Shown here piece after piece: positions 1 through 64,000 of a stretch of DNA of 64,000 nt. A model generated the notes under the pieces. The model made no database searches, had not been told where the DNA came from, and was given only the letters and a program-made list of their open reading frames with translations. Position 1 is the first letter of the stretch, and each line of letters begins with the position of its first letter. The translations under genes and the position numbers were made by a program. Origin of the DNA: Streptomyces humicola (lineage in GTDB: Bacteria; Actinomycetota; Actinomycetes; Streptomycetales; Streptomycetaceae); assembly GCF_024436035.1 (NCBI RefSeq), contig NZ_JANFNG010000001.1:15689-79688 (forward strand), in the 5' to 3' direction.

Positions 1-549
1 CACCCAGTGGTAGACGAACAGGTGTGGCAGGTAGTCACCGTTGAGTGGCTCGTCAACGGTCCAGCCGACTTCGACGGTTGACTGCTGTGCGCTGTCCTGC
101 AGGGCCAGCTCCTGGAGCGAATGCTCGCCGTTCTGTGTGGGATCGACCACCGGATCGCCGACCAGCATGTCCACGCTTGCTCCGGCGGTGTCAGTCTGCT
201 GGCGGCCGTAGACGTAGTCGTAGCAGGCATCGAACCAGCAGATCGGGTGTTCACTGCCCGAGGCGGCGGCTCTGGCCACGGGCGGAACCGTCGGAGTCAC
301 CCCGGAGACGGCCGCCTGGGCGGGCGGACCTGTCAGCAGTGCGGCGACGGTGGCCACGGCCCCGAGGCCGGCTATGAGTGGGGCGCGCATGCGCATGAGC
401 TCTCCCCTCGTGGATGGCACGACGGTGATTGACGTAAGTAGCAATGTAAGAGCGATTACGCGATGACTTAACATAGGGTGGCGTGAGCGCGGAGGGCAAT
501 GGCCCGTCAGGAAGTAATCTGGCGGTAACTCCCGCCAGATGGAGGGGAC

Positions 550-1974
550 TTGGTGGCGACAGGCGAGGGGCCGGTCAGGTTGGATGAGGGAAGGGCGATC
601 GGGGCACGTGTCCAGAAGCTCCGTATTCAGCGGAAGCTGACTCAGCGCCAGTTGGCCGAGCCCAAGTACACGGCTGCCTACGTATCCACGCTGGAGGCCG
701 GCAAGGTCCGCCCATCGGAGACCGCCCTGCGTTACCTGGCCGACAGGCTGGGCACCAGCTACGAGCAGTTGGTCACCGGCATTCCGGCCGAGTTGCGGAC
801 GGAGCTGCGCGAGGGTCTGGCCGAGGCCCGCACTCTCATGAGCCAGGGATCAGAGCCGCACCGCGTCGAGGGCCTTCTCAGCCGTCTGCTCGTGCGGGCA
901 GAGCAGTACAATCTCGCCGATCTGCAGGCCGACCTGCACGTCGCGCTGGGTGACCAGCGGATCAATCAGGGTGAACTTGCCGAAGCCCGCGAGCATTTCG
1001 AACGGGCTGAGCGGCTGCTCGGGGACGAGCCTCTGCCCCGCCGGGTCCCGGCGCTGCGGGGCGTGGCCAGAGCCCACCACCTGGCTGGAGAGCTCCGATA
1101 CGCCTGCTACCGGCTGGAGAGCGGCATCGACGAGCTGAACGGTACCGGACTGCCCGACCCGGAGGCACTGCTGCTGCTCTACACCGCCGTGATCACCCCC
1201 TACCTGGACATGGGCTCTTTCGAACGTGCTGGCAAGGCCGCCGCCCTTGCGCTCGAACTGGCACCCCAAGTTCGGGATCCGGTCGCGGTCGCCGCGCTGC
1301 ACCGCTCGGTGGCCCGCACCCTGGCTGCTCAGGGTCGTTTTGAGGATGCCGAGACGTACCTGCTCCGCGCCCAATCGGTTTATCAGCAGTGGGAGATCCG
1401 CGCTGACCTCGCGCACTGCCATTGGATGCGCGGCTATCTGCACACCCAGCACGGCCTGTTGGCCGAGGCCGAGGACGAACTCCGGGCAGCAGGCGACATG
1501 CTCCGGGAGACGGGCGCCGAGCTCTACGCCGTGCAGGTCGAGGTCGAACTCGCCGACGTGCGATGGCGGCGCGGCCGGGCTGCGGACGCCGAGGAACTTC
1601 TCACCGCGCTGCTGGGCGGCCTTGGGCCGGGGCATGGCGCGGTGCATGCCGCCGCCGCGCACCGCCTTCTCGGGATGATCCGGGAGCAGCACGGTGACGA
1701 CGAGGCGGCCGAGCGCCACTACCAGGCCGCCGTACTGCTCCAGGAGGAGGCGGACGTCACCGGAGATCTTGCCGACACCTCCCGGCTGCTGGGGGATCTG
1801 CTGTACCGCCGAGGCCGCACCGATGAAGCGGTGGAGGCATACCGTCACGGGTTGACCCGCCTCGCAAGGCCGGGAACCACCACGCTAGGCCCGTCCCCGG
1901 CGACCCCGCCCATCGCGACCCCGCCCCTGAGCGGTGGCCGGTCGGACCGGAGCAGCCCGGACTTGAACGGCTGA
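550..1974 (+). CDS. XRE-family HTH transcriptional regulator with C-terminal TPR-like repeats
   Basis: N-terminal HTH_XRE motif (LTQRQLAEPKYTAAYVSTLEAGKVRPSETALRYLADRLG). Long alpha-helical repeat region follows, typical of Streptomyces XRE-TPR regulators. Confidence 0.7.
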   Translation: MVATGEGPVRLDEGRAIGARVQKLRIQRKLTQRQLAEPKYTAAYVSTLEAGKVRPSETALRYLADRLGTSYEQLVTGIPAELRTELREGLAEARTLMSQGSEPHRVEGLLSRLLVRAEQYNLADLQADLHVALGDQRINQGELAEAREHFERAERLLGDEPLPRRVPALRGVARAHHLAGELRYACYRLESGIDELNGTGLPDPEALLLLYTAVITPYLDMGSFERAGKAAALALELAPQVRDPVAVAALHRSVARTLAAQGRFEDAETYLLRAQSVYQQWEIRADLAHCHWMRGYLHTQHGLLAEAEDELRAAGDMLRETGAELYAVQVEVELADVRWRRGRAADAEELLTALLGGLGPGHGAVHAAAAHRLLGMIREQHGDDEAAERHYQAAVLLQEEADVTGDLADTSRLLGDLLYRRGRTDEAVEAYRHGLTRLARPGTTTLGPSPATPPIATPPLSGGRSDRSSPDLNG

Positions 1975-2394
1975 TGACGCCCCGCCGGGCTGCAGGCTTG
2001 GCTTACGGCCGCTGTACCGGACGGAGCGCGTGCCATCGGCCCGCTCCGCCCCAGAGCGATTGCGTGCCGCGTCGTGGGACTGCCCGTGTGTCCCGAGTCG
2101 TCGATGCGCTGCCGATGGCCATCCCGGTTGCCGCCGGTCAGCGCGACGGCGAGCGGGTGCCACGCGCGCTGTATTCGCCGTTAGCTCGTGACCACGACAA
2201 AGTCCCAGGCGCGTCCGGCCCTGCGAGCCGTGGCCAGTTCCAAAAGGACCCAGGGCAGGAAGGGGCGGATGACGCCAGGCTCGGGATTCCCCCTGATCAG
2301 GGGCGGCAGGGCCGCGACGGATGCGACACTCCAATTGCGACATGTCGAAACTAGAAGCTCCGCGCTCAACATGTCAACAGTGGAATGTAGAATC

Positions 2395-3012
2395 ATGGTC
2401 ATGACCCTTCGACACGCGATGCTCGGACTGCTGGCCAACGGCCCGGCCAGCGGGTACGACCTGCTGAAGACCTTCGACCTGTCGCTGGCCAACGTCTGGC
2501 CGGCCACGCAGAGCCAGGTCTACACAGAGCTCGGCAAGCTCGCCGACAGCGGGCTGATCACGGTCTCCGCCGAAGGGCCGCGCGGCCGCAAGGAGTACAC
2601 GATCACCGACGAAGGCCGCGCCGAACTGCGCCACTGGCTGACCGAGGTGGAACCGGAACTGCCGGGCCGCAATGGCGCCCTGCTGCGGGTCTTCTTCCTC
2701 GACCAGGTCGAGCGAAGGGAAGCACTCGGCTACCTCGGGGGCCGGGCGGAGCGGGCGGCCGAGGAGCACGCCAGGCTCACCGCCCTGCGCGAGGCCCTGA
2801 CCGGCGAGGGCGAGAGCGGCCCGCTGACGACACACGGGCTGCTCGCCCTGGAGTACGGGATCCGGTTCACGGCGATGATCGAGGAGTGGGCCCGCTGGGC
2901 GGCGGACCAGCTCAACCAGGTGGAGCACGTCGGGGACCCGGCCGACTCGCCGGCGCAGCCCCCCGCCCCCGCGGACTCCACACCAACCGCACCCAGCGGA
3001 ATCCCGATGTGA
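2395..3012 (+). CDS. PadR family transcriptional regulator
   Basis: Winged-helix PadR signature (AMLGLLANGPASGYDLLKTF...VYTELGKLADSGLI). The ATG at 2395 sits inside the longer ORF-track frame. Confidence 0.75.
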   Translation: MVMTLRHAMLGLLANGPASGYDLLKTFDLSLANVWPATQSQVYTELGKLADSGLITVSAEGPRGRKEYTITDEGRAELRHWLTEVEPELPGRNGALLRVFFLDQVERREALGYLGGRAERAAEEHARLTALREALTGEGESGPLTTHGLLALEYGIRFTAMIEEWARWAADQLNQVEHVGDPADSPAQPPAPADSTPTAPSGIPM

Positions 3013-3569
3013 TCAGCGGCCGATCGCCATCGGGGACGCCGGCACCCGAACTCCGGGGCTGGTCTTATTCCTGACAGCGTGCCGGTCCATGATTGTCGCG
3101 GGGCATGCGAGTCCGAAGGACGCCGAGGCGGCGGTTCCCTGGCCGGCGGACCCGTCCCGTACCGACCATGCGGCGCGTGTCTGCCGCTGACAGTTTCACG
3201 GTCTCCAGGGACGCCCAGGGTGAATGCGGGTGTGCGAGAGCTTCTCCCGTCTGCCGCAGGTGGTCGTCGGTCAACGCCGCGCTGCGAGAACTCCGGGAAG
3301 AGCCAGGCGGCGTGAGCCCTGCGGGGCAGTAACGGCGGCGACGTCGCCGCGAGCCATCCGGTCCGTGACGGACTGAACGCTCCCTGTGTCACCACCATTT
3401 GAAGACTGCCACACCTCTTGACGCTCCATCGCTTCACGAGTTGAATCACGGCGCGAACTAAGCCGTACATGAAGGCCGCCTTGAAGCGCCGTTCGCGCTC
3501 AGTCGGCCAGACCCATATTTCCGCCCACTCCCGCCCCCACATCCGGCTCCACTCCGGAAGGGAGATCCC

Positions 3570-5246
3570 ATGGCACCGCCCCTCCCCGGTCGGCACCGCC
3601 AACGCCGCCCTCGTCGGCTCATAGCCGCGTTCGCGTCCGCAGTCCTGGCGTCCGCGGGCCTGCTACTCGCCGGCCCGAGCATCCTCGCGCATGCCGGCGC
3701 CGTCACCGTCAGGACTGCCGCCCCGGGCTCCCCGGCCGCCGGCGAGCCGGTGAACATCTGGCTTACCAGCACAGACGATTCCGCGGGACGGCACGTCACC
3801 CGCGGTCTGGAACAGCAGACACCGATATCGTTCTCCTCCGGAACGGGCAGCGCCGGGCAGACGGTGACGGTCGACGAGAACACCCGGTACCAGCAGTTCA
3901 CCGGTGGCGGGGCGTCGTTCACCGACACCGCGGCGTGGCTGATGAACAGCAGCGGCGCGCTCAGCCCGGGCATCCGCAACCAGGTGATGCAGAAGCTGTT
4001 CGACCCCAAGTCGGGGATCGGTCTGGACTTCCTGCGCAATCCGATGGGCGCGTCCGACCTCGCGCGGTACGACTACACCTTCGACGACATGCCCGCAGGC
4101 CAAGCCGACCCGAACCTCGCCCATTTCTCTATCCAGCACGACCTCACCGACGTGCTGCCGCTCACCAAGCAGGCCGAGCAACTGAATCCGGAACTGAAGG
4201 TGCTGGGCACGCCCTGGACCGCCCCCGCATGGATGAAGGACAACGATGCCATGGACCAGGGGTGGCTGCAGGCCCAGTACTACGCGGCGTACGCCCAGTA
4301 CTTCGTGAAGTACATCCAGGCCTACCAGGCCCAGGGCGTGCACATCGACTACGTGACGCCGCAGAATGAGCCGACCTGCTGCTCGGGCTACCCCTCGATG
4401 CAGTGGAACGGATCAGGTCTCCACTACTTCACTGGCACGGACCTGCTGCCGGCGCTGCACGCCGCGGGACTGTCGACCAAGGTACTGGTGCTCGACTGGA
4501 ACTGGGACAGCTACGACTCCTACGGCGCCCCGACCGTCGACGACGCGGCCATCCGCAACGACCCCCTCTTCGGCGGCATCGCCTGGCACGGCTACAGCGG
4601 CGACGTCTCCGAGCAGACGACGGTCCACAACAAGTATCCGAGCGTCGATGCGTACGACACCGAGCACTCCGGCGGTACCTGGATCGCCAACCAGCAGCAG
4701 GAGGACATGAACAACATCATCGACTACACCCGCAACTGGGGTAAGTCGGTGGTCAAGTGGTCGCTCGCCGTCGACCAGAACATGGGCCCGCACAACGGCG
4801 GCTGCGGCACCTGCACCGGCCTGATCACCGTGCACAACGGCGACAGCCGCAGCGGCCAGGTCGACTACACCATCGAGTACTACGACATGGGACAGCTGAC
4901 CAAGTTCGTGAAGCCGGGCGCATACCGCATCGACTCAACCGCCAACTCGACCATTTCGAACGTCGCGTGGCTCAACCCCGACGGCTCCAAGGCGCTCATC
5001 GCGTACAACGGCAGCGGCTCCGCACAGCAGTTCACGGTGAACTGGGTAGGCCAGACCTTCACGTACTCGATCCCCGCGCAGACGTCGGCGACCTTCACCT
5101 GGACCGGGTCACAAGGCAATCAGGCATCGGGTGCCCACGCGGCGGGTCTCCATCTCTCCTCCGGCGCCTCCGCCCAAGGCACGCACACCGCGTCGTTCCT
5201 CCCTGCCGTCGTTCCCACCCGGCACACGCGTCTCACCCTCAGCTGA
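3570..5246 (+). CDS. secreted glycoside hydrolase family 30 (beta-1,6-glucanase / glucosylceramidase-like)
   Basis: Signal peptide is present. GH30 motifs QQFTGGGASFTD, TPWTAPAWMK and TPQNEP (catalytic Glu). Confidence 0.75.
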   Translation: MAPPLPGRHRQRRPRRLIAAFASAVLASAGLLLAGPSILAHAGAVTVRTAAPGSPAAGEPVNIWLTSTDDSAGRHVTRGLEQQTPISFSSGTGSAGQTVTVDENTRYQQFTGGGASFTDTAAWLMNSSGALSPGIRNQVMQKLFDPKSGIGLDFLRNPMGASDLARYDYTFDDMPAGQADPNLAHFSIQHDLTDVLPLTKQAEQLNPELKVLGTPWTAPAWMKDNDAMDQGWLQAQYYAAYAQYFVKYIQAYQAQGVHIDYVTPQNEPTCCSGYPSMQWNGSGLHYFTGTDLLPALHAAGLSTKVLVLDWNWDSYDSYGAPTVDDAAIRNDPLFGGIAWHGYSGDVSEQTTVHNKYPSVDAYDTEHSGGTWIANQQQEDMNNIIDYTRNWGKSVVKWSLAVDQNMGPHNGGCGTCTGLITVHNGDSRSGQVDYTIEYYDMGQLTKFVKPGAYRIDSTANSTISNVAWLNPDGSKALIAYNGSGSAQQFTVNWVGQTFTYSIPAQTSATFTWTGSQGNQASGAHAAGLHLSSGASAQGTHTASFLPAVVPTRHTRLTLS

Positions 5247-5321
5247 CGTGAGGCCGGCCTCCCCCCACACACACGGGGCCGGCGTCACGTCCCCATCCCC
5301 CCACACCACAGGAGTCCGTTC

Positions 5322-6224
5322 ATGCCGCGTTCATCCCTCCTCCGCCGTTCCCGCGTCGGCGCCACTGTGGCCGCCGCCCTGCTCACCACCGGCTGGACCC
5401 TCGCCACCACCTCGTCGGCCGACGGCGCCCAGGTCAAGCCGTCGGCGCCGGCCGCCACGACCACCTTCTCCGACGATTTCAACGGCCCGGCGGGCAGCGC
5501 GGTCGACTCGAGCAAGTGGCGGTACGAAACCGGCGACAACGTCAACAATCACGAGCGGGAGTACTACACCTCGGGCACGAACAACGCGGCGCTCGACGGC
5601 CAGGGCGATCTCGTCATCACCGTGCGCAAGGAGAACCCGGCCAACTATCAGTGCTGGTACGGATCATGCCAGTACACCTCCGCGCGGCTCAGCACCGCGC
5701 AGACCTTCACCCAGGCGTACGGCCACTTCGAAGCGCGGATGAAGATCCCGCGCGGCCAGGGCATGTGGCCTGCCTTCTGGATGCTCGGTGACGACATCGG
5801 CAGCGTGGGCTGGCCGAACTGCGGCGAGATCGACATCATGGAGAACATCGGCAAGGAGCCCGGCACCGTGCACGGCACCATCCACGGACCGGGCTACTCC
5901 GGCTCCAACGGCCTCGGCGCCGCCTACACGCTGCCGAATGGCCAAGCCTTCGCAGACGGCTTCCACACCTTCGCCGTCGACTGGTCGCCGAACTCGGTCT
6001 CGTTCTCGGTGGACGGCAACGTATACGAGACCCGTACCCCAGCGGACGTGGGCAGCAACAAGTGGGTCTTCGACCACCCCTTCTACATCATCCTCAACCT
6101 TGCCGTCGGCGGTTACTGGCCGGGCGACCCCGACAGCAGTACGCAGTTCCCGCAGCAACTCGTCGTGGATTACGTGCACGTCACCAGCGGGAAAAGCGCG
6201 GCCGCCGTACGCGCGCACGGCTGA
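5322..6224 (+). CDS. secreted glycoside hydrolase family 16 (endo-beta-1,3-glucanase / laminarinase)
   Basis: Signal peptide is present. Canonical GH16 catalytic motif GEIDIMENIG. Confidence 0.8.
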   Translation: MPRSSLLRRSRVGATVAAALLTTGWTLATTSSADGAQVKPSAPAATTTFSDDFNGPAGSAVDSSKWRYETGDNVNNHEREYYTSGTNNAALDGQGDLVITVRKENPANYQCWYGSCQYTSARLSTAQTFTQAYGHFEARMKIPRGQGMWPAFWMLGDDIGSVGWPNCGEIDIMENIGKEPGTVHGTIHGPGYSGSNGLGAAYTLPNGQAFADGFHTFAVDWSPNSVSFSVDGNVYETRTPADVGSNKWVFDHPFYIILNLAVGGYWPGDPDSSTQFPQQLVVDYVHVTSGKSAAAVRAHG

Positions 6225-6418
6225 GGCTTCCCGCCCGCAGGACGTCAACCATCCACGCCTATGGCCAGACCGGGACCGGGCGGCGTGACGGCGGGCGATC
6301 AGGTCGCGGTGCCGGCCCAACACCGTGTCCGGCTGTACCAACAACCGCATCTGATCGTCCGATGCAACAGCATCTGCGCCGGGAGCCGGTTGTTCGGTGA
6401 GTGCGGCGTTCGCCTCGC

Positions 6419-7405
6419 TCAGTTCCCGTAGGACACGGCCTGGTCGTAGAACGTCTGCACGCTGGGGCCGAAGACCACGCTGTACGAGATGTCCGGGGTG
6501 TCGCCGCCCTCCTCGTAGCCGCCGATGACTCCAATGATCGTGCCCGGGCTGCCTCCGACGAGCCACGGGCTGCCGCTGGTGCCGCCGGTGAACCCGGTGC
6601 ATGCGATCTCCAGTTGTGTGCTGCTGAAGGCGGAGATGCTGTTCGTGCACGTGATGGGTTCCTCGGAGGTCTCCGGGTAGCCGGTGATGGTGACCGGGGC
6701 GGCCGTGCCCTGGTCGATGCCGAGGGCGTAGCCGCCGGTCACCGATTGGATGTCGCGGCCGTTGAGGGGTGTCACTACGGCGAAGGCAACGTCGTAGTCC
6801 TGGTCGGAGTCCTGGGACCACTGCGCGGGGACGATGACGCGTTCCAGGTGCCAGACCCCGTAGGGGGCCACGCCGTCGTGGTATCCGGGGACGAAGACAT
6901 CGGACGTCGACTCCAGGCAGTGCGCCGCCGTCACGATCAGGTCCTTGCCGGGACTGTCCACCACGCTGGCCGTGCAGTGGTGAGGTCCGCTCAGTCCGTC
7001 GCTGAACACTGCGCCCGTCTGCGGGGCCGTCTGGGAGGGCGGGACCGTCCGCGAGACGCCCGTCGGCCACGTTGGTGAAGGGGAGGTGGCAGGAGTGGTC
7101 GCCGGGGCCGACGCGGGCGCCGGGGGGTGGTGCGAGGCGGTCGCAGTCTGGGCAGCGTGCACCGGTGAGGGGCCAGGCGTCGCGGACGCGGTCGGCCTGC
7201 CCGGGGACCGGGGCCGCGGGGTGGCGCTGGATGACGGCCGGGGTATGCCGGTCGGGGACGGGAGGTTCGCGGCGGTGGGTTCGAGGGCCTGGCTGGCCGC
7301 GGCGCCGCCGGTGATCAACAGGGCGAACGCCGTGAGTAACACGGTGCCCCGGAGCGGACGCCGCCTCCCGGCATGCCTGTCGCGTCCCAACTGCCCATGC
7401 TTCAT
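6419..7405 (-). CDS. secreted trypsin-like serine protease (S1 family) with Pro/Ala-rich linker
   Basis: Signal peptide, His motif TAAHC, Ser motif GGTSGSPW. Confidence 0.65.
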   Translation of the reverse strand: MKHGQLGRDRHAGRRRPLRGTVLLTAFALLITGGAAASQALEPTAANLPSPTGIPRPSSSATPRPRSPGRPTASATPGPSPVHAAQTATASHHPPAPASAPATTPATSPSPTWPTGVSRTVPPSQTAPQTGAVFSDGLSGPHHCTASVVDSPGKDLIVTAAHCLESTSDVFVPGYHDGVAPYGVWHLERVIVPAQWSQDSDQDYDVAFAVVTPLNGRDIQSVTGGYALGIDQGTAAPVTITGYPETSEEPITCTNSISAFSSTQLEIACTGFTGGTSGSPWLVGGSPGTIIGVIGGYEEGGDTPDISYSVVFGPSVQTFYDQAVSYGN

Positions 7406-7873
7406 CGAGGAGTTCCTTTCCTCTTGCTGCCTGTGCGTTACCCGTGCGGTGATCGCACATGCAGCACGGTCACAGCTGCCGATGAGGTCCTGATGGCAGG
7501 AGGGTGAGAAAGGAATGATTCATGCTGTGAGCGGCGGAAGCGTCTGGTCGAACAGCCAGGCGCGGAAGACGTGGCCCAGGTCCCGCCCCGTGCGGTCGCC
7601 GATGAGTGCGAGGAACTGAGGTGTTCCGGCGCAGCCGTGTCGGTGGCAGTCGGCCCGCTGCGGCAGATCGCGGCGGACTGGACCCTCGGCCAGTACATCG
7701 ACCGCATGCTGCTGGAACTCGGTCCGAGATTCTCCCCGGAGGACGTGTATGTGGCCGAACTGCTCGGCGCGATGCGCTCGACTGCGGCGCGGGCTTGGCT
7801 GACGACCGGGCCGCCGACGGTGGCGGCCCGGTCGTCAGCCAAGCCCGCACGCGCCTGTTCCTTGGCGGTGGTC

Positions 7874-8305
7874 TCAGTCGGGGTCGGTCAGCCTGCGCAG
7901 CAACCGGCCCGCCTCCAGCACCTTCTGCGCGTCCTGCGGCGACAGCGTGCCGAGGCGCTCGGCGAGTGCCCCGGCCTGGCTGTGCGCCACTGTGGACATC
8001 GTCCCTGAACTCGACTCGGTGATGACCACGCGAATGGCACGGCCGTCGGCCGGGTCGGGTTCACGGCGTACCAGCCCCGCGGACTCCAGGCTCGCGACGG
8101 CGGCGGTGACCGTCGGTTGCGAGCACGGGATCCGGTCGGCGATCACGCCGATACGCAAGGGACCGTACTGGGCGAGCAGGGCGAGGACGACGAGCTGGGT
8201 CGGTTGCAGGCGCGGATCAGGCCGCGCCTTGCGCAGGGTGCGCAGGAAGCGGTGCAAGGACACCAGGAGTTCCAGTGCCGCTTCCTCACTGACTGCCGCC
8301 GTCAT
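7874..8305 (-). CDS. MarR family transcriptional regulator
   Basis: MarR winged-helix pattern (PTQLVVLALLAQYGPLRIGVIADRI...PTVTAAVASLESAGLVRRE). Confidence 0.8.
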   Translation of the reverse strand: MTAAVSEEAALELLVSLHRFLRTLRKARPDPRLQPTQLVVLALLAQYGPLRIGVIADRIPCSQPTVTAAVASLESAGLVRREPDPADGRAIRVVITESSSGTMSTVAHSQAGALAERLGTLSPQDAQKVLEAGRLLRRLTDPD

Positions 8306-8331
8306 TCGCTCCTCACACTGCCTCGGTCAGG

Positions 8332-10176
8332 TCAAGCGAGGGTAATCGTAGGCGAGTACAGGTCCATCCACAGCGCGAGATCGAGCGTGCGCTCCAGACC
8401 GTGCCGGGACGCCTGGTGGATCTGCGGAGTGTCGACCTTCACCGCCTGCTCCAGCCATGCGCGGTCGACCAGGTCGAAGACCGGGTGCGAGGGCTTGGCC
8501 AACAGGTCCTTGGCATTGTCTTGCAGCGCCAGGGCGTACTTGGGATCCTGCGTCGAGGGGTACGGGCTCTTGACCCGGTCGTAGACGGACTTGGGCAATA
8601 CGTCCGCGGTGGCCTCGCGCAGCAGGCTCTTCTCCCTGCCGTCGAAGGACTTCAGTGCCCATGGGGTGTTGTAGACGTACTCCACCAGGCGGTGGTCGCA
8701 GAATGGGACCCGGACCTCCAGGCCGACCGCCATGCTGGCGCGGTCCTTGCGGTCGAGCAGGATCCGCACGAAGCGGGTCAGATGCAGGTAGCAGATGACG
8801 CGCATCCGGTACTCGAAGTCGCTCTCGCCGTCGAGGCGTTGGACACCGGAGACCGCCTTGGCGTAGCTGTCGCGGATGTAGCCGCCCAGGTCCAGGGAGT
8901 TGGTGACGGCAGCGGAGAGGATGTTGCCGTCGTCCCCGAAGTGCTGGGCGTACCGCACCAGCCAGGGGAATGTGTCCGCCTTGCGGGCGTCCTCGTCGAA
9001 GAACTGCTTGTAGCCGCCGAAGACCTCGTCCGCAGACTCGCCGGACAGGGCAACCGTTGAGTGCTGACGGATGGCTTTGAAGAGCAGGTAGAGGGAGGCG
9101 TCCATGTCGCCTAGGCCCGCGGGGATGTCACGGGCGCGGATGACCTTGGACCGCACCTCTGGGTCGGCGAGCTGGTCCGAGTCGAGGACGATGTCCTGGT
9201 GCTCGGTGCCGGAGTTGGCGGCGACGGCATGCACGAACGGGGTGTCGGGGGTGCCCCGCAGGTCGTCGGCGACGAAGTTCTCGGTCTGGCCGACGAAGTC
9301 CACCGCGAAACTGCGGACCGTCTTGCCCTCGGCGGCGAGCTGCTGCGCGGCGATCGCGGTCATGGCCGACGAGTCAAGGCCGCCGGAGAGCAGGGTGCAG
9401 CGCGGCACGTCGGCGACGAGCTGGCGGCGCACGATGTCGTCGAGGAGCGTGCGGACGTGCGCGATCGAGGTCTCCTTGTCGTCGGCGTGCTGCTGGGTCT
9501 CGAGCTTCCAGTAGACGTGGGTGCGTATGCCGCTCCGGCCTACAGTCACCACGGTCCCGGGCTCGACCTCGCGCATGCCCTCCCACACGGCGTGACCGGG
9601 CGTCTTGACGAACGCGAACAGCTCGCGCAGACCGTCCAGGGTGACGGTGCGTGCGGCGAGCGGGTTGGCGAGGATCGCCTTGGGCTCGGAGCCGAACAGC
9701 ACCCCATCGTCGGTCGGGTAGTAGTAGAACGGCTTGATGCCCATCCGGTCGCGGATCATGACGAGCTTCTGCTCGCGGCTGTCCCAGATGGCGAACGCAT
9801 ACATCCCGTTGAGGCGGTCGGCGACCGCCTCGCCCCACTCCAGGTAGCCGTGGAGGACCACTTCGGTGTCGGAAGTGGTGGAGAAACGGTGCCCGCGCGC
9901 AGCCAGTTCCTTGCGCAGCTCGGTGAAGTTGTAGGCCTCCCCGGAGTACACCATGGCCACGCTGCCGCCACCGGGGGCTTCGACGGTCATCGGCTGGCGG
10001 CCGCCGGGCAGATCGATGATGGCAAGCCGTCGGTGGCCGAGCGCGGCCGGTCCGTCGACCCAGGTGCCGCGGTCGTCGGGGCCACGGCAGGCCATCGTTT
10101 CGGTCATGGCGTCCACGGCGGCTTGTTCGTTCCGCAGGTCACGCTGGAACGAGACCCATCCGGCGATTCCGCACAT
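8332..10176 (-). CDS. asnB: asparagine synthase (glutamine-hydrolysing)
   Basis: Starts MCGIAGWV (N-terminal nucleophile Cys2). GATase class-II and synthetase domains (SGGLDSS). The start lies inside the longer ORF-track frame. Confidence 0.9.
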   Translation of the reverse strand: MCGIAGWVSFQRDLRNEQAAVDAMTETMACRGPDDRGTWVDGPAALGHRRLAIIDLPGGRQPMTVEAPGGGSVAMVYSGEAYNFTELRKELAARGHRFSTTSDTEVVLHGYLEWGEAVADRLNGMYAFAIWDSREQKLVMIRDRMGIKPFYYYPTDDGVLFGSEPKAILANPLAARTVTLDGLRELFAFVKTPGHAVWEGMREVEPGTVVTVGRSGIRTHVYWKLETQQHADDKETSIAHVRTLLDDIVRRQLVADVPRCTLLSGGLDSSAMTAIAAQQLAAEGKTVRSFAVDFVGQTENFVADDLRGTPDTPFVHAVAANSGTEHQDIVLDSDQLADPEVRSKVIRARDIPAGLGDMDASLYLLFKAIRQHSTVALSGESADEVFGGYKQFFDEDARKADTFPWLVRYAQHFGDDGNILSAAVTNSLDLGGYIRDSYAKAVSGVQRLDGESDFEYRMRVICYLHLTRFVRILLDRKDRASMAVGLEVRVPFCDHRLVEYVYNTPWALKSFDGREKSLLREATADVLPKSVYDRVKSPYPSTQDPKYALALQDNAKDLLAKPSHPVFDLVDRAWLEQAVKVDTPQIHQASRHGLERTLDLALWMDLYSPTITLA

Positions 10177-10529
10177 GTGTCGTCCTCCTACTGCACCGCA
10201 GTGTGTTCGTGTTTCCGTGGCGTTACGACCCCGTTGACGTGCGACGTCTCGTAGCGCCCTCTTCATGGAATGTAATTTGTATCGGGCACCTATGTAATTA
10301 GCATGCGTCCCCCGGCGCTGTTCGTCAACGCCGCTCGACGGCGTCCGAGATCTCGGGGCATGATTTCGGCCAAGCTGCTAAATCCCCCCTGGCCTACGGC
10401 GTGTCGCTGCGCGAGCGCCGTCGACGGGCTCTGCGGGAAACGGGAAACGGGCCGCGGTCCGGGCGCTCGTGCGAAGGGGGTGCGGGCGCGGGAGGGGCTG
10501 GATCTGATCGGCCCGCGCGGGTCCGTACC

Positions 10530-10996
10530 TCCAGATTGGGGCGGCTCATGGCGGGGTGCAGGTAGGCGCGGGCGGCGCTGAGTCGGCGCCCGCGGTGCAC
10601 ATTGCGGTCGAAGGCGGCAAAGCCCTCCTGGCGGTAGCCGTTGACATCGTCGGTCAGCGGGGTGACCCGCCCGCTGCACGGCTTGGAAGAAGGCGCCGTA
10701 CAGCGGGTTGGTGGCCGGTCCACGTTCGAGTACGAGAGGTCCATGATGGCCACGGAAGACCCTCTCTCGTACTGCCAGTCGTAGAGCCGCTTGCCGATGG
10801 GGAAAGTCAGCGCCGCCGGCATGTGGATGAGGACATCCCACCGGTAGTCGGGGCGCCCCGCTTCCAGCACCAGCACCCGGTTAGCGGGGTGGGCACTGAA
10901 CCGCGCCGCCAGTACGCAGCCGGCAGAACCCCCGCCGACGATAATGAAGTCGTCTGCCGCTCCGAAGCCATGGTCTCCTGCCGTAGCTATGGGCAT
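10530..10996 (-). pseudogene. GMC-family oxidoreductase (choline dehydrogenase-like) remnant: internal deletion, two frameshifts, C-terminally truncated
   Basis: FAD motif IIVGGGSAGCVLAARFS runs to YDWQYE. It then jumps to GHHGPLVLERGPATNPL in a second frame and to LTDDVNGYRQEGFAAFDRNV...RPNLEVRTRA in the first frame, then ends. About 70 aa are missing between the blocks. Confidence 0.6.
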
Positions 10997-11139
10997 CTGA
11001 GGTGCGATGCCTTTCTCTTCGGGCAGCTCAGCGCACACCATCTCCACCCGCACCGGGCCGCCGCCCGGCCCTTTGAGGCCGGACCGCCCCACCACCGGCA
11101 CCCTCCTCGACGAGCACGGATCGGTACATGGACCGGCGG

Positions 11140-14025
11140 TCAGGCCGGAGGCAGCGGCTGCTCGGCCCAGATGACCTTGCCTTGAGCGGTGTAGCGGGCA
11201 CCCCAGCGTTGGGCGAGCTGGGCGACGAGGAACAGGCCACGGCCGCCTTCGTCGGTTGCGGCGGCTTGGCGTAGGTGAGGGGAGGTGCAACTGGTGTCGG
11301 AGACCTCGCAGACAAGCGTCCGGTCGCGCAGCAGGCGCACCTGGATGGGGCCGGTTGCGTGGCGGATGGCGTTGGTGAGCAGCTCGCTGAGGATCAGTTC
11401 GGTGGTGAAACAGATCTCCTGCAGTTCCCAGATGGCGAGCTGCTGGGTGACCGCAGCACGAATGTCGGGCACGATGGCCGGGTCGGCGGGGAGGTCGTCC
11501 CAGCAGGCGATGTCGAACGGATCCAGACCGTGCGGTCGTACGACAAGCAAGGTGACGTCATCATCGCTTGGTTGGGACGACGGCAGCCCTTCGATAACGG
11601 CCAGGCAGGTCTCCTCCGGCGAGCGGTGAGGCCGGCCAAGAGTCCGGCGGAGATCCTCCAGAGCGATCTCTATGGATCGCTCGCGGTCCTCCACGAGCCC
11701 GTCGGTGTAAAGGACCAGTTGGCTGGCGTCCGGCAGTTCGATTTCGGCCGACTCGAACGGGAATCCACCCAGGCCGAGCGGCGGCCCGGCGGGAAGCTCG
11801 GGAAATGTCACCGTCCCGTCGGGCTCGACGAGCGCCGGCGGAAGGTGTCCCGCACGAGCCAGTCTGCAACGCCGGGACGTCGGATCGTAGATCGCGTAGA
11901 GGCAGGTGGCTCCCACGAACACGTCTGCCTCGCTCTCCTCCCTGGCCATCTGGTCGACCAGGTCGTCGAGGTGCGCGAGCAGTTCGTCCGGGGACAGTTC
12001 GAACGTCGAAAAGTTGCGCACGGCAGTGCGCAGACGCCCCATGGCCGCTGCGGCATGGACGCCGTGGCCGACCACGTCGCCGACGACCATGGCAACGCGG
12101 GTTCCCGACAGGGGTATGACATCGAACCAGTCACCACCGACTCCGGCGTGTGCGGGCAGGTAACGGTGAGCGACTTCCAAGGCATTCTGTTCGGGTAGGC
12201 CCCGGGGGAGCAGGCTGCGCTGAAGGGTGAGGGCCAAGGTGTGCTCGCGGGTATAGCGGCGCGCGTTGTCGATGCAGACGGCGGCGAAGGCGACCAGCTC
12301 CGACGCGACGCAGAGATCGTCGTCTTCGAAAGGTACCGAGCTTTGCGAACGGTAGAAACTGGCCACCCCCAGGGCCACTCCGCGCGCGCTCAGAGGGACG
12401 GCGATGAGGGAATGGAATCCCTGGTCGAGGATCGCTCCGGCGCGTATCAGGTCCTGGGCTGCCCAACCGCCCGCTGCCTTCAGGTCCGGCTCGATCGCCG
12501 GCGAACCGCACGCCAGGCACCTGGCCTGCGGTGTGCTGGGGGCGAAGCTGACCTGCTCACCCGCGGCATAGAAGAGGGAACTGTCCCGCCCGCCCACGGC
12601 AGCACGGTGCAACATCGCGATCGTGGCTGAGGGCTCGTCCCCGCAGAGCACGGAAGGGTACAGATCGACGGTGACGACATCGGCGAAGTTTTCGATCACC
12701 ACCTCAGTCAGTTCTTCGGAGGTACGGGCCACATCCAGGGTGGTGCCGATATGGCGGACGGACTCGCGAAGCAGCTCCAGGCGGCTGCGAGCCGCGAGGA
12801 CGAGCCTGCCGACGCCGGGCTCGCCAACGGCCAGCAGCGATCTGGAGTGGCGCCCAACGACCCCGTCGGCCACTGAGGCGACGGTGGGAGCGGAGGACGC
12901 AGACCCAGGGGCCCTGGCCGTCTCGTGCCCGTCGATCCTCGACAAGGGCGTCGATATGGAATCGGGCAAGTCACCCGTCGTGAATACTGTGGCGCAGGCA
13001 GGGATGACCACCTCGACCGAGACACCCTCGGATGCGTCCGCCACCGGCCGGGCCAGGAGGGTGGCCGCGCGACCGCCGGACAGCGGCACTTCGATGGCGG
13101 CCCTTCGACCAGAGGCGATCAGCTCTGCCGCCTTCTCCTCCACGATGAGCCGGTCGGAGCCGTTCGGTATGCCGTCGGTCGGGGCACCGAGGTCGATCCG
13201 CCTTCTCCCCTCGAAGGCGGATAGCCGCGCGCGGCGTTCGGCCTCCAGGTATGCCTGCAGCAGGGCACGCTCGCGATCCGTCGTCTGTGACAGCAACCTC
13301 CGTTCGATCGCGAGGCCTGCTTTCCGGGCCATGGCTTCCAACGTCGGGGCGAATTCGGTTCTCCGGGACGCAAAGTCCAGGACACCGACGATGCGTCCGC
13401 TCAGCGGGTCGTGCACCGGAACGGCCACGCAGCTTTCCACCGTCCATGCATCTGCGAAGTGCTCATGACCGTGGACGCGAGAAATGCTCCGCTCCACGAG
13501 TGCGAGGCCGATGGAATTGGTACCGGCGAGCGACTCGTGGAAGCTGAAGCCGGGTGCGCTACCGCCGACCTCCTCCAGATATTTGGTTACCCGCGGTTCG
13601 CCGGCCAGGCATCCGAGTACCACGCCATCGCCGTCGGTGAGGGTCACCGTCACCCACGCACCCGCAATCGCCGTTGCCAATGTGTCGAGCACAGGCTGCG
13701 CCGCGCGAACAAAATCGGTGTCCAGGTCGGGTTCTCCCTGGTAGGTGGACTCGACGCCTGCTGGCGTAAGACCCAGGGATTGGCAGCGGCGCCACGAAGA
13801 CAAGATTGCGCTGCGCACCCGGGCGACTACCGGCTCACCCGCAAGGAACCGCTCACGGCCGCGCGCGACGAACTCGTCGCCCCGATTGTCGTGCGCCACA
13901 TGGATCACTTCCCACTCGTGGAAGTTTCGGCGGTCGTACAGTCCAGCACTTAACAGGCGAGGACGCAGGTGAACGGCATTCCGGGCGAATATATCCCGTT
14001 CAATCGAACGGGGAAAGTCCTCCAC
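11140..14025 (-). CDS. multi-domain signalling protein: GAF domains + PP2C/SpoIIE phosphatase + C-terminal HATPase (anti-sigma-factor kinase-like)
   Basis: AcoR-like GAF N-terminus. PP2C motifs (GGDWFDVIPL, VGDVVGHGVHAAAAMGRLR). C-terminal ELLTNAIRHA...GRGLFLV HATPase_c. Confidence 0.75.
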   Translation of the reverse strand: MEDFPRSIERDIFARNAVHLRPRLLSAGLYDRRNFHEWEVIHVAHDNRGDEFVARGRERFLAGEPVVARVRSAILSSWRRCQSLGLTPAGVESTYQGEPDLDTDFVRAAQPVLDTLATAIAGAWVTVTLTDGDGVVLGCLAGEPRVTKYLEEVGGSAPGFSFHESLAGTNSIGLALVERSISRVHGHEHFADAWTVESCVAVPVHDPLSGRIVGVLDFASRRTEFAPTLEAMARKAGLAIERRLLSQTTDRERALLQAYLEAERRARLSAFEGRRRIDLGAPTDGIPNGSDRLIVEEKAAELIASGRRAAIEVPLSGGRAATLLARPVADASEGVSVEVVIPACATVFTTGDLPDSISTPLSRIDGHETARAPGSASSAPTVASVADGVVGRHSRSLLAVGEPGVGRLVLAARSRLELLRESVRHIGTTLDVARTSEELTEVVIENFADVVTVDLYPSVLCGDEPSATIAMLHRAAVGGRDSSLFYAAGEQVSFAPSTPQARCLACGSPAIEPDLKAAGGWAAQDLIRAGAILDQGFHSLIAVPLSARGVALGVASFYRSQSSVPFEDDDLCVASELVAFAAVCIDNARRYTREHTLALTLQRSLLPRGLPEQNALEVAHRYLPAHAGVGGDWFDVIPLSGTRVAMVVGDVVGHGVHAAAAMGRLRTAVRNFSTFELSPDELLAHLDDLVDQMAREESEADVFVGATCLYAIYDPTSRRCRLARAGHLPPALVEPDGTVTFPELPAGPPLGLGGFPFESAEIELPDASQLVLYTDGLVEDRERSIEIALEDLRRTLGRPHRSPEETCLAVIEGLPSSQPSDDDVTLLVVRPHGLDPFDIACWDDLPADPAIVPDIRAAVTQQLAIWELQEICFTTELILSELLTNAIRHATGPIQVRLLRDRTLVCEVSDTSCTSPHLRQAAATDEGGRGLFLVAQLAQRWGARYTAQGKVIWAEQPLPPA

Positions 14026-14233
14026 CGATCAGGCGATCCTTCCTCTCACCTGCATGGATGGACTTTTCGGCCCCCACAACGTCGCGGGCGTCCGCAAGGC
14101 TCTCGTCGACCAGGGTTCAGCCGTCGCTGACCACGGTGCCGCTCTCGGCATCGAGTGGAGATCGTCGAGCCGAACCCGCAGCCGGTCGGCTTCGTGCCAC
14201 AGCTTCGATGCGACAGGATCCGTGCGAATGTGG

Positions 14234-16351
14234 TCAGTTGGCTCGTCCCGGGGGGTGTCCTCCGCTGGGGGCGAAGGGTTGTGCGTGGGCGATGAGCAAG
14301 GCGACGTCGTCGTGGTCCTCGGGGCTTCGGAGTTCTCGAAGGAGCCGGTCACAGGTGTCCTCCAGGAGCCGGTCGGGGGCGTCGAGCAGGTGGAGGAGGG
14401 CTTCGAGGCGCTGGTCAATGGGGTGGTGGCGGGTTTCGACGAGGCCGTCGGTGTACAAGACGAGCCTGTCGCCGGGGTCGAGGCGGAAAGTGGTGGTCTC
14501 AAAGAGGACACCGCCCAGTCCCAGCGGCGCGCCGGTGGGAAGATCGAGCAGTTCGGGATCCTTGCCACCGCGTATGAGAGCGGGTGGCAGGTGTCCGGCG
14601 GTGGCGATGCGACACCTGGCGGTGTGTGGATCGTAGACGGAGTAGCAGCAGGTGGCGATGTAGTTCTCCAGACCTGTGGTGATCCTGTCCAGGTGATGGA
14701 GCACGTCGGCCGGGTCGAGATCGAGGTCGGCGAAGGCGCGGGTGGCAGTGCGCAGGCGTCCCATGGTGGCAGCGGCGTCGATGCCGCTGCCCATCACGTC
14801 GCCTACCACGAGGGCGGTCTTGTCTGCGTCGAGAGGGATGACGTCGTACCAATCGCCGCCGACCTCATAGGCGGCCTGCGCGGGCAAGTACCGTGAGGCG
14901 ACTACCAGGCCAGGGTGACGAGGCGGATGTTCCGGAAGCAGGCTGCGCTGCAGGGTCTCGGCGGCGTTACGCACGCTCTGGTACCAGCGGGCGTTGTCGA
15001 TGCACACCGCCGCGCGGGAGGCAAGCTCACATGCGAGGGTGAGATCGTCCTGGTCGAGCGGCCGCGGATTGCGGGCACGCGCGAGGCCGAGGAAGCCCAG
15101 GACCTCACCGCGGGCGATGAGCGGAACCGCCAGGTAGGAGTGAATCCCGGCTCGCGCAAGGAGGGCGGCGGCGTCGGAGTCACGGGCGATGCGGGCCAGG
15201 TCTCCGTCGTCGACATGGGAGATCAGAAACGGGCAGCCGGTACGGACACAGCGAGTGGCCAGGCGGTCGGGCTCGTATGCGGCGATGTGGCCTGGCGGAT
15301 CGGCGGCCTGGACGGCTTCGGTGGAATAGGCCGCCTTCACCGCGAGCGCGCGGAACAGTGCCGGGCCGCCGCTGGGGGCAGGCGCGCGGTTGTCCAGGAC
15401 AGAGTCGAGGACATCGACTGCTGCCATGTCGGCGAGTTCTGGCACGGTGACCTCGGCCAGCTCGCAAGCGGTCTGCTCCACTTCCAAGGTGGTGCCGATA
15501 CGGGCGGAGCCGTCGGCGATCAGGGCCAGGCGTCGCCGAGCCCGGGCGGCCTCGGTGATCGCTTGGTATCGTTCAGTGACGTCAACGACCGAATCGGCCA
15601 CCCCCAGCACGTTCCCGGCGGGGTCCTCCAGTCGGTAGAACGACAGCGACCAGGCGTGGTCGTGATCCGGGTCGATGGGCGGTCGGGCGATGGTGTAGCG
15701 ATCGACCAGCGGCACGCCGGTCTCCAGGACCTTTCGCATCGCGGCCTCGAGCACGTCGACGGGCAGGCAAGGCAGGACATCGCGGTAGCGGCGGCCGAGG
15801 TGGTCCTTCGCCGGAAGGCCGTGAATCCGCTCGAGAGCGGGGTTGACGGCCACATAGCAGAGGTCGGTGTCAAGGACGGCCAGCCCGATCGGTGACTGGG
15901 AGACCAGCCGGGTGGACAACGCGAGGTCCCGCTCCACCTCGCGCAGGGTGGGCTCATCGGTGGCCAGCCCCAGGGCGTAGAAGTCCCCGCGATCATCCAG
16001 CAGCCGCATATTGCGGAATTCCACCAGGCGGGTGGTGCCGTCCTTGTGCCGGATGGGGAAGGCCCCGGCCCACGTCTCACCGCTCGCCATGACGTCGACG
16101 AACAACTTGATGATCAGATCCTGGTTCTTCTCGTGAACCAGCAACGGCGCCGCGTACTGGCCAAGCGCCTCACCGGCCGTGTAGCCGAGTAGCTCTTCGG
16201 CCTGCGGACTCCACAAGACGATGCGCCCATCAGCGTCCAACAGCACCGCGGCGACAGAGAGGAGATCCATCAGCCCGCTCGGCCGAGATGAGCCGTCCGC
16301 CGGCCGGCTGGTGTCAGTCGGACGCCTGTCGGTTGTGCTCATTGCAGGCAC
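14234..16351 (-). CDS. PAS-PAS-GAF-PP2C (SpoIIE-family) protein phosphatase
   Basis: PAS S-box blocks and a GAF region. PP2C motifs (GGDWYDVIPL, VGDVMGSGIDAAATMGRLR). Confidence 0.75.
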   Translation of the reverse strand: MPAMSTTDRRPTDTSRPADGSSRPSGLMDLLSVAAVLLDADGRIVLWSPQAEELLGYTAGEALGQYAAPLLVHEKNQDLIIKLFVDVMASGETWAGAFPIRHKDGTTRLVEFRNMRLLDDRGDFYALGLATDEPTLREVERDLALSTRLVSQSPIGLAVLDTDLCYVAVNPALERIHGLPAKDHLGRRYRDVLPCLPVDVLEAAMRKVLETGVPLVDRYTIARPPIDPDHDHAWSLSFYRLEDPAGNVLGVADSVVDVTERYQAITEAARARRRLALIADGSARIGTTLEVEQTACELAEVTVPELADMAAVDVLDSVLDNRAPAPSGGPALFRALAVKAAYSTEAVQAADPPGHIAAYEPDRLATRCVRTGCPFLISHVDDGDLARIARDSDAAALLARAGIHSYLAVPLIARGEVLGFLGLARARNPRPLDQDDLTLACELASRAAVCIDNARWYQSVRNAAETLQRSLLPEHPPRHPGLVVASRYLPAQAAYEVGGDWYDVIPLDADKTALVVGDVMGSGIDAAATMGRLRTATRAFADLDLDPADVLHHLDRITTGLENYIATCCYSVYDPHTARCRIATAGHLPPALIRGGKDPELLDLPTGAPLGLGGVLFETTTFRLDPGDRLVLYTDGLVETRHHPIDQRLEALLHLLDAPDRLLEDTCDRLLRELRSPEDHDDVALLIAHAQPFAPSGGHPPGRAN

Positions 16352-16554
16352 TCCCTTCGCCTGCCGGCAACATGCGAGCCCTCCGCCAGCTCCCTACCGC
16401 GACCTGCAGCTCAGCTGGCTTGCATCAGGTTCCATGGTCTCGCGGATCGGCCGAGCGCACAGCCCCCGGTCCAGCCGCGTCGCGCCGGAAGGCCCACCGC
16501 TCACCGTTGTGTCCTGCCGGTGGCGAGCCGCCCTTGCCGGAGCGTCTGCGCAGG

Positions 16555-16599
16555 ACTGAGGGGTCAGCCCCAGTCCGACCCCTCCGACCCCTCAGTCCT
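16555..16599 (-). terminator. stem-loop (CTGAGGGGTC ... GACCCCTCAG) directly after the small ORF stop
   Basis: 10-bp perfect inverted repeat with a ~25-nt loop, read directly from the sequence. Confidence 0.35.
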
Positions 16600-16605
16600 G
16601 GGAGC

Positions 16606-16677
16606 TCAGTAATAGCTCTTGTGGCACCGCTTGCGGCGACGACGGTGCCTGCCGTCGAGCCATCCGAAGATGCCCAT
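16606..16677 (-). CDS. 23-aa highly basic small protein (MGIFGWLDGRHRRRRKRCHKSYY)
   Basis: AGGAGG lies 8 nt upstream of the ATG. GC3-rich codons. The stop is followed at once by a 10-bp perfect inverted repeat. I translated this by hand; it is not in the ORF track. Confidence 0.3.
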   Translation of the reverse strand: MGIFGWLDGRHRRRRKRCHKSYY

Positions 16678-17001
16678 GTTCGACCTGCCTCCTGCGCATC
16701 ACCCGGTCGAGAGGATCACCCTCGTCGCATATTCGCCTACCCGCTCTGCGCGTGTGCACCAGCCGAGCTGTCCGGCCCGCCCCGGCGAACAGAGCACCGC
16801 CGCGTCACGGCGACGGTGGGGCTTTCGGAGGCCCCTCAGACGTCGGCCGGGTGCCTGGATGCCGTCCGCGCAGTCGATGTTGCCCTTGCCCTTGGCGGCG
16901 GGACACGGTAGTGGAACTGCACGGCGATCGGGTCGTGGCCGCCTTTCGTCGGCAGGTTCGGTGCGGGACGACTCAACGTCCCACACCGGGCCGCCGAGTT
17001 G

Positions 17002-18459
17002 TCACCGCCGGTGTGCCGAGGCGGCTGTTGAGCTGGGCGTCGTTTGGTATGGCGCCGTGGCGTGCTGGGCTGCGTAGAGCAGCGCGGGCTTCATCTTCGG
17101 CCAGAAGTAGCTGTCCTGGCAGGAGTACGGCGGCGTGAATCCGTCGCAGCCGCGGTTGTCGACGTCGCCGATCTCGATGGTGAAGCTGGCGAGGCCGAGC
17201 TTGTCGTAGGTCCAGTCGTCGGTACCGCCGGACGCGTCGTAGAGGATCTCGCCGGCCTGGCCGTACTGGTAGCCGGTGATCGAGCCCAGCTGGGCGGCGA
17301 TGCCGCGCAGCGCGCTGTCGTTCCCGGTGTGCACGGTGGAGTCGTACTCCCATGGGAACAGCACCATGCTGGCGTCGCTGTGCATGGTGATCATCATGCC
17401 CCGGGCGGTGTCCGGTGCCGGGTCGGTGACGCCGCTGCCGGTGCGCACCGCGGGGTACAGCTCGCGGAAGAGCCCCTCCAGCGCGGTGTTCTCGGTCTCG
17501 GAGTCCGCGGCGGGGCCGTCGTACTCCTGGTCGCACGGCTGGTGCGAGATTCCGGTGGTGTCCCAGTGGGTGCCCGCGTTGCGGTTGAGGTCGACGCCGA
17601 TCTGGCTCTCCGCGCTCGCGCCGCAGGACGAGCCATTGGTGTCGTCGGCGTTCTTGCGCTGCAGAACGGGGTTGTCACCCCCCTGTGCGACCATGTCGAC
17701 GCCGTCGGGATTGGCGTCGGGAACGACCCACATCTCGGTGGTGTCCATGAGCTTGGTGATGTCCGAGTCCTTGCCGTACTGACCCGTCAACTCGTCGATC
17801 CAGCGCCACGAGATCTCCCCGGTGGCGATCTCGCGCGCATGGATCTGGCTCATCAGGAAGAACCGCGGTTTGGCCGAGTTGGGGTTGAGCTGACAGTCCC
17901 CCTGCTGCATCTTCGTGATGCAGATGGCCTTGAGATCCTCACCGCCCTTCCCCTGCTTCTTCAGCCACGACTGCCCGTACGTCACGACTGTCGCGAGGTC
18001 CGGGTGCTGGCTGACGACCTGGTCCATGTGCGCGTACTGCGCGTCCACGGTGTGATAGCCGCCGTCGTATGTGTCGTCCACGCCGGTGGCATGGGGCTTG
18101 TCCAGCCTGAGGGGCTTCGGCTTGGGCATCGACTTGACGACCTTCGGCGAGAAGCCGAGCGTGCGCAAGCCGCTTGCGGCCGTCGAATCGCCCATCACGA
18201 ACAGGTCGTTGCCCTGCCGGTGTTCCATCAGGTCGTACCCGTCGCGCATCAGCGTCTGGGCGTCCTGCTCAAGGTGGTGCGTCCGCACCCGGTAGACGAA
18301 CACGGTGTTCTGGGTGGCGTTCTGGGCTGTGTCGCCGGCCGCCCGCGCGGGGTTGGCGTACGTGGTGACGTGGGCCGATGCGGCCTGGGGCAGTAGGGCC
18401 GCGGCGACCGCGACAACCGCTCCGGCGGCTATGCCCGCCGCCAGGCGTTTGCGTGGCAT
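17002..18459 (-). CDS. secreted M14 zinc carboxypeptidase (carboxypeptidase T-like)
   Basis: Signal peptide (MPRKRLAAGIAAGAVVAVAAALLP). M14 motif QIHAREIATGE. The start lies inside the longer ORF. Confidence 0.8.
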   Translation of the reverse strand: MPRKRLAAGIAAGAVVAVAAALLPQAASAHVTTYANPARAAGDTAQNATQNTVFVYRVRTHHLEQDAQTLMRDGYDLMEHRQGNDLFVMGDSTAASGLRTLGFSPKVVKSMPKPKPLRLDKPHATGVDDTYDGGYHTVDAQYAHMDQVVSQHPDLATVVTYGQSWLKKQGKGGEDLKAICITKMQQGDCQLNPNSAKPRFFLMSQIHAREIATGEISWRWIDELTGQYGKDSDITKLMDTTEMWVVPDANPDGVDMVAQGGDNPVLQRKNADDTNGSSCGASAESQIGVDLNRNAGTHWDTTGISHQPCDQEYDGPAADSETENTALEGLFRELYPAVRTGSGVTDPAPDTARGMMITMHSDASMVLFPWEYDSTVHTGNDSALRGIAAQLGSITGYQYGQAGEILYDASGGTDDWTYDKLGLASFTIEIGDVDNRGCDGFTPPYSCQDSYFWPKMKPALLYAAQHATAPYQTTPSSTAASAHRR

Positions 18460-18937
18460 GGGTGGGGGACCTTCCGTGGGGGGACAGGTGCCCCGCAAAT
18501 ATGGCATGCCCGCGTCACGCGCGAGAATGTGTCGTCAAAGGAGACGCACAGCTTTCGGCCGTTCGCCGACGCCGCCGGTCGGCTACTCCAGCGGTTGGTC
18601 GGTCCGGATGACCTTGCCGGTCTCGGCGTAGCGGGTGCCCCAGCGCTCCGTGAACTGGGCAACCAGGACGAACCTTCGTGTTTCGGTTCGGGCTGACTGA
18701 TCTGGGGGATCCCCGTGTTGGTGGCCGCGAGGCTGCTGTCGGAGGGCGGGCATGTCGAGGGCCCGGCGCCATGGCCGGGTGCTCCTGGGGATCCTCGGGT
18801 CGTGGGTGGTCGGTGGCGGGCTCGTCTCTCAAGTGGCCGGTCGGGGCAGTGCCGGCAGGCGGCTGAACGCCGCGTTCACGCGAGCGCCTCGCCGGGATTC
18901 CGGGGGCCGCAGGTCAGGCGGCCTGCGTGAGAGCGCC

Positions 18938-19954
18938 TCAGTACTGCTCGGTTTCGATGTACCCCGTGTCGTCGTCGGCGCCGAAGGCGCCCGCGGCAGC
19001 GGTGGTGTCGAATCCGGGCGGGCTGTCCTTGAAGGCCAGGCCCATACCGGCCAGCTTCGCCTTGACCTCGTCGATCGACTTCGCACCGAAGTTGCGGACG
19101 TCGAGCAGGTCGGCCTCGCTGCGCGCCACGAGCTCGCCCACGGAGTGGATGCCCTCGCGCTTGAGGCAGTTGTAGGAACGGACGGTCAGCTCGAGCTCCT
19201 CGATCGGCAGTGCGAGGTCAGAGGCTAGGGCGGCGTCCGTCGGGGACGGGCCCATGTCGATGCCCTCGGCGTCGATGTTGAGCTCGCGGGCGAGCCCGAA
19301 GAGCTCGACCAGCGTCTTACCGGCCGAGGCCATCGCGTCACGCGGGCGCATGGCCTGCTTGGTCTCGATGTCGAGGATCAGCTTGTCGAAGTCGGTGCGC
19401 TGCTCGACACGGGTCGCCTCGACCTTGTAGGTGACCTTGAGCGCCGGGCTGTAGATGGAGTCGACCGGGATCCGGCCGATCTCCTGGCCCTGCTGCTTGT
19501 TCTGGACCGCGGAGACGTAGCCGCGACCGCGCTCGACGGTCAGCTCCATCTCCAGCTTTCCCTTGCCGTTGAGGGTGGCGAGGACCAGGTCCGGGTTGTG
19601 CACCTCGACACCGGCCGGCGGGGCGATGTCGGCGGCGGTGACCAGACCGGGCCCCTGCTTGCGCAGGTACATCACGACCGGCTCGTCGTGCTCGGAGGAG
19701 ACGACCAGGCTCTTGATGTTGAGGATGAGGTCGGTCACGTCCTCCTTGACGCCCGGCACGGTGGTGAACTCGTGCAGCACGCCGTCGATCCGGATGCTGG
19801 TGACGGCAGCGCCGGGGATGGAGGAGAGGAGAGTGCGACGCAGGGAGTTACCGAGGGTGTAGCCGAAGCCCGGCTCCAGCGGCTCGATGACGAACCGGGA
19901 GCGGTATGCGTCCACGACCTCTTCGGTGAGAGACGGACGCTGAGCGATCAGCAT
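18938..19954 (-). CDS. rpoA: DNA-directed RNA polymerase alpha subunit
   Basis: 338 aa from [14 protein letters not shown] to the C-terminal alpha-CTD. It matches canonical actinomycete RpoA almost residue for residue. GGAGG RBS 9 nt upstream. No rpsK or rplQ neighbours. Confidence 0.9.
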
Positions 19955-20412
19955 GAGGTATTGCCTCCAGTTTTCGGCGCCCGCTATGTGATGCCGGTCC
20001 ACCGAGCGGTAGCCCGGTGTTGATACTGCAAGGCTACGGGCGTACGAGCTGAATAGCTTCGTACCACCCGTAATGGGGCGTGGCGAGCGCGCGACGATCT
20101 TCGTCAACCTGCGGCATCGATCGGAGTGCCAGGCGGTGGCGCGGCCGGAGCGCGATCTACCGGGCCGCCGCCCCGGGCGTCGAGGCTCATGTCCGGGTAG
20201 CGGACAGCGAACGACAAGTGGGGAGGCCATCGGCGTTCACTTCTGACTACCACGGTCACGCCTCAGTCACCGGACGCTGCTACGCGCGCAGCAGGGGGGC
20301 GTTTCATCCAGAGATGCAGGGAACGCAGAACGGCAGTCGACGATCGAAGCGTACGTTGTGCACGCCGGGCCGCACGTACCTACTGCGTCTCGGCTCGCCA
20401 CCGGAATCGTGA

Positions 20413-21018
20413 CTACTGAAAGCGGCCGCGATGCCGGGCGGCCTTGGCGCTGTTGCCGCAGCGTTGCATGGAGCACCACTTGCGGGGCTTTCCCTGAGCG
20501 GTGTCCAGATAGATCATGCGGCAGATCTCGGAGTCGCACTCTCGGAGCCGCCCTCGCAGGTCCGGGGCGGTGATCAGGGTGATCGCGTCGCGCGCGATCA
20601 CGGAGAGCAGCGCGGGAGCCGCGAGGCGGGGGCTGCCACCCGATTCGGGGAGTCCGTCCCTGCCGATGCGCAGCCTGGGTGCCGGCGGCTCGACCTGGGC
20701 CAGGCGGTTGACCAGGTCCACCGATTCCGGCTGCGGCGTGCGGCTGTGGAGGTAGGCGACGACGACGTCGTACGCGGCGGAGCGGAGGTCGTGGAGTGCG
20801 GTGACGAGCGCCGGCGTGGCGTCGTCGGGGTCGAGGGCGAGGTTGACCCCTTCGCACCAGGCTCCCAGGCGGTCGAGGCCGTCGAGTCGTTCGATCGGGG
20901 AGCTGGGCCGGCGGCCGACCGTGGCGATGAGGTTGAGCGACAGCGTGCCGCCGTCGAAGCGCAGCTCGCGAAGGCGGGCCGTGTTCCGGGTGCGGGGGGT
21001 TGATACGCCGGCGCTCAT
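20413..21018 (-). CDS. CGNR zinc-finger (ABATE domain) protein
   Basis: C-terminal CxxC...CGNSAKAARHRGR CGNR motif. Confidence 0.7.
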   Translation of the reverse strand: MSAGVSTPRTRNTARLRELRFDGGTLSLNLIATVGRRPSSPIERLDGLDRLGAWCEGVNLALDPDDATPALVTALHDLRSAAYDVVVAYLHSRTPQPESVDLVNRLAQVEPPAPRLRIGRDGLPESGGSPRLAAPALLSVIARDAITLITAPDLRGRLRECDSEICRMIYLDTAQGKPRKWCSMQRCGNSAKAARHRGRFQ

Positions 21019-21175
21019 GGCATGATAGTAACCTGAAGAACGGTTACTAAGGAAAGTGTGCGAAACCCTCACCCTGGCCGACGTCGGGGACGATCGCGGT
21101 CAGCGGGACATCCCATTGCCCCGACCACCTCGCGTGAGCCTCCTCATCCGCCTCGTTCAACCGGAAGGACGTGTC

Positions 21176-22108
21176 ATGCGTATCGCTGTCGTGGGAGCCG
21201 GCGGTGTCGGAGGGTATTTCGGGACCCGTCTCGCCGAGGCAGGCAACGAGGTGACGTTCGTCGCCCGTGGCCGGCATCTTCGGGCCGTTCGCGAGCACGG
21301 CCTGCTGGTGCGCAGCCCGCTGGGAGAGTTCCGGGCACCGGCCGCGTCGTTCGTCCCGCGCATCGGGGACGTGGATCCCGTCGATGTGGTGCTGGTGGCG
21401 GTGAAGCTGTGGGACACCGAGGAGGTGGCCGCCCAGTTGCGGCCGCTGGTGGACGCCGGTGCCAGGGTGATCTCGTTGCAGAACGGCGCTCACAAGGACA
21501 GCGTCTTGCGCCGCTATCTGCCGCCGGAGGCGGTGTGGGGCGGTGTCTGCTACATCTCCGCGGTCATCGAGGAGCCCGGGGTCGTCTCCCATCGAGGGCA
21601 GATGCAAAAGCTGGTCTTCGGCACATACGGCGACCAGGAGGACGCCGGGGCACGGAACTTCCTCGATGCGTGCGTGAAGTCCGGTCTCCAGGCGGAGATC
21701 AGCGCGGACATCGCTCGGGCCATCTGGGAGAAGTTCGTTTTCCTGGTGGGGCTTTCGGCGACAACTACGGTGGTGCGGCAGCCGATTGGCGTCATCCGGC
21801 GTGACACCAGGACACGGGCGTTGCTGCGCGACGTGATGGCTGAGGCAGTCGCCGTCGGCCGAACGGCCGGGGTGAACCTCGACTCCGGATTCGCCGACGA
21901 CCGGCTGGCGTTCTGCGACACCCTGCCGGAGTCGATGACCTCGTCCATGCACCACGACCTGGACCAAGGCAACCGGCTGGAACTGCCGTGGCTCAGTGGC
22001 GGTGTCGTCGACCTCGGCCGGGAGCTGGGCGTCGACACTCCCCGCAACCGGACGGTTGCCGACATCCTGGCCCCCTACACGTTCGGCCGGCCGGCCGTGA
22101 ACGGTTGA
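21176..22108 (+). CDS. 2-dehydropantoate 2-reductase (ApbA/PanE family) oxidoreductase
   Basis: N-terminal Rossmann MRIAVVGAGGVGGYFG. ApbA_C-like C-terminal half. Confidence 0.7.
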   Translation: MRIAVVGAGGVGGYFGTRLAEAGNEVTFVARGRHLRAVREHGLLVRSPLGEFRAPAASFVPRIGDVDPVDVVLVAVKLWDTEEVAAQLRPLVDAGARVISLQNGAHKDSVLRRYLPPEAVWGGVCYISAVIEEPGVVSHRGQMQKLVFGTYGDQEDAGARNFLDACVKSGLQAEISADIARAIWEKFVFLVGLSATTTVVRQPIGVIRRDTRTRALLRDVMAEAVAVGRTAGVNLDSGFADDRLAFCDTLPESMTSSMHHDLDQGNRLELPWLSGGVVDLGRELGVDTPRNRTVADILAPYTFGRPAVNG

Positions 22109-22211
22109 CGTTCACTCCCTTGGGTTGGCGGTGGTGACCTCCCACTAAGGATGAAGGCCAGCGGGTGCTGACTTCGTCGGTATCCAGACCGCGGTGAAGC
22201 AATCCGTCCCC

Positions 22212-22568
22212 TCAGCTCGCTGGCGTACTCCGGAAGGCGGGCCAGTTCCCACGCCGCCCGCTCAGTGGTGCGGCCGCCGGTCTGCACGGCGAACCAGGAC
22301 GTCTCCCCGAGGTCCTTGTGCCGGTGATCCGGTCGCTCGCCGTGAGTGCGCAGGCATTTACGGCGGCGCGCGGGAAGTACGCCACCGGGTACCGGCCGGG
22401 CTCGTGCAGCAGGATCACGTCCTCGCTGTCGGCGATCCACTCGCCGTTGAAGAGCACACGCATCCGCCGACGCAGTCGCTCGGCGAACAGCAGCCGCTCG
22501 GGTAGCGGATCAGACGTCAGGAGCCGTCCAGTCGGCGGGTCCGAGGCCGCCCGTAACCCAGGATGCAC
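22212..22568 (-). pseudogene. DUF427 domain protein, frameshifted
   Basis: The N-terminal part (RVLFNGEWIADS...YFPRAAV) is in one frame. The continuation (HKDLGETSWFAVQ...RAAWE) is in the overlapping minus-strand ORF 22075..22440. The frame switches near 22340. Confidence 0.4.
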
Positions 22569-22686
22569 TTCGGTGGGCCACCGCTCGACCCGTGCGTTAT
22601 TTATGAATGTTGGCCGTCCAGCGCCGAGCCGGCTCTGATGCCGACGGCGGTGACTGCTTGTGGGTGAACGATGAGACTACGCCCTC

Positions 22687-23367
22687 GTGCCGACGACAAC
22701 TCGTCGATCGGGCCCATTATGGTTGGTGTTTGTGCCGTTGAGCTGTGCGTTTGTGAACCTCAAACCCGGAGTGGGAAAGACGACCAGTGCTGTCTGGCTG
22801 GCCCATGCGCTGCACGAGTCGGGACTTTCGCCGCTGCTGGTCGACGGCGACCCCGCGGCCTCCGCGCTGCGCTGGAGCGAACTGGCCGAAGGCTTTCCGT
22901 TTCCCGTGATCGCCCTTCCGGTGGGGGACGTCCACCGGCGCGTGAACGACTTCCTCGGCGAACGGCAGGCCGTCGTGCTCGACGCGCCGCAGCTGGAGGA
23001 CCACGCCCGCATCACCCGCAGCATCATGAGGTACGCGAGCGAGTGGATCGTGCCGGTGACCCCCGCGCCCATCGAACTGGACCGGATGGCCCCCATCCGC
23101 GGAGAGATGGAAGACGTGCAGTCCTTGCGCGCCGAGCCGGCCCGCACTGCGGTCCTGCTGAATCGCACCAATCGCCCCGATGCCACGCGCACCGGCCCCG
23201 ATGCCGACGCTCGTGAGGCGCTCACCGAGTGGGGCTTCGACGTGCTGGACACCCAGATCGCGCGGCTCGACTTGTATGCCCAGTCGTTCGGGAGCGCGGT
23301 CGAAGTCACAGGCTCGGCGTACATGGACCTCGCGGATGAACTCATCAAGCGTCAGGAAGAGGCATGA
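22687..23367 (+). CDS. ParA/MinD-like partition ATPase (deviant Walker A NLKPGVGKTT)
   Basis: Walker A variant, DGDP and PxxxLD blocks. Orphan, not at an origin locus. Confidence 0.6.
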   Translation: MPTTTRRSGPLWLVFVPLSCAFVNLKPGVGKTTSAVWLAHALHESGLSPLLVDGDPAASALRWSELAEGFPFPVIALPVGDVHRRVNDFLGERQAVVLDAPQLEDHARITRSIMRYASEWIVPVTPAPIELDRMAPIRGEMEDVQSLRAEPARTAVLLNRTNRPDATRTGPDADAREALTEWGFDVLDTQIARLDLYAQSFGSAVEVTGSAYMDLADELIKRQEEA

Positions 23368-23609
23368 ACCAGCGCAAGGACAGCTACCGTGCGGCACTGC
23401 GGCGCGGACAGGACATCGCCGCACCCAGGCCCGCCAAGGTCACCACACTGGACAGCAGATACGTCCGGGTGACCATCGAGGTGGACCCGGACCTACGGCG
23501 CGACCTGACGCGATGGGCGGGCACGCCGGTCTCCGCGCTGGTGCTCACCGGTACCGCCCTTCTACGCACCGTCGCCAGGGTGGCCGGATCCGCCGACGCG
23601 GAGGCCTGA
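23364..23609 (+). CDS. small ribbon-helix-helix (RHH)-like protein translationally coupled to ParA (ParG-like candidate)
   Basis: ATGA start/stop overlap with ParA. VRVTIEVDPDLRRDLTRWA resembles a CopG/RHH beta-strand-helix. Confidence 0.35.
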   Translation: MNQRKDSYRAALRRGQDIAAPRPAKVTTLDSRYVRVTIEVDPDLRRDLTRWAGTPVSALVLTGTALLRTVARVAGSADAEA

Positions 23610-23711
23610 CCAGGCCCGCCGGCGGGGTGCGGGCACGGGGGCAGCACATCAGCCCCGACGACACGGGTTTTCTGCTGTCGGGACTCAATAAGTGGACAGG
23701 GGGGCGAGACG

Positions 23712-23815
23712 GTGTCCGTGCCAGGGCCCGGGGTGAGCAAGACAGCGGCAGATTGGCTGGTTGGTCGTTACCGGGTGATCGAGCAAATCGGGCGGGGCGG
23801 TATGGGCGAGCCGCA
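23712..23815 (+). pseudogene. Ser/Thr protein kinase N-terminal fragment
   Basis: LVGRYRVIEQIGRGGMGE is the Gly-rich ATP loop of Hanks kinases. The sequence diverges immediately afterwards. Confidence 0.35.
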
Positions 23816-24515
23816 GCACCAGGGCCTGGATGGACCGGATGGTCCGCGAGTGTCCTGGTCGCTTCGGCCTGCGCTGCTGGGCGTTGCCCTTGCCGCCGGA
23901 CAGGCGTGTCAGGCTCATCGATCGGGCGGCATGCTGCACACCCTGCCGTTCCTGATCCCCAGTACCGCGGACGCGCCGGCCGTGGCGCTCGCCACGATCG
24001 CCTTCGAACTGGTGGCCCTGGCCTGGATCCGATGGCTTCGGTACCGGCTTCCTCCGCTCCTTCGCCGTCATCGCGATCGGTGGGTCGGTCATCACGAACG
24101 TCAGCGCCGTGCTCGGCGCGGTCAGCTGACCAGGCAGGTCCCCGCAGCAGCGCTGCCAGCGGCCCATGGCTCCAACAGTGCATGGCCCCGGCGCGGTCGG
24201 TGAGCACGGCTACGTGCCGTCTCACAGGGTCGCATGACGACGGATGCGCACGGTCGTTACGGGATCCAGCTTCGAGGGCCCCGACAAGCCCTGCAAAGAA
24301 CCAGCAAAGGTGTGATGCCCGGCCTCGCCGGGCGCCACGGAAACCTCATCGCTGAGGTGTCCGCAGGAATGGCCCCTGCCTACGCTTTACAAGGCAAAGG
24401 GGCCCTTAGACCTTCGGATTCCGTTGACGCCAGGGGGTTGTGGCGACGTTTTAGCCATGGCACGCTCCACTGCGTCGCGACACCGAGATCACCGCCTGAC
24501 CAAACGCAACCGCGA

Positions 24516-24944
24516 AGGGCCACCGTGTATTTCGAGACGCTCAAAGCCAAGATCCACCGTGCCACCGTCACCCAGTCGCACCTCAACTACGTCGGCTCCA
24601 TCACGATCGACCTCGATCTGATGGAAGCGGCAGGCATCCGTCGCCACGAGAAGGTCGACCTGGTCAACGTCACCAACGGCGCCCGTCTGTCGACCTACGT
24701 CATCGAAGGACCCAGGGGATCTGGCGTCATCGGGGTCAACGGCCCATCCGCCCGGCAAGCCCAGGTCGGCGACCTCGTCCTGATCGTGTCGTACGCCTCG
24801 GTCACGCCGGAGGAGGCCGATGGGTTCGAGCCGAGGGTCGTCTTCGTCGACAGCAAGAACAAGATCACTGGCTTCGGCGGGGACGCAGCCGAAGTGCCGC
24901 CCGGGAGTGGCCTCGTGCGTGGCGACCAGATAGCCGGTGTCTGA
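24516..24944 (+). CDS. panD: aspartate 1-decarboxylase (pyruvoyl-dependent)
   Basis: GTG start. KIHRATVTQ...YVGSITID carries the Gly-Ser self-cleavage site, then GSGVIGVNG. 142 aa. Confidence 0.85.
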
Positions 24945-25046
24945 GCGGATGGGCCCCGGGGCGCGCCGGGCCCGTCCGTATCACCCTGCTCCTCAGGCAG
25001 CCTCCCCCGCCTCCTCGGCGACATCTCGACCCCGAACGGGAATAAA

Positions 25047-26441
25047 TTGACCTCCACGCTTTGCGCATCCACGGTGCTGAAGAACGCTCTCACGCACTAC
25101 CACGCAGAACTGCAGGACGCTATGGCGGCCTTGGAAGGCGACCGCGTCGAAGGCGACGAAGCCTTCTCGCCCGCCTTCCGCCTGCCCGACCCCAGTGCCG
25201 CCCTCGAGCGGTTCTTCTCGGTGTCCGACATCGGCGTCACCGAACTGCCCGCCTATCATGGTCACGCCCTCCGCCTTCTCGACTTGATGCGGAACCCGGG
25301 AACGCATACCACCAAGACGCTCGCCTCGCTCACCATCATCGCCCGGGCCGTGCGGCACATCACCGAGACCGGTGAACGCATCATGATCGTCACCCCGTCG
25401 TCCGCGAACAAGGCCACAGCCCTGCGTGACGCGGTTCATCGAGCCATTAGCGCTGGACTGGTGACGGAGAATCAGCTGCAGATCACCAGTGTGGTGCCCG
25501 CGGTGTCCACCGCCAAGCTCTGGTCGTCACCGTTGAGCGAGCACGCTGAGCTACGACGTCGCAATCCGCTGGTGGTGCACGAATCGGAAGAGCCGGCCTC
25601 GGTCAAGGAACTGGCGTCCGCGTTCGCGGCCGAAAACGCCGAACGTCTCCAAAGACGGTACGGCGTCCGTATCTGGTACACGCTCGGGCTCGACAACTAC
25701 CGGGCCGCGGACATGATCCGCGCGTTCGCCGAGCGGGACCTGCTGCCCGGAGCGGACAGCGGCACTCCAACCCGTACCCATGTCCACTCCGTCTCCAGCG
25801 CCTTCGGCCTGCTCGGTCATGACCTGGGGCACCGCAAGGTCACGGAAAACGGCTGCCGAACGCTGCCGCAGGCCCGCTATTTCCTCGTCCAGCACCTCGG
25901 CACTCCGGACATGGTGCTCAGTCTCCGCCATGGCACACACGACCGCGGAAACCTGCCCGTGTACCGCCTGGACCAGGCCGAGGGCCTGTACCGACAGGAC
26001 GAGGACCCGCACTTCCCTGCGACGACGTTTGATCCCGAGGAACAGCTCGATCCCACTTTCTACACCCGCCGTCCGGTCACCTCTGCGCAGATGGATAGCA
26101 TCATCGCCGCGCAGGGCGGAGGCGGCGTTGTCGTCTCGCTGCACGAGTGCCTGAGCCGGTACGCCGAAGTGCGCGCCCTGCTGGCCGATGCCGATGTCAC
26201 GTTGCCCGTCGACCCCCGACGGCTGCGCGAGTGGTCGCTCGTGATGGCGGTCACCGGAACCCTGAACGCCGCCGACCGCGGGCTGCTGCCGGACAGTGGC
26301 GACGTGCTGATCCACGGCTCCGGCAGCTACAGCGACCGGGATTACCATCCAGTGCCTGCCCATCACCGTTTCACGGCGGCGGACATGACGGCTCTTGCAG
26401 GCCACGTCGAGGACGCAGTCCGCGCCGCAACCTCCCGCTGA
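25047..26441 (+). CDS. divergent fold-type-II PLP-enzyme-like protein (threonine synthase / Trp-synthase-beta superfamily-like)
   Basis: By-eye alignment to ThrC. GVTELP aligns to EGGTPL. NPGTHTTKT aligns to NPTGSFKDR, and the Lys is retained. TPSSANKATAL...ISAGL aligns to ASTGNTSASAAAY..AGI, and the Asn is retained. Spacing is conserved. Confidence 0.35.
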   Translation: MTSTLCASTVLKNALTHYHAELQDAMAALEGDRVEGDEAFSPAFRLPDPSAALERFFSVSDIGVTELPAYHGHALRLLDLMRNPGTHTTKTLASLTIIARAVRHITETGERIMIVTPSSANKATALRDAVHRAISAGLVTENQLQITSVVPAVSTAKLWSSPLSEHAELRRRNPLVVHESEEPASVKELASAFAAENAERLQRRYGVRIWYTLGLDNYRAADMIRAFAERDLLPGADSGTPTRTHVHSVSSAFGLLGHDLGHRKVTENGCRTLPQARYFLVQHLGTPDMVLSLRHGTHDRGNLPVYRLDQAEGLYRQDEDPHFPATTFDPEEQLDPTFYTRRPVTSAQMDSIIAAQGGGGVVVSLHECLSRYAEVRALLADADVTLPVDPRRLREWSLVMAVTGTLNAADRGLLPDSGDVLIHGSGSYSDRDYHPVPAHHRFTAADMTALAGHVEDAVRAATSR

Positions 26442-26482
26442 ACCCGCCGCGTCCGCCGGTAACCATACGAACAGGAGCAGTC

Positions 26483-27235
26483 ATGCCCAGGCAACCGGAC
26501 AGTCTGCTGTCCCTCACCGACTTCAACGGCACGCCATTGGCGGAAGAGATGGTGTGGAAGACGTTCCACGGCCTGATGGAGCGCCATGGCTATGTCTTCA
26601 TGAGTAACGTGCCCGACGCGTTCGATCCGGTGGCCTTCTGCAAGAGGCTCGGCGACTTCGTCCCTCAGTACACCGGTGTGCTGGTCGGCGACGTCACCCC
26701 GGAGCCGGGAATGGAGGAATTCTATCACGCGGGAAACACCAAGCCCCTGTATCCGCATTCAGAAGGCTACGACTTCGAAGGTCTGCCTCCCCGCTACCTC
26801 GCCCTGTGGTGCGAGACCCCCAACACCGGCGCAGGCGGCGAGACGACGATCGCCGACGCCCGCGCCTGGACTGAGTCGCTGGCCGAGGCCGACCGCGCGT
26901 ATCTGCGCGAGCGCATCTGGGCGTGGGAGACCACGGACGCGATGCGTCATCTCGGCCTCGACCTGCACCCCGAGCACCCGGTCATCGAGGACCACCCGGA
27001 CGGCACCATCGTCCGCTACTCCTTCAACAACCTGGTGCGCGGCGGGGATGATCGGATCGGGCCGCTGCTCGACAGCGCGAAGGAGTACTTCGAACGCGAG
27101 CACGTGGCGATCCAGTACGAGCGGCGAGACATGCTCGTCTTCGACAACTGGCGCATGCTGCACGCCCGCAACGCGTTCACCGACACCGGGCGCCACCTGC
27201 GCCGTATCCAGATCGCCCACCGGATCACGGCATGA
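26483..27235 (+). CDS. TauD/TfdA-like Fe(II)/2-oxoglutarate-dependent oxygenase
   Basis: AGGAG RBS. HSEGYDFEG (HxD/E), distal His, and RxxxxxH near the C-terminus (LHARNAF...RHLRRIQ). Confidence 0.55.
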   Translation: MPRQPDSLLSLTDFNGTPLAEEMVWKTFHGLMERHGYVFMSNVPDAFDPVAFCKRLGDFVPQYTGVLVGDVTPEPGMEEFYHAGNTKPLYPHSEGYDFEGLPPRYLALWCETPNTGAGGETTIADARAWTESLAEADRAYLRERIWAWETTDAMRHLGLDLHPEHPVIEDHPDGTIVRYSFNNLVRGGDDRIGPLLDSAKEYFEREHVAIQYERRDMLVFDNWRMLHARNAFTDTGRHLRRIQIAHRITA

Positions 27236-28320
27236 CCGCTGCAGCACCGGCGGGCGTCGCCGTGGTGGGCGGCGGATCGCTGGCCCGCAGCATCTGTTAC
27301 TCGCTGGCACTCGCAGTCGATCCGCCGCCCGGCACCGTGACCGTTCTCGCCCGTTCCGCACGGGCGGCGAGGGAGATCGCGTGCATCGCCAACACGCGAG
27401 CCGCGACCTCCGCGTCCCCCACTCGGTTCACAGCCGAGGTCCTGGACGCCTCGGACCACGGGACGGCTGCCCGCTTGCTGCAACGCATCCGACCGCGCGT
27501 CGTACTCCACTGCGCGTCACTGCAGTCACCTTGGGAGAGCACACGCGCTCCATCCGCCTGGACCAAGCTCCTAGCAGCCGGCGGGTTCGGCATCGCTCTA
27601 CCGCTGCACGCGGTACTCGCCCGGGACATCGCCCGAGCAGTCCAACTCAGCGGTGTCCCCGCGATGTTCGTCAACGCCTGTTATCCGGACGCAGTCAACC
27701 CTCTTCTGCACGCCGAGGAACTGCCCGCGTTCTGCGGTGTGGGGAACTCCGCAACGCTGGCGGCCTCGCTCCACGCCGTACTGCAACCGCAGGCGGACGA
27801 GCGGCTGCGTATCCTCGCCCACCACGCCCATCTGCACGCTCCCGTAGATCCCTCGGACGAGGTCCGGGTGTGGCTCGGTGACAGGTCGGTGGAGCGGGTG
27901 GGTGAACTGCTCGCAAGCCACCGTGCCTGCTCCCGCGAGGAGTTGAATGCGGTGACGGGACACACGGCTGCCGTGCTCGCTTCCCGCCTGGCTGCCGGTA
28001 CCGAGGTACGCGCCAACCTTCCCGGGCCGCTGGGACTGCCGGGCGGCTACCCCGTCCGCATCCAGGATGCCCGGGTCACGCTTGACCTGCCGAACGGCCT
28101 CACTCCGGAAGAGGCCGTCGCGTGGCAGCTGCGCATGGCCGAGCACGACGGCGTCGTGGTCACGCCTTCCGGCGATGCGCGCTTCGGCCAACGGGCCCAA
28201 GAGGCCCTGTCCGAACATCTGGCGGACGTACCGGAGTGCCACAGAGCACCGGAGGTGAAGGTGCTGGCGTTGCAACTACTGAGCCTGCGCGAGAAGTTGC
28301 GCAGAAAGCCGTCCGTGTGA
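27232..28320 (+). CDS. NAD(P)-binding Rossmann-fold oxidoreductase (saccharopine-dehydrogenase/OCD-like, uncertain)
   Basis: ATGA overlap with the upstream gene. N-terminal GVAVVGGGSLARS dinucleotide-binding motif. Confidence 0.4.
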   Translation: MTAAAPAGVAVVGGGSLARSICYSLALAVDPPPGTVTVLARSARAAREIACIANTRAATSASPTRFTAEVLDASDHGTAARLLQRIRPRVVLHCASLQSPWESTRAPSAWTKLLAAGGFGIALPLHAVLARDIARAVQLSGVPAMFVNACYPDAVNPLLHAEELPAFCGVGNSATLAASLHAVLQPQADERLRILAHHAHLHAPVDPSDEVRVWLGDRSVERVGELLASHRACSREELNAVTGHTAAVLASRLAAGTEVRANLPGPLGLPGGYPVRIQDARVTLDLPNGLTPEEAVAWQLRMAEHDGVVVTPSGDARFGQRAQEALSEHLADVPECHRAPEVKVLALQLLSLREKLRRKPSV

Positions 28321-28656
28321 CGTCCGCTGCCCGCCGGGGTGCGGCGGTCGGGCACGGGCGAGGACAACGGCTCAACCTTGAAGGTGGCAGGCGAGCCGGC
28401 CGCCACGCCTGTTGGAGACAGCGGCGAGCCGTCCCGAGGCCCGCGTGCTGCTCGCCCTGGCCCCGACCCCGGCGCGGGCGGCCCGCCTGTCCATGGCACA
28501 GCTCCGGTCGGGTCTCGAGCGAGCGGGCCCCAGCCGCGGTATCGAGGCCGAAGCCGAGCGGCTGCGCGAGGTCTTCCGGGCCGACTACGCCCACGAATCA
28601 AGGGCGCCCCCTGCCGCCGCGGCGGAAGGGGGCGCCCTCGTACGCGTGCCGGTGGA

Positions 28657-30084
28657 TCAACGCCGCTTGCGGGCGCCGCCCTCCTGGTGGGGCGGGGTCT
28701 GCTGCGTGCCCGGGAGCGTTGGCTTCGGTAGGGTCGCGACTTCCTGCTTGGCCTGCGCCAACTGCTGCGCGGTGTCGTCAGGCAGCTGTGGCGGGCGCGG
28801 CGCCGCATGCGAGAAGCCGAAGGCGGAGGTCAGGTCGCCGAAGGTGCGGCGCCGCCACTGGCTGATGTTGGGCTCCTCGACACCGGTGAAGCGCTCGAGG
28901 AACTGCAGCACCGAGGTGTGGTCGAAGGATTCACCGGCCGCCCAACCGCCCACCGTCCACGGCGAGATGATGATGCACGGCACCCGGAAGCCGCCGCCGA
29001 TCGGCAGGCCGTCGACGAACTCGTCGGCCGTACCGGGGTTGGGGGTGGGCGGCGGTACGTGATCGAAAAGGCCGTCGTTCTCGTCGTAGTTGAGGATGAA
29101 CGCCGTCTTCGCCCACACCTTCGGGTTACTGGCAATCGCCTCGATCTTGGAGGCGACGAAGTCGGCACCGGCGGCCGGCAGATAGTCCGGGTGTTCGGAC
29201 TGGGTGCTGGTGGGGAGGATCCACGAGACCGCGGGGAGGCGGTCATTGCGCGCGTCGTCCTCGAAGGTGCCCTCCGGCTGGAAGGTCATGCCGTTGTCGT
29301 ACAGCGGGTCGCCGGGCTTGGCGTCCTGGAACTGCTGGAACTCCGACAGCATGTTGGTGCCGTAGTTGTCGGTCTGCTGGTAGACCTTCCAGCTGATCCC
29401 GGCCGCCTGCAGCCGCTCCGCGTACGTCGTCCAGCGGTAGGGCTCGGGCGCGACGTTGGAGAGTACGGGCCCGCCCCTGGTGCCGGAGGGGTCAATCGTG
29501 CCGGTCATCCAGTACAGGCGGTTGGGCCAGGTCGGGCCCATGATCGAGCAGAAGTAGTTGTCGCAGATGGTGAAGTTCTCCGCGAGCGCGAACTGGAACG
29601 GTATGTCGTCGCGGGTGTAGTAGCCCATGACGTACGGGCCGTTGGCACCGTCGGCAGCCCGGTGCGCGGGCAGCCACTGGTCCATCTTGCCGCCGTTCCA
29701 CGCCTGGTGCTGTACGGCCCAGGCGTGGCTGGTGGACGGGATCGACTGGGCGCTCGTGGTGTGCGTATCCAGGTGGAACGGCAGCAGGTAGCCGTCGGGG
29801 TTGACGGAGTCGGGCTGGTAGAAGACCGAGCGGCCTGTGCTGAGGCGCAGGGCGTCGGGGTCGCCGAAGCCGCGTACGCCGCGCAGCGTGCCGAAGTAGT
29901 GGTCGAAGGAACGGTTCTCCTGCATAAGCAGGACGACGTGCTCGACGTCCGCGAGCGAGCCGTGCGTCGCGGGTCCCGCCGCGACCGCCTGCTGGATGCT
30001 CGGCGGGAGCAGCGTCAGCGCGGCGGCCCCGCCGACCGCGCCCGCCGCCGCGCCGAGAAGTCTGCGTCGGGTCATGTCCGGCAT
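28657..30084 (-). CDS. Tat-secreted phosphoesterase family protein (phospholipase C / acid phosphatase AcpA-like)
   Basis: Twin-arginine signal MTRRRLLGAAAG. ENRSFDHYFGTLRGVRGFGDP phosphoesterase motif. Confidence 0.8.
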   Translation of the reverse strand: MPDMTRRRLLGAAAGAVGGAAALTLLPPSIQQAVAAGPATHGSLADVEHVVLLMQENRSFDHYFGTLRGVRGFGDPDALRLSTGRSVFYQPDSVNPDGYLLPFHLDTHTTSAQSIPSTSHAWAVQHQAWNGGKMDQWLPAHRAADGANGPYVMGYYTRDDIPFQFALAENFTICDNYFCSIMGPTWPNRLYWMTGTIDPSGTRGGPVLSNVAPEPYRWTTYAERLQAAGISWKVYQQTDNYGTNMLSEFQQFQDAKPGDPLYDNGMTFQPEGTFEDDARNDRLPAVSWILPTSTQSEHPDYLPAAGADFVASKIEAIASNPKVWAKTAFILNYDENDGLFDHVPPPTPNPGTADEFVDGLPIGGGFRVPCIIISPWTVGGWAAGESFDHTSVLQFLERFTGVEEPNISQWRRRTFGDLTSAFGFSHAAPRPPQLPDDTAQQLAQAKQEVATLPKPTLPGTQQTPPHQEGGARKRR

Positions 30085-30603
30085 GGATGTCTCTCCCTTG
30101 AATCGCTGAGATCCAGGCCCCGGGGACGGGCCGCAGTCGACTCTGCTGGCGGGTTCGAGTCAGAGGGAGGATGGATTGCGTGAACAACGCATCAACTGAA
30201 AGGGAATTAGTATTGAGTTGACGGGGTGGGTCGGCCGGACTGTGCGGCGGATGTGTCGTCCGGCCCGGTCATGCCGTTCTGGCCGCGGCGCAGCTGTTCC
30301 TCGAGCGACTGAAGAAATTCGGGGTTGTCGTCGGGGGCGACTCAGCCCGCCGGTGGTTCGGTGAGGGGCCTCCGGCCGCGAACACCGGCTCCGGGGCCAC
30401 CTGCGTGCCTTCGGCATGTCCCGCGTCCGGCTGCGCGAGGTGGCGCATGCGGGGGAAATGCCGCGGGTGCGGCAGAGCCGCTTGTAGCCGCACAGACGTG
30501 GCGGTGAGGTTGCGGGTGCCGAAGACCCCCTCCGCATCCCGTGACCCACGTGTTCTCATGAGTGGCCGACGTTCGCCGGATGGGCGTGTCAGGCTGATCG
30601 ATC

Positions 30604-31260
30604 GTGCTGCTGCGACTGCCCTACCTCGCCATGTCGATCGTGTTCGCCGTCATACGGCTGCTTCCGATGAGCGATGTAGACAAGGACATCCAGATATTGA
30701 CGCTGCGCCACCAGCTGGCCGTCCTGCACCGGCAAATCGACAGGCACAGGTCGTCCCGGCGGACCGCGCCTTCCTCGCCGCGTTCCTTCACCGGCTGCCC
30801 CGCATTCTCCCCGGACACGATCCTGCGGTGGCGCCGCGACCTCATGCGCCGCCGCCACGCCGATACCTTCCGCCGCAAGCGGGCCGGCAGGCCGCCGACC
30901 CGCCGCGCCACCCAAGCCCTCGTCCTGCGCCTGGCCCGCGAGAACGCAGGCTGGGGCTACCGGCGCATCCACGGCGAACTCGCCGGCCTCGGCATCAAGG
31001 TCGCACCCTCCACCGTGTGGGAGATCCTCCGGGCGCAGGGGATCGAGCCGGCGCCCGAACGCGATCACCAGACCTGGGCCGCCTTCCTGCGAAGCCCGCC
31101 CACACGATCCTGGCCTGCGACTTTTTCACCGCCACCACGCTCAGCGGGGCGAGACTCTATGTCTTCGCCGTCATCGAGCACGCCAACCGCCGCGCTCGCC
31201 TCATCGGTTCCGACTGCGGACAACGCCCGTTGCCTGACGCGCTTCAGGCAAGGGGGGCGT
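30604..31260 (+). mobile_element. DDE (rve integrase-core) transposase remnant, IS481/IS3-like, frameshifted and truncated
   Basis: LARENAGWGYRRIHGELAGLGIKVAPSTVWEIL is followed in the +1 frame by HTILACDFFTATTLSGARLYVFAVIEHANRRARLIG. No complete DDE domain. Confidence 0.65.
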
Positions 31261-31397
31261 AACGCTGATTTTCGACTTCATGCCGGAGCAACCGGATATG
31301 CCGACGTTTCGCCTGCCGAAAAACCTATCCAGTGACGTCAGGCGGATTGACTGTCCACGTCGCCTTGAGTGATGGCCAGCCGACTCACTGGAGTTGT

Positions 31398-32603
31398 TCA
31401 TGCTTCTCGGGGAGCCGAGGCGGCGGGGGCCGGTGCGGAGACCGCTCCGTCCATGCTTGGTGCGAGGGTGGAGTTCCGCAGCGTCTCCAGGACTGCCAAC
31501 CCCTGCGCGACAACCCCTGATGCGACCTCGTTGACACCCTCGGTGCCGTTGAGGATGGTCAGGCGGGACCCGGCGATACCTCGGGCTGCCGCCTCGGTGA
31601 GCACCGGCAGGTTTTCCACGACGCGATTCGCTGCGATGAGCTCCTGGTTGCCGTCTCTTAGTGACGCCGCCCGGGCGGTGTTGGCGTCGGCTTGCGCCTG
31701 CGCGATGGCCCGCTCGGTGTAGGCCCGCCCGTCCGCCTCGAACTTCGTCCGGTCGCGTTGGGCCTCGGCCAGGGTACGCTGCCGGTAGGCTTCCGCGTCT
31801 GCGGGGCGGCGTACTTCGGCTTCCAGCCGCTGTGCCGCGAGAGCTGCCTGACGCTGTGCCAAGGCAGTTTGTTCCTCGATGACTTCCTGGGACGCCCTGG
31901 CTTCGGCCAGCGGGCCCGCTTGGGCGGCACGGGCGTTGGACTGCTCGGTCTCGGCCAGGAATCCTGCCCGCTTGATCGCCGTGTCGCGTTCGTACTCGGC
32001 CTTCAGAGCAGCGGCCTGCTGTTCACGCTCGGCCGCTTCTTGGTCGGCCTTGGCCTGCGCGATCCGGGCCTGGCTGGCGACGGCCGCGGCATGCGGGGCC
32101 GCCAGGTTGTTGATGTAACCGGTTGCGTCTGAGATCTCTTGGATCTGCAGGGCGTCGACGACGATGCCCAGCTTTTCCATCTCGGTGTGGCTGGCCTCCT
32201 TGACCTCCTGCGCGACCCTGTCGCGTTCCCGGATGATCTGCTCGACCGTCAGACCGCCGACGATGGAGCGCAGATGCCCGGCGAAGATACGGCCGGAGAG
32301 TTCTTCCATGCGTTCCTGTTCGGTCAGGAAGCGCCGGGCTGCGTTGGCGATGGACACTGAGTCGTCGCCCACCTTGAACGCTGCGACGGCGCGGACGTTG
32401 AGCCGGATGCCTTGTTGCGTGACGCAGTCCTCGACGATCTCCGCCTCCCGTAGCGCGAGAGACAGCATGCGAGCCTTCTGTTTGATGGGGAGCACGAAGC
32501 TGCCGTGTCCGGTAACGATGCGGAACTGCGTGTCGTGCGCCGGACGCTTGGAGCCGGAGATGAGCATGGCCTCGTTGGGCGCGGGAACGTGCCAGAACAA
32601 CAT
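31398..32603 (-). CDS. SPFH/band-7 (flotillin-like) protein
   Basis: N-terminal MLFWHVPAPNEAMLISG. SPFH domain and a long Ala/Gln/Glu-rich coiled coil. Confidence 0.8.
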   Translation of the reverse strand: MLFWHVPAPNEAMLISGSKRPAHDTQFRIVTGHGSFVLPIKQKARMLSLALREAEIVEDCVTQQGIRLNVRAVAAFKVGDDSVSIANAARRFLTEQERMEELSGRIFAGHLRSIVGGLTVEQIIRERDRVAQEVKEASHTEMEKLGIVVDALQIQEISDATGYINNLAAPHAAAVASQARIAQAKADQEAAEREQQAAALKAEYERDTAIKRAGFLAETEQSNARAAQAGPLAEARASQEVIEEQTALAQRQAALAAQRLEAEVRRPADAEAYRQRTLAEAQRDRTKFEADGRAYTERAIAQAQADANTARAASLRDGNQELIAANRVVENLPVLTEAAARGIAGSRLTILNGTEGVNEVASGVVAQGLAVLETLRNSTLAPSMDGAVSAPAPAASAPREA

Positions 32604-32644
32604 AGAGGCCTCCTGTCGGATCGATTACGGCGAGTCGATTGCGG

Positions 32645-32863
32645 CTATGGGAAGGGCGCGACAATGACAGAGCGAGCCGAGGTACAGTCCACGACGATCA
32701 CGAGGGCGTGTTTGCCGATCGGCTTCTCGGACCAGGCCGCGAACGCCTCGGTCCCGCCGCGCACCGCGACCAGAACTTCGCCAGGCCCGTCCGGCGGGAT
32801 CGAAACGGTCACCCGCCCGATGGCTCCGATCGGACTTTGGTCTGCCTTGTCCAGTGGCTCCAT
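32645..32863 (-). CDS. NfeD-like short OB-fold protein, partner of the flotillin gene
   Basis: 72 aa. IGRVTVSIPPDGPGEVLVAVRGGTEAFAAWSEKPIGKHALVIVVD is an NfeD C-terminal beta-barrel pattern. It lies immediately upstream of the SPFH gene. Confidence 0.5.
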   Translation of the reverse strand: MEPLDKADQSPIGAIGRVTVSIPPDGPGEVLVAVRGGTEAFAAWSEKPIGKHALVIVVDCTSARSVIVAPFP

Positions 32864-33426
32864 ACATTTATCATCCCGCCCTCTGCTCCGACGGGCCCCC
32901 AGCCTGCGCGAACGGAACTCGCCCGCCCGGCGCTCGGTCTGTGGCCGGCTCCGGATACGCCCACGGACGGCTGCCGGGCGGGCCCCGGTACGCGGGGTGT
33001 CCTGGACAGCTCCACCGTACTCCCGGCGCGCTGCGCGGGCCCTGCTCGAAGGAGACCACCAAACGCTCCTACCTGGCCGGCTGGGCCGAGTACGGCTACT
33101 GCGCCAGCCACAGGCGCTACTTCTGGGGCCTGCGATTGCACCTGGTCTGCACCGGCCGGCCGCATCCGTACGTGCCGCGGGACGAGGGGTTCCCGGCCGA
33201 CAGCTGTGGTTATGGCAATGCGTGCCCTTTGGGTAACTCATTGCGATTCACCAGACTTCGCCACTTCTTGACGATCCGAGCAGCCACTATCACTTCCCGA
33301 CTTGGGTTATTGCGTCCGTAGTGCGAGCCTTGTAGATAGAGATCGTTGGGGCAAAGTTTGAGGCCCCAACCGGGTGCCGGTTCCCCCTGGCACCCCGGCC
33401 GCGATCAGCAGGAAGGAGGGTCGGAC

Positions 33427-33549
33427 ATGGCTATATTCGGAGCCTTCGGCCGCCATTACGGCCGCCACTTCGGGCGTCACTGGGACGGTGGCGACGGTGG
33501 CGACTGGGGCGACGACTGGGGATACGGATGGGGCGACTGGTGCGACTGA
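33427..33549 (+). CDS. 40-aa Gly/Trp/His/Asp-rich peptide (MAIFGAFGRHYGRHFGRHWDGGDGGDWGDDWGYGWGDWCD)
   Basis: AGGAGG lies 7 nt upstream of the ATG. Internal repeats GRHYGRHFGRHW and DWGDDWGYGWGDW. Confidence 0.4.
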   Translation: MAIFGAFGRHYGRHFGRHWDGGDGGDWGDDWGYGWGDWCD

Positions 33550-34288
33550 AGCACCCTTGACGATCCCTCGCCATGATCCTTCACGTACAAGTTAAAAGGG
33601 ACTGCAAAAGGGGTCGGCGGTCTGCCCGTCGGCCCCTTTTCCCTGCATCCTGCGATCACAACGGGCGATCGAACGCTCTGCGAACGCGATCGAAGGCGTC
33701 ATCCCCGTCATCTACGACCAGAACTCGTTCACCGCATCCAGGTCCTCAACACCCGTGCAGGTCGGTCACCTTCTCACCTACGATCCGGAACGCGATGGCC
33801 ACCGATCTGGTCCAGCTTTTTGCCGCCTCGCTGGCCGTGATGTGGTGCACGCACATCACATGTCCCCTGCCATCCACCGAGCGCATGGACGGAGCCGCTT
33901 ACCGGCGGGGGCTTTCGCACGCGCAGCGGACGCGACGGGCCGGGAACCGGCAGCAGCGGGCACCAGCATTGCTGATCAGTCGCGAGCGATGGCATGGGCC
34001 CCACTGGTTCACCTCGTGCGCCGCGCTTCACTACCTGGCTGACACGCGAGCCGAAGTGCAGTCTGGTCGCATCCGCCGGTTTCCCCACGGCCCCCGCAGT
34101 CCGGAAGTCCACGCCTGGGCCGCCCACCAACCGCGGCGTGTCGCGGACGGGCTGCGTGGGGAGGGAGGAGGCGCGGTGGGGCGGCGTCCTGGCTGGTCGG
34201 CGGCGCTGGGACGGTGCAGGGTGGAGACGTGGTGGCCTGGCAACGCGTTGCCGGTCCGCGGCAGCCATGGCAGGGAAGCCGTGCGCTG

Positions 34289-35376
34289 ATGGCGCTGCCC
34301 CTCATGCTCATCGTGCTCATCACCGTGGTGGACGTCCATTCTCCCGCAGGCGTCCATCTGGGGCCGGCGCTGGTCATCGCGCCCGCGATCACTGCTTCCT
34401 TCGCCGGCCCCCGTCTGACGGGTTTCATCGGAATCCTGGCCCTGGCGGCCCAGGTGCTCATTGCCGTGTTCCATGGCGGCGTGATCACCACCAACCACAT
34501 GGTGCAGATCGCCACCCTCGCCGTCCTCTCGGTCTTGATCGTGTCCTTCTGTGCGGTGCGCGAGCGGCGCGGACGGGAGCTGGCTCAGGTCCGGTCGGTG
34601 GCCGAGGCCGCGCAGCACGTCCTGTTGTGGCCGCTCCCGGAGAAGATTGGTCCGCTGCGGATCGCCTGCCTGTACCTGGCCGCCGAGGACGAGGCCCAGA
34701 TCGGTGGCGACCTGTACGCCGCCAGCCGCACCGAGACCGGCGTCCGCGTGATGATCGGCGACGTGCGGGGGCAAGGGCCTGTCCGCCATCGGAGAGGCCG
34801 CCCTCCTGCTCGGATCCTTCCGCGAGGCCGCCCACCAGCACACGACCCTGCCCGCACTGGCCGCCGCCCTGGAACAAAGCGTTACCCGCTACCTGGCCGA
34901 CTTCGAGCCGGCCGACGAGGCAGGGGAACGCTTCGCCACCACTTTGCTGCTGGAAATCCCCGACGACGGCCACATCACATCGATGACCAGCTGCGGCCAC
35001 CCCCCGCCCCTGCTGCTCAGCCCCGGCAACGCCGTGCACCCCGCACCCCCGCTCGGCATCGGCGGCACAGGCCCGGAGGACTACGGTCTCGATGTGGTCT
35101 CCTTCGAGCCCGGAGACACCCTCCTGCTCTACACCGACGGTGTCGTCGAAGCCCGCGACGCCGACGGCGGCTTCTACCCGTTCACGGAGCGGGCCGCACA
35201 GTGGACCGACCACAGCCCCGAGGCACTTCTCCACCACCTCCGCCGCGATCTCCTCTCTCACGTCGGAGGACGCCTCGGCGACGACGCCGCACTCATCGCG
35301 CTCCACCGCACGCCGACCGTCCACCGGGACCGCCACCACGGAAAGATCACCCACGGGCTCCGCCACCGCCCCTGAG
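34289..35376 (+). CDS. membrane-anchored SpoIIE/PP2C phosphatase, apparently frameshifted in a G5 run near 34780
   Basis: N-terminal TM helices (LMLIVLITVV, FIGILALAAQVLIAV). PP2C motifs GGDLYAA and VMIGDVRG. The frame then shifts at cgggggcaagg. The rest of the domain (LYTDGVVEARDADGGFY) is found in ORF 34944..35375. Confidence 0.5.
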
Positions 35377-35951
35377 CTCCGCCACCGCCCCTGAACCTTG
35401 TCGGTCTGATGACTTCCACCTGGAACGGCAGGCGTTGGACGACGTAGTCGAGGAACTGGATAGCGGTGGCCTGGTTCAGCGTCGGGTAGATGCGGGCAGC
35501 ACGCGCAGCCTTGTGCGACATGGCGTATGACCGCCCGGCGCCGCTTGGCCTCACGATCAAGCGGTGGTTCTTCGACATGGGTGATCTCCGTAGTGGCCGG
35601 AGACCCAGGCGCACGCGACCATGAACGCACCCCCGCCTACGCCGAACCCACCTCGCCTGGAGCGTCGTCACCTTCATGCTCCGACGCCTTGTCCGCACCA
35701 GCGTTCCAGCGGCCTGCTCGCCGCGTGAGCGGCGGGTTCAACGCGACCCTTCCCGAAGCCGCAGAACTCAGTCGGCGCAGTCCGGCCCGGGACCACTCTC
35801 CACCCAACCTGTCGGCGAGGACCTGTAGCGTGACCGCAGATGCCGCCTTTTCGCCTCACGGCCAGGACGTTCGGGAGCCCCACGTGGCCAAAGACGACGA
35901 ACTTTCGCCACCAAGCAGGCACCAGGCCACGGTCCTGCATGCAAGCGTGGG

Positions 35952-36758
35952 GTGTGCCTCATGACCCCCGCTTACGGCACTTACGGCAGGTTCATCCAGC
36001 AGATCCGGCTGGCCTCCGGTGTCGACCACAGCCGGTACCCGTTCAGCCTTCCCGCTGTGAGGCAACTTGCCTGTTCAGGCGCACTCGCCCTGGCGCCGGG
36101 GGTCACGTTCCTCGTGGGTGAGAACGGCGCAGGCAAATCGACGCTGATCGAGGCGATCGCGGTGGCCGCAGGGTTCAATCCCGAGGGTGGTAGCCGGAAC
36201 TTCCGGTTCGCCACCCGAGCCACCGAGTCCGTGCTGGGTGACCACCTGATCCTGACCCGGGGGATCCGCAAACCTCGTACCGACTTCTTCCTGCGCGCGG
36301 AGTCCTACTACAACGTGGCCAGTGAGATCGAACGACTCCATCGAGCCGGAGGCCCGCCACTGCTACGGGCCTACGGTGGCGTGTCCCCGCACGAGCGCTC
36401 CCACGGGCAGTCGTTTCTCGATCTGGCCACCCACCGCTTCGGACCCGAGGGACTGTACCTGCTGGACGAGCCGGAGGCCGCCCTGTCAGTCCAAAGTTGC
36501 CTCGCCCTGCTCTCCCGCATGCACGAACTGGTCGAACAAGGCAGCCAGTTTCTCGTCGCCACGCACTCGCCGATTCTCCTCGCTCTCCCCGGCGCGACGA
36601 TCATGGAGATCTCCGACGAAGGCACGCTGGAGCAGGTCGACTTCGACCAGGCCCTCCCAGTGCGCCTGACACGCGAGTTCCTCGGAGCACCGGGCCGGTT
36701 CCTGAATAATCTTCTAGGGACCGGCGAGATCAACGGTACTCAAGGCAGTTGGCACTGA
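35952..36758 (+). CDS. AAA/ABC-like ATPase (AAA_21 / COG3910-type predicted ATPase)
   Basis: Walker A GENGAGKST, Walker B LYLLDEPEAALS, H-loop VATHSP. Confidence 0.6.
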   Translation: MCLMTPAYGTYGRFIQQIRLASGVDHSRYPFSLPAVRQLACSGALALAPGVTFLVGENGAGKSTLIEAIAVAAGFNPEGGSRNFRFATRATESVLGDHLILTRGIRKPRTDFFLRAESYYNVASEIERLHRAGGPPLLRAYGGVSPHERSHGQSFLDLATHRFGPEGLYLLDEPEAALSVQSCLALLSRMHELVEQGSQFLVATHSPILLALPGATIMEISDEGTLEQVDFDQALPVRLTREFLGAPGRFLNNLLGTGEINGTQGSWH

Positions 36759-36869
36759 AGCAGGTATTGGAGAGCGCCCTCAGGCCCGCATTCTGCTGAC
36801 CCGGCTCCATACCGAACACCCCGAAATCGCGCTGGTCCGGGGCGGACAACGCCTATGGCGGTGAGGAGT

Positions 36870-37400
36870 TCACCACCTGGGGCCGGTGGGCGTTGTGGTG
36901 CAGCTCGAACTGGCGGAGGGCGTGGCGCAGGTGGCGCTCGTTCCAGATGAGGGTGCGGTCCAGGAGTTCGTGGCGGCAGGTCTGGACCTAGCGCTCCCGT
37001 GCACCCTGCGGTAGCCCCACGATGGGTTCTCCCGGACCAGGTGCGGGATCAGGATGCGGATCGAGCGAACGGCGGACGGGCGGCCTGGCCCCTTCGGTCG
37101 GCAGGTGCGGGCGTGGCGCTGCTTGATCAGGTCGCGGTGCCATCGCAGCACGGTGTCGGGTTGGACCAGGAACCGGAGCCGGCGCAGAACCTGGCCCGGC
37201 AGCGGCACCAGCGGAGCGGCGAGGAAGGCCCGGCCTTCCGAGGCGGACTTCGCCCGGTCCGTATCGAGCTGCCGCTCAAGGGCCATGATCTGGTGGCGCA
37301 TGGCGAGAATCTCCGCGTCCTTGACGCGGTCGCTCGTCGGTAGCAGCCGCAGCGCGGCGAACGCGCTGGTGACGGTCAGGTAGGCGAGCGGCGAGACGAA
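36870..37400 (-). mobile_element. second remnant of the same rve-type transposase family (N-terminal part, frameshifted)
   Basis: LVRENPSWGYRRVHG motif and the same upstream helix pattern (DVDKDIQILTLRHQLAVL vs DRVKDAEILAMRHQIMAL). Confidence 0.55.
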
Positions 37401-37778
37401 GCAACGAGTGCTCATCCTGCCGCAGCGCCGAACAAGCCCCTGAGCTGTATGGATGACATTCTCGGCAGGCGCACTGTGCTCGCGGGCGGGCAACTCTCAA
37501 GTCGCATCACGATAGCCCGGCGCTCCGGCGAAGGGCGCATCTCGGGGCCTGAGTTGATCTGCACGGAATCGTGAACCGGCCGGAAGGCAGGGTTCCAGCG
37601 AAGGCGAATGCTCCAATTGCCCCAGCTCGCGCACGCTGTTGTCCTGGCCCTCTTGTCTGGGTGCCGTCAAATGCGCTGGAATGCGTGAGCTTGTCGGGAC
37701 GGGTGTTCCAAAAGCACACACGCGTCCAAGACCGGCATGCGCCCCTGCATGCCCCCTGACGTCTTACCAGACGAGAGG

Positions 37779-40700
37779 ATGTCAATGTTCGGCTGGAGAA
37801 AATCCCAGCTCGTTGGTGTCACACTCACCGCCGCGTCCCTCGCCCTGGCCTTCGGGACCACGGCGAACGGCGCCCCGCTGCCTTCAGTGCCCAATGCCCA
37901 GGCGGTCGCGGACAGCAGAGCACCGGCACCGGTGATCGTGATTTTGAAGGACCAGATACCGGGCGTCCCCGCCGACGCCGCGCATCTGAAGGAGCGAGCG
38001 CAGAAGACCGCAGCGGCGCAGGCCCCGCTGCTGGCCAAGGTCAAAGCGGAGGGCGGCACCCGGATCAAGACCTTCGTGGTCGGCAACGCCTTCTCCGCGA
38101 CGGTGAGTCCGGCGCTGCGGGCCGCGCTGCAGGCCGACCCGGCGGTGGCCTCCGTCGTGCCCGACGAGTCGGTGTCGGTCACCCCGACCAGCGGCACCGA
38201 CACCACACAGGGGACCGCGAGCGCCGCAACGGCCCACGCGGCGGCAGCGCCCAAGGCGCACCGCACCTCCGGTAACGAGCTGCCCACCAACACGATTTGC
38301 CCGAGCAACCCGGCCAAGCCCCTGCTGGAGCCCGAGGCGCTCTACTCGACGCACGTCGAAGGCACCCCCGGATCGCCGGGCGCCCACGCCATCGCCACCG
38401 GCAAGGGCGTCAAGGTCGCCTACATAGCCGACGGCCTGGACCCCAACGACCCGGACTTCATCCGCCCCGACGGCTCGCACGCGGTCATCGACCACCAGGA
38501 CTTCTCCGGTGACGGTTGGGACGCGCCGAGCGGTGCGGCGGAAGCCTTCGGCGACGCCTCGGCGATGGTCGCGCAGGGCACCCAGACCTACGACCTGTCG
38601 AAGTTCGTCAACCCCACGCACCCGCTGCCCGTCGGCTGCAACATCCGGATCGAGGGCGTGGCGCCCGGTGCCTCCCTGGTGGCCCTCAAGGCCGGCGGCA
38701 CCCTCTTCCCCAACTCGGCGATCCTGCAGTCCATCGACTACGCCGTCTCGGTGGCTCACGTCAACGTGCTCAACGAGTCGTTCGGCAGCAACGTCACCCC
38801 GGACAGCGGCGCGCACGACACCATCTCGCTCTTCAACGACGAGGCGGTCGCCGCGGGTGTGACGGTGACGGTCTCCAGTGGGGACGCCGGAGTCAACAGC
38901 ACCGTCGGCACTCCGTCGACCGACCCCAACGTGATCTCGGTGGGCGCCTCGACGGACAACGAGTCGTATCTGCAGACCGGTTACGCGGCCGCTCAGTTCT
39001 CCAACGGCACCTGGGCGGACAACAGGATCTCGGCGCTCTCCTCCGGCGGCTTCACGCAGGCGGGGCGCACCGTGGACCTGGTCGCCCCGGGTGAGGCGGA
39101 CTGGGCGCTCTGTTCGCCCAAGATCACCGAGTTCACCGAGTGCACCAACTACAACGGCAGCGGCAGCCCGATCCAGCCGTTCGGCGGGACCAGCCAGGCC
39201 GCGCCGCTGACGGCCGGTGCGGCTGCCCTGGTGATCCAGGCGTACCGGGACGGCCACCACGGCCAGTCCCCGACCCCCGCGCTGGTCAAACAGTTCCTCA
39301 CCGGCACTGCCCAGGACCTCGGCCTGCCGGCCCAGGAGCAGGGCGCGGGTCTGCTGAACGTGCGCGGCGCCGTCGAAGCCGCCCGCGGCTACCAGAGCCC
39401 GGCGGGCGCGCAGGCGAGCAGCACGGTCGCAGTCACCACCGGTCAGGTGGACATCACCGGCCGCCCCGGCTCGTTGCACACCGCGAACGTCACCGTGGTC
39501 AACACCGGCCACACCGCGCAGACGGTGACGGGCGCCACGCGCACCTTTGCCCCGCAGTCCAACGCGCAGCAGACGGTGGCGCTCAACTCCACCACCGACC
39601 CGCAGTTCCCGTACGCCACCAACGGCGCGCCTTGGGTGCATCACGATGTGAAGTTCACCGTCCCGCCGGGGGCCGACCGGCTCTCCGCGTCGATCGCCTG
39701 GCAGGGCAAGGCACAGCCGTCGGGGTCGTCCACGGTGACCCCGGTGGTCCGGATGACCCTGCTTGATCCGTCCGGCCGGCTGGAGACCAACACCCGGCCG
39801 CAGGGCGCCGCGGTCTCGCCGAACTTCGGCGTGGTCGACGTCCCGCACCCGGTCGCCGGCCAGTGGACCGCGATCCTCTACACCCCGGCCGGCAGCAACG
39901 GCTTCACCGGTCCGGTGCTGCTGGACACCGCCACCCAGCGCGCGGTGCAGGACGGCTTGGTGAGCCCGCAGGTGACCACCTTGGCCCCGGGCCGGAGCGC
40001 CACCCTGCACGTTCACCTCACCACCCCGGCGACCAGCGGTGACGCCGCCGAGTCGATCACCGTGGCGAGCTCAGGCGGCCACACCACCAGCGTTCCGGTC
40101 ATCCTGCGCAGCCTCGTCGACCTCTCCGGGAAGAGCGGTGCCTTCAGCGGTGTCATCACCGGTGGCAACGCCCGCGACGCCTCGCCCGCGCAGCAGTTCA
40201 CCTACGCGTTCGATGTGCCGGCCGGCCACCGCGACCTGCGGGCCGGGGTGGACCTCAGCGACTCCAACGTGGTGGTGCAGGCCGCGCTGATCAGCCCCAA
40301 CGGCACCCCGATCGACATCGAGAGCAACGGGCTCTTCAACGCCGCTGGCGCCCTGACCGGCACCGGGCGTGGCGTGTCGGTCACCACCGTCAACCCGGCT
40401 GCCGGTCGCTGGCGCCTCGTGCTGGTGGTGGTCAACCCGGTGAGCGGCGCCGAGCTCAGCTCCCCGTTCCAGGGCACCATCGGCTTGGACCAGGACCAGG
40501 CGACCGTGCCCGGCCTGCCGAACAGCGCGGCCACCAAGCTCCCGGCCGGCAAGCCGACCACGCTCAACGTCTCTTACACCAACAACACCGCGGCCACTCA
40601 GCTGGTGCAGGCCGACGGCCGGCTCGCCACATACGTGGACCTGCCGTTGGTGCCGCAGGGCACCTCGGCCACCGTCACCCTGCCGCTCAGCGTGACCTCG

Positions 40701-41261
40701 GTGACCCCGGGCTTCCTCGTACCGCCGGGCACCGACAAGTTCACCGCCGTGGCATCCTCCTCGACCTCCGCGCAGCTGGAGATGAGCGGCGTGGCCGGAT
40801 CGCCCGACCTGTTCGGTGACCTCACCTCCGCGCAGGCCGGCTCCACGATCTCGGTGGTCAAGGACGAGGGCAGCACCTCGCAGCCGATCGTGCCGGGCTT
40901 CTGGGGCAGCTACGTGCAGCAGATCGGCCCGTTCCCGGCCGCGGGCGCGCCAGCCGGCACCTCCACGCTCACCGCGAGCGCCCACACCCTGGCGTTCGAC
41001 CCGGCGCTGACCTCCAGCACCAACGACCCCTTCGCCGCCGCGTGGAATGCCTCGGCACCGGCGGTCGCGCCGCTCGCCGTCAAGCCCGACGCCATGGGCA
41101 CCCTGCGGATCACCATCACCCCGCAGGGCCCGAAGGGCAGCATCGTGCACGGCGTGCTGTACCTGGTGTCCGACCCGGAGGGCGTACTCACCGCCAACAA
41201 CCAGTTCGGCACCACCGGTTCGGTGCTGGCGGCGATTCCGTACAGCTACACCGTGAGCTGA
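37779..41261 (+). CDS. secreted subtilase (S8 family)-like peptidase with long C-terminal beta-rich extension (1160 aa)
   Basis: Signal peptide. Asp block VAYIADGLD, oxyanion block VNVLNESFG, Ser block GGTSQAAPLTAGAA. The canonical HGTH His block is not recognisable by eye. Confidence 0.7.
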   Translation: MSMFGWRKSQLVGVTLTAASLALAFGTTANGAPLPSVPNAQAVADSRAPAPVIVILKDQIPGVPADAAHLKERAQKTAAAQAPLLAKVKAEGGTRIKTFVVGNAFSATVSPALRAALQADPAVASVVPDESVSVTPTSGTDTTQGTASAATAHAAAAPKAHRTSGNELPTNTICPSNPAKPLLEPEALYSTHVEGTPGSPGAHAIATGKGVKVAYIADGLDPNDPDFIRPDGSHAVIDHQDFSGDGWDAPSGAAEAFGDASAMVAQGTQTYDLSKFVNPTHPLPVGCNIRIEGVAPGASLVALKAGGTLFPNSAILQSIDYAVSVAHVNVLNESFGSNVTPDSGAHDTISLFNDEAVAAGVTVTVSSGDAGVNSTVGTPSTDPNVISVGASTDNESYLQTGYAAAQFSNGTWADNRISALSSGGFTQAGRTVDLVAPGEADWALCSPKITEFTECTNYNGSGSPIQPFGGTSQAAPLTAGAAALVIQAYRDGHHGQSPTPALVKQFLTGTAQDLGLPAQEQGAGLLNVRGAVEAARGYQSPAGAQASSTVAVTTGQVDITGRPGSLHTANVTVVNTGHTAQTVTGATRTFAPQSNAQQTVALNSTTDPQFPYATNGAPWVHHDVKFTVPPGADRLSASIAWQGKAQPSGSSTVTPVVRMTLLDPSGRLETNTRPQGAAVSPNFGVVDVPHPVAGQWTAILYTPAGSNGFTGPVLLDTATQRAVQDGLVSPQVTTLAPGRSATLHVHLTTPATSGDAAESITVASSGGHTTSVPVILRSLVDLSGKSGAFSGVITGGNARDASPAQQFTYAFDVPAGHRDLRAGVDLSDSNVVVQAALISPNGTPIDIESNGLFNAAGALTGTGRGVSVTTVNPAAGRWRLVLVVVNPVSGAELSSPFQGTIGLDQDQATVPGLPNSAATKLPAGKPTTLNVSYTNNTAATQLVQADGRLATYVDLPLVPQGTSATVTLPLSVTSVTPGFLVPPGTDKFTAVASSSTSAQLEMSGVAGSPDLFGDLTSAQAGSTISVVKDEGSTSQPIVPGFWGSYVQQIGPFPAAGAPAGTSTLTASAHTLAFDPALTSSTNDPFAAAWNASAPAVAPLAVKPDAMGTLRITITPQGPKGSIVHGVLYLVSDPEGVLTANNQFGTTGSVLAAIPYSYTVS

Positions 41262-41278
41262 CATCTGTCAGTGAACAG

Positions 41279-41310
41279 GCCGAGGCTGCCCCGCACCGGG
41301 GCGGCCTCGG
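41279..41310 (+). terminator. GC-rich hairpin after the subtilase stop (CCGAGGCTGCCCCG / CGGGGCGGCCTCGG)
   Basis: 14-bp inverted repeat with one mismatch and a 3-4 nt loop. Confidence 0.4.
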
Positions 41311-41389
41311 CTGCTTATGGTCTGCCGCTCGAAAATACGAAGCGCTGGCACGCCACGACCTGCGTGCCGAAGCGTCGCTGGGCGCCCGC

Positions 41390-41517
41390 CCACCGTAGCC
41401 TCGATCCGCGCCCCGGTGCTGTGCCTGGCCCGGGAGAACAACCCGTGGGGATATCGCCGGATCCATGGTGAGCTCGCGGCGCTGGGGATCAATCACCCGG
41501 ATCGCGAGTGGGGATGA
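41390..41517 (+). mobile_element. third tiny remnant of the same transposase family
   Basis: LARENNPWGYRRIHGELAALGI fragment only. Confidence 0.45.
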
Positions 41518-41583
41518 GGCCCATGCCTTGGAGTGTCAGGGAGCTCGCGGGCCCGCGAGGTGCGGGCCGCCTGCCCGACATCC

Positions 41584-43035
41584 TCAGTCGGCGAGGGCGC
41601 CCATGGGGTCCCAGGCGGGGAGGACGATCGGCGGTTGGTCGAGGGCGGCAGCCAGCTCCGGCGGCAGCGCGGAGCGCCGGACCGCGATCTCGAAGACATG
41701 CTCACCGAACCACGAGTCGTTCATGGTCCAGAAGCCCTTGTCGGCCTTCTCCTCACCCCAGCTGTTCTCCACCCGCCAGCGGCGCGGGCTCCCGTCCACC
41801 ACGTCGACGCCGGTGAACAGCATCGCGTGAGTCATCTGCGTGTCGTGGTGCAGCAGCCGGGCGGCCTTGTCCATGGTGAAAGGGGCGTCGTAGACGGCCG
41901 CGTAGTCGAAGAGCCCGGCGTCCCAGACACCGACGTCCGCGCGCATCATCTTGGCCACGTCGCAGCCGAACCACACCGGCTCTCCGCCGACGATCGCGTC
42001 CATGGCCAGCCGCTTCAGCAGCTCCATCTGCGCGTTGAGATAGACCACCGGCGGGGCGTCCACGATATTGCCCAGATACTCGACGGTGAAGGTGCGGCCC
42101 ACCGGGCTCGACTCACGCGGATCGTGCACCAGGCAGACGTACTCGTCCAGCGGCAGCTGCACATACGAGGCGGCGAACTCTGCCGGGGTGAGCCAGCCGT
42201 CGCGGTGGAACTCCCTGTCCTTGTCCTCCCACTGCCACAGGAAACGCTGCGGAGGCGTGCCGAGGTGGATGCTGAGCACCCGGTGGACGGCGGCCAGCAC
42301 CTCCCGCTTGCGCTCCCGCTGCGCTTCGACTCCCTCGGTGGCCTGCTCGCGCAGGTCGCGGGCGCCCTGGCGGAGCAGAGTTTGCAGGGCCCGGTTCATC
42401 GCCCGGGTCGCGGAGGAGCTGTCGGTCTCCGGCATGGCCGACTTGGGTACCAGGCCGTGCTTGGCGACCAACGCCACGAACATGTTCCACTGCCCGCCGT
42501 CACCGATGGGGTCCGCCAGCAGGTGCGCCACCGTGCGGTCGTCCACATCCCGGTCTGAGGTCTCGATGACCGCCTCGAAGAAGTGGTTCGCCCGTTCGAA
42601 CTTGTCCCACCAGAGCAGGTAGTTCTGGGAGAACTCGAAGTCCTTCACGCCCAGCTTCCGCGCGGCGCCGACCCGGAGCAGGTTGAGCCCGGCGAACATC
42701 CAGCAGCGCCCACTCTGCTTCTGGTTGGTGACCTTCCAGTCGTCCAGGTGGTGGGAGACCGAGTGGTCGATGCCGGTGAGGACCCGCCGGTCCAGGGCGA
42801 CATCGTCCACCGGTGTCTGAGTGACGGCGTTCTGCATCAGCTGGTTCACCGGCCGGGCGGCGAACTCCTTCTCGAAGAGCTTGAGCTGATCCGAGGTCAA
42901 ACTGCGATCCATGGCCTGACGAGAGTCATCGTTTCCGAAGGTCACAGCGGTCTGCCTCCAGTTCCCAGTGGTTCTCGAGCAGTCATCGAGAGGGGCGCGG
43001 CCCTCACCGTCGCACGGCCGTTCAGCCGGAGTCAA
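41584..43035 (-). CDS. aminopeptidase C / bleomycin hydrolase (C1B cysteine peptidase)
   Basis: QKQSGRCWMFAGLNLLR active-site Cys block. C-terminal His/Asn region. The start is uncertain; an internal M is at 42912. Confidence 0.8.
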   Translation of the reverse strand: MTPAERPCDGEGRAPLDDCSRTTGNWRQTAVTFGNDDSRQAMDRSLTSDQLKLFEKEFAARPVNQLMQNAVTQTPVDDVALDRRVLTGIDHSVSHHLDDWKVTNQKQSGRCWMFAGLNLLRVGAARKLGVKDFEFSQNYLLWWDKFERANHFFEAVIETSDRDVDDRTVAHLLADPIGDGGQWNMFVALVAKHGLVPKSAMPETDSSSATRAMNRALQTLLRQGARDLREQATEGVEAQRERKREVLAAVHRVLSIHLGTPPQRFLWQWEDKDREFHRDGWLTPAEFAASYVQLPLDEYVCLVHDPRESSPVGRTFTVEYLGNIVDAPPVVYLNAQMELLKRLAMDAIVGGEPVWFGCDVAKMMRADVGVWDAGLFDYAAVYDAPFTMDKAARLLHHDTQMTHAMLFTGVDVVDGSPRRWRVENSWGEEKADKGFWTMNDSWFGEHVFEIAVRRSALPPELAAALDQPPIVLPAWDPMGALAD

Positions 43036-43420
43036 CGGAGTACCGAAGGTGAGCCGCCACCGCCGAGAAGTGCCGCTCGCCCACCGACTGGACGGGCAGC
43101 ACGGGTGCTCAGCCGTAGGGGAAGCGGGCCGGGTCGGGGGCTGGGTGGCGCGGGCGTTCGCCGGCGGAGAGAGCGGCGGCGTACACGCCGGAGGCGGGGA
43201 CGATCTTGAAGCCTTGCCGGAGAATCCCGTGGGACGCCCTCTTCGCCGCCCGGATCAACCTCAACATCCACGCCATCCGCGCCACCGCCGAGAGCCGACC
43301 GATCGTCGACCCCGGCTCGAGCGCCTGACTGAGAGACCCTGCACACGGCGCCGCCGCCGGGCGCGGGACCGGCGTCGCACGCTCGGAGCAGCGGAAGAGC
43401 GCGACTCGTCGAATGGGGGA

Positions 43421-43948
43421 ATGGTGAGACCTATGGAGACATGGGATGCAATCACCTCGCGGCGCAACGTACGGGACTTCACCGACCGTCCGATCCCCGA
43501 CGAGGACCTCAGACGAATCCTGGAAGCCGGGCGCCGCGCGCCCTCCTCGCGGAACTGGCAGCCGTGGGACTTCGTGGTCGTGACCGAGCACGCCCAGCTC
43601 GCCGAACTGTCGAAGGTGTGGCGGGGCGCGGGATACGTGGCAGGCTCGGCGGCGACGATCGCGCTCGTCGTCGGCGTCTACGACGGCGCCGACGAGCGGG
43701 AACGCGCCCAGTACGATCTGGGGCAGGCCACCATGGCGATCATGGTGACGGCAGCGGACCTCGGTGTCGGGAGCGGCCATGCGGCGGTCGCCGACCAGGA
43801 CCTCGCACGCCAGGTCCTCGGCCTGCCCGCCGACCGGGAGTGCGCCTACCTGATCGCGCTGGGCTACCCGGCCGAACGACCGCTGAGCCCCCTGCAGCGT
43901 CCGGACCGTCGCCCGTTCGACGAGGTGGTCCACTGGGGCCGCTGGTAG
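43421..43948 (+). CDS. nitroreductase family protein
   Basis: RRNVRDFTDRPIPDEDL...RAPSSRNWQPWDFVVV nitroreductase signature. Confidence 0.8.
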   Translation: MVRPMETWDAITSRRNVRDFTDRPIPDEDLRRILEAGRRAPSSRNWQPWDFVVVTEHAQLAELSKVWRGAGYVAGSAATIALVVGVYDGADERERAQYDLGQATMAIMVTAADLGVGSGHAAVADQDLARQVLGLPADRECAYLIALGYPAERPLSPLQRPDRRPFDEVVHWGRW

Positions 43949-44123
43949 GAGCGGGCCGCGCCCGTACCGCCCGCACGGGGACCGGCATCGCTGCACGGAC
44001 TGCGCGGGATGGGATCTATGCGTTGGAGCGTCCGCGGGGATGCCGACGGGGGCTGAGGGACGTCAGCCCGTAAACCTGTGAGGCACGCTTGTCCGAGGAG
44101 GCGATTGGGACTCTGGCAGCCTG

Positions 44124-44624
<501 letters not shown>

Positions 44625-44794
44625 TACCGCCGCATTGTGGCTGCCCAACGCCACAACTCCGAGGTGCGAGCGAGAGGAGGAGCCGGTCCGCCGCTCACGA
44701 AATCGGTGGGCGGCGGGCCATTGGTAACGGGATCGAGAAAATGATGCACTGTTGAAATGTGGTGCGTCCGCGTTGAGATGGTTCGAGGGAGCTG

Positions 44795-46027
44795 ATGATG
44801 CCGAGCGAGAAACTCACGTTCGTCGGATCGCAGGGTGCGCCGTTGGCCGGCCGGCTGGACCTGCCCGAGTCGGAACCAGGCGCCTACGCCCTGTTCGCGC
44901 ACTGCTTCACGTGCAACAAGGACGTTGTGGCCGCGTCAAGGATCTCCCGGGCACTGGCCGGGCTCGGGATCGCGGTTCTGCGATTCGACTTCACAGGACT
45001 CGGCGAATCCGGCGGGGATTTCGGCAACACGGATTTCAGCTCCAACATCGACGATCTGGTGTGCGCGGCCGACTACCTTCGAAAGCACTTCGCTGCACCG
45101 ACCCTTCTTGTCGGACACTCGCTCGGTGGCGCGGCCGTGATCGCTGCTGCGCACCGCGTCCCAGAGGTGCGGGCCGTGGCGACCATCGGTGCCCCTGCCG
45201 ACGCGGGGCATGTGCTTCGCCTGCTGGGCCGCGGCCAGGCCGACTTCGAGCAGCGGGGTGAGGCCGAGGTGATCCTTGCCGGACGCTCCTTCCGCATCCG
45301 CCGGCAGTTTCTCGACGACGTCGCCGCGCAACCGCAGGCCGAGCGCATCGCCGATCTCGATGCGGCGCTGCTGGTACTGCACTCACCGAACGACGAGATC
45401 GTTGACGTGGACAACGCACGGCGCATCTTCGACGCCGCCCATCACCCCAAGTCCTACATCTCTCTCGACGGTGCCGACCACCTGCTCGGCAAACGCTCCG
45501 ACGCACAGTTCGCGGCGACCGTACTCGCCGCCTGGGCCGCCCGCTATGCCATCGATCCGGCGGCCAGCCACCCGCAGCCTCAGCCGGAGCACACGCCGGC
45601 CGAGGGCTGCGTCGAGGTCGCCGAGAACAGCAACTCCCCGTTCGGGCAGCGCATCACGGCCGGTCGTCACGTCCTGGCCGCGGACGAACCCCGGCCGATC
45701 GGAGCCGGCAGCGGACCCGGTCCGTATGACCTGTTGTTGGCCGCACTCGGTGCCTGCACATCGATGACGGTTCGAATGTACGCCCAGCGCAAGCAGTGGC
45801 CGTTGGAGAAAGTGACGGTACGGCTGAGCCATTCACGTATTCATGCGCAGGACTGCGCCGACTGCGAGACGCGGACCGGAACACTGGATCGGGTCGAGCG
45901 CACGATCCACTTCGCCGGCAGCCTCGACGACGATCAGCGTCGGCACTTGCTTGAGATCGCGGATAAATGCCCTGTGCACCGCACGCTGTGCTCCGAGGTG
46001 CAGATAGAGACCACCGAGGCGTCCTGA
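44795..46027 (+). CDS. bifunctional alpha/beta-hydrolase + OsmC/Ohr-family fusion protein
   Basis: N-terminal hydrolase with GHSLGG nucleophile elbow. C-terminal OsmC pattern (LLAALGACTSMT...CPVHRTL). Confidence 0.75.
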   Translation: MMPSEKLTFVGSQGAPLAGRLDLPESEPGAYALFAHCFTCNKDVVAASRISRALAGLGIAVLRFDFTGLGESGGDFGNTDFSSNIDDLVCAADYLRKHFAAPTLLVGHSLGGAAVIAAAHRVPEVRAVATIGAPADAGHVLRLLGRGQADFEQRGEAEVILAGRSFRIRRQFLDDVAAQPQAERIADLDAALLVLHSPNDEIVDVDNARRIFDAAHHPKSYISLDGADHLLGKRSDAQFAATVLAAWAARYAIDPAASHPQPQPEHTPAEGCVEVAENSNSPFGQRITAGRHVLAADEPRPIGAGSGPGPYDLLLAALGACTSMTVRMYAQRKQWPLEKVTVRLSHSRIHAQDCADCETRTGTLDRVERTIHFAGSLDDDQRRHLLEIADKCPVHRTLCSEVQIETTEAS

Positions 46028-46115
46028 GAGCATGCCGCGAGAAGCAGCCACCCGAGTAGCGAGGACACCTCTCGGATGCCGCCGAGGTACACCGCTCACG
46101 CTCGTCGGCCCCCAG

Positions 46116-47024
46116 TCAGGAGTCTGCGGCGGTCCTGGCGGCAGGCTGCCGCTGTCGCGGGTGGGCCACCACGGACTGGGCGAGCGGCTGGCTGGTGAGC
46201 AGCACCGCTCCACACAGCACGACCGCCGCGCCCAGCACCTCCGGCAGAAGCCACCATCCGCCGCGCACGTGCTCTCCGTAAAGCGTGACGCCCAGGGAGA
46301 GGCTCACCAATGCGTCCCCCAGGGTCAGGGCTGGCTGCGAAGCGGTGATGGGTCCTGACTGAACGGCGTTCTCCAGGAGGAACAGCGCGCTGACGCCTAC
46401 CACGGCGAAGGCGTAGGTCTGCCAGGCGAGGAAGAACCCCGAGATGCCGCCGACCTGCCAGGCGTATGTGGCCTCCTTGATCAGAGCCGCGGTGAGGGCA
46501 TACCCGATGGCCGACGCCGCCCCGAAGCCCGACGCCCGCACTGCGCCGGCTGGCCGGCGCAGTGCGACAGCCACGAGGGCGACGATGGCGGCGCAGCAAC
46601 AGATCAAAACCAGCACCCACGGGCCCAGGCGCGGATGGCCGGTCCCGGGCGACGGCGCGGCTGCGGCCAGCCCCCCGCCCAGCCCGACCACGATGCACAC
46701 CACCCCCGCCCAGCACCGGTGGGACAGCCGACGACCCAGCACCACACCGCCGATCAACAACGCGAACGGCAGCTCCAGCACGAAAATCGGCTGCACCACC
46801 GACAGCGCTCCCAACGACAACGCGACGGCTTGGAAGACGGCAGCTCCGATCACCCCTGCCATGCCGCCCAGCCAGACACGGCGGTGCAGCAGCGTGACGG
46901 CGAGTCCCAGTCGCAGATGCTCCGAGACCGGTACCGTGCGTGCCGCACGCCGCTGCAGCACCGTTGCCAGCGCGTTGCTAGCCGCCGCCAGCAACGCGAA
47001 CACGATCGAAAGCGCACCCTCCAC
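46116..47024 (-). CDS. DMT-superfamily (EamA-like) membrane transporter
   Basis: About 10 hydrophobic helices in two EamA-like halves. Confidence 0.6.
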   Translation of the reverse strand: MEGALSIVFALLAAASNALATVLQRRAARTVPVSEHLRLGLAVTLLHRRVWLGGMAGVIGAAVFQAVALSLGALSVVQPIFVLELPFALLIGGVVLGRRLSHRCWAGVVCIVVGLGGGLAAAAPSPGTGHPRLGPWVLVLICCCAAIVALVAVALRRPAGAVRASGFGAASAIGYALTAALIKEATYAWQVGGISGFFLAWQTYAFAVVGVSALFLLENAVQSGPITASQPALTLGDALVSLSLGVTLYGEHVRGGWWLLPEVLGAAVVLCGAVLLTSQPLAQSVVAHPRQRQPAARTAADS

Positions 47025-47327
47025 CGAGCGCCTCCCTGTTCATCGATGGGCTGGCCGTGTAATCCCGGGCGGCTGACATGTCAACGACCACTCCGTTGCC
47101 ATCCCATCCACTGAGGAGAGGAGCCGCCTGCGCGCCATGGTGAGCCGATGATGGGTCAGAGGTACGGCCTTGATACATGTGGTGGTCAATTACATAGCGC
47201 GGTCAATCGACGAAGTCTTCTCCGTGCCCAGGCTTATGCGGCCTACCGGGCCCGGCAGGAAAGTGCGCATCGGAACCCGCCGCCGTGATGGGCACCGTCT
47301 GATGACTCGGTGATGCTAGGAGACGGA

Positions 47328-47744
47328 TCACAGGTCCGGGAAAGGCTCGGCCAGCGATGCCAGCACATGGTCGGCCTTCGTGGCGCGCAGCTCCGGAACC
47401 GTGTAGTGACCGGTGGCCACCCCGATCGCGGTCGCGTTCGACGCGAGCGCTGCCTCGACCAGCACGCGATATTCCATCGAGGACCAGATGTCCTCCGACA
47501 GGTGACACAGGTACGCGGTGTACAAACGGCCCAGCTCGTCGCAGCTGGGCTCGCGGCCAAGTACTGCGCGGAACGTTTCCCGTCCGACCTGTGGATCGGT
47601 CTCTCCGGCTGAAGAGTGCTCTCCGATGTCGGCTGCCACACCATACAGGCGGTCGAATGCCCAGGCCCAGCTGCGCGCCCCTGAGCCCCCGGTGTGGACG
47701 AGGGTTTTGTCAATATCAAACAAAACCGCGATCGGACCCGACAT
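47328..47744 (-). CDS. HAD-like hydrolase, short and possibly internally truncated
   Basis: Motif I VLFDIDKTLV. It is only 138 aa and the cap region appears to be missing. Confidence 0.45.
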   Translation of the reverse strand: MSGPIAVLFDIDKTLVHTGGSGARSWAWAFDRLYGVAADIGEHSSAGETDPQVGRETFRAVLGREPSCDELGRLYTAYLCHLSEDIWSSMEYRVLVEAALASNATAIGVATGHYTVPELRATKADHVLASLAEPFPDL

Positions 47745-48311
47745 CTTACCTTCTCCTCTGAATCACCGCCGGGCTGCCTGGACGGGCAGCGGTCTTCTCG
47801 CCAGCCAACGACACCACCTCCTGCTAGCCGCTATACGGGCACCGCGGACCCTTCGCCGATGAACAGCACCATGACGTGCCGGTGCAGCGTCCATTCTGCT
47901 GCCAATTCGCCCATGAGGCGCGGCGACACAGGCGGCGCCCGGCTCACCTTCGTTGCAGGCCTCGACCGTCGTCTTCGGCGTGCCGGCCGTGTTGCGCTCC
48001 AACGCGCTGACCACCGGGCGCAACGCCCTACGCGGCTCGCCCGGACGCCGCCCCGGGGCCCCACCTGATAGAAGCCGGGCTGGGGCCGGGCGAAATGTTG
48101 AGGGGGCGTATCGGCGGACCTAGGCTGGTGGGAGTGGGTCAGCGAGACGCCCCGCACTCGGCCAAGCAGCATCCTTCCTGGACAGGCGGTCCTGCCGGAA
48201 CCGGTGACCTGCCTCATCGCGGCCGTGGCTCTACTTCGGCTTCTCGGTCAGGCTCGTCGACGCAGTGCACAAGCGTAGACATTCCTCGCGAGCATGGAGG
48301 GCGGCTAGCCG

Positions 48312-50360
48312 ATGACCGATCTGGACACGCTGTCGGTGAACACGATTCGCGGGCTGTGTATGGACGCGATCCAGAAGGCCCAGTCTGGGCACCCGGGGAC
48401 TCCGATGGGGATGGCACCCGTTGCCTACACGCTGTGGCAGCGTTTTCTGCGTTTCGATCCTGCCGATCCGATCTGGCCGAACCGCGACCGGTTCGTGCTT
48501 TCGGAGGGTCATGCCTCCGCCCTGCTGTGGTCGCTGTTGCACCTGACCGGCGTCCGCGCGGTCGATCCCGACTACGAGGTGCTGGGTCGCCCGTCGGTCG
48601 CACTTGATGACCTGAAGTCGTTCCGGCAGCTGAATTCCCGCTGTCCTGGCCACCCTGAGTACCGGTGGACGAGCGGTGTCGAGACGACCACCGGTCCGCT
48701 CGGACAGGGGGTGGCCACCTCGGTCGGCATGGCCATCGCCGGCCAGTGGCTGGCGGCGCGGTACAACCGTGACGACTTCACGCTCTTCGATTTCGACGTG
48801 TATGCGCTCGCCGGGGACGGCTGCATGATGGAGGGCATCTCCTCGGAGGCCGCTTCGCTCGCCGGACACTTGCAGCTGTCCAACCTGTGCTGGATCTACG
48901 ACTCCAACCGCATCAGCATCGAGGGCTACACCGACATCACCTTCACCGAGGATGTCGCCGCCCGCTTCCTGGCCTACGGCTGGAACGTGACTGTCGTCGC
49001 CGATGCCAACGACCTCGATCAGATCAGCCGCGCCTTCCACACCTTCCGGGCCGAAACCGAGCGTCCGACCCTGGTCCTGGTCCACAGCCACATCGGCTAC
49101 GGCTCGCCGGTCGAGGACTCACCGAAAGCACACGGGGCTCCGTTCGGGATCGAGGGGGTCAAAGCGACCAAGCGCTTCCTTGGGATGCCGCCGGACGCCG
49201 AGTTCTACATCCCCGATGGCATCTACGACTGGTTCGCACGGGGGATCGGGGCGAGGGGCGCCGAGCTGCGCAGTGGCTGGGAGAAGCAGTTCGTCGACTA
49301 CCGCGGATTGCACCCCGATTGCGCCGACGAGTTGGAGCGGATCCAGCGCCGGGAGCTGCCCGAGGGCTGGGAGCAGGCGCTGCCTACCTTCCCGCCCGAC
49401 CCGAAGGGTCTGGCGAGCCGCGATTCATCGGGTCAGGTGCTTCAGGCCGTTGCCAAGGCGGTGCCGTGGGTGCTCGGTGGATCCGCCGACCTGGCACCGT
49501 CGACCAAGACGCGGCTCGCCTTCGACGGAGCGGGTGATTTCCAGCCCGGCGAACGGTCCGGGCGCAACTTGCACTTCGGAGTCCGTGAGCACGCGGCGGC
49601 GGCCGTCGTGAACGGTATGGCGCTGACGAAGCTGCGGCCGTACTGGTCCGGGTTCCTGATCTTCTCCGACTACGCCAAGGGAGCCATACGCCTCTCCGCG
49701 CTGATGGAGATCCCGACCGTGCACATTTTCACCCATGACTCCATCGGGGTCGGTGAGGACGGACCCACCCACCAGCCCGTCGAGCAGCTCGCGGGGCTGC
49801 GTGCGACGCCCGGGCTACTCGTCTTCCGTCCTGCCGACGCGAACGAGGTGGTGGAGACCTGGCGGGTGGTCACTGCCCTACGCCGGGAGCCGGCGGCGCT
49901 GGTCCTCTCCCGCCAGGCCCTTCCCACCTTCGACCGCAGTCGGCTCGGGGCGGCCAGCGGGGTTGCGCGGGGTGCCTATGTGCTGGCCGATGCGCCCTCG
50001 GGCGAGCCGCAGGTGATCCTGCTCGCCACCGGCTCGGAGGTGTCGTTGGCCATGGCCGCGCATGAGGAGCTCACATCCGAGGGCATCGCGTCTCGGGTGG
50101 TGAGCATGCCGTGCTGGGAACTGTTCGACCGCCAACCGCGGGAGTACCGCGACCAGGTGCTGCCACCCGCGGTGACAGCCAGGGTCGCTGTCGAGGAGGC
50201 GTCCACGCTCGGCTGGGACCGGTACGTCGGCGACGGTGGTGCCATCGTCGGCATGCACACCTTCGGCGCCTCCGCGCCCCTCAAACAGCTGCTCAACAAG
50301 TTCGGCTTCACTCCCGAGCGCCTCGCCCAGGCAGCACGTGAGCTGGTGTCACAGGGCTAG
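48312..50360 (+). CDS. tkt: transketolase
   Basis: N-terminal GHPGTPMGMAP ThDP motif. Full-length 682 aa, with GDG...E ThDP-binding and the C-terminal domain. Confidence 0.9.
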   Translation: MTDLDTLSVNTIRGLCMDAIQKAQSGHPGTPMGMAPVAYTLWQRFLRFDPADPIWPNRDRFVLSEGHASALLWSLLHLTGVRAVDPDYEVLGRPSVALDDLKSFRQLNSRCPGHPEYRWTSGVETTTGPLGQGVATSVGMAIAGQWLAARYNRDDFTLFDFDVYALAGDGCMMEGISSEAASLAGHLQLSNLCWIYDSNRISIEGYTDITFTEDVAARFLAYGWNVTVVADANDLDQISRAFHTFRAETERPTLVLVHSHIGYGSPVEDSPKAHGAPFGIEGVKATKRFLGMPPDAEFYIPDGIYDWFARGIGARGAELRSGWEKQFVDYRGLHPDCADELERIQRRELPEGWEQALPTFPPDPKGLASRDSSGQVLQAVAKAVPWVLGGSADLAPSTKTRLAFDGAGDFQPGERSGRNLHFGVREHAAAAVVNGMALTKLRPYWSGFLIFSDYAKGAIRLSALMEIPTVHIFTHDSIGVGEDGPTHQPVEQLAGLRATPGLLVFRPADANEVVETWRVVTALRREPAALVLSRQALPTFDRSRLGAASGVARGAYVLADAPSGEPQVILLATGSEVSLAMAAHEELTSEGIASRVVSMPCWELFDRQPREYRDQVLPPAVTARVAVEEASTLGWDRYVGDGGAIVGMHTFGASAPLKQLLNKFGFTPERLAQAARELVSQG

Positions 50361-50553
50361 GAGACAGACGTGAAAGCGACTCAATCCCTGCACGAACTGC
50401 AGAGCCTGTGGTTGGACAACATCACCCGCGGCATGCTCGACTCCGGGCAGCTCCAGCACTCCAGCTTCCTCGGACAAGTCCATGGAGGCGCGTCATCCCG
50501 TCGTGAGCCATCAAGCCGGATCAATTGACGACACGTGCTAGAGGAGAGCAGCC

Positions 50554-51591
50554 ATGGCAACCGACACCCCCATGCAGCTCGGCGTGATCGGGCTCGGACG
50601 GATGGGCGCGAACATCGTCCGCAGACTCATGCGGGACGGCCATCACTGTGTGGTGTACGACCTGAACGAGACCGCCGTGAAAGAACTGGAGGGCGAGGGC
50701 GGCGTCGGTGCCAGTTCGCTCGAGGACTTCGTGGCCAAGCTGGAGCGGCCCCGCGCTGCCTGGCTCATGCTGCCTGCCGCCGTCGTACAGCGGACCCTCG
50801 ACCAGCTGGTCGAACTGCTCGATCCGGACGATGCGGTCATCGACGGAGGCAACTCCTACTACCGGGACGACATCACCCGCTCCAAGCAGCTTGCTCCTCG
50901 CCGGATCCACTACCTGGACTGCGGGACCTCAGGCGGTGTCTGGGGACTGGAACGCGGCTACTGTCTCATGATCGGCGGAGAGCCCGAATCCGTTGCCCGA
51001 CTCGACCCGATCTTCCGCACCATCGCGCCGGGTGCCGGCTCCGCGGAACCGACACCGAGCAGGACGCGGACCGACGGGACAGCGCCCGACGGATATCTGC
51101 ACTGCGGACCGAGCGGTGCCGGTCACTTCGTGAAGATGGTCCACAACGGGATCGAGTACGGGATGATGGCCGCGATCGCCGAGGGACTGAGCATCATCAA
51201 GAACGCCGACGCCGGACTGCGCGACCGCACCGCCGACGCCGAGACCGCCCCGCTGCGCGAGCCGGAGGCCTACCAGTACCGGATCGACGTCGGCGAAGTC
51301 GCCGAGGTATGGCGCCGCGGCTCGGTCGTGGGGTCGTGGCTCGTCGACCTGACCGCCGACGCCCTCGCCCGATCGCCGCGGCTGGAGGAGTTCACCGGCC
51401 GCGTCTCGGACTCCGGCGAAGGCCGCTGGACGGTCCTCGCGGCAGTCGACGAAGGCGTACCCGCCGCCGTGATCACCACGGCGCTCACCGAGCGATTCGA
51501 ATCCCGGGGCCTCGGCGAGTACGCCGACAGGGTCCTGTCCGCCATGCGCAGCGAATTCGGCGGCCACGCCGAGAAGAGGAGCCAGCCCTGA
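50554..51591 (+). CDS. 6-phosphogluconate dehydrogenase (decarboxylating)-like, short Gnd/YqeC type
   Basis: MQLGVIGLGRMGANIVRRL Rossmann. Substrate-binding blocks GGNSYY and HFVKMVHNGIEYG. Confidence 0.8.
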   Translation: MATDTPMQLGVIGLGRMGANIVRRLMRDGHHCVVYDLNETAVKELEGEGGVGASSLEDFVAKLERPRAAWLMLPAAVVQRTLDQLVELLDPDDAVIDGGNSYYRDDITRSKQLAPRRIHYLDCGTSGGVWGLERGYCLMIGGEPESVARLDPIFRTIAPGAGSAEPTPSRTRTDGTAPDGYLHCGPSGAGHFVKMVHNGIEYGMMAAIAEGLSIIKNADAGLRDRTADAETAPLREPEAYQYRIDVGEVAEVWRRGSVVGSWLVDLTADALARSPRLEEFTGRVSDSGEGRWTVLAAVDEGVPAAVITTALTERFESRGLGEYADRVLSAMRSEFGGHAEKRSQP

Positions 51592-51699
51592 CGCGTCCGG
51601 ACGATCACGTGATCGCACTCTTCGGAGCCACCGGCGACCTCGCCAAACGCAAATTGATCCCAGGGAAAGCACCATCTCGTCGACACCGCACAGGCGCCG

Positions 51700-52080
51700 C
51701 TATCGCCTGCGCATGATCTGCGGCTCGAAGCTGCCCTCGCGATCGCGTGGCACGTCGACCTCGACCGGGCCGACCTCAGTGATGACGGTCTTCGACCGTG
51801 TTCCATCGCGTGAGTTCCCCGATCCAGCCCCGGGCTTGTCGCGCTTCTCGTAGCCAAGATGGCCGGTGCTCTCGCCCTCGAGGGCAGACTCCAGAACCCT
51901 TTTCGTCAGCTGTTGCAGCGGCCCACACCCGCCGGTCAGCTTGATGTCTTGGGCACGAGCACAGTCGACCAACTGTCCGGTCAACTCAACTGCTCGTCCA
52001 ACGCGTCCGGCTTCTGCTCGATCCGCTGGACTTCCTCAACCGCCTCGGCAGATGCGATCACATCGCTCATCAGGTGTTCT
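51700..52080 (-). mobile_element. IS256-family (mutator-type) transposase N-terminal remnant with internal stop, C-terminally truncated
   Basis: LQQLTKRVLESALEGESTGHLGYEKRDKPGAGSGNSRDGTRSKTVITEVGPVEVDVPRDREGSFEPQI is the classic IS256 block. An upstream piece (MSDVIASAEAVEEVQRIEQKPDALDEQLS) is separated from it by TGA. Confidence 0.7.
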
Positions 52081-52367
52081 TCCTTGATCGGGAGTTACAC
52101 CGATGACCGTACAGTCTCCGGTTGACGAGCGGACTGTGGAGGATCTCTGAATGAACTGGGGGAGTTGTGTCGGTGGCCGATTGGCGACGATGCCGCCGCG
52201 GCCTCTTGACCTGCATAGCCGGGTGATCGACTTCCTTTGCATCGTACTTGTCGCCGCGGGCGCGTTCCACGATGAGGAACGGCCAACGGAGTGCGGCCTC
52301 GTGGGGGCAGACAATGCATTAACCCTCCTGACAGGCCAGGGACGGCAACACAGCAAAGGAGCGGGAA

Positions 52368-53843
52368 ATGGCACTTCAGCGAGACGACTGGCTCGACGTA
52401 GCACGCAAGGTGGACTGGGAGTTCCGCTACGTCGATGAGCGCGAGGTGTATCCGGAGGTTGTCAGCGGTTCTCCGTGGTTGTCCCACGAGTCGTGGAAGA
52501 ACTGGGAGGAGGCGTACCGGAACACCTACCGCGAGTATGTTCAAAACCAGCTCGTCAAGGACGACTCCGTATTCGCGGTCCGGGACGCGCTCGGCAAGGC
52601 TAAGATCACGGAGCGGTTGGACCCTGCGTGGGTGCAGCTGGCAAAGTTCCATAACGGAGCGATTGCCCTCGGGGAATACGCTGCATGTCTGGGCGAGCTG
52701 CGAATGGCGCGCTTCGGCAGGGATGGCGCGTGGCGGACGATGGCGAACCTGGGTGCGCTCGACGAGATCCGGCACACGCAGATTCCGCTGATGATCGGTC
52801 AGGACCTGCTGAAGTTCGACTCCAGGTTCGACTGGACGCATAAGGCGTACCACACCAACGAGTGGGCGATGATCGCTGCCCGTCACCTGTTCGACGACAT
52901 GTTCACCGCTGCGAATGCGTTGGACACCGCGATTCAGCTCACGTTCGTCTTCGAGACCGGGTTTACGAACCTGCAGTTCATCGCTATGGCGGCGATGGCA
53001 GACGGTGCGGACGACCATGTGTTCGAGAAGATGCTGGCGAGCATCCAGACCGATGAGTCACGGCATGCTCAGCAGGGTCATCCTGTGCTGCGGACGCTGA
53101 TCGAGAATGGCGGCAAGGAATACGGACAGTACCTGCTGGACAAGATGTGGTGGCGGTCGTGGCGGATTTTCCTCGCGCTCACCGGCACATCGATGGACTA
53201 CCTGACTCCGGTTCATGCCCGTCGGCAGTCCTTCAAGGAGTTCATGGAGGAGTGGATCAACGACCAGTTCCTCAAGAACCTTGAGGAGTTCGGTCTGGAG
53301 AAGCCATGGTTCTGGGACCAGTTCGTGGAGGAGTTGGATCACGCCCATCACAGCTTCCAGCTCGGTTTGTACACCTACCGGCAGACTCTGTGGTTCGACG
53401 AGCCGGTGCCCAGCCCGGAAGAGCGGGCTTGGCTGGAGGAGAAGTACCCGGGCTGGACTGAGACGTACGGCTCCATCTGGGACAACATCGAGAAGATGTG
53501 GGATGAGCGCGGCGAACTGGGAACGCTGCCGTACTCGTTGCCGTCGCTGTGTAACCTGTGCCAGCTCCCGACGGCGTTCCGGGGGCCTGGCAAGAACACG
53601 GCATGCACTCTCGAGCACAACGGTCGGAAGTACCTTTTCTGCTCCGAGCCGTGCCGGTGGATCTTCCAGCAGCAGCCGGAACGTTTCGCGGAGCATCAGT
53701 CGGTCATCGACCGGATTTTCAAGGGCGACTGCCCCACGGACATCTACGCGGTACTGGACTGGATGGGCGTGGAGCAGCACGGAAAGGACCTCCACAACGG
53801 GGAACACCCGTGGCGGCAGAAGCGCGCGGCGGTGTCGGCGTGA
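52368..53843 (+). CDS. soluble diiron monooxygenase hydroxylase alpha subunit (TmoA/IsoA-like, group 2)
   Basis: Two diiron ligand motifs (E..DEIRH and E..DESRH). About 490 aa. AAGGAG RBS. Confidence 0.85.
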   Translation: MALQRDDWLDVARKVDWEFRYVDEREVYPEVVSGSPWLSHESWKNWEEAYRNTYREYVQNQLVKDDSVFAVRDALGKAKITERLDPAWVQLAKFHNGAIALGEYAACLGELRMARFGRDGAWRTMANLGALDEIRHTQIPLMIGQDLLKFDSRFDWTHKAYHTNEWAMIAARHLFDDMFTAANALDTAIQLTFVFETGFTNLQFIAMAAMADGADDHVFEKMLASIQTDESRHAQQGHPVLRTLIENGGKEYGQYLLDKMWWRSWRIFLALTGTSMDYLTPVHARRQSFKEFMEEWINDQFLKNLEEFGLEKPWFWDQFVEELDHAHHSFQLGLYTYRQTLWFDEPVPSPEERAWLEEKYPGWTETYGSIWDNIEKMWDERGELGTLPYSLPSLCNLCQLPTAFRGPGKNTACTLEHNGRKYLFCSEPCRWIFQQQPERFAEHQSVIDRIFKGDCPTDIYAVLDWMGVEQHGKDLHNGEHPWRQKRAAVSA

Positions 53844-53895
53844 GCATGTACTGGGATTTCCTGCTACCTGCTGAGCAAGAGCTGAAGGAGACGAC

Positions 53896-54144
53896 GTGAT
53901 TATCCCGCTGTACGGCTTCTTCGAAGGGGACTTTCTGGGTCTTGTGTTGATCGCGATGCCGGATCAGCCGGTCTCCACGCTGGCTGAGCAGCTTTCTGGT
54001 TGGGTGCTCGACCTGCGGGTGGATCGCACGGGTGGTGCGCTTGAGGTCCTGAACGAGGCCGGAGAGATTCTCGATCAGAGCAAGTCGATCGAAGAGGCGG
54101 GCCTAGGTTACGGCGACATGTTCCATGTGAGGCAGGCGGCGTGA
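53896..54144 (+). CDS. monooxygenase gamma subunit (TmoB / Toluene_X-like)
   Basis: 82 aa. Position and size match tmoB or isoB. GTG start with AAGGAG RBS. Confidence 0.5.
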   Translation: MIIPLYGFFEGDFLGLVLIAMPDQPVSTLAEQLSGWVLDLRVDRTGGALEVLNEAGEILDQSKSIEEAGLGYGDMFHVRQAA

Positions 54145-54494
54145 GCACTCAAGTCAGCAGCACGTGGGTTCAGGTGACGACGCTGGATGAACTCTGGGAG
54201 GGCGAGATGCTCCCGGTCAGTGTCGATGAGACCGACGTGCTGGTCGTGAACGCCGGGGGGACAGTTGTCGCTTTCGAGGACAGCTGCCCCCACGTGGGCA
54301 CCGCATTGTCCACGGGCACGTTCGACGGCAAAGAGATCATGTGCCCTTCGCATGAGTGGACCTTCACGGCGACCACGGGGAAGGGCATTAATCCGGCGGC
54401 TGCGTGTCTTCGTCGTTATGCGGTTCGGATCGAGGGCGAGGCCGTGTATATCAACCTGCACGACGTCCTGCAAGAGGAGAAGGGAATGGCATGA
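54141..54494 (+). CDS. Rieske-type [2Fe-2S] ferredoxin (TmoC-like)
   Basis: CPHVG...CPSHEW Rieske CxH/CxxH ligands. GTGA overlap with the upstream gene. Confidence 0.8.
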   Translation: MSTQVSSTWVQVTTLDELWEGEMLPVSVDETDVLVVNAGGTVVAFEDSCPHVGTALSTGTFDGKEIMCPSHEWTFTATTGKGINPAAACLRRYAVRIEGEAVYINLHDVLQEEKGMA

Positions 54495-54832
54495 CGGAAA
54501 ACGCTGACGAGCGCCGGACACTCAGTCAGGTTATCGAGCGCGGCGTCGGACCGGTGCTGCAGTCGACACCGCTGGGCAAGGCGATCATCGCGGCCATCGA
54601 GGAAGAGAACGAAGAGGTCTTCGTCGAGGACGCCGGCGCCTACTTCCGGGTGTTCGTGCCGGACGAGTGTCGGGTGACCCGTGAGGCGATCGAAGGCAAC
54701 TACGGCCGCAAGATCCGGTTTCCTGGCGATCTAGAGGTGATCATGTCCTCATTTGCCGGAGTCCTGTCTATGAGTCAGGACCGGGCTGTCTGGTCGCTTC
54801 CGCCACGGCACCTTTCCTCTTCAGGAGCGTGA
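54491..54832 (+). CDS. monooxygenase effector/coupling protein (MmoB/DmpM family, TmoD-like)
   Basis: 113 aa. GPVLQSTPLGKAIIAAIEEENEEVFVEDAGAYFRV resembles effector proteins. ATGA overlap with the ferredoxin gene. Confidence 0.6.
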   Translation: MTENADERRTLSQVIERGVGPVLQSTPLGKAIIAAIEEENEEVFVEDAGAYFRVFVPDECRVTREAIEGNYGRKIRFPGDLEVIMSSFAGVLSMSQDRAVWSLPPRHLSSSGA

Positions 54833-55845
54833 TGACAATGACCGAACGGAGCGAGAAGAAGCTCAAGACATACTCGATGCTCCAGACTGGTCGGAGGTTG
54901 CCGTCCAACTACGAGCTCGTGAGTTCGCGGCTGCACTACCACTACCCGCACAACTTCGAGCTCAGCAACGAGAACCCGGTCAGCAAGTGGTACTACCAGT
55001 ACCGCGAGTCGTCGCCGTTGCAGGCCCATGACTGGGAGGCTTTCGCTGATCCCCGTAGCACGACCTACCGGGGTTACAACGAGCTGCAGAACGACAAAGA
55101 GACCGTTGTCGACGGGCTCCTGCGAGAGATCGACGAGAGCAACTACGACGACGAATTGGCAGCCGAGTGGGTTACCTTCCTGCATCGCTGGTATGGTGCG
55201 TGGCGCTTTCCGGTGCACGGGCTGGAGATGATCAGTGCCTACGTCGGGCAGATGGCTCCGGTGTCTCGTATCACGAACGCTGGTGCGTTCCAGTCTGCTG
55301 ACGAGATGCGCCGGATCCAGCGAATCGCTTACCGTTCAGCGCAGCTGAATGCGCGTAGGGGAGGCTGTGAACCTGGCGAGCAGAAGGCGTTCTGGGAGGA
55401 TGGCGAGCCGTTCCAGGCGGTGCGGGAGCTCATCGAACGGGCGCTGATCGCGTATGACTGGGGCGAGGCGTTCACCGTGCTGAACCTGGTCATCAAGCCA
55501 CATCTCGATAGGTTGCTGAACGAGGAACTGGCAGGGGTGCTGGCTGCGACAAACGGCGACACCATGTTGCGTGAGATTCACTTCTCCCTCAACGAGGACG
55601 CGCTGTGGCATCGGGAATGGTCCCGCGAACTCGCGCGTGTCGCCATCGCTGACACTCCAGTGAATGCTGACCGGTTTGCTGCCTGGGTCGACGAGTGGCG
55701 ACCGAGGGCTGTCGCGGCAGTCGAGAGCTATGTGTCGGTCTTCGAGCAGGCGCCGGTTCGGGTGGATGCGAATGGGGTGTTCGCGCGGATCACGGCGGCT
55801 GCCGAGGAGGACGTGAAGGCGGCTCTCGCGACGCCGGTCGGCTGA
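54829..55845 (+). CDS. soluble diiron monooxygenase hydroxylase beta subunit (TmoE-like)
   Basis: ~338 aa all-helical protein directly after the effector, in the canonical group-2 operon position. Start overlaps the effector stop. Confidence 0.65.
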   Translation: MMTMTERSEKKLKTYSMLQTGRRLPSNYELVSSRLHYHYPHNFELSNENPVSKWYYQYRESSPLQAHDWEAFADPRSTTYRGYNELQNDKETVVDGLLREIDESNYDDELAAEWVTFLHRWYGAWRFPVHGLEMISAYVGQMAPVSRITNAGAFQSADEMRRIQRIAYRSAQLNARRGGCEPGEQKAFWEDGEPFQAVRELIERALIAYDWGEAFTVLNLVIKPHLDRLLNEELAGVLAATNGDTMLREIHFSLNEDALWHREWSRELARVAIADTPVNADRFAAWVDEWRPRAVAAVESYVSVFEQAPVRVDANGVFARITAAAEEDVKAALATPVG

Positions 55846-55924
55846 GCGGCGGAGTGTGGGCTGGAGGGTGAGCTCACGTCCGTAGATGTAACTCGAAACA
55901 ATCTCAAGGAGAACGGAGAGAATT

Positions 55925-56335
55925 ATGGCTGGAGAGCTGAAGTTCTTCTCGCCCGAATGGTGTGCTGCCGCGATTGAAGTGTGCAACGCGAGTGAGCGTA
56001 TGTACCAGGGTTTCAAGGACCCGAAGAACTTCACACACAGGATGGAGTTCGGGTGTACGGACCGGGACCTGCCTACGCATGTGGAGTGGAGGGAAGGCCA
56101 GGTCGTGGCCTGGGGTCCTGCGCAGTACGAAGAGTCGGACCTGTGGCTGAAGATTCACGCGGACATCGACACATGGCGTGATGTGGCCGAGGGCAAGATC
56201 GAGGGTGGGAAGGCCCTGATGGCCGGCCGGATCAAGTTCGTCAAGGGACCGATGTCGGCGGCGATCGAGAATGGCGGGGCGTTCAACGGCTTCCTCGCGG
56301 CCTGGGGTGATGTCCCGACCGACTGGGACGTCTGA
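55925..56335 (+). CDS. SCP2 sterol/lipid-binding domain protein
   Basis: SCP2 C-terminal pattern KALMAGRIKFVKGPMSAAIENGGAFNGFLAAWG. AGGAGA RBS. Confidence 0.7.
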   Translation: MAGELKFFSPEWCAAAIEVCNASERMYQGFKDPKNFTHRMEFGCTDRDLPTHVEWREGQVVAWGPAQYEESDLWLKIHADIDTWRDVAEGKIEGGKALMAGRIKFVKGPMSAAIENGGAFNGFLAAWGDVPTDWDV

Positions 56336-56858
56336 GCAGGAGTTCTGCACGAATAGGTGTGGGAATTGATGGAAGGCGGGTCGGTGTGCTGGTAGCTGGG
56401 GTGTTCATGTCGGCCGTGCTCGCAACTGGAGTCGGTGTGGCGGCTTGGCTTGACACTCGTCCACGTGCACAGACCCCGGGTGTTGATTCTGCAGCCGGAT
56501 GCACCCCGGTCCGCCTTCCGTTCCCCAAGGGTCGACGGGCTGCACGTTGGTGACGATACTGCTGTGATCCTTCGTCCCAGTGCACGCCTTGCCGGGAACC
56601 TGGCAGCGGCAGGCCGATGCATTCCTGGAGGATCTGCAGATTTCACCCCGGGTGACGAACTGGCATCGGAAATATTCCGAGGGCGGTACGTGTCCTGCTG
56701 GCGGTGCTGCTCGGACTGGTTGCGTTTGAGTATGGCTGGTGTAGTCGTAGCGGCGGATGCGAGGCGGTCTTCTCCTACTCCAACTCGGTGTCCACCCCTT
56801 GAATGGGGCGAGGACGCCAGGTCGGATATCCCTAATGGCGCAGGATTCTTTTGAGGTG

Positions 56859-57317
56859 TCAACGATGAAAGCAGCAACGAAGAAGGACTATGGAGTCTCC
56901 CTCTACGACGGGGACCTTTCGAACGGTCTCGCCAATATTTTGGCAACGCTGCTGGCACAAAACTTCGAGAATTTCCCGGAGCGGGTGAAGATAGCTCGGC
57001 GCATGCCGCGGCCAGTGGCTGTTTACAGCACGGATACCGACAGCACTGCAACGATCGTGTTCGGTGCAGAGGAGGCCGTCATTTACAACGATCTGGTCGG
57101 CCGTCCCAGTGTGCTGGTGAAGGCCACCGTCGACCAGATTCTCGATGTCTCTCAGCTCAAAATGGTCGGTTCCGGTCTTGTCCCGGTCGGTTTCTTCACC
57201 AGGCGTGGTGTTCGTGTACTTGGTGAGATTGCCAAGCACCGGCTCGTCGTCAAGGGTCTGCTCACCCACACGGTGATGTCGCTGCAGCTTATCGCCCTGT
57301 TGTCCATCGCTGAATGA
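56859..57317 (+). CDS. second SCP2-like domain protein (low similarity)
   Basis: Pattern VLVKATVDQILDVSQLKM...GFFTRRGVRVLGEIAKHRLVVKGL resembles the SCP2 C-terminus. GAGGTG RBS. Confidence 0.35.
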   Translation, partial: STMKAATKKDYGVSLYDGDLSNGLANILATLLAQNFENFPERVKIARRMPRPVAVYSTDTDSTATIVFGAEEAVIYNDLVGRPSVLVKATVDQILDVSQLKMVGSGLVPVGFFTRRGVRVLGEIAKHRLVVKGLLTHTVMSLQLIALLSIAE

Positions 57318-57507
57318 GAGAAGGCCGGAGGAGAAACGCCACAATTGCGAGGTGGCTTGCGAGGTGGCGGGGTACGCGGTTGCCGGCCGGACGAGAAGTA
57401 TTTTATGCAGCAGTGTGTGGTGGAGCGCTGACAGCATGCGCTCAGTGCCTCGGGGTCGTGGCCGTCGATTGGTAAGGGCCTATAGTGCACGCGCGAAAGG
57501 ACGCGAT

Positions 57508-58116
57508 GTGAGTAGTCATGCGAAAGCCCAGTCCCTGTACAGCCGAACAGATGTGACGTTGCCGTTGCGGGTGAAGAGGGCGGGCCCGGTAACGCGGGTT
57601 CTTCAGGTAGTGGTCATCCTCGCCCTGATCCCGGTGGGCGCGTTCTATCTGTATCCCCGGATATATAATCTTGTGGCCACGCCGTATCGATTGGACAAGG
57701 CGGTGGTCTATGCAAACCGCTACAACCCTGGACTCTTCAAGATCGTGAACGAGGAACAGGTGACTTTGCAGGCATTCGGCGCTCTCGATCAGATGAACGC
57801 AGCCATCGCGAGGGTCCAGGGTGTCGATTCCCAGGTCGCGGACCAGCTGAGGACCTTGGTGGGGCAGATCAGGGGTGATCTGCAGGCGACCTTGAATTCG
57901 GCGGACGGGGACGTGAGCGGTCTTGTCAGCAGCCTCAACGCGTTGGACGCACGGTTGGAGGGACTCAATCCTCCCGTGGACGGAGCAACCAGCGCTGTGG
58001 CACGAGATCGGGCAACGCTTGCCGGGATCCTCGACGAGGCACGGGCTACCGCCGCGAAGGTGCATACCGCCCGGGAAGAAGCGGACGGCTCCGCTCAGAA
58101 TGTTTCTGGGCATTAA
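57508..58116 (+). CDS. membrane-anchored alpha-helical protein, paralog 1 of 5 (unknown function, DUF948-like?)
   Basis: N-terminal TM (VLQVVVILALIPVGAFYLY) followed by an A/Q/L/T/V-rich helical repeat region. The GTG start was chosen inside ORF 57352..58116. Confidence 0.45.
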   Translation: MSSHAKAQSLYSRTDVTLPLRVKRAGPVTRVLQVVVILALIPVGAFYLYPRIYNLVATPYRLDKAVVYANRYNPGLFKIVNEEQVTLQAFGALDQMNAAIARVQGVDSQVADQLRTLVGQIRGDLQATLNSADGDVSGLVSSLNALDARLEGLNPPVDGATSAVARDRATLAGILDEARATAAKVHTAREEADGSAQNVSGH

Positions 58117-58127
58117 CTCGTAGGGAG

Positions 58128-58664
58128 ATGACCGTGTTTTTCGGACGTGCACACGGCCCGGCCCGCATGATTTTGGCCATTGCCGCTGTTGGTGTACTTG
58201 GTCTACTCAGTTTCGTCGTGTTCAACCTGAACCACCGTCTGGACAACCAGCAACGCGCGAACTTGCAGACCTTGGCGGCATCGAAAGCGATCGTCGAAGT
58301 CAACGACAAGGTGACCGAACGCCTGGCCCAACTCACCGCACTCACAGGTACGGCGCGTCAGGCGGTGAGGCAAACCCAAGGGCTGGAACCGCTGTTGGAG
58401 CAGCTGAAGACGGCTGTCCAGCCCGCCGCGGCAGCGGTTTCCACCGGTAGCTCCGGCGCGCAGACCAGCAACCGTCAGCTCACAACGATCCAGAACGTAC
58501 TCAACGAGGTACGCGACAAGGTCGTTCCCTTGGTCGATTCGGCGGGCAAGTTCGGCGACCAGGGAAAACAGCTCGTGTCGATCGTACAGGGACTCGTGTC
58601 CGACCTGCAGGGCGCTGTGGCCGACGCGAAGACGATTAACCAGTCACTGCCACTGCCCAGCTGA
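58128..58664 (+). CDS. membrane-anchored alpha-helical protein, paralog 2 of 5
   Basis: GGGAG RBS. TM (MILAIAAVGVLGLLSFVVF) then Q/A/T/L-rich helices. Confidence 0.55.
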   Translation: MTVFFGRAHGPARMILAIAAVGVLGLLSFVVFNLNHRLDNQQRANLQTLAASKAIVEVNDKVTERLAQLTALTGTARQAVRQTQGLEPLLEQLKTAVQPAAAAVSTGSSGAQTSNRQLTTIQNVLNEVRDKVVPLVDSAGKFGDQGKQLVSIVQGLVSDLQGAVADAKTINQSLPLPS

Positions 58665-58711
58665 CGGATCGATTTCCACCGCCGCGGGAACTGACACACA
58701 AGAGGTGAACC

Positions 58712-59284
58712 GTGAACAGGCGCACGGATATCCCAGACTCGGTGCTACGAAGCTCAAGCACCGTGGCTATCACCACCGAGTGGATGGGGAAGATTGCCGC
58801 CATCATCGCCATAGCACTTTTCTTCCTGGTGATGACGGCTATCCACAAGGGCCTGCTCGTGCAAAGCAGCGCACGATCGATTGTTCAGAACTTCCACACC
58901 ACCAACAATTTTTTCGCCACCCGGGCGGACTTCAATGACCCGGCACTGGCAAAGCAGGAACTGCAAACGCTGGCCGGAGTGCTGACTCAACTCAATGGCA
59001 CCACGGTGCAGGATGTGAATGACCTCGCAGCGACTCTGCCGAACGTCGCCCGTCTGCTGGATGCGGGCAAGGGCGATGTGGACATCGCCAAACAGATGCA
59101 GGGTGTGGCCGGCACGCTGCAGGGTTCGGCCAGCAGCTTGCACCGGATCGCCGGGGGTGCCGAGGGCAGCGTCTCCACCGTCAACAATTCGCTGGCCGCG
59201 GCTATCAACCTGGTCGGTCAACTCAACGCGCAGCTTGCCATTACTGAACAGAAACTGTCAGTACTGCCCGCGACAGGGAGGTAG
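58712..59284 (+). CDS. membrane-anchored alpha-helical protein, paralog 3 of 5
   Basis: TM (IAAIIAIALFFLVMTAI) then repeats such as LQTLAGVLTQLNGTTVQDVNDLAATLPNVARLL. Confidence 0.55.
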   Translation: MNRRTDIPDSVLRSSSTVAITTEWMGKIAAIIAIALFFLVMTAIHKGLLVQSSARSIVQNFHTTNNFFATRADFNDPALAKQELQTLAGVLTQLNGTTVQDVNDLAATLPNVARLLDAGKGDVDIAKQMQGVAGTLQGSASSLHRIAGGAEGSVSTVNNSLAAAINLVGQLNAQLAITEQKLSVLPATGR

Positions 59285-59289
59285 AACCC

Positions 59290-59943
59290 GTGCTTACCAA
59301 GAAGGTCTGGTTCGCGACAGTGGCCACCCTGGGAGGCGGGGCGTGCATTGTCATCGGAATGCTCAACCGATTTGTTCCCCACCTGCAGGACCTCTCCGAC
59401 CCGCTCGGTAGGCCCTCCGCACTGAGTCTTCAGGTCATCCACTCGGCCAGCCAGTTCGACAGCATCACCTCGGTGCTGGTACCCAAGCACCACGACTTGG
59501 GCCAGCGCATCCAGGTACTGCACACCGTCGCCGACGACCTGGACGGGCTGGTGAACAAGGCCGGCGGCCTGGTGCCTTCGGCGCAGGCGGTCAACGGCGA
59601 TACCACCACCGTTCAGGGTGTTGCCACGCCGCTGCCGCCGCTGATCAACAAGGTGACCGGGCGGGCTCAACAGGCCACTCCGCAGGTGAATGCGCTCGGT
59701 AACGCGGTCTCTTCGGTGACGACACAACTGAACGCGGTTGACGTCAACATGACGGCCATTGCCACGGACCTCGGCGCGCTCGGTCCGCGTGCGCAGGAGA
59801 TCGTCGCGATACTTCAGGAGATCGAAGCGGAGTCAGAACGCATCCGGCCTGTCGCTCCGCTGCTGCCGGTGCTCAGCACGGTGACCAACATCACCTCCAG
59901 CAACGGCCAACCGATCCTTGGACTGCTCGGCCCGCTGACGTGA
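59290..59943 (+). CDS. membrane-anchored alpha-helical protein, paralog 4 of 5
   Basis: GGGAGG RBS. TM (VWFATVATLGGGACIVIGML). Similar TVQ/QLN-type repeats. Confidence 0.55.
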   Translation: MLTKKVWFATVATLGGGACIVIGMLNRFVPHLQDLSDPLGRPSALSLQVIHSASQFDSITSVLVPKHHDLGQRIQVLHTVADDLDGLVNKAGGLVPSAQAVNGDTTTVQGVATPLPPLINKVTGRAQQATPQVNALGNAVSSVTTQLNAVDVNMTAIATDLGALGPRAQEIVAILQEIEAESERIRPVAPLLPVLSTVTNITSSNGQPILGLLGPLT

Positions 59944-59979
59944 CCCGGACAACAACAGCCGTACAAGGGAGGCAGCTTT

Positions 59980-60507
59980 ATGTTCCGGCTCTCCTGGGCC
60001 ATTACCCTTATCTTCTCGCTCGGCATGCTGACGGGAATCCTGGTTGTCACACGGGACCTTGCCGAGACCAACGCCATCTTCAAAGACGGCGTCGTTCAAG
60101 CGGAGAAGGTCAACTCCACCACCGATACAGCGTTGGGTGCGACCGGCCAGCTGCCGCCCGCAGACAAGGCGATCGGCCAGGGACTGCCGCAGGTGGTCGA
60201 TGTTCTCGGTTCGCTGAGCAAGGCGCAAACCACGCTCGGCACGCTGGGCAACCAGCTCGGTAATCTCGGCACCGTGCTCACCCGAGCGGATCCGCCGCTG
60301 GTGGGAATTATTGGTGCCGCACAGCAGTCAACCAATCAGGCCAATGCGGCCGCCGCTCCTGCCGCGTCGATCGTGCGGCTGCTCGCCCAGGCGGATCAGC
60401 GAGTACAGGCCCTGGCCCCGCTTTTGGACCAGACCGCGGCACGTGCCCGGAACATCAACTCCAAGCTCCACGTGTTGATGCTGCTGCCGGGCTCCGGAGG
60501 CGGCTGA
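59980..60507 (+). CDS. membrane-anchored alpha-helical protein, paralog 5 of 5
   Basis: GGGAGG RBS. TM (LSWAITLIFSLGMLTGILVV). Similar helical repeats. Confidence 0.55.
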   Translation: MFRLSWAITLIFSLGMLTGILVVTRDLAETNAIFKDGVVQAEKVNSTTDTALGATGQLPPADKAIGQGLPQVVDVLGSLSKAQTTLGTLGNQLGNLGTVLTRADPPLVGIIGAAQQSTNQANAAAAPAASIVRLLAQADQRVQALAPLLDQTAARARNINSKLHVLMLLPGSGGG

Positions 60508-60515
60508 CTACGAAC

Positions 60516-60548
60516 CGTCCTCCACTCTCGCTTGGAGAGTGGAGGACG
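60516..60548 (+). terminator. perfect 14-bp stem / 5-nt loop hairpin (CGTCCTCCACTCTC gcttg GAGAGTGGAGGACG) after paralog 5
   Basis: Read directly from the sequence, 9 nt after the stop codon. Confidence 0.6.
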
Positions 60549-60860
60549 AGTGGATGTTGCTGCGGATGAGGCTGGACTCGCAGTCCAAATGATCATTTCA
60601 AAATGAGATCGGCGTGGCGGTTGCGTAGGTGTACTCGTATCGAGCACCCTCACGCGGCGGCGGAGCCCGCCCCGTCGCAAACCCAGCCAGCTGTTCGCCA
60701 ACCGCGCCTACACACGGGGATGCGCGAACTGGAAGGCGGTGGGGAATCGCTCGGCCGGGTGCGCAAGCCGGGTGGCCGGTCGTAAGCGGTCTCGGAGCGG
60801 GATGGGGGACTGCGAGCTCCACTGCTGGCCCTGGTCGAGCCCGACGAACGCGGGGACCGG

Positions 60861-61140
60861 ATGTCGCCGCTGCGCTGGACGGTGAAGTCGATCCGACAGC
60901 TGGCTGTCGAGCTTTCCGGTCATGGCCACCGCGTCGGCCGCGACACCGATCGTGACCTACTGCGCGCTGAGGGCTTCAGCAGGCCAACGCCAAGGCTCTG
61001 GAGGGCAGGTAGCACCTGGCCCGCGACGCGCAGTTCCGCTACCTCATCGAGCAGGCCCGCGAGCGCCGCGATACCGGGAAGTCGGTCATCGGTACGGACA
61101 CAGCCGCCGAAGCGGAGGAGATCATCCGGCGCTGAGGGAG
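60861..61140 (+). mobile_element. ISAzo13-family transposase remnant (in-frame TAG plus frameshift, truncated)
   Basis: MSPLRWTVKSIRQLAVELSGHGHRVGRDTDRDLLRAEGFS is followed by LQANAKALEG-stop-HLARDAQFRYLIEQARERRDTGKSVIGTDT. This matches the ISAzo13 N-terminus. Confidence 0.55.
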
Positions 61141-62022
61141 CAGGTAGTCCATCGAACAGGCGATCACGGACGCGAAGGACCTTCCTCGGCACCGGCGGCG
61201 CGCGCAGCCGCACCGACCAGGCGCTGGAAGTCGCTGTTCCCTTTCAACTCGACTGTCGAACCGTGCTGGTGCTCTGGTACATCCGCGCCGGCAACGCTCA
61301 ACGCGACGTCCGCGCCCGCCGCGCAGCGGCCCGTGGTACCGCCCCAAGCAGCACGTCTCCCTTCAAGGCAACGATCACCGCATTCCAGCGGGCCCGGATT
61401 ACCGCAGCCGCCAGGCCAACCCGGCTTCGTGCTATTCCACAACGCCCCACTGACCCGTGCCGCTCCCGCCGCGTAACGGCGAAACTTTAGTTCCTCATTT
61501 GTCCTCACACCGCCGTTCCGCAGGAAGGAACGTCTCCTGCGGACAGGCCGAAGCCACAGTAAATACAACCGGAGATTTCTCTGTGGGTTGGGGTCGGTCG
61601 GGCCAGCGGTGCATGTGAGGAGGTAGCGCGTGTTCTCGTCGACGCTCTTGTGGATGTGCGTCCGGACCGCATCTGGAGATCGAGTCGAGGTACGGGCGGG
61701 CGTGAGATTTCGTCTTGGAGGGGGAGGGGCCTAAATCACGTACGTCGACGGTCAGGGGCCGTGCCGGGGCGCACCCTGCCCAGTGGATCGGCCGCAAATG
61801 TCAAGGCCAACCAGGCATCGAGGTGTCTTTTGTGTGCCTATCGGCCGTACTGCTTTGCGGGGGGGAAGCTGCCACGGGTAAGGCAGCGCAATCCGACAGG
61901 CGTGCATCAGGTCCAAAGTGGCGTACCGGCAGGGCCCACCCTCCGACCACCCTCGACCGGTGTGCTCCGTGTGGGGCTGTTGCACTACTGACGTACGTGG
62001 CGGGGAGACCGAGGTGCCCGAT

Positions 62023-62796
62023 ATGAGGGATGTGCCTGTGAACCGCTCCACTGTCGACGGAGGGCTGAAATCAGTATGGGCCGCGCTGGAACTGCTGGAC
62101 TGTTTCGAGGCCGCCCATGAGCTTGGAGTCTCCGACATCGCCCGACAGTTGGGTGTCGCGAAGAGCACTGCTCACCGGCTGCTCACCACGTTGTGTGCCC
62201 GCGGGCTGGTTGAGAAGAACCCGCAAAGCGGGCAATACCACCTGGGTTTGCACTTGTTGGAGTTGGGCCTGCTGGTGGCGGGCCGCTTCCGGCTCCGTCA
62301 GGCCGCGCTGCCGTTGCTGGAAGAGCTGCGGCAGCGTACCGGCTGCACGGTCCACCTGTCGGTCCCAGAGGGTGCGGACGTTTTGTTTGTGGAGCGTCTC
62401 CAGTCGCTGAACGGAATGCATCTGCTGGCCAACGTCGGACGGCGGCTGCCGGCACACTGCACCAGCTCAGGTAAGGTGATGGCGGCCTTCGACGCCACCC
62501 TTGCCCGGCAGCGACGTGAGGCCGGATTCCCCGTCCTCACGTCTTCCACAATTCGCACTCCGGCCGTCTGGGATCGGGTTCTTGTCGAGACGCGACGGCG
62601 CGGGTTCGCAGTCAGCCGCGACGAGATGACGGTCGGGCTGACGTCATTGGCTGCACCGCTCCGCGACAACGCGGGGCGGGCCCGTGCAGCGATCTCCGTC
62701 GTCGGACCGACTCGGGAGGTCGGAGACAGCATTGAACGCTCGGCGCGACTGGTGACCGAGGCTGCGCGCAAGCTCAGCCGCCGCCTGTGCCTGTGA
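62023..62796 (+). CDS. IclR family transcriptional regulator
   Basis: N-terminal HTH (ELGVSDIARQLGVAKSTAHRLLTTL). C-terminal IclR effector domain. Confidence 0.8.
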   Translation: MRDVPVNRSTVDGGLKSVWAALELLDCFEAAHELGVSDIARQLGVAKSTAHRLLTTLCARGLVEKNPQSGQYHLGLHLLELGLLVAGRFRLRQAALPLLEELRQRTGCTVHLSVPEGADVLFVERLQSLNGMHLLANVGRRLPAHCTSSGKVMAAFDATLARQRREAGFPVLTSSTIRTPAVWDRVLVETRRRGFAVSRDEMTVGLTSLAAPLRDNAGRARAAISVVGPTREVGDSIERSARLVTEAARKLSRRLCL

Positions 62797-63158
62797 TGAG
62801 GGCTGCGGGTCGGGAAGATGTGGTGCGTGGCCGCCGCCAGGTGAGTATGGACGCCTGTTCGGGAACGCTGTGAAGATCTGGGGGAGTGCAGGAGCCGGAT
62901 CAATCGGCCATCGGGTTCCGAAGCGCGCTGACAGCGTCCGGAGCATCCGAGTACTGCGAAAGCCGGACGCAAGCCGGGCGATCCACCGTCGGTTACGACT
63001 TTCTGTGCGGCCCCTGCCTGCTGCCCGCCGCGATTGGCGGACGGCGCACCGAGGATTGGAGCGTTCCACGCTCAGGAACGTATGCACGATCGACATCGCC
63101 CCGTCTCTAGCTTCTACGACCAGTGGTCCGTTCCGTACGAGTCGAGGTGGTGTGATAC

Positions 63159-63947
63159 GTGAACGCAGTCGCTCAGGCAGAGGCAGCCGATCTGCTTTTG
63201 TCTGCCTACGAGTCCCGGGTTCCGGTGGATCCGTTGGTGGAGAAGTACGGAGGGCTCACGCTGGACGATGCGTACGAGATCCAGCTGCTCCAGATCCGCC
63301 ACCGGATGATGGCCGGAGCCACGGTGAAGGGGCACAAGGTGGGCCTGTCGTCACCCGCCATGCAGCGGCAGATGGGCGTCAGCCAGCCGGACTACGGCCA
63401 TCTGCTCGATGACATGTTCTGGCTCGAACACCTACCGATCCCGGCCGACCGGTTCCTTCAGCCACGGGTCGAGCCGGAGGTCGCTTTCGTGCTCAAGCGT
63501 CCGTTGCAGGGACCCGGTGTGACGGTTGCCGAGGCAGCTGCGGCAGTCGACTTCGTCCTGCCCGCACTCGAGCTCATCGACAGCCGGATCCGGGACTGGA
63601 AGATCAGCATTTTCGACACCATCGCGGACAACGCGTCATCGGGCGGCGTGGTGCTCGGCAGCACCCTCACGCGTCTGTCTGCAGTGGATCTGCGTCTCGT
63701 TGGCTGCAACCTGCACAAGGACGGTGAGCTCGTTGCCACGGGCGCGGGCGGCGCGGTCCTGGGGTCGCCGCTGACGTCGCTGGTGTGGCTGGCCAACACG
63801 GTCGGCGCGCATGGCGTCGCACTGGAGGCAGGACACGTCGTGCTGCCCGGTTCTGTCACCGCGTCGATCCCGGTTCGCGGAGGCGACAGCGTGACCGCCG
63901 CCTTCGCCGGGCTCGGCAGCGTGACCGCGCGTTTCACGGAGGAGTGA
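63159..63947 (+). CDS. 2-keto-4-pentenoate hydratase (MhpD/XylJ/BphH family)
   Basis: GTG start. Hydratase/FAH-family blocks (LDDAYEIQ, EPEVAFVL, AAVDFVLPALELIDSRI). Confidence 0.8.
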   Translation: MNAVAQAEAADLLLSAYESRVPVDPLVEKYGGLTLDDAYEIQLLQIRHRMMAGATVKGHKVGLSSPAMQRQMGVSQPDYGHLLDDMFWLEHLPIPADRFLQPRVEPEVAFVLKRPLQGPGVTVAEAAAAVDFVLPALELIDSRIRDWKISIFDTIADNASSGGVVLGSTLTRLSAVDLRLVGCNLHKDGELVATGAGGAVLGSPLTSLVWLANTVGAHGVALEAGHVVLPGSVTASIPVRGGDSVTAAFAGLGSVTARFTEE

Positions 63948-63949
63948 GC

Positions 63950-64000
63950 ATGACGAAGGCGACGGCCGCGATCGTCGGCCCGGGCAATATCGGCACCGAC
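63950..64000 (+). CDS. acetaldehyde dehydrogenase (acetylating), MhpF/DmpF-like, 5' end only
   Basis: MTKATAAIVGPGNIGTD is the characteristic N-terminal NAD motif. The ATG overlaps the hydratase stop. Truncated by the window edge. Confidence 0.6.
   Translation, partial: MTKATAAIVGPGNIGTD

Follow-up and report, generated by a model that had tools for sequence, protein, structure and literature searches.

The closest described counterparts of the locus come from styrene degraders, where two papers have already noted them as "seven hypothetical proteins". In Rhodococcus opacus 1CP they carry this label, five of them with a transmembrane (TM) segment; TMHMM predicts five as 'in-membrane-out' and two as 'soluble', and all seven genes are induced about 1000-fold or more by styrene, with log2 fold changes of 12.8, 11.6, 10.9, 10.3, 10.3, 11.0 and 10.8 for styrene versus p-cresol (PMC13101518). 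According to the same paper the cassette is also induced in Gordonia rubripertincta CWB2, whose styrene cluster was described with "seven hypothetical proteins" in Heine et al. 2018, as cited. The 1CP orthologues are co-induced with the neighbouring catabolic genes. The seven genes of both strains form the same cassette as the one analysed here, in identical order, two genes for soluble proteins being followed by five for single-TM proteins, and the proteins of the window (the whole 64,000-nucleotide stretch of Streptomyces humicola DNA that was analysed) are 44–71% identical to those of pGCWB2 and pR1CP1. The window differs from 1CP and CWB2 in its host, a Streptomyces, in its neighbouring enzyme, a reductase-less toluene/benzene-type SDIMO and not StyAB, in the location of the cassette on an island of lower GC flanked by IS fragments, in a 529-nt gap that splits the first gene (SCP2a) from the second (G0), and in the nearest relatives, which differ between the SCP2 pair and the five membrane-protein genes (G1 to G5).

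More distant likenesses exist in other systems. Mce/MlaD transporters such as Mce1 and Mce4 resemble G1–G5 in being anchored in the membrane at the N-terminus, in having a long helical region outside the cytoplasm, in comprising several tandem-encoded and presumably co-assembled chains and in their association with hydrophobic-substrate catabolism, but G1–G5 have no MCE beta-barrel domain, number five chains and not six, and have no conserved YrbE permease or MceG ATPase. The UbiJ/UbiK pair of the soluble ubiquinone-hydroxylase metabolon, like the cassette, brings together an SCP2 protein, a coiled coil and a soluble oxygenase. UbiJ retains a hydrophobic substrate from the membrane for use by soluble monooxygenases, with a small coiled-coil protein as its partner; this partner, UbiK, is soluble, unlike the membrane-anchored and probably extracytoplasmic G1–G5. 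The pair shares no sequence homology with the cassette and belongs to another phylum and another pathway. DUF948/YtxH-type proteins resemble G1–G5 in that a TM helix at the N-terminus precedes a helical region rich in Ala and Gln. Channels of the FadL/TodX/StyE type are, like the cassette products, accessory non-enzymatic envelope proteins that are co-induced in styrene and toluene clusters (StyE is discussed in PMC13101518). However, they are monomeric outer-membrane beta-barrels with no sequence or structural relation to the cassette. To our knowledge, Streptomyces and Nocardioides, both cassette hosts, have no mycolic-acid outer membrane.

The locus and its surroundings

As an earlier note on this DNA had described, five consecutive forward-strand genes encode proteins of 175–217 aa and lie 5–47 nt apart, the successive gaps from G1 to G5 being 11, 47, 5 and 36 nt. 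Each encodes a single-pass membrane coiled-coil protein. G1 (57508..58116) has 202 aa as called, with an uncertain start, since the frame is open as far upstream as 57352 and the N-termini differ among orthologues; G2 (58128..58664) has 178 aa, and GTG at 58134 is more likely to be its start than 58128; G3 (58712..59284) has 190 aa, G4 (59290..59943) 217 aa and G5 (59980..60507), the final gene of the cassette, 175 aa. The GGGAG or GGGAGG ribosome-binding site which the note assigned to every gene precedes G2, G4 and G5 only, G1 having AAGGA and G3 GAGGTG. G4 is 100% identical to NGB36_00365 of Streptomyces sp. RB6PN25. Spurious ORFs are numerous in high-GC DNA and BLAST similarity between pairs of G1–G5 is near noise, so that the five could be imagined as no genes at all, or as unrelated low-complexity ORFs which look alike by chance. 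This is hardly credible, as GC by codon position (GC1/GC2/GC3) is coding-like in each of them, same-order orthologues of each ORF occur at 40–64% identity in several Actinomycetota orders, motifs are invariant across these orthologues and the 1CP transcripts are strongly induced; synteny and expression data together rule it out. G1–G5 are real genes, and they make up the membrane-protein half of a seven-gene cassette that is conserved and mobile.

The perfect 14-bp hairpin reported after the fifth gene is present on the forward strand at 60516..60548, 8 nt past the G5 stop codon, with a GC-rich stem and a 5-nt loop, and reads CGTCCTCCACTCTC-GCTTG-GAGAGTGGAGGACG. The 61-nt stretch containing it has a minimum free energy of -35.1 kcal/mol (z = -5.6), equalled by none of 200 shuffles. 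It has no U tract and was therefore not listed in the consensus terminator scan; it is a probable transcript end or stabiliser.

Upstream on the same strand, the SDIMO genes (52368..55845) are of the four-component type and encode an alpha subunit, a TmoB-like protein, a Rieske ferredoxin, an MmoB-type effector and a beta subunit, with the Pfam domains Phenol_Hydrox+YHS, TmoB, Rieske, MmoB_DmpM and Phenol_Hydrox. The reductase gene is absent, and tblastn of the window with the IsoF reductase of Nocardioides sp. WS12 gave no match. The alpha subunit is 84% identical to its counterpart in an Acidimicrobiales MAG, in which the same operon is followed by SCP2a and G0. GC content is about 0.61 across 52–60 kb, down from about 0.68. 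At the left edge of this island lies an IS256/Mutator-type transposase fragment (51700..51984, reverse strand; Pfam Transposase_mut, E = 8e-19, matching only the N-terminal 96 of 379 positions), and just right of the hairpin lies an ISAzo13-type fragment (60861..61000, forward strand; DDE_Tnp_ISAZ013, E = 3e-7, positions 15–57 only) which also matches ISAzo13 transposase DNA of Streptomyces plasmids.

Both genes which precede the five proved to be of SCP2 type, as had been proposed, SCP2a by its Pfam match and G0 by its predicted fold. SCP2a (55925..56335, forward strand), the first cassette gene, encodes a soluble SCP2-family protein of 136 aa (Pfam SCP2, E = 1.8e-5, 25.5 bits against a cutoff of 21.3 bits); its orthologues are 54–94% identical, stand immediately before G0 in most loci, and in R. 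opacus B4 are annotated as an SCP2 sterol-binding domain protein. G0 (56865..57317, forward strand), the second, encodes a soluble protein of 150 aa whose sequence matched nothing in Pfam, NCBIfam or the PDB. Its AlphaFold2 model (pLDDT 80, pTM 0.77) found UbiJ-SCP2 (6h6p, E = 3.5e-6) as the top Foldseek match in the PDB, followed by classical SCP2 structures, the alignment with UbiJ-SCP2 having 13–16% identity. On this model, G0 is predicted to be a second, cryptic SCP2-fold protein. A word-indexed search for G0 returned 202 clusters in 5.8 billion sequences. The 529 nt between SCP2a and G0 are non-coding, with a flat GC1/GC2/GC3 pattern, and since they part the monooxygenase genes and SCP2a from G0–G5, co-transcription with the monooxygenase is unproven.

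Conservation and oxygenase neighbours of the cassette

The true unit comprises seven genes in the order SCP2a, G0 and G1–G5. The module which the earlier note proposed beside the monooxygenase is conserved, co-inherited and found beside oxygenase genes, but is larger than the five genes it named. Our set comprised 27 non-redundant loci, often carried by catabolic megaplasmids, from Rhodococcus, Gordonia, Nocardia, Nocardioides, Pseudonocardiales, Acidimicrobiia and Streptomyces, and gene order was conserved in most of them. Of the first 16 loci, 13 had the full order, with 44–94% identity, and it recurred in plasmid and other loci added later. G1 orthologues, 44–57% identical, always occupy the same position; tblastn detected G2 orthologues on 18 plasmids (17 from Rhodococcus and one from Gordonia), and a word-indexed search with G5 gave 49 clusters, mostly of about 174 aa.

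Oxygenase neighbours were scored with a marker panel in the available flanks of the 27 loci. An oxygenase or meta-cleavage marker was present in 19: SDIMO or phenol hydroxylase in seven, styrene monooxygenase in seven, P450 in three and ring dioxygenase or meta-cleavage genes in two. The available flanks of the other eight held no panel oxygenase, and one cassette stands alone, flanked by transposases. The cassette adjoins StyAB in 1CP, CWB2 and five more Rhodococcus loci. Its neighbour is isoABCDEF in Nocardioides sp. WS12 and, in Gordonia sp. OPL2, an SDIMO with gshB; at further loci it stands next to other SDIMOs or phenol hydroxylase, to Rieske dioxygenase or meta-cleavage genes, or to a P450. 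It has no ATPase or permease as a constant neighbour. It is thus not tied to di-iron monooxygenases specifically but lies beside many types of hydrocarbon-oxidising enzyme, and the proposed link to SDIMO as such is not supported. These varied settings, with the eight marker-free loci, go part of the way towards a wide occurrence of the array away from monooxygenases, which the earlier note had named as evidence against its proposal. The cassette is horizontally mobile, and Actinomycetota carry it within or next to gene clusters that degrade volatile or hydrophobic aromatics and alkenes, the linked substrates being styrene, isoprene, alkylbenzenes, benzene or phenol.

The two halves are also found apart. 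The SCP2a–G0 pair lies directly 3' of SDIMO operons even where G1–G5 are missing, and in a comparison of the window with Streptomyces sp. NPDC005202 the SCP2 pair is 94% and 90% identical while G1–G5 are only 44–55% identical. By sequence, SCP2a–G0 and G1–G5 have separate evolutionary histories, and since they also occur apart they need not share one pathway.

Architecture and relatedness of the five membrane proteins

The N-terminal TM helix expected in all five is borne out, each protein having a single strongly hydrophobic stretch near its N-terminus (Kyte-Doolittle 19-mer mean 1.8–2.75), at residues 14–32 in G2, 26–44 in G3 and 6–24 in G5. The C-terminal 130–190 residues are canonical heptad coiled coils: hydrophobic periodicity of the ectodomains is 3.45–3.50 residues in all five (3.50 in G1), with a power of 56–161 against a shuffle 95th percentile of about 50, G2 giving the strongest signal (161). 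The a/d register is almost unbroken across this length in G2, G4 and G5, with more drift in G1 and G3. Invariant non-helical juxtamembrane motifs in G1 (YLYPRIY-L-ATPYRLD) and G4 (D..DPLG.P) argue for specific contacts and not generic filler. The AlphaFold2 model of G4 is of low confidence (pLDDT 56), with a TM helix, a linker and two long helices; a structural search with it gave nothing below E = 1. Topology is predicted to be N-in/C-out with the coiled coils outside the cell, which would leave only 5–35 residues on the cytoplasmic side; a crude positive-inside count is clear for G2 and G4 only, and G3 points in the opposite direction.

Ancient tandem duplication of one module, proposed for all five, receives support for part of the array. 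Pairwise BLAST is weak, the best pair being G4–G5 (E = 2e-4). Profile-profile comparison of the ectodomains, scored against a column-shuffle null, links G4–G5 (z = 10) and G3–G4 (z = 8.7), and more weakly G2–G5, G2–G3 and G3–G5 (z = 3–3.9), but gave no significant pair for G1 with any of the others. Common ancestry of G2–G5 is therefore weakly detectable at the sequence level, and that of G1 with the other four is not detectable by this comparison. Likewise, in place of motifs recurring across all five, a single motif, N-x(1-4)-[TS][TS]-x(4-14)-[LV]P, occurs once in each of G2–G5 and not in G1; the G3 copy (N..TT..LP) is at residue 95.

Family assignment and possible function

In profile searches, membership of G1–G5 in the DUF948, phasin, MCP or Mce families did not hold. 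The faint DUF948 resemblance suggested earlier amounts to coiled-coil noise: it scores 12 bits against a cutoff of 37.2, and E ≤ 0.01 is reached in 5 of 67 orthologues, no oftener than with Baculo_PEP_C, Perilipin or Laminin.

G1–G5 can be identified with high confidence as the membrane part of this conserved and mobile accessory cassette of seven genes. Its function is a more tentative matter. The reading we favour, which develops the suggestion of substrate uptake or presentation and is still the best guess, is that the cassette may be an envelope-to-enzyme module handling hydrophobic substrates, a mechanism drawn from synteny and co-induction. Solely from their fixed-order co-inheritance we infer that the five chains probably form one hetero-oligomeric coiled-coil structure. 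This would stand out from the cytoplasmic membrane on its outer side and concentrate or guide hydrophobic substrate from the cell-wall zone to the membrane, where cytoplasmic SCP2a and G0 would take up the partitioned hydrocarbon and hand it to the soluble oxygenase, by analogy with UbiJ-SCP2 serving the soluble Ubi hydroxylases. Since the cassette lacks a constant ATPase or permease partner, transfer would be passive and driven by consumption. Small hydrocarbons pass membranes unaided, which counts against such a role, as do the eight loci with no panel oxygenase in the available flanks and the separate histories of the two halves.

The main rival is protection from solvent stress, in which G1–G5 would form an extracytoplasmic layer or bundle stabilising the cytoplasmic membrane or wall zone and the SCP2 proteins would buffer cytoplasmic hydrocarbon or epoxide, giving tolerance and not supply. 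It is unlikely, but has several points in its favour: styrene (PMC8552685), benzene, alkylbenzenes and isoprene are membrane-toxic solvents, solvent-associated strains carry the cassette, as do megaplasmids from sites contaminated with oil or solvent, its induction is very strong and it is independent of oxygenase type. It also seems dispensable in a model isoprene degrader, as the isoprene-induced iso-cluster genes listed for Rhodococcus sp. AD45 include no such cassette by name, and is thus probably not essential. Yet G1–G5 show no similarity to known envelope-stress proteins (PspA/Vipp1 appear among the G4 fold matches only at an insignificant E > 7, and DUF948 is sub-threshold), five distinct conserved chains with specific juxtamembrane motifs exceed the needs of a generic stabiliser, and the close pairing of SCP2a and G0 with SDIMO operons even without G1–G5 resembles substrate delivery more than relief of stress. 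Improbable, by comparison, is a degenerate Mce-type system, in which G1–G5 would be descendants of the helical 'needle' that forms the C-terminal part of Mce proteins and would build a tunnel like the Mce1 heterohexamer without MCE domains, permease or ATPase. The two share the logic of N-terminal anchor, long extracytoplasmic helix, different chains in tandem and hydrophobic substrates; one JGI record calls a G5 orthologue 'ABC-type transporter Mla subunit', and TIGR00996 (MCE family) is the commonest weak match, in 15 of 67 G1–G5 orthologues (best E = 1e-4), always at profile positions of about 165–285, G5 itself matching this helical tail below threshold. But these matches score about 20 bits where the cutoff is 140.5, and a shared Ala/Leu/Thr/Gln-rich heptad composition can account for them. 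The MlaD/MCE domain is absent from all members, there are five chains and not six, YrbE/MceG is not a conserved neighbour, and the G5 profile found no Mce1 chain among PDB sequences at E ≤ 10. An exhaustive HMMER search of 1.84 billion representatives with that profile gave 31 matches, three of them long repetitive proteins and the other 28 or so sharing the architecture at a length of about 175 aa, none with an MCE domain. With profile searches detecting no homology, the Mce resemblance would indicate a possible way of working and not family membership.

Still less probable is a membrane scaffold, as first proposed in the earlier note, or a sensor, the five proteins tethering the oxygenase complex or signalling substrate to the cluster regulators. 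Regulators (IclR, AraC, two-component AkbS/T-type) are frequent neighbours and one member has a weak MCPsignal match, but HAMP, kinase and other signalling domains are absent, partner oxygenases from at least four unrelated classes speak against specific docking, and the few residues predicted inside would be all that is near the cytoplasmic oxygenases and regulators. Organisation of a cytoplasmic hydroxylase at the membrane thus fits poorly with coiled coils predicted outside the cell. For the envelope-to-enzyme module that we favour, MCE family genes reported beside a Mycobacterium iso cluster provide a functional precedent.

The seven-gene cassette and its distribution

Five successive open reading frames on the + strand of the window, G1-G5 (57508-58116, 58128-58664, 58712-59284, 59290-59943 and 59980-60507), encode proteins of 202, 178, 190, 217 and 175 aa and are separated by gaps of 11, 47, 5 and 36 nt. 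All five show the coding-type order of codon-position GC (GC3 > GC1 > GC2), and each product carries a single strongly hydrophobic segment at its N-terminus; ORF and hydrophobicity analysis thus bore out the earlier note, which had described five consecutive genes with one N-terminal transmembrane (TM) helix each. Behind the TM segment Ala, Leu, Thr, Gln, Asp and Val are abundant and Cys and Trp are nearly absent. G4, G5 and a further gene, G0 (56865-57317, +), encode proteins 100% identical to NGB36_00365, NGB36_00370 and NGB36_00345 of Streptomyces sp. RB6PN25, respectively, and an exact-sequence lookup of G2 returned no record. The GGGAG or GGGAGG ribosome-binding site which had been ascribed to every gene was found for G2, G4 and G5 only, G1 being preceded by AAGGA and G3 by GAGGTG. 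The start codon of G1 is uncertain. In G2 the annotated ATG (58128) has zero spacing from GGGAG and a GTG at 58134 has a spacing of 6 nt; since the latter gives normal spacing and agrees with the N-termini of orthologues (MFFGR...), GTG 58134 is more probably the true start.

The perfect 14-bp hairpin reported behind the fifth gene is present exactly as described, as CGTCCTCCACTCTC-GCTTG-GAGAGTGGAGGACG (60516-60548, +), 8 nt past the G5 stop codon. Its stem is GC-rich, and the 61-nt stretch around it has a folding energy of -35.1 kcal/mol (z = -5.6). No U-rich tract follows the stem, the downstream sequence being AGTGGATGTTGC, and a consensus terminator scan did not list this hairpin. Hairpin terminators without such a tail have been reported for actinobacteria, and we infer that the transcript ends here.

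The observation of the array is real, but its scope had been mis-drawn, as the unit comprises seven genes rather than five and has no specificity for the neighbouring four-component-type di-iron monooxygenase (SDIMO). Synteny defines this unit as SCP2a-G0-G1-G2-G3-G4-G5, in which SCP2a (55925-56335, +) is the first gene and G0 the second. On one metagenome contig, which encodes a G4 homologue, the G1-G5 orthologues stand in the same order with a G0 orthologue ahead of them. A locus scan, restricted to one genome per species and queried with a G1 alignment, found 15 loci, 12 of them in Rhodococcus and the others in Gordonia, Nocardia and a Mycobacteriales MAG, and by tblastn the seven-gene order was identical in 13 of the 16 loci of the first set. 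The order in the window is that of plasmids pGCWB2 (Gordonia rubripertincta CWB2) and pR1CP1 (Rhodococcus opacus 1CP), gene for gene; tblastn identities to pR1CP1 are 55, 65, 55, 62, 54, 48 and 59% from SCP2a to G5, and each window protein is matched at E < 1e-30 by the protein in its own position alone. By gene order and sequence similarity the window cassette can be placed with the CWB2/1CP-type seven-gene cassette of styrene clusters. Many plasmids of Rhodococcus and Gordonia, 105 kb to 1.4 Mb in size, bear the cassette, and a tblastn search with G2 against plasmids recovered 18, including pRHL1 and pRHL2 of R. jostii RHA1, pDK2 of strain DK17, pROB02 of R. opacus B4, pR1CP1 and pGCWB2. Some plasmids or strains hold two or three copies, as seen in pRB98 of R. 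oxybenzonivorans, in pHG203 of R. opacus and in RHA1 (pRHL1 and pRHL2). On pRB98 an SDIMO operon lies between two copies, the second of which begins directly behind the operon.

When the window was compared with Streptomyces sp. NPDC005202, SCP2a and G0 were 94 and 90% identical and G1-G5 only 44-55%, which is lower than their identity to the Rhodococcus proteins. This mosaic across two Streptomyces implies either that recombination close to the G0/G1 junction exchanged the G1-G5 block or that the coiled-coil genes evolve much faster. Furthermore, Nocardioides aquiterrae and an Acidimicrobiales MAG (L023) have SCP2a and G0 directly behind an SDIMO operon without G1-G5. The occurrence of the SCP2 pair without G1-G5, together with the differing histories of the two blocks, shows a modular make-up of SCP2a-G0 plus G1-G5, and the cassette is a mobile unit tied to hydrophobic-substrate oxidation generally. 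A rearranged version occurs in an Acidimicrobiia MAG (L031, 2426-7165), with five TM coiled-coil genes, a small gene with an SCP2a match and two tandem G0 paralogues in that order; no oxygenase was found on this 13-kb contig.

SCP2-type proteins and coiled coils

The seven window proteins were scanned against Pfam, NCBIfam, PHROGs and PADLOC, and nothing rose above threshold except SCP2 for SCP2a (PF02036, 25.5 bits against a gathering threshold of 21.3, E = 1.8e-5); PHROGs and PADLOC gave no phage or defence-system matches. G0 had no match in Pfam or NCBIfam, its profile returned nothing from PDB sequences at E <= 10, and hhalign gave a probability of 0.1% for a relation between SCP2a and G0. 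The AlphaFold2 model of G0 (pLDDT 80, pTM 0.77), however, found UbiJ-SCP2 as its best Foldseek match (E = 3.5e-6, target TM-score 0.72), followed by the SCP2 domains of human MFE-2, rabbit SCP2 and alkylsulfatase, so that G0 is predicted to have the SCP2 alpha/beta fold. As the model of G0 matches SCP2 folds, both upstream genes are of SCP2 type, and the earlier note was right to call them SCP2 genes, the one by Pfam and the other by predicted fold.

The ectodomains of G1-G5 are genuine canonical heptad coiled coils, beyond helical low-complexity sequence. Averaged over orthologues, their hydrophobic periodicity is sharp, at 3.45-3.50 residues in all five, with a power of 56-161, where the 95th percentile of shuffles is 47-58, and each heptad holds two hydrophobic positions in 3/4 spacing (a/d core). 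In G2, G4 and G5 the register runs almost continuously for 130-190 residues, and it drifts more in G1 and G3. Two chains have invariant, non-helical juxtamembrane motifs of their own, YLYPRIY-L-ATPYRLD in G1 and D..DPLG.P in G4. The AlphaFold2 model of G4 (pLDDT 56) was too poor for a fold search, its structural matches all having E > 1.

The five genes had been taken for ancient tandem duplications of one module. Their common architecture is certain, and profile similarity was found among G2-G5; for G1 the claim gained no support, as no pair containing it was significant. All-vs-all BLAST of the five was near noise, the best pair being G4-G5 at E = 2e-4 in a five-sequence database. Profiles were built from per-gene orthologue alignments of 20-odd loci, with TM segments removed, and compared against a column-shuffle null of 40 shuffles. 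The pairs G4-G5 (z = 10.1), G3-G4 (8.7), G2-G5 (3.9), G2-G3 (3.5) and G3-G5 (3.0) were not reached by any of the 40 shuffles, although these z values may be somewhat inflated, because the null destroys heptad periodicity; for pairs containing G1, z was 0.9-2.8 and 1-9 of the 40 shuffles reached the observed score. Also, the motif N-x(1-4)-[TS][TS]-x(4-14)-[LV]P occurs once apiece in G2, G3, G4 and G5 and is absent from G1. Common descent of G2-G5 is plausible on these alignments, and that of G1 with the other four is unproven.

A faint resemblance to DUF948 had also been suggested. G2 scored 12.1 bits against PF06103, for which the threshold is 37.2, and only 5 of 67 orthologues reached E <= 0.01, so the resemblance was given up. 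The phasin and MCP families likewise yielded only sub-threshold coiled-coil noise in Pfam, and weak matches to Baculo_PEP_C, Perilipin, Laminin, NPV_P10, DUF948, MCPsignal and IcmG were rejected on the same ground.

Oxygenase neighbours and possible function

The array had been read as a membrane module acting together with the monooxygenase. We took a census of 27 non-redundant loci of the array, the window included, using a marker panel on the flanks together with annotated records. An SDIMO or phenol hydroxylase was present in the flanks of seven loci, including those of Nocardioides sp. WS12, an isoprene degrader with isoABCDEF, and of Gordonia sp. OPL2 with its SDIMO cluster; StyA in another seven, including pGCWB2 and pR1CP1; a P450 with PDR-type reductase in three; and a Rieske ring dioxygenase or meta-cleavage genes in two. 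The remaining eight had no panel marker, and in Haloechinothrix the cassette stands alone between transposases and integrases. An SDIMO-specific link is thus contradicted, since in several orders of Actinomycetota the cassette lies beside oxygenases of four or more unrelated classes, a pattern that identifies it as a plug-in of general use in hydrocarbon catabolism and not a styrene-specific one. In Streptomyces sp. NPDC005202 a remnant of an SDIMO like that of the window, with 86% identity (L030, 8156-9525), in which the 5' end of the alpha gene is fused directly to the 3' end of the beta gene, lies just upstream of SCP2a. This strain has thus lost the SDIMO by internal deletion and retained the cassette, next to which genes for phenol hydroxylase and catechol 2,3-dioxygenase are now clustered.

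Two styrene degraders were already known to carry the cassette, which has never been characterised. In styrene-grown R. opacus 1CP few gene sets are induced as strongly as this one, with log2 fold changes of styrene over p-cresol of 12.8 for SCP2a, 11.6 for G0 and 10.9, 10.3, 10.3, 11.0 and 10.8 for G1-G5 (Data Set S2, PMC13101518); as that paper relays, they are styrene-induced in CWB2 too. TMHMM calls in the same paper make the SCP2a and G0 orthologues 'soluble' and the five others 'in-membrane-out'. Our literature searches found nothing linking SCP2 proteins with SDIMO or toluene monooxygenase, and nothing useful on pRHL2 transcripts. New here are the genus Streptomyces and a new oxygenase partner for the cassette, its generalisation to at least four oxygenase classes, the predicted SCP2 fold of G0, and the recognition of the five as canonical coiled coils with the Mce and DUF948 assignments removed.

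To our knowledge, the uptake of volatile, membrane-toxic hydrocarbons by Gram-positive degraders and their tolerance to them are poorly understood, and we know of no counterpart in them to the TodX/StyE channels, which are Gram-negative. The functional idea of the earlier note is a reasonable conjecture. The reading we put forward, tentatively, is that the cassette passively captures the substrate and hands it off to the oxygenase. The five chains would co-assemble, as is suggested by their being a fixed set in a fixed order, by intergenic spacing that is short or overlapping, and by the invariant motifs of individual chains. Their coiled coils would face outward from the membrane, in line with the TMHMM calls of PMC13101518; by a positive-inside count G2 and G4 conform to this orientation, G3 runs against it, and G1 and G5 favour neither side. 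The SCP2 proteins, by analogy with UbiJ, may bind hydrocarbon and pass it to the soluble oxygenase. Against passive capture it may be argued that small hydrocarbons cross membranes by free diffusion, that SCP2a-G0 and G1-G5 can occur separately, and that the cassette is apparently dispensable in Rhodococcus sp. AD45, for which the isoprene-induced iso-cluster genes are listed in the published account and no such cassette is named. Protection of the envelope against solvent stress is a possible role that we consider rather doubtful. Should the cassette improve substrate supply or tolerance, engineered biocatalysts for epoxidation and bioremediation would benefit from it. It is unlikely that G1-G5 form a 1:1:1:1:1 heteropentameric membrane-anchored stalk or alpha-helical barrel of 10-20 nm reaching into the cell wall, the hydrophobic core or lumen of which would gather small volatile hydrocarbons and conduct them independently of ATP, coupled to two cytoplasmic SCP2 chaperones feeding the neighbouring soluble oxygenase. 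Such a conduit would function like FadL/TodX channels or Mce tunnels, yet be unrelated to either, and, if true, would represent a class of Gram-positive hydrocarbon-acquisition device not recognised before.

That G1-G5 descend from an Mce-like tunnel, now degenerate, is quite improbable. The sole recurrent weak match was to TIGR00996 (MCE family), of which the helical tail was hit by 15 of the 67 G1-G5 orthologues at ~20 bits against a cutoff of 140.5 bits, and Pfam found no MlaD/MCE domain in any of the 67. With the G5 profile no Mce1 chain was recovered from PDB sequences at E <= 10, designed coiled coils alone being returned, and when 1.84 billion representatives were searched exhaustively with HMMER there were 31 matches, none with an MCE domain; 28 of them are proteins of the same type, complete or partial and up to ~200 aa, and three are long repetitive proteins. 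No permease or ATPase gene was called in the window cluster, and the genes number five against six Mce paralogues. Mce-family membership was dropped after the exhaustive search, and the Mce-associated families that the earlier note had named for comparison fell away with it, there being neither an MCE domain nor detectable homology nor a YrbE/MceG operon. An ABC pair adjoins the cassette in 1CP only and is absent at the other cassette loci examined, and MCE family genes adjoin the Mycobacterium cluster in a 2026 comparison of iso clusters. With sub-threshold matches only, and same-type relatives among the 31, G1-G5 are orphan families confined to Actinomycetota. A membrane scaffold or sensor is the role to which we give the least credence.

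The locus in the window

The SDIMO operon (52368-55845, +) encodes alpha, TmoB-like, Rieske ferredoxin, MmoB effector and beta proteins. The operon lacks a gene for an NADH-oxidoreductase, and a tblastn query with the IsoF protein of Nocardioides sp. WS12 found no match in the window. Its alpha protein is 84% identical to that of the Acidimicrobiales MAG L023, whose operon is likewise without a reductase and precedes meta-cleavage genes. The SDIMO genes are followed by SCP2a, a gap of 529 nt (56336-56864) with flat, non-coding codon-position GC, G0-G5 and the hairpin. At the position of the gap L023 has a gene for a 352-aa membrane protein with four predicted TM, of which no remnant was detectable in the gap.

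At some loci the cassette, or the SCP2 pair by itself, comes with an optional eighth gene: L017 (11287-12333), L018 on pGCWB2 (11117-12349), L020 (9287-10333), L012 (9819-10865, -), L023 (8946-10004) and L032 (~12191-13222). Its product of ~350 aa, annotated with four TM, is internally duplicated, each of the two repeats consisting of a TM, a loop of ~110 aa bearing the motif QGVDNLT..F, and a second TM; it received no family assignment. The gene is unrelated to G1-G5 and absent from the window, the 529-nt gap included.

From ~52 to ~60 kb the GC content is 0.60-0.62 (~0.61) against 0.66-0.70 (~0.68) for most of the remaining window, and this stretch is bounded by truncated transposase genes, of IS256 type on the left (51700-51984, -) and of ISAzo13 type on the right (60861-61000, +). 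Low GC and truncated flanking transposases are consistent with horizontal acquisition of the island holding the SDIMO and the cassette; in a megablast against plasmids the ISAzo13 fragment was its only match. To the right of this fragment lie an IclR regulator (61918-62796) and a meta-cleavage-type FAA-family hydratase (63159-63947), which suggests that an aromatic lower pathway runs on past the window end. These two genes, taken together with the L023 operon ahead of meta-cleavage genes, suggest that the substrate of the window SDIMO is aromatic rather than an alkene.
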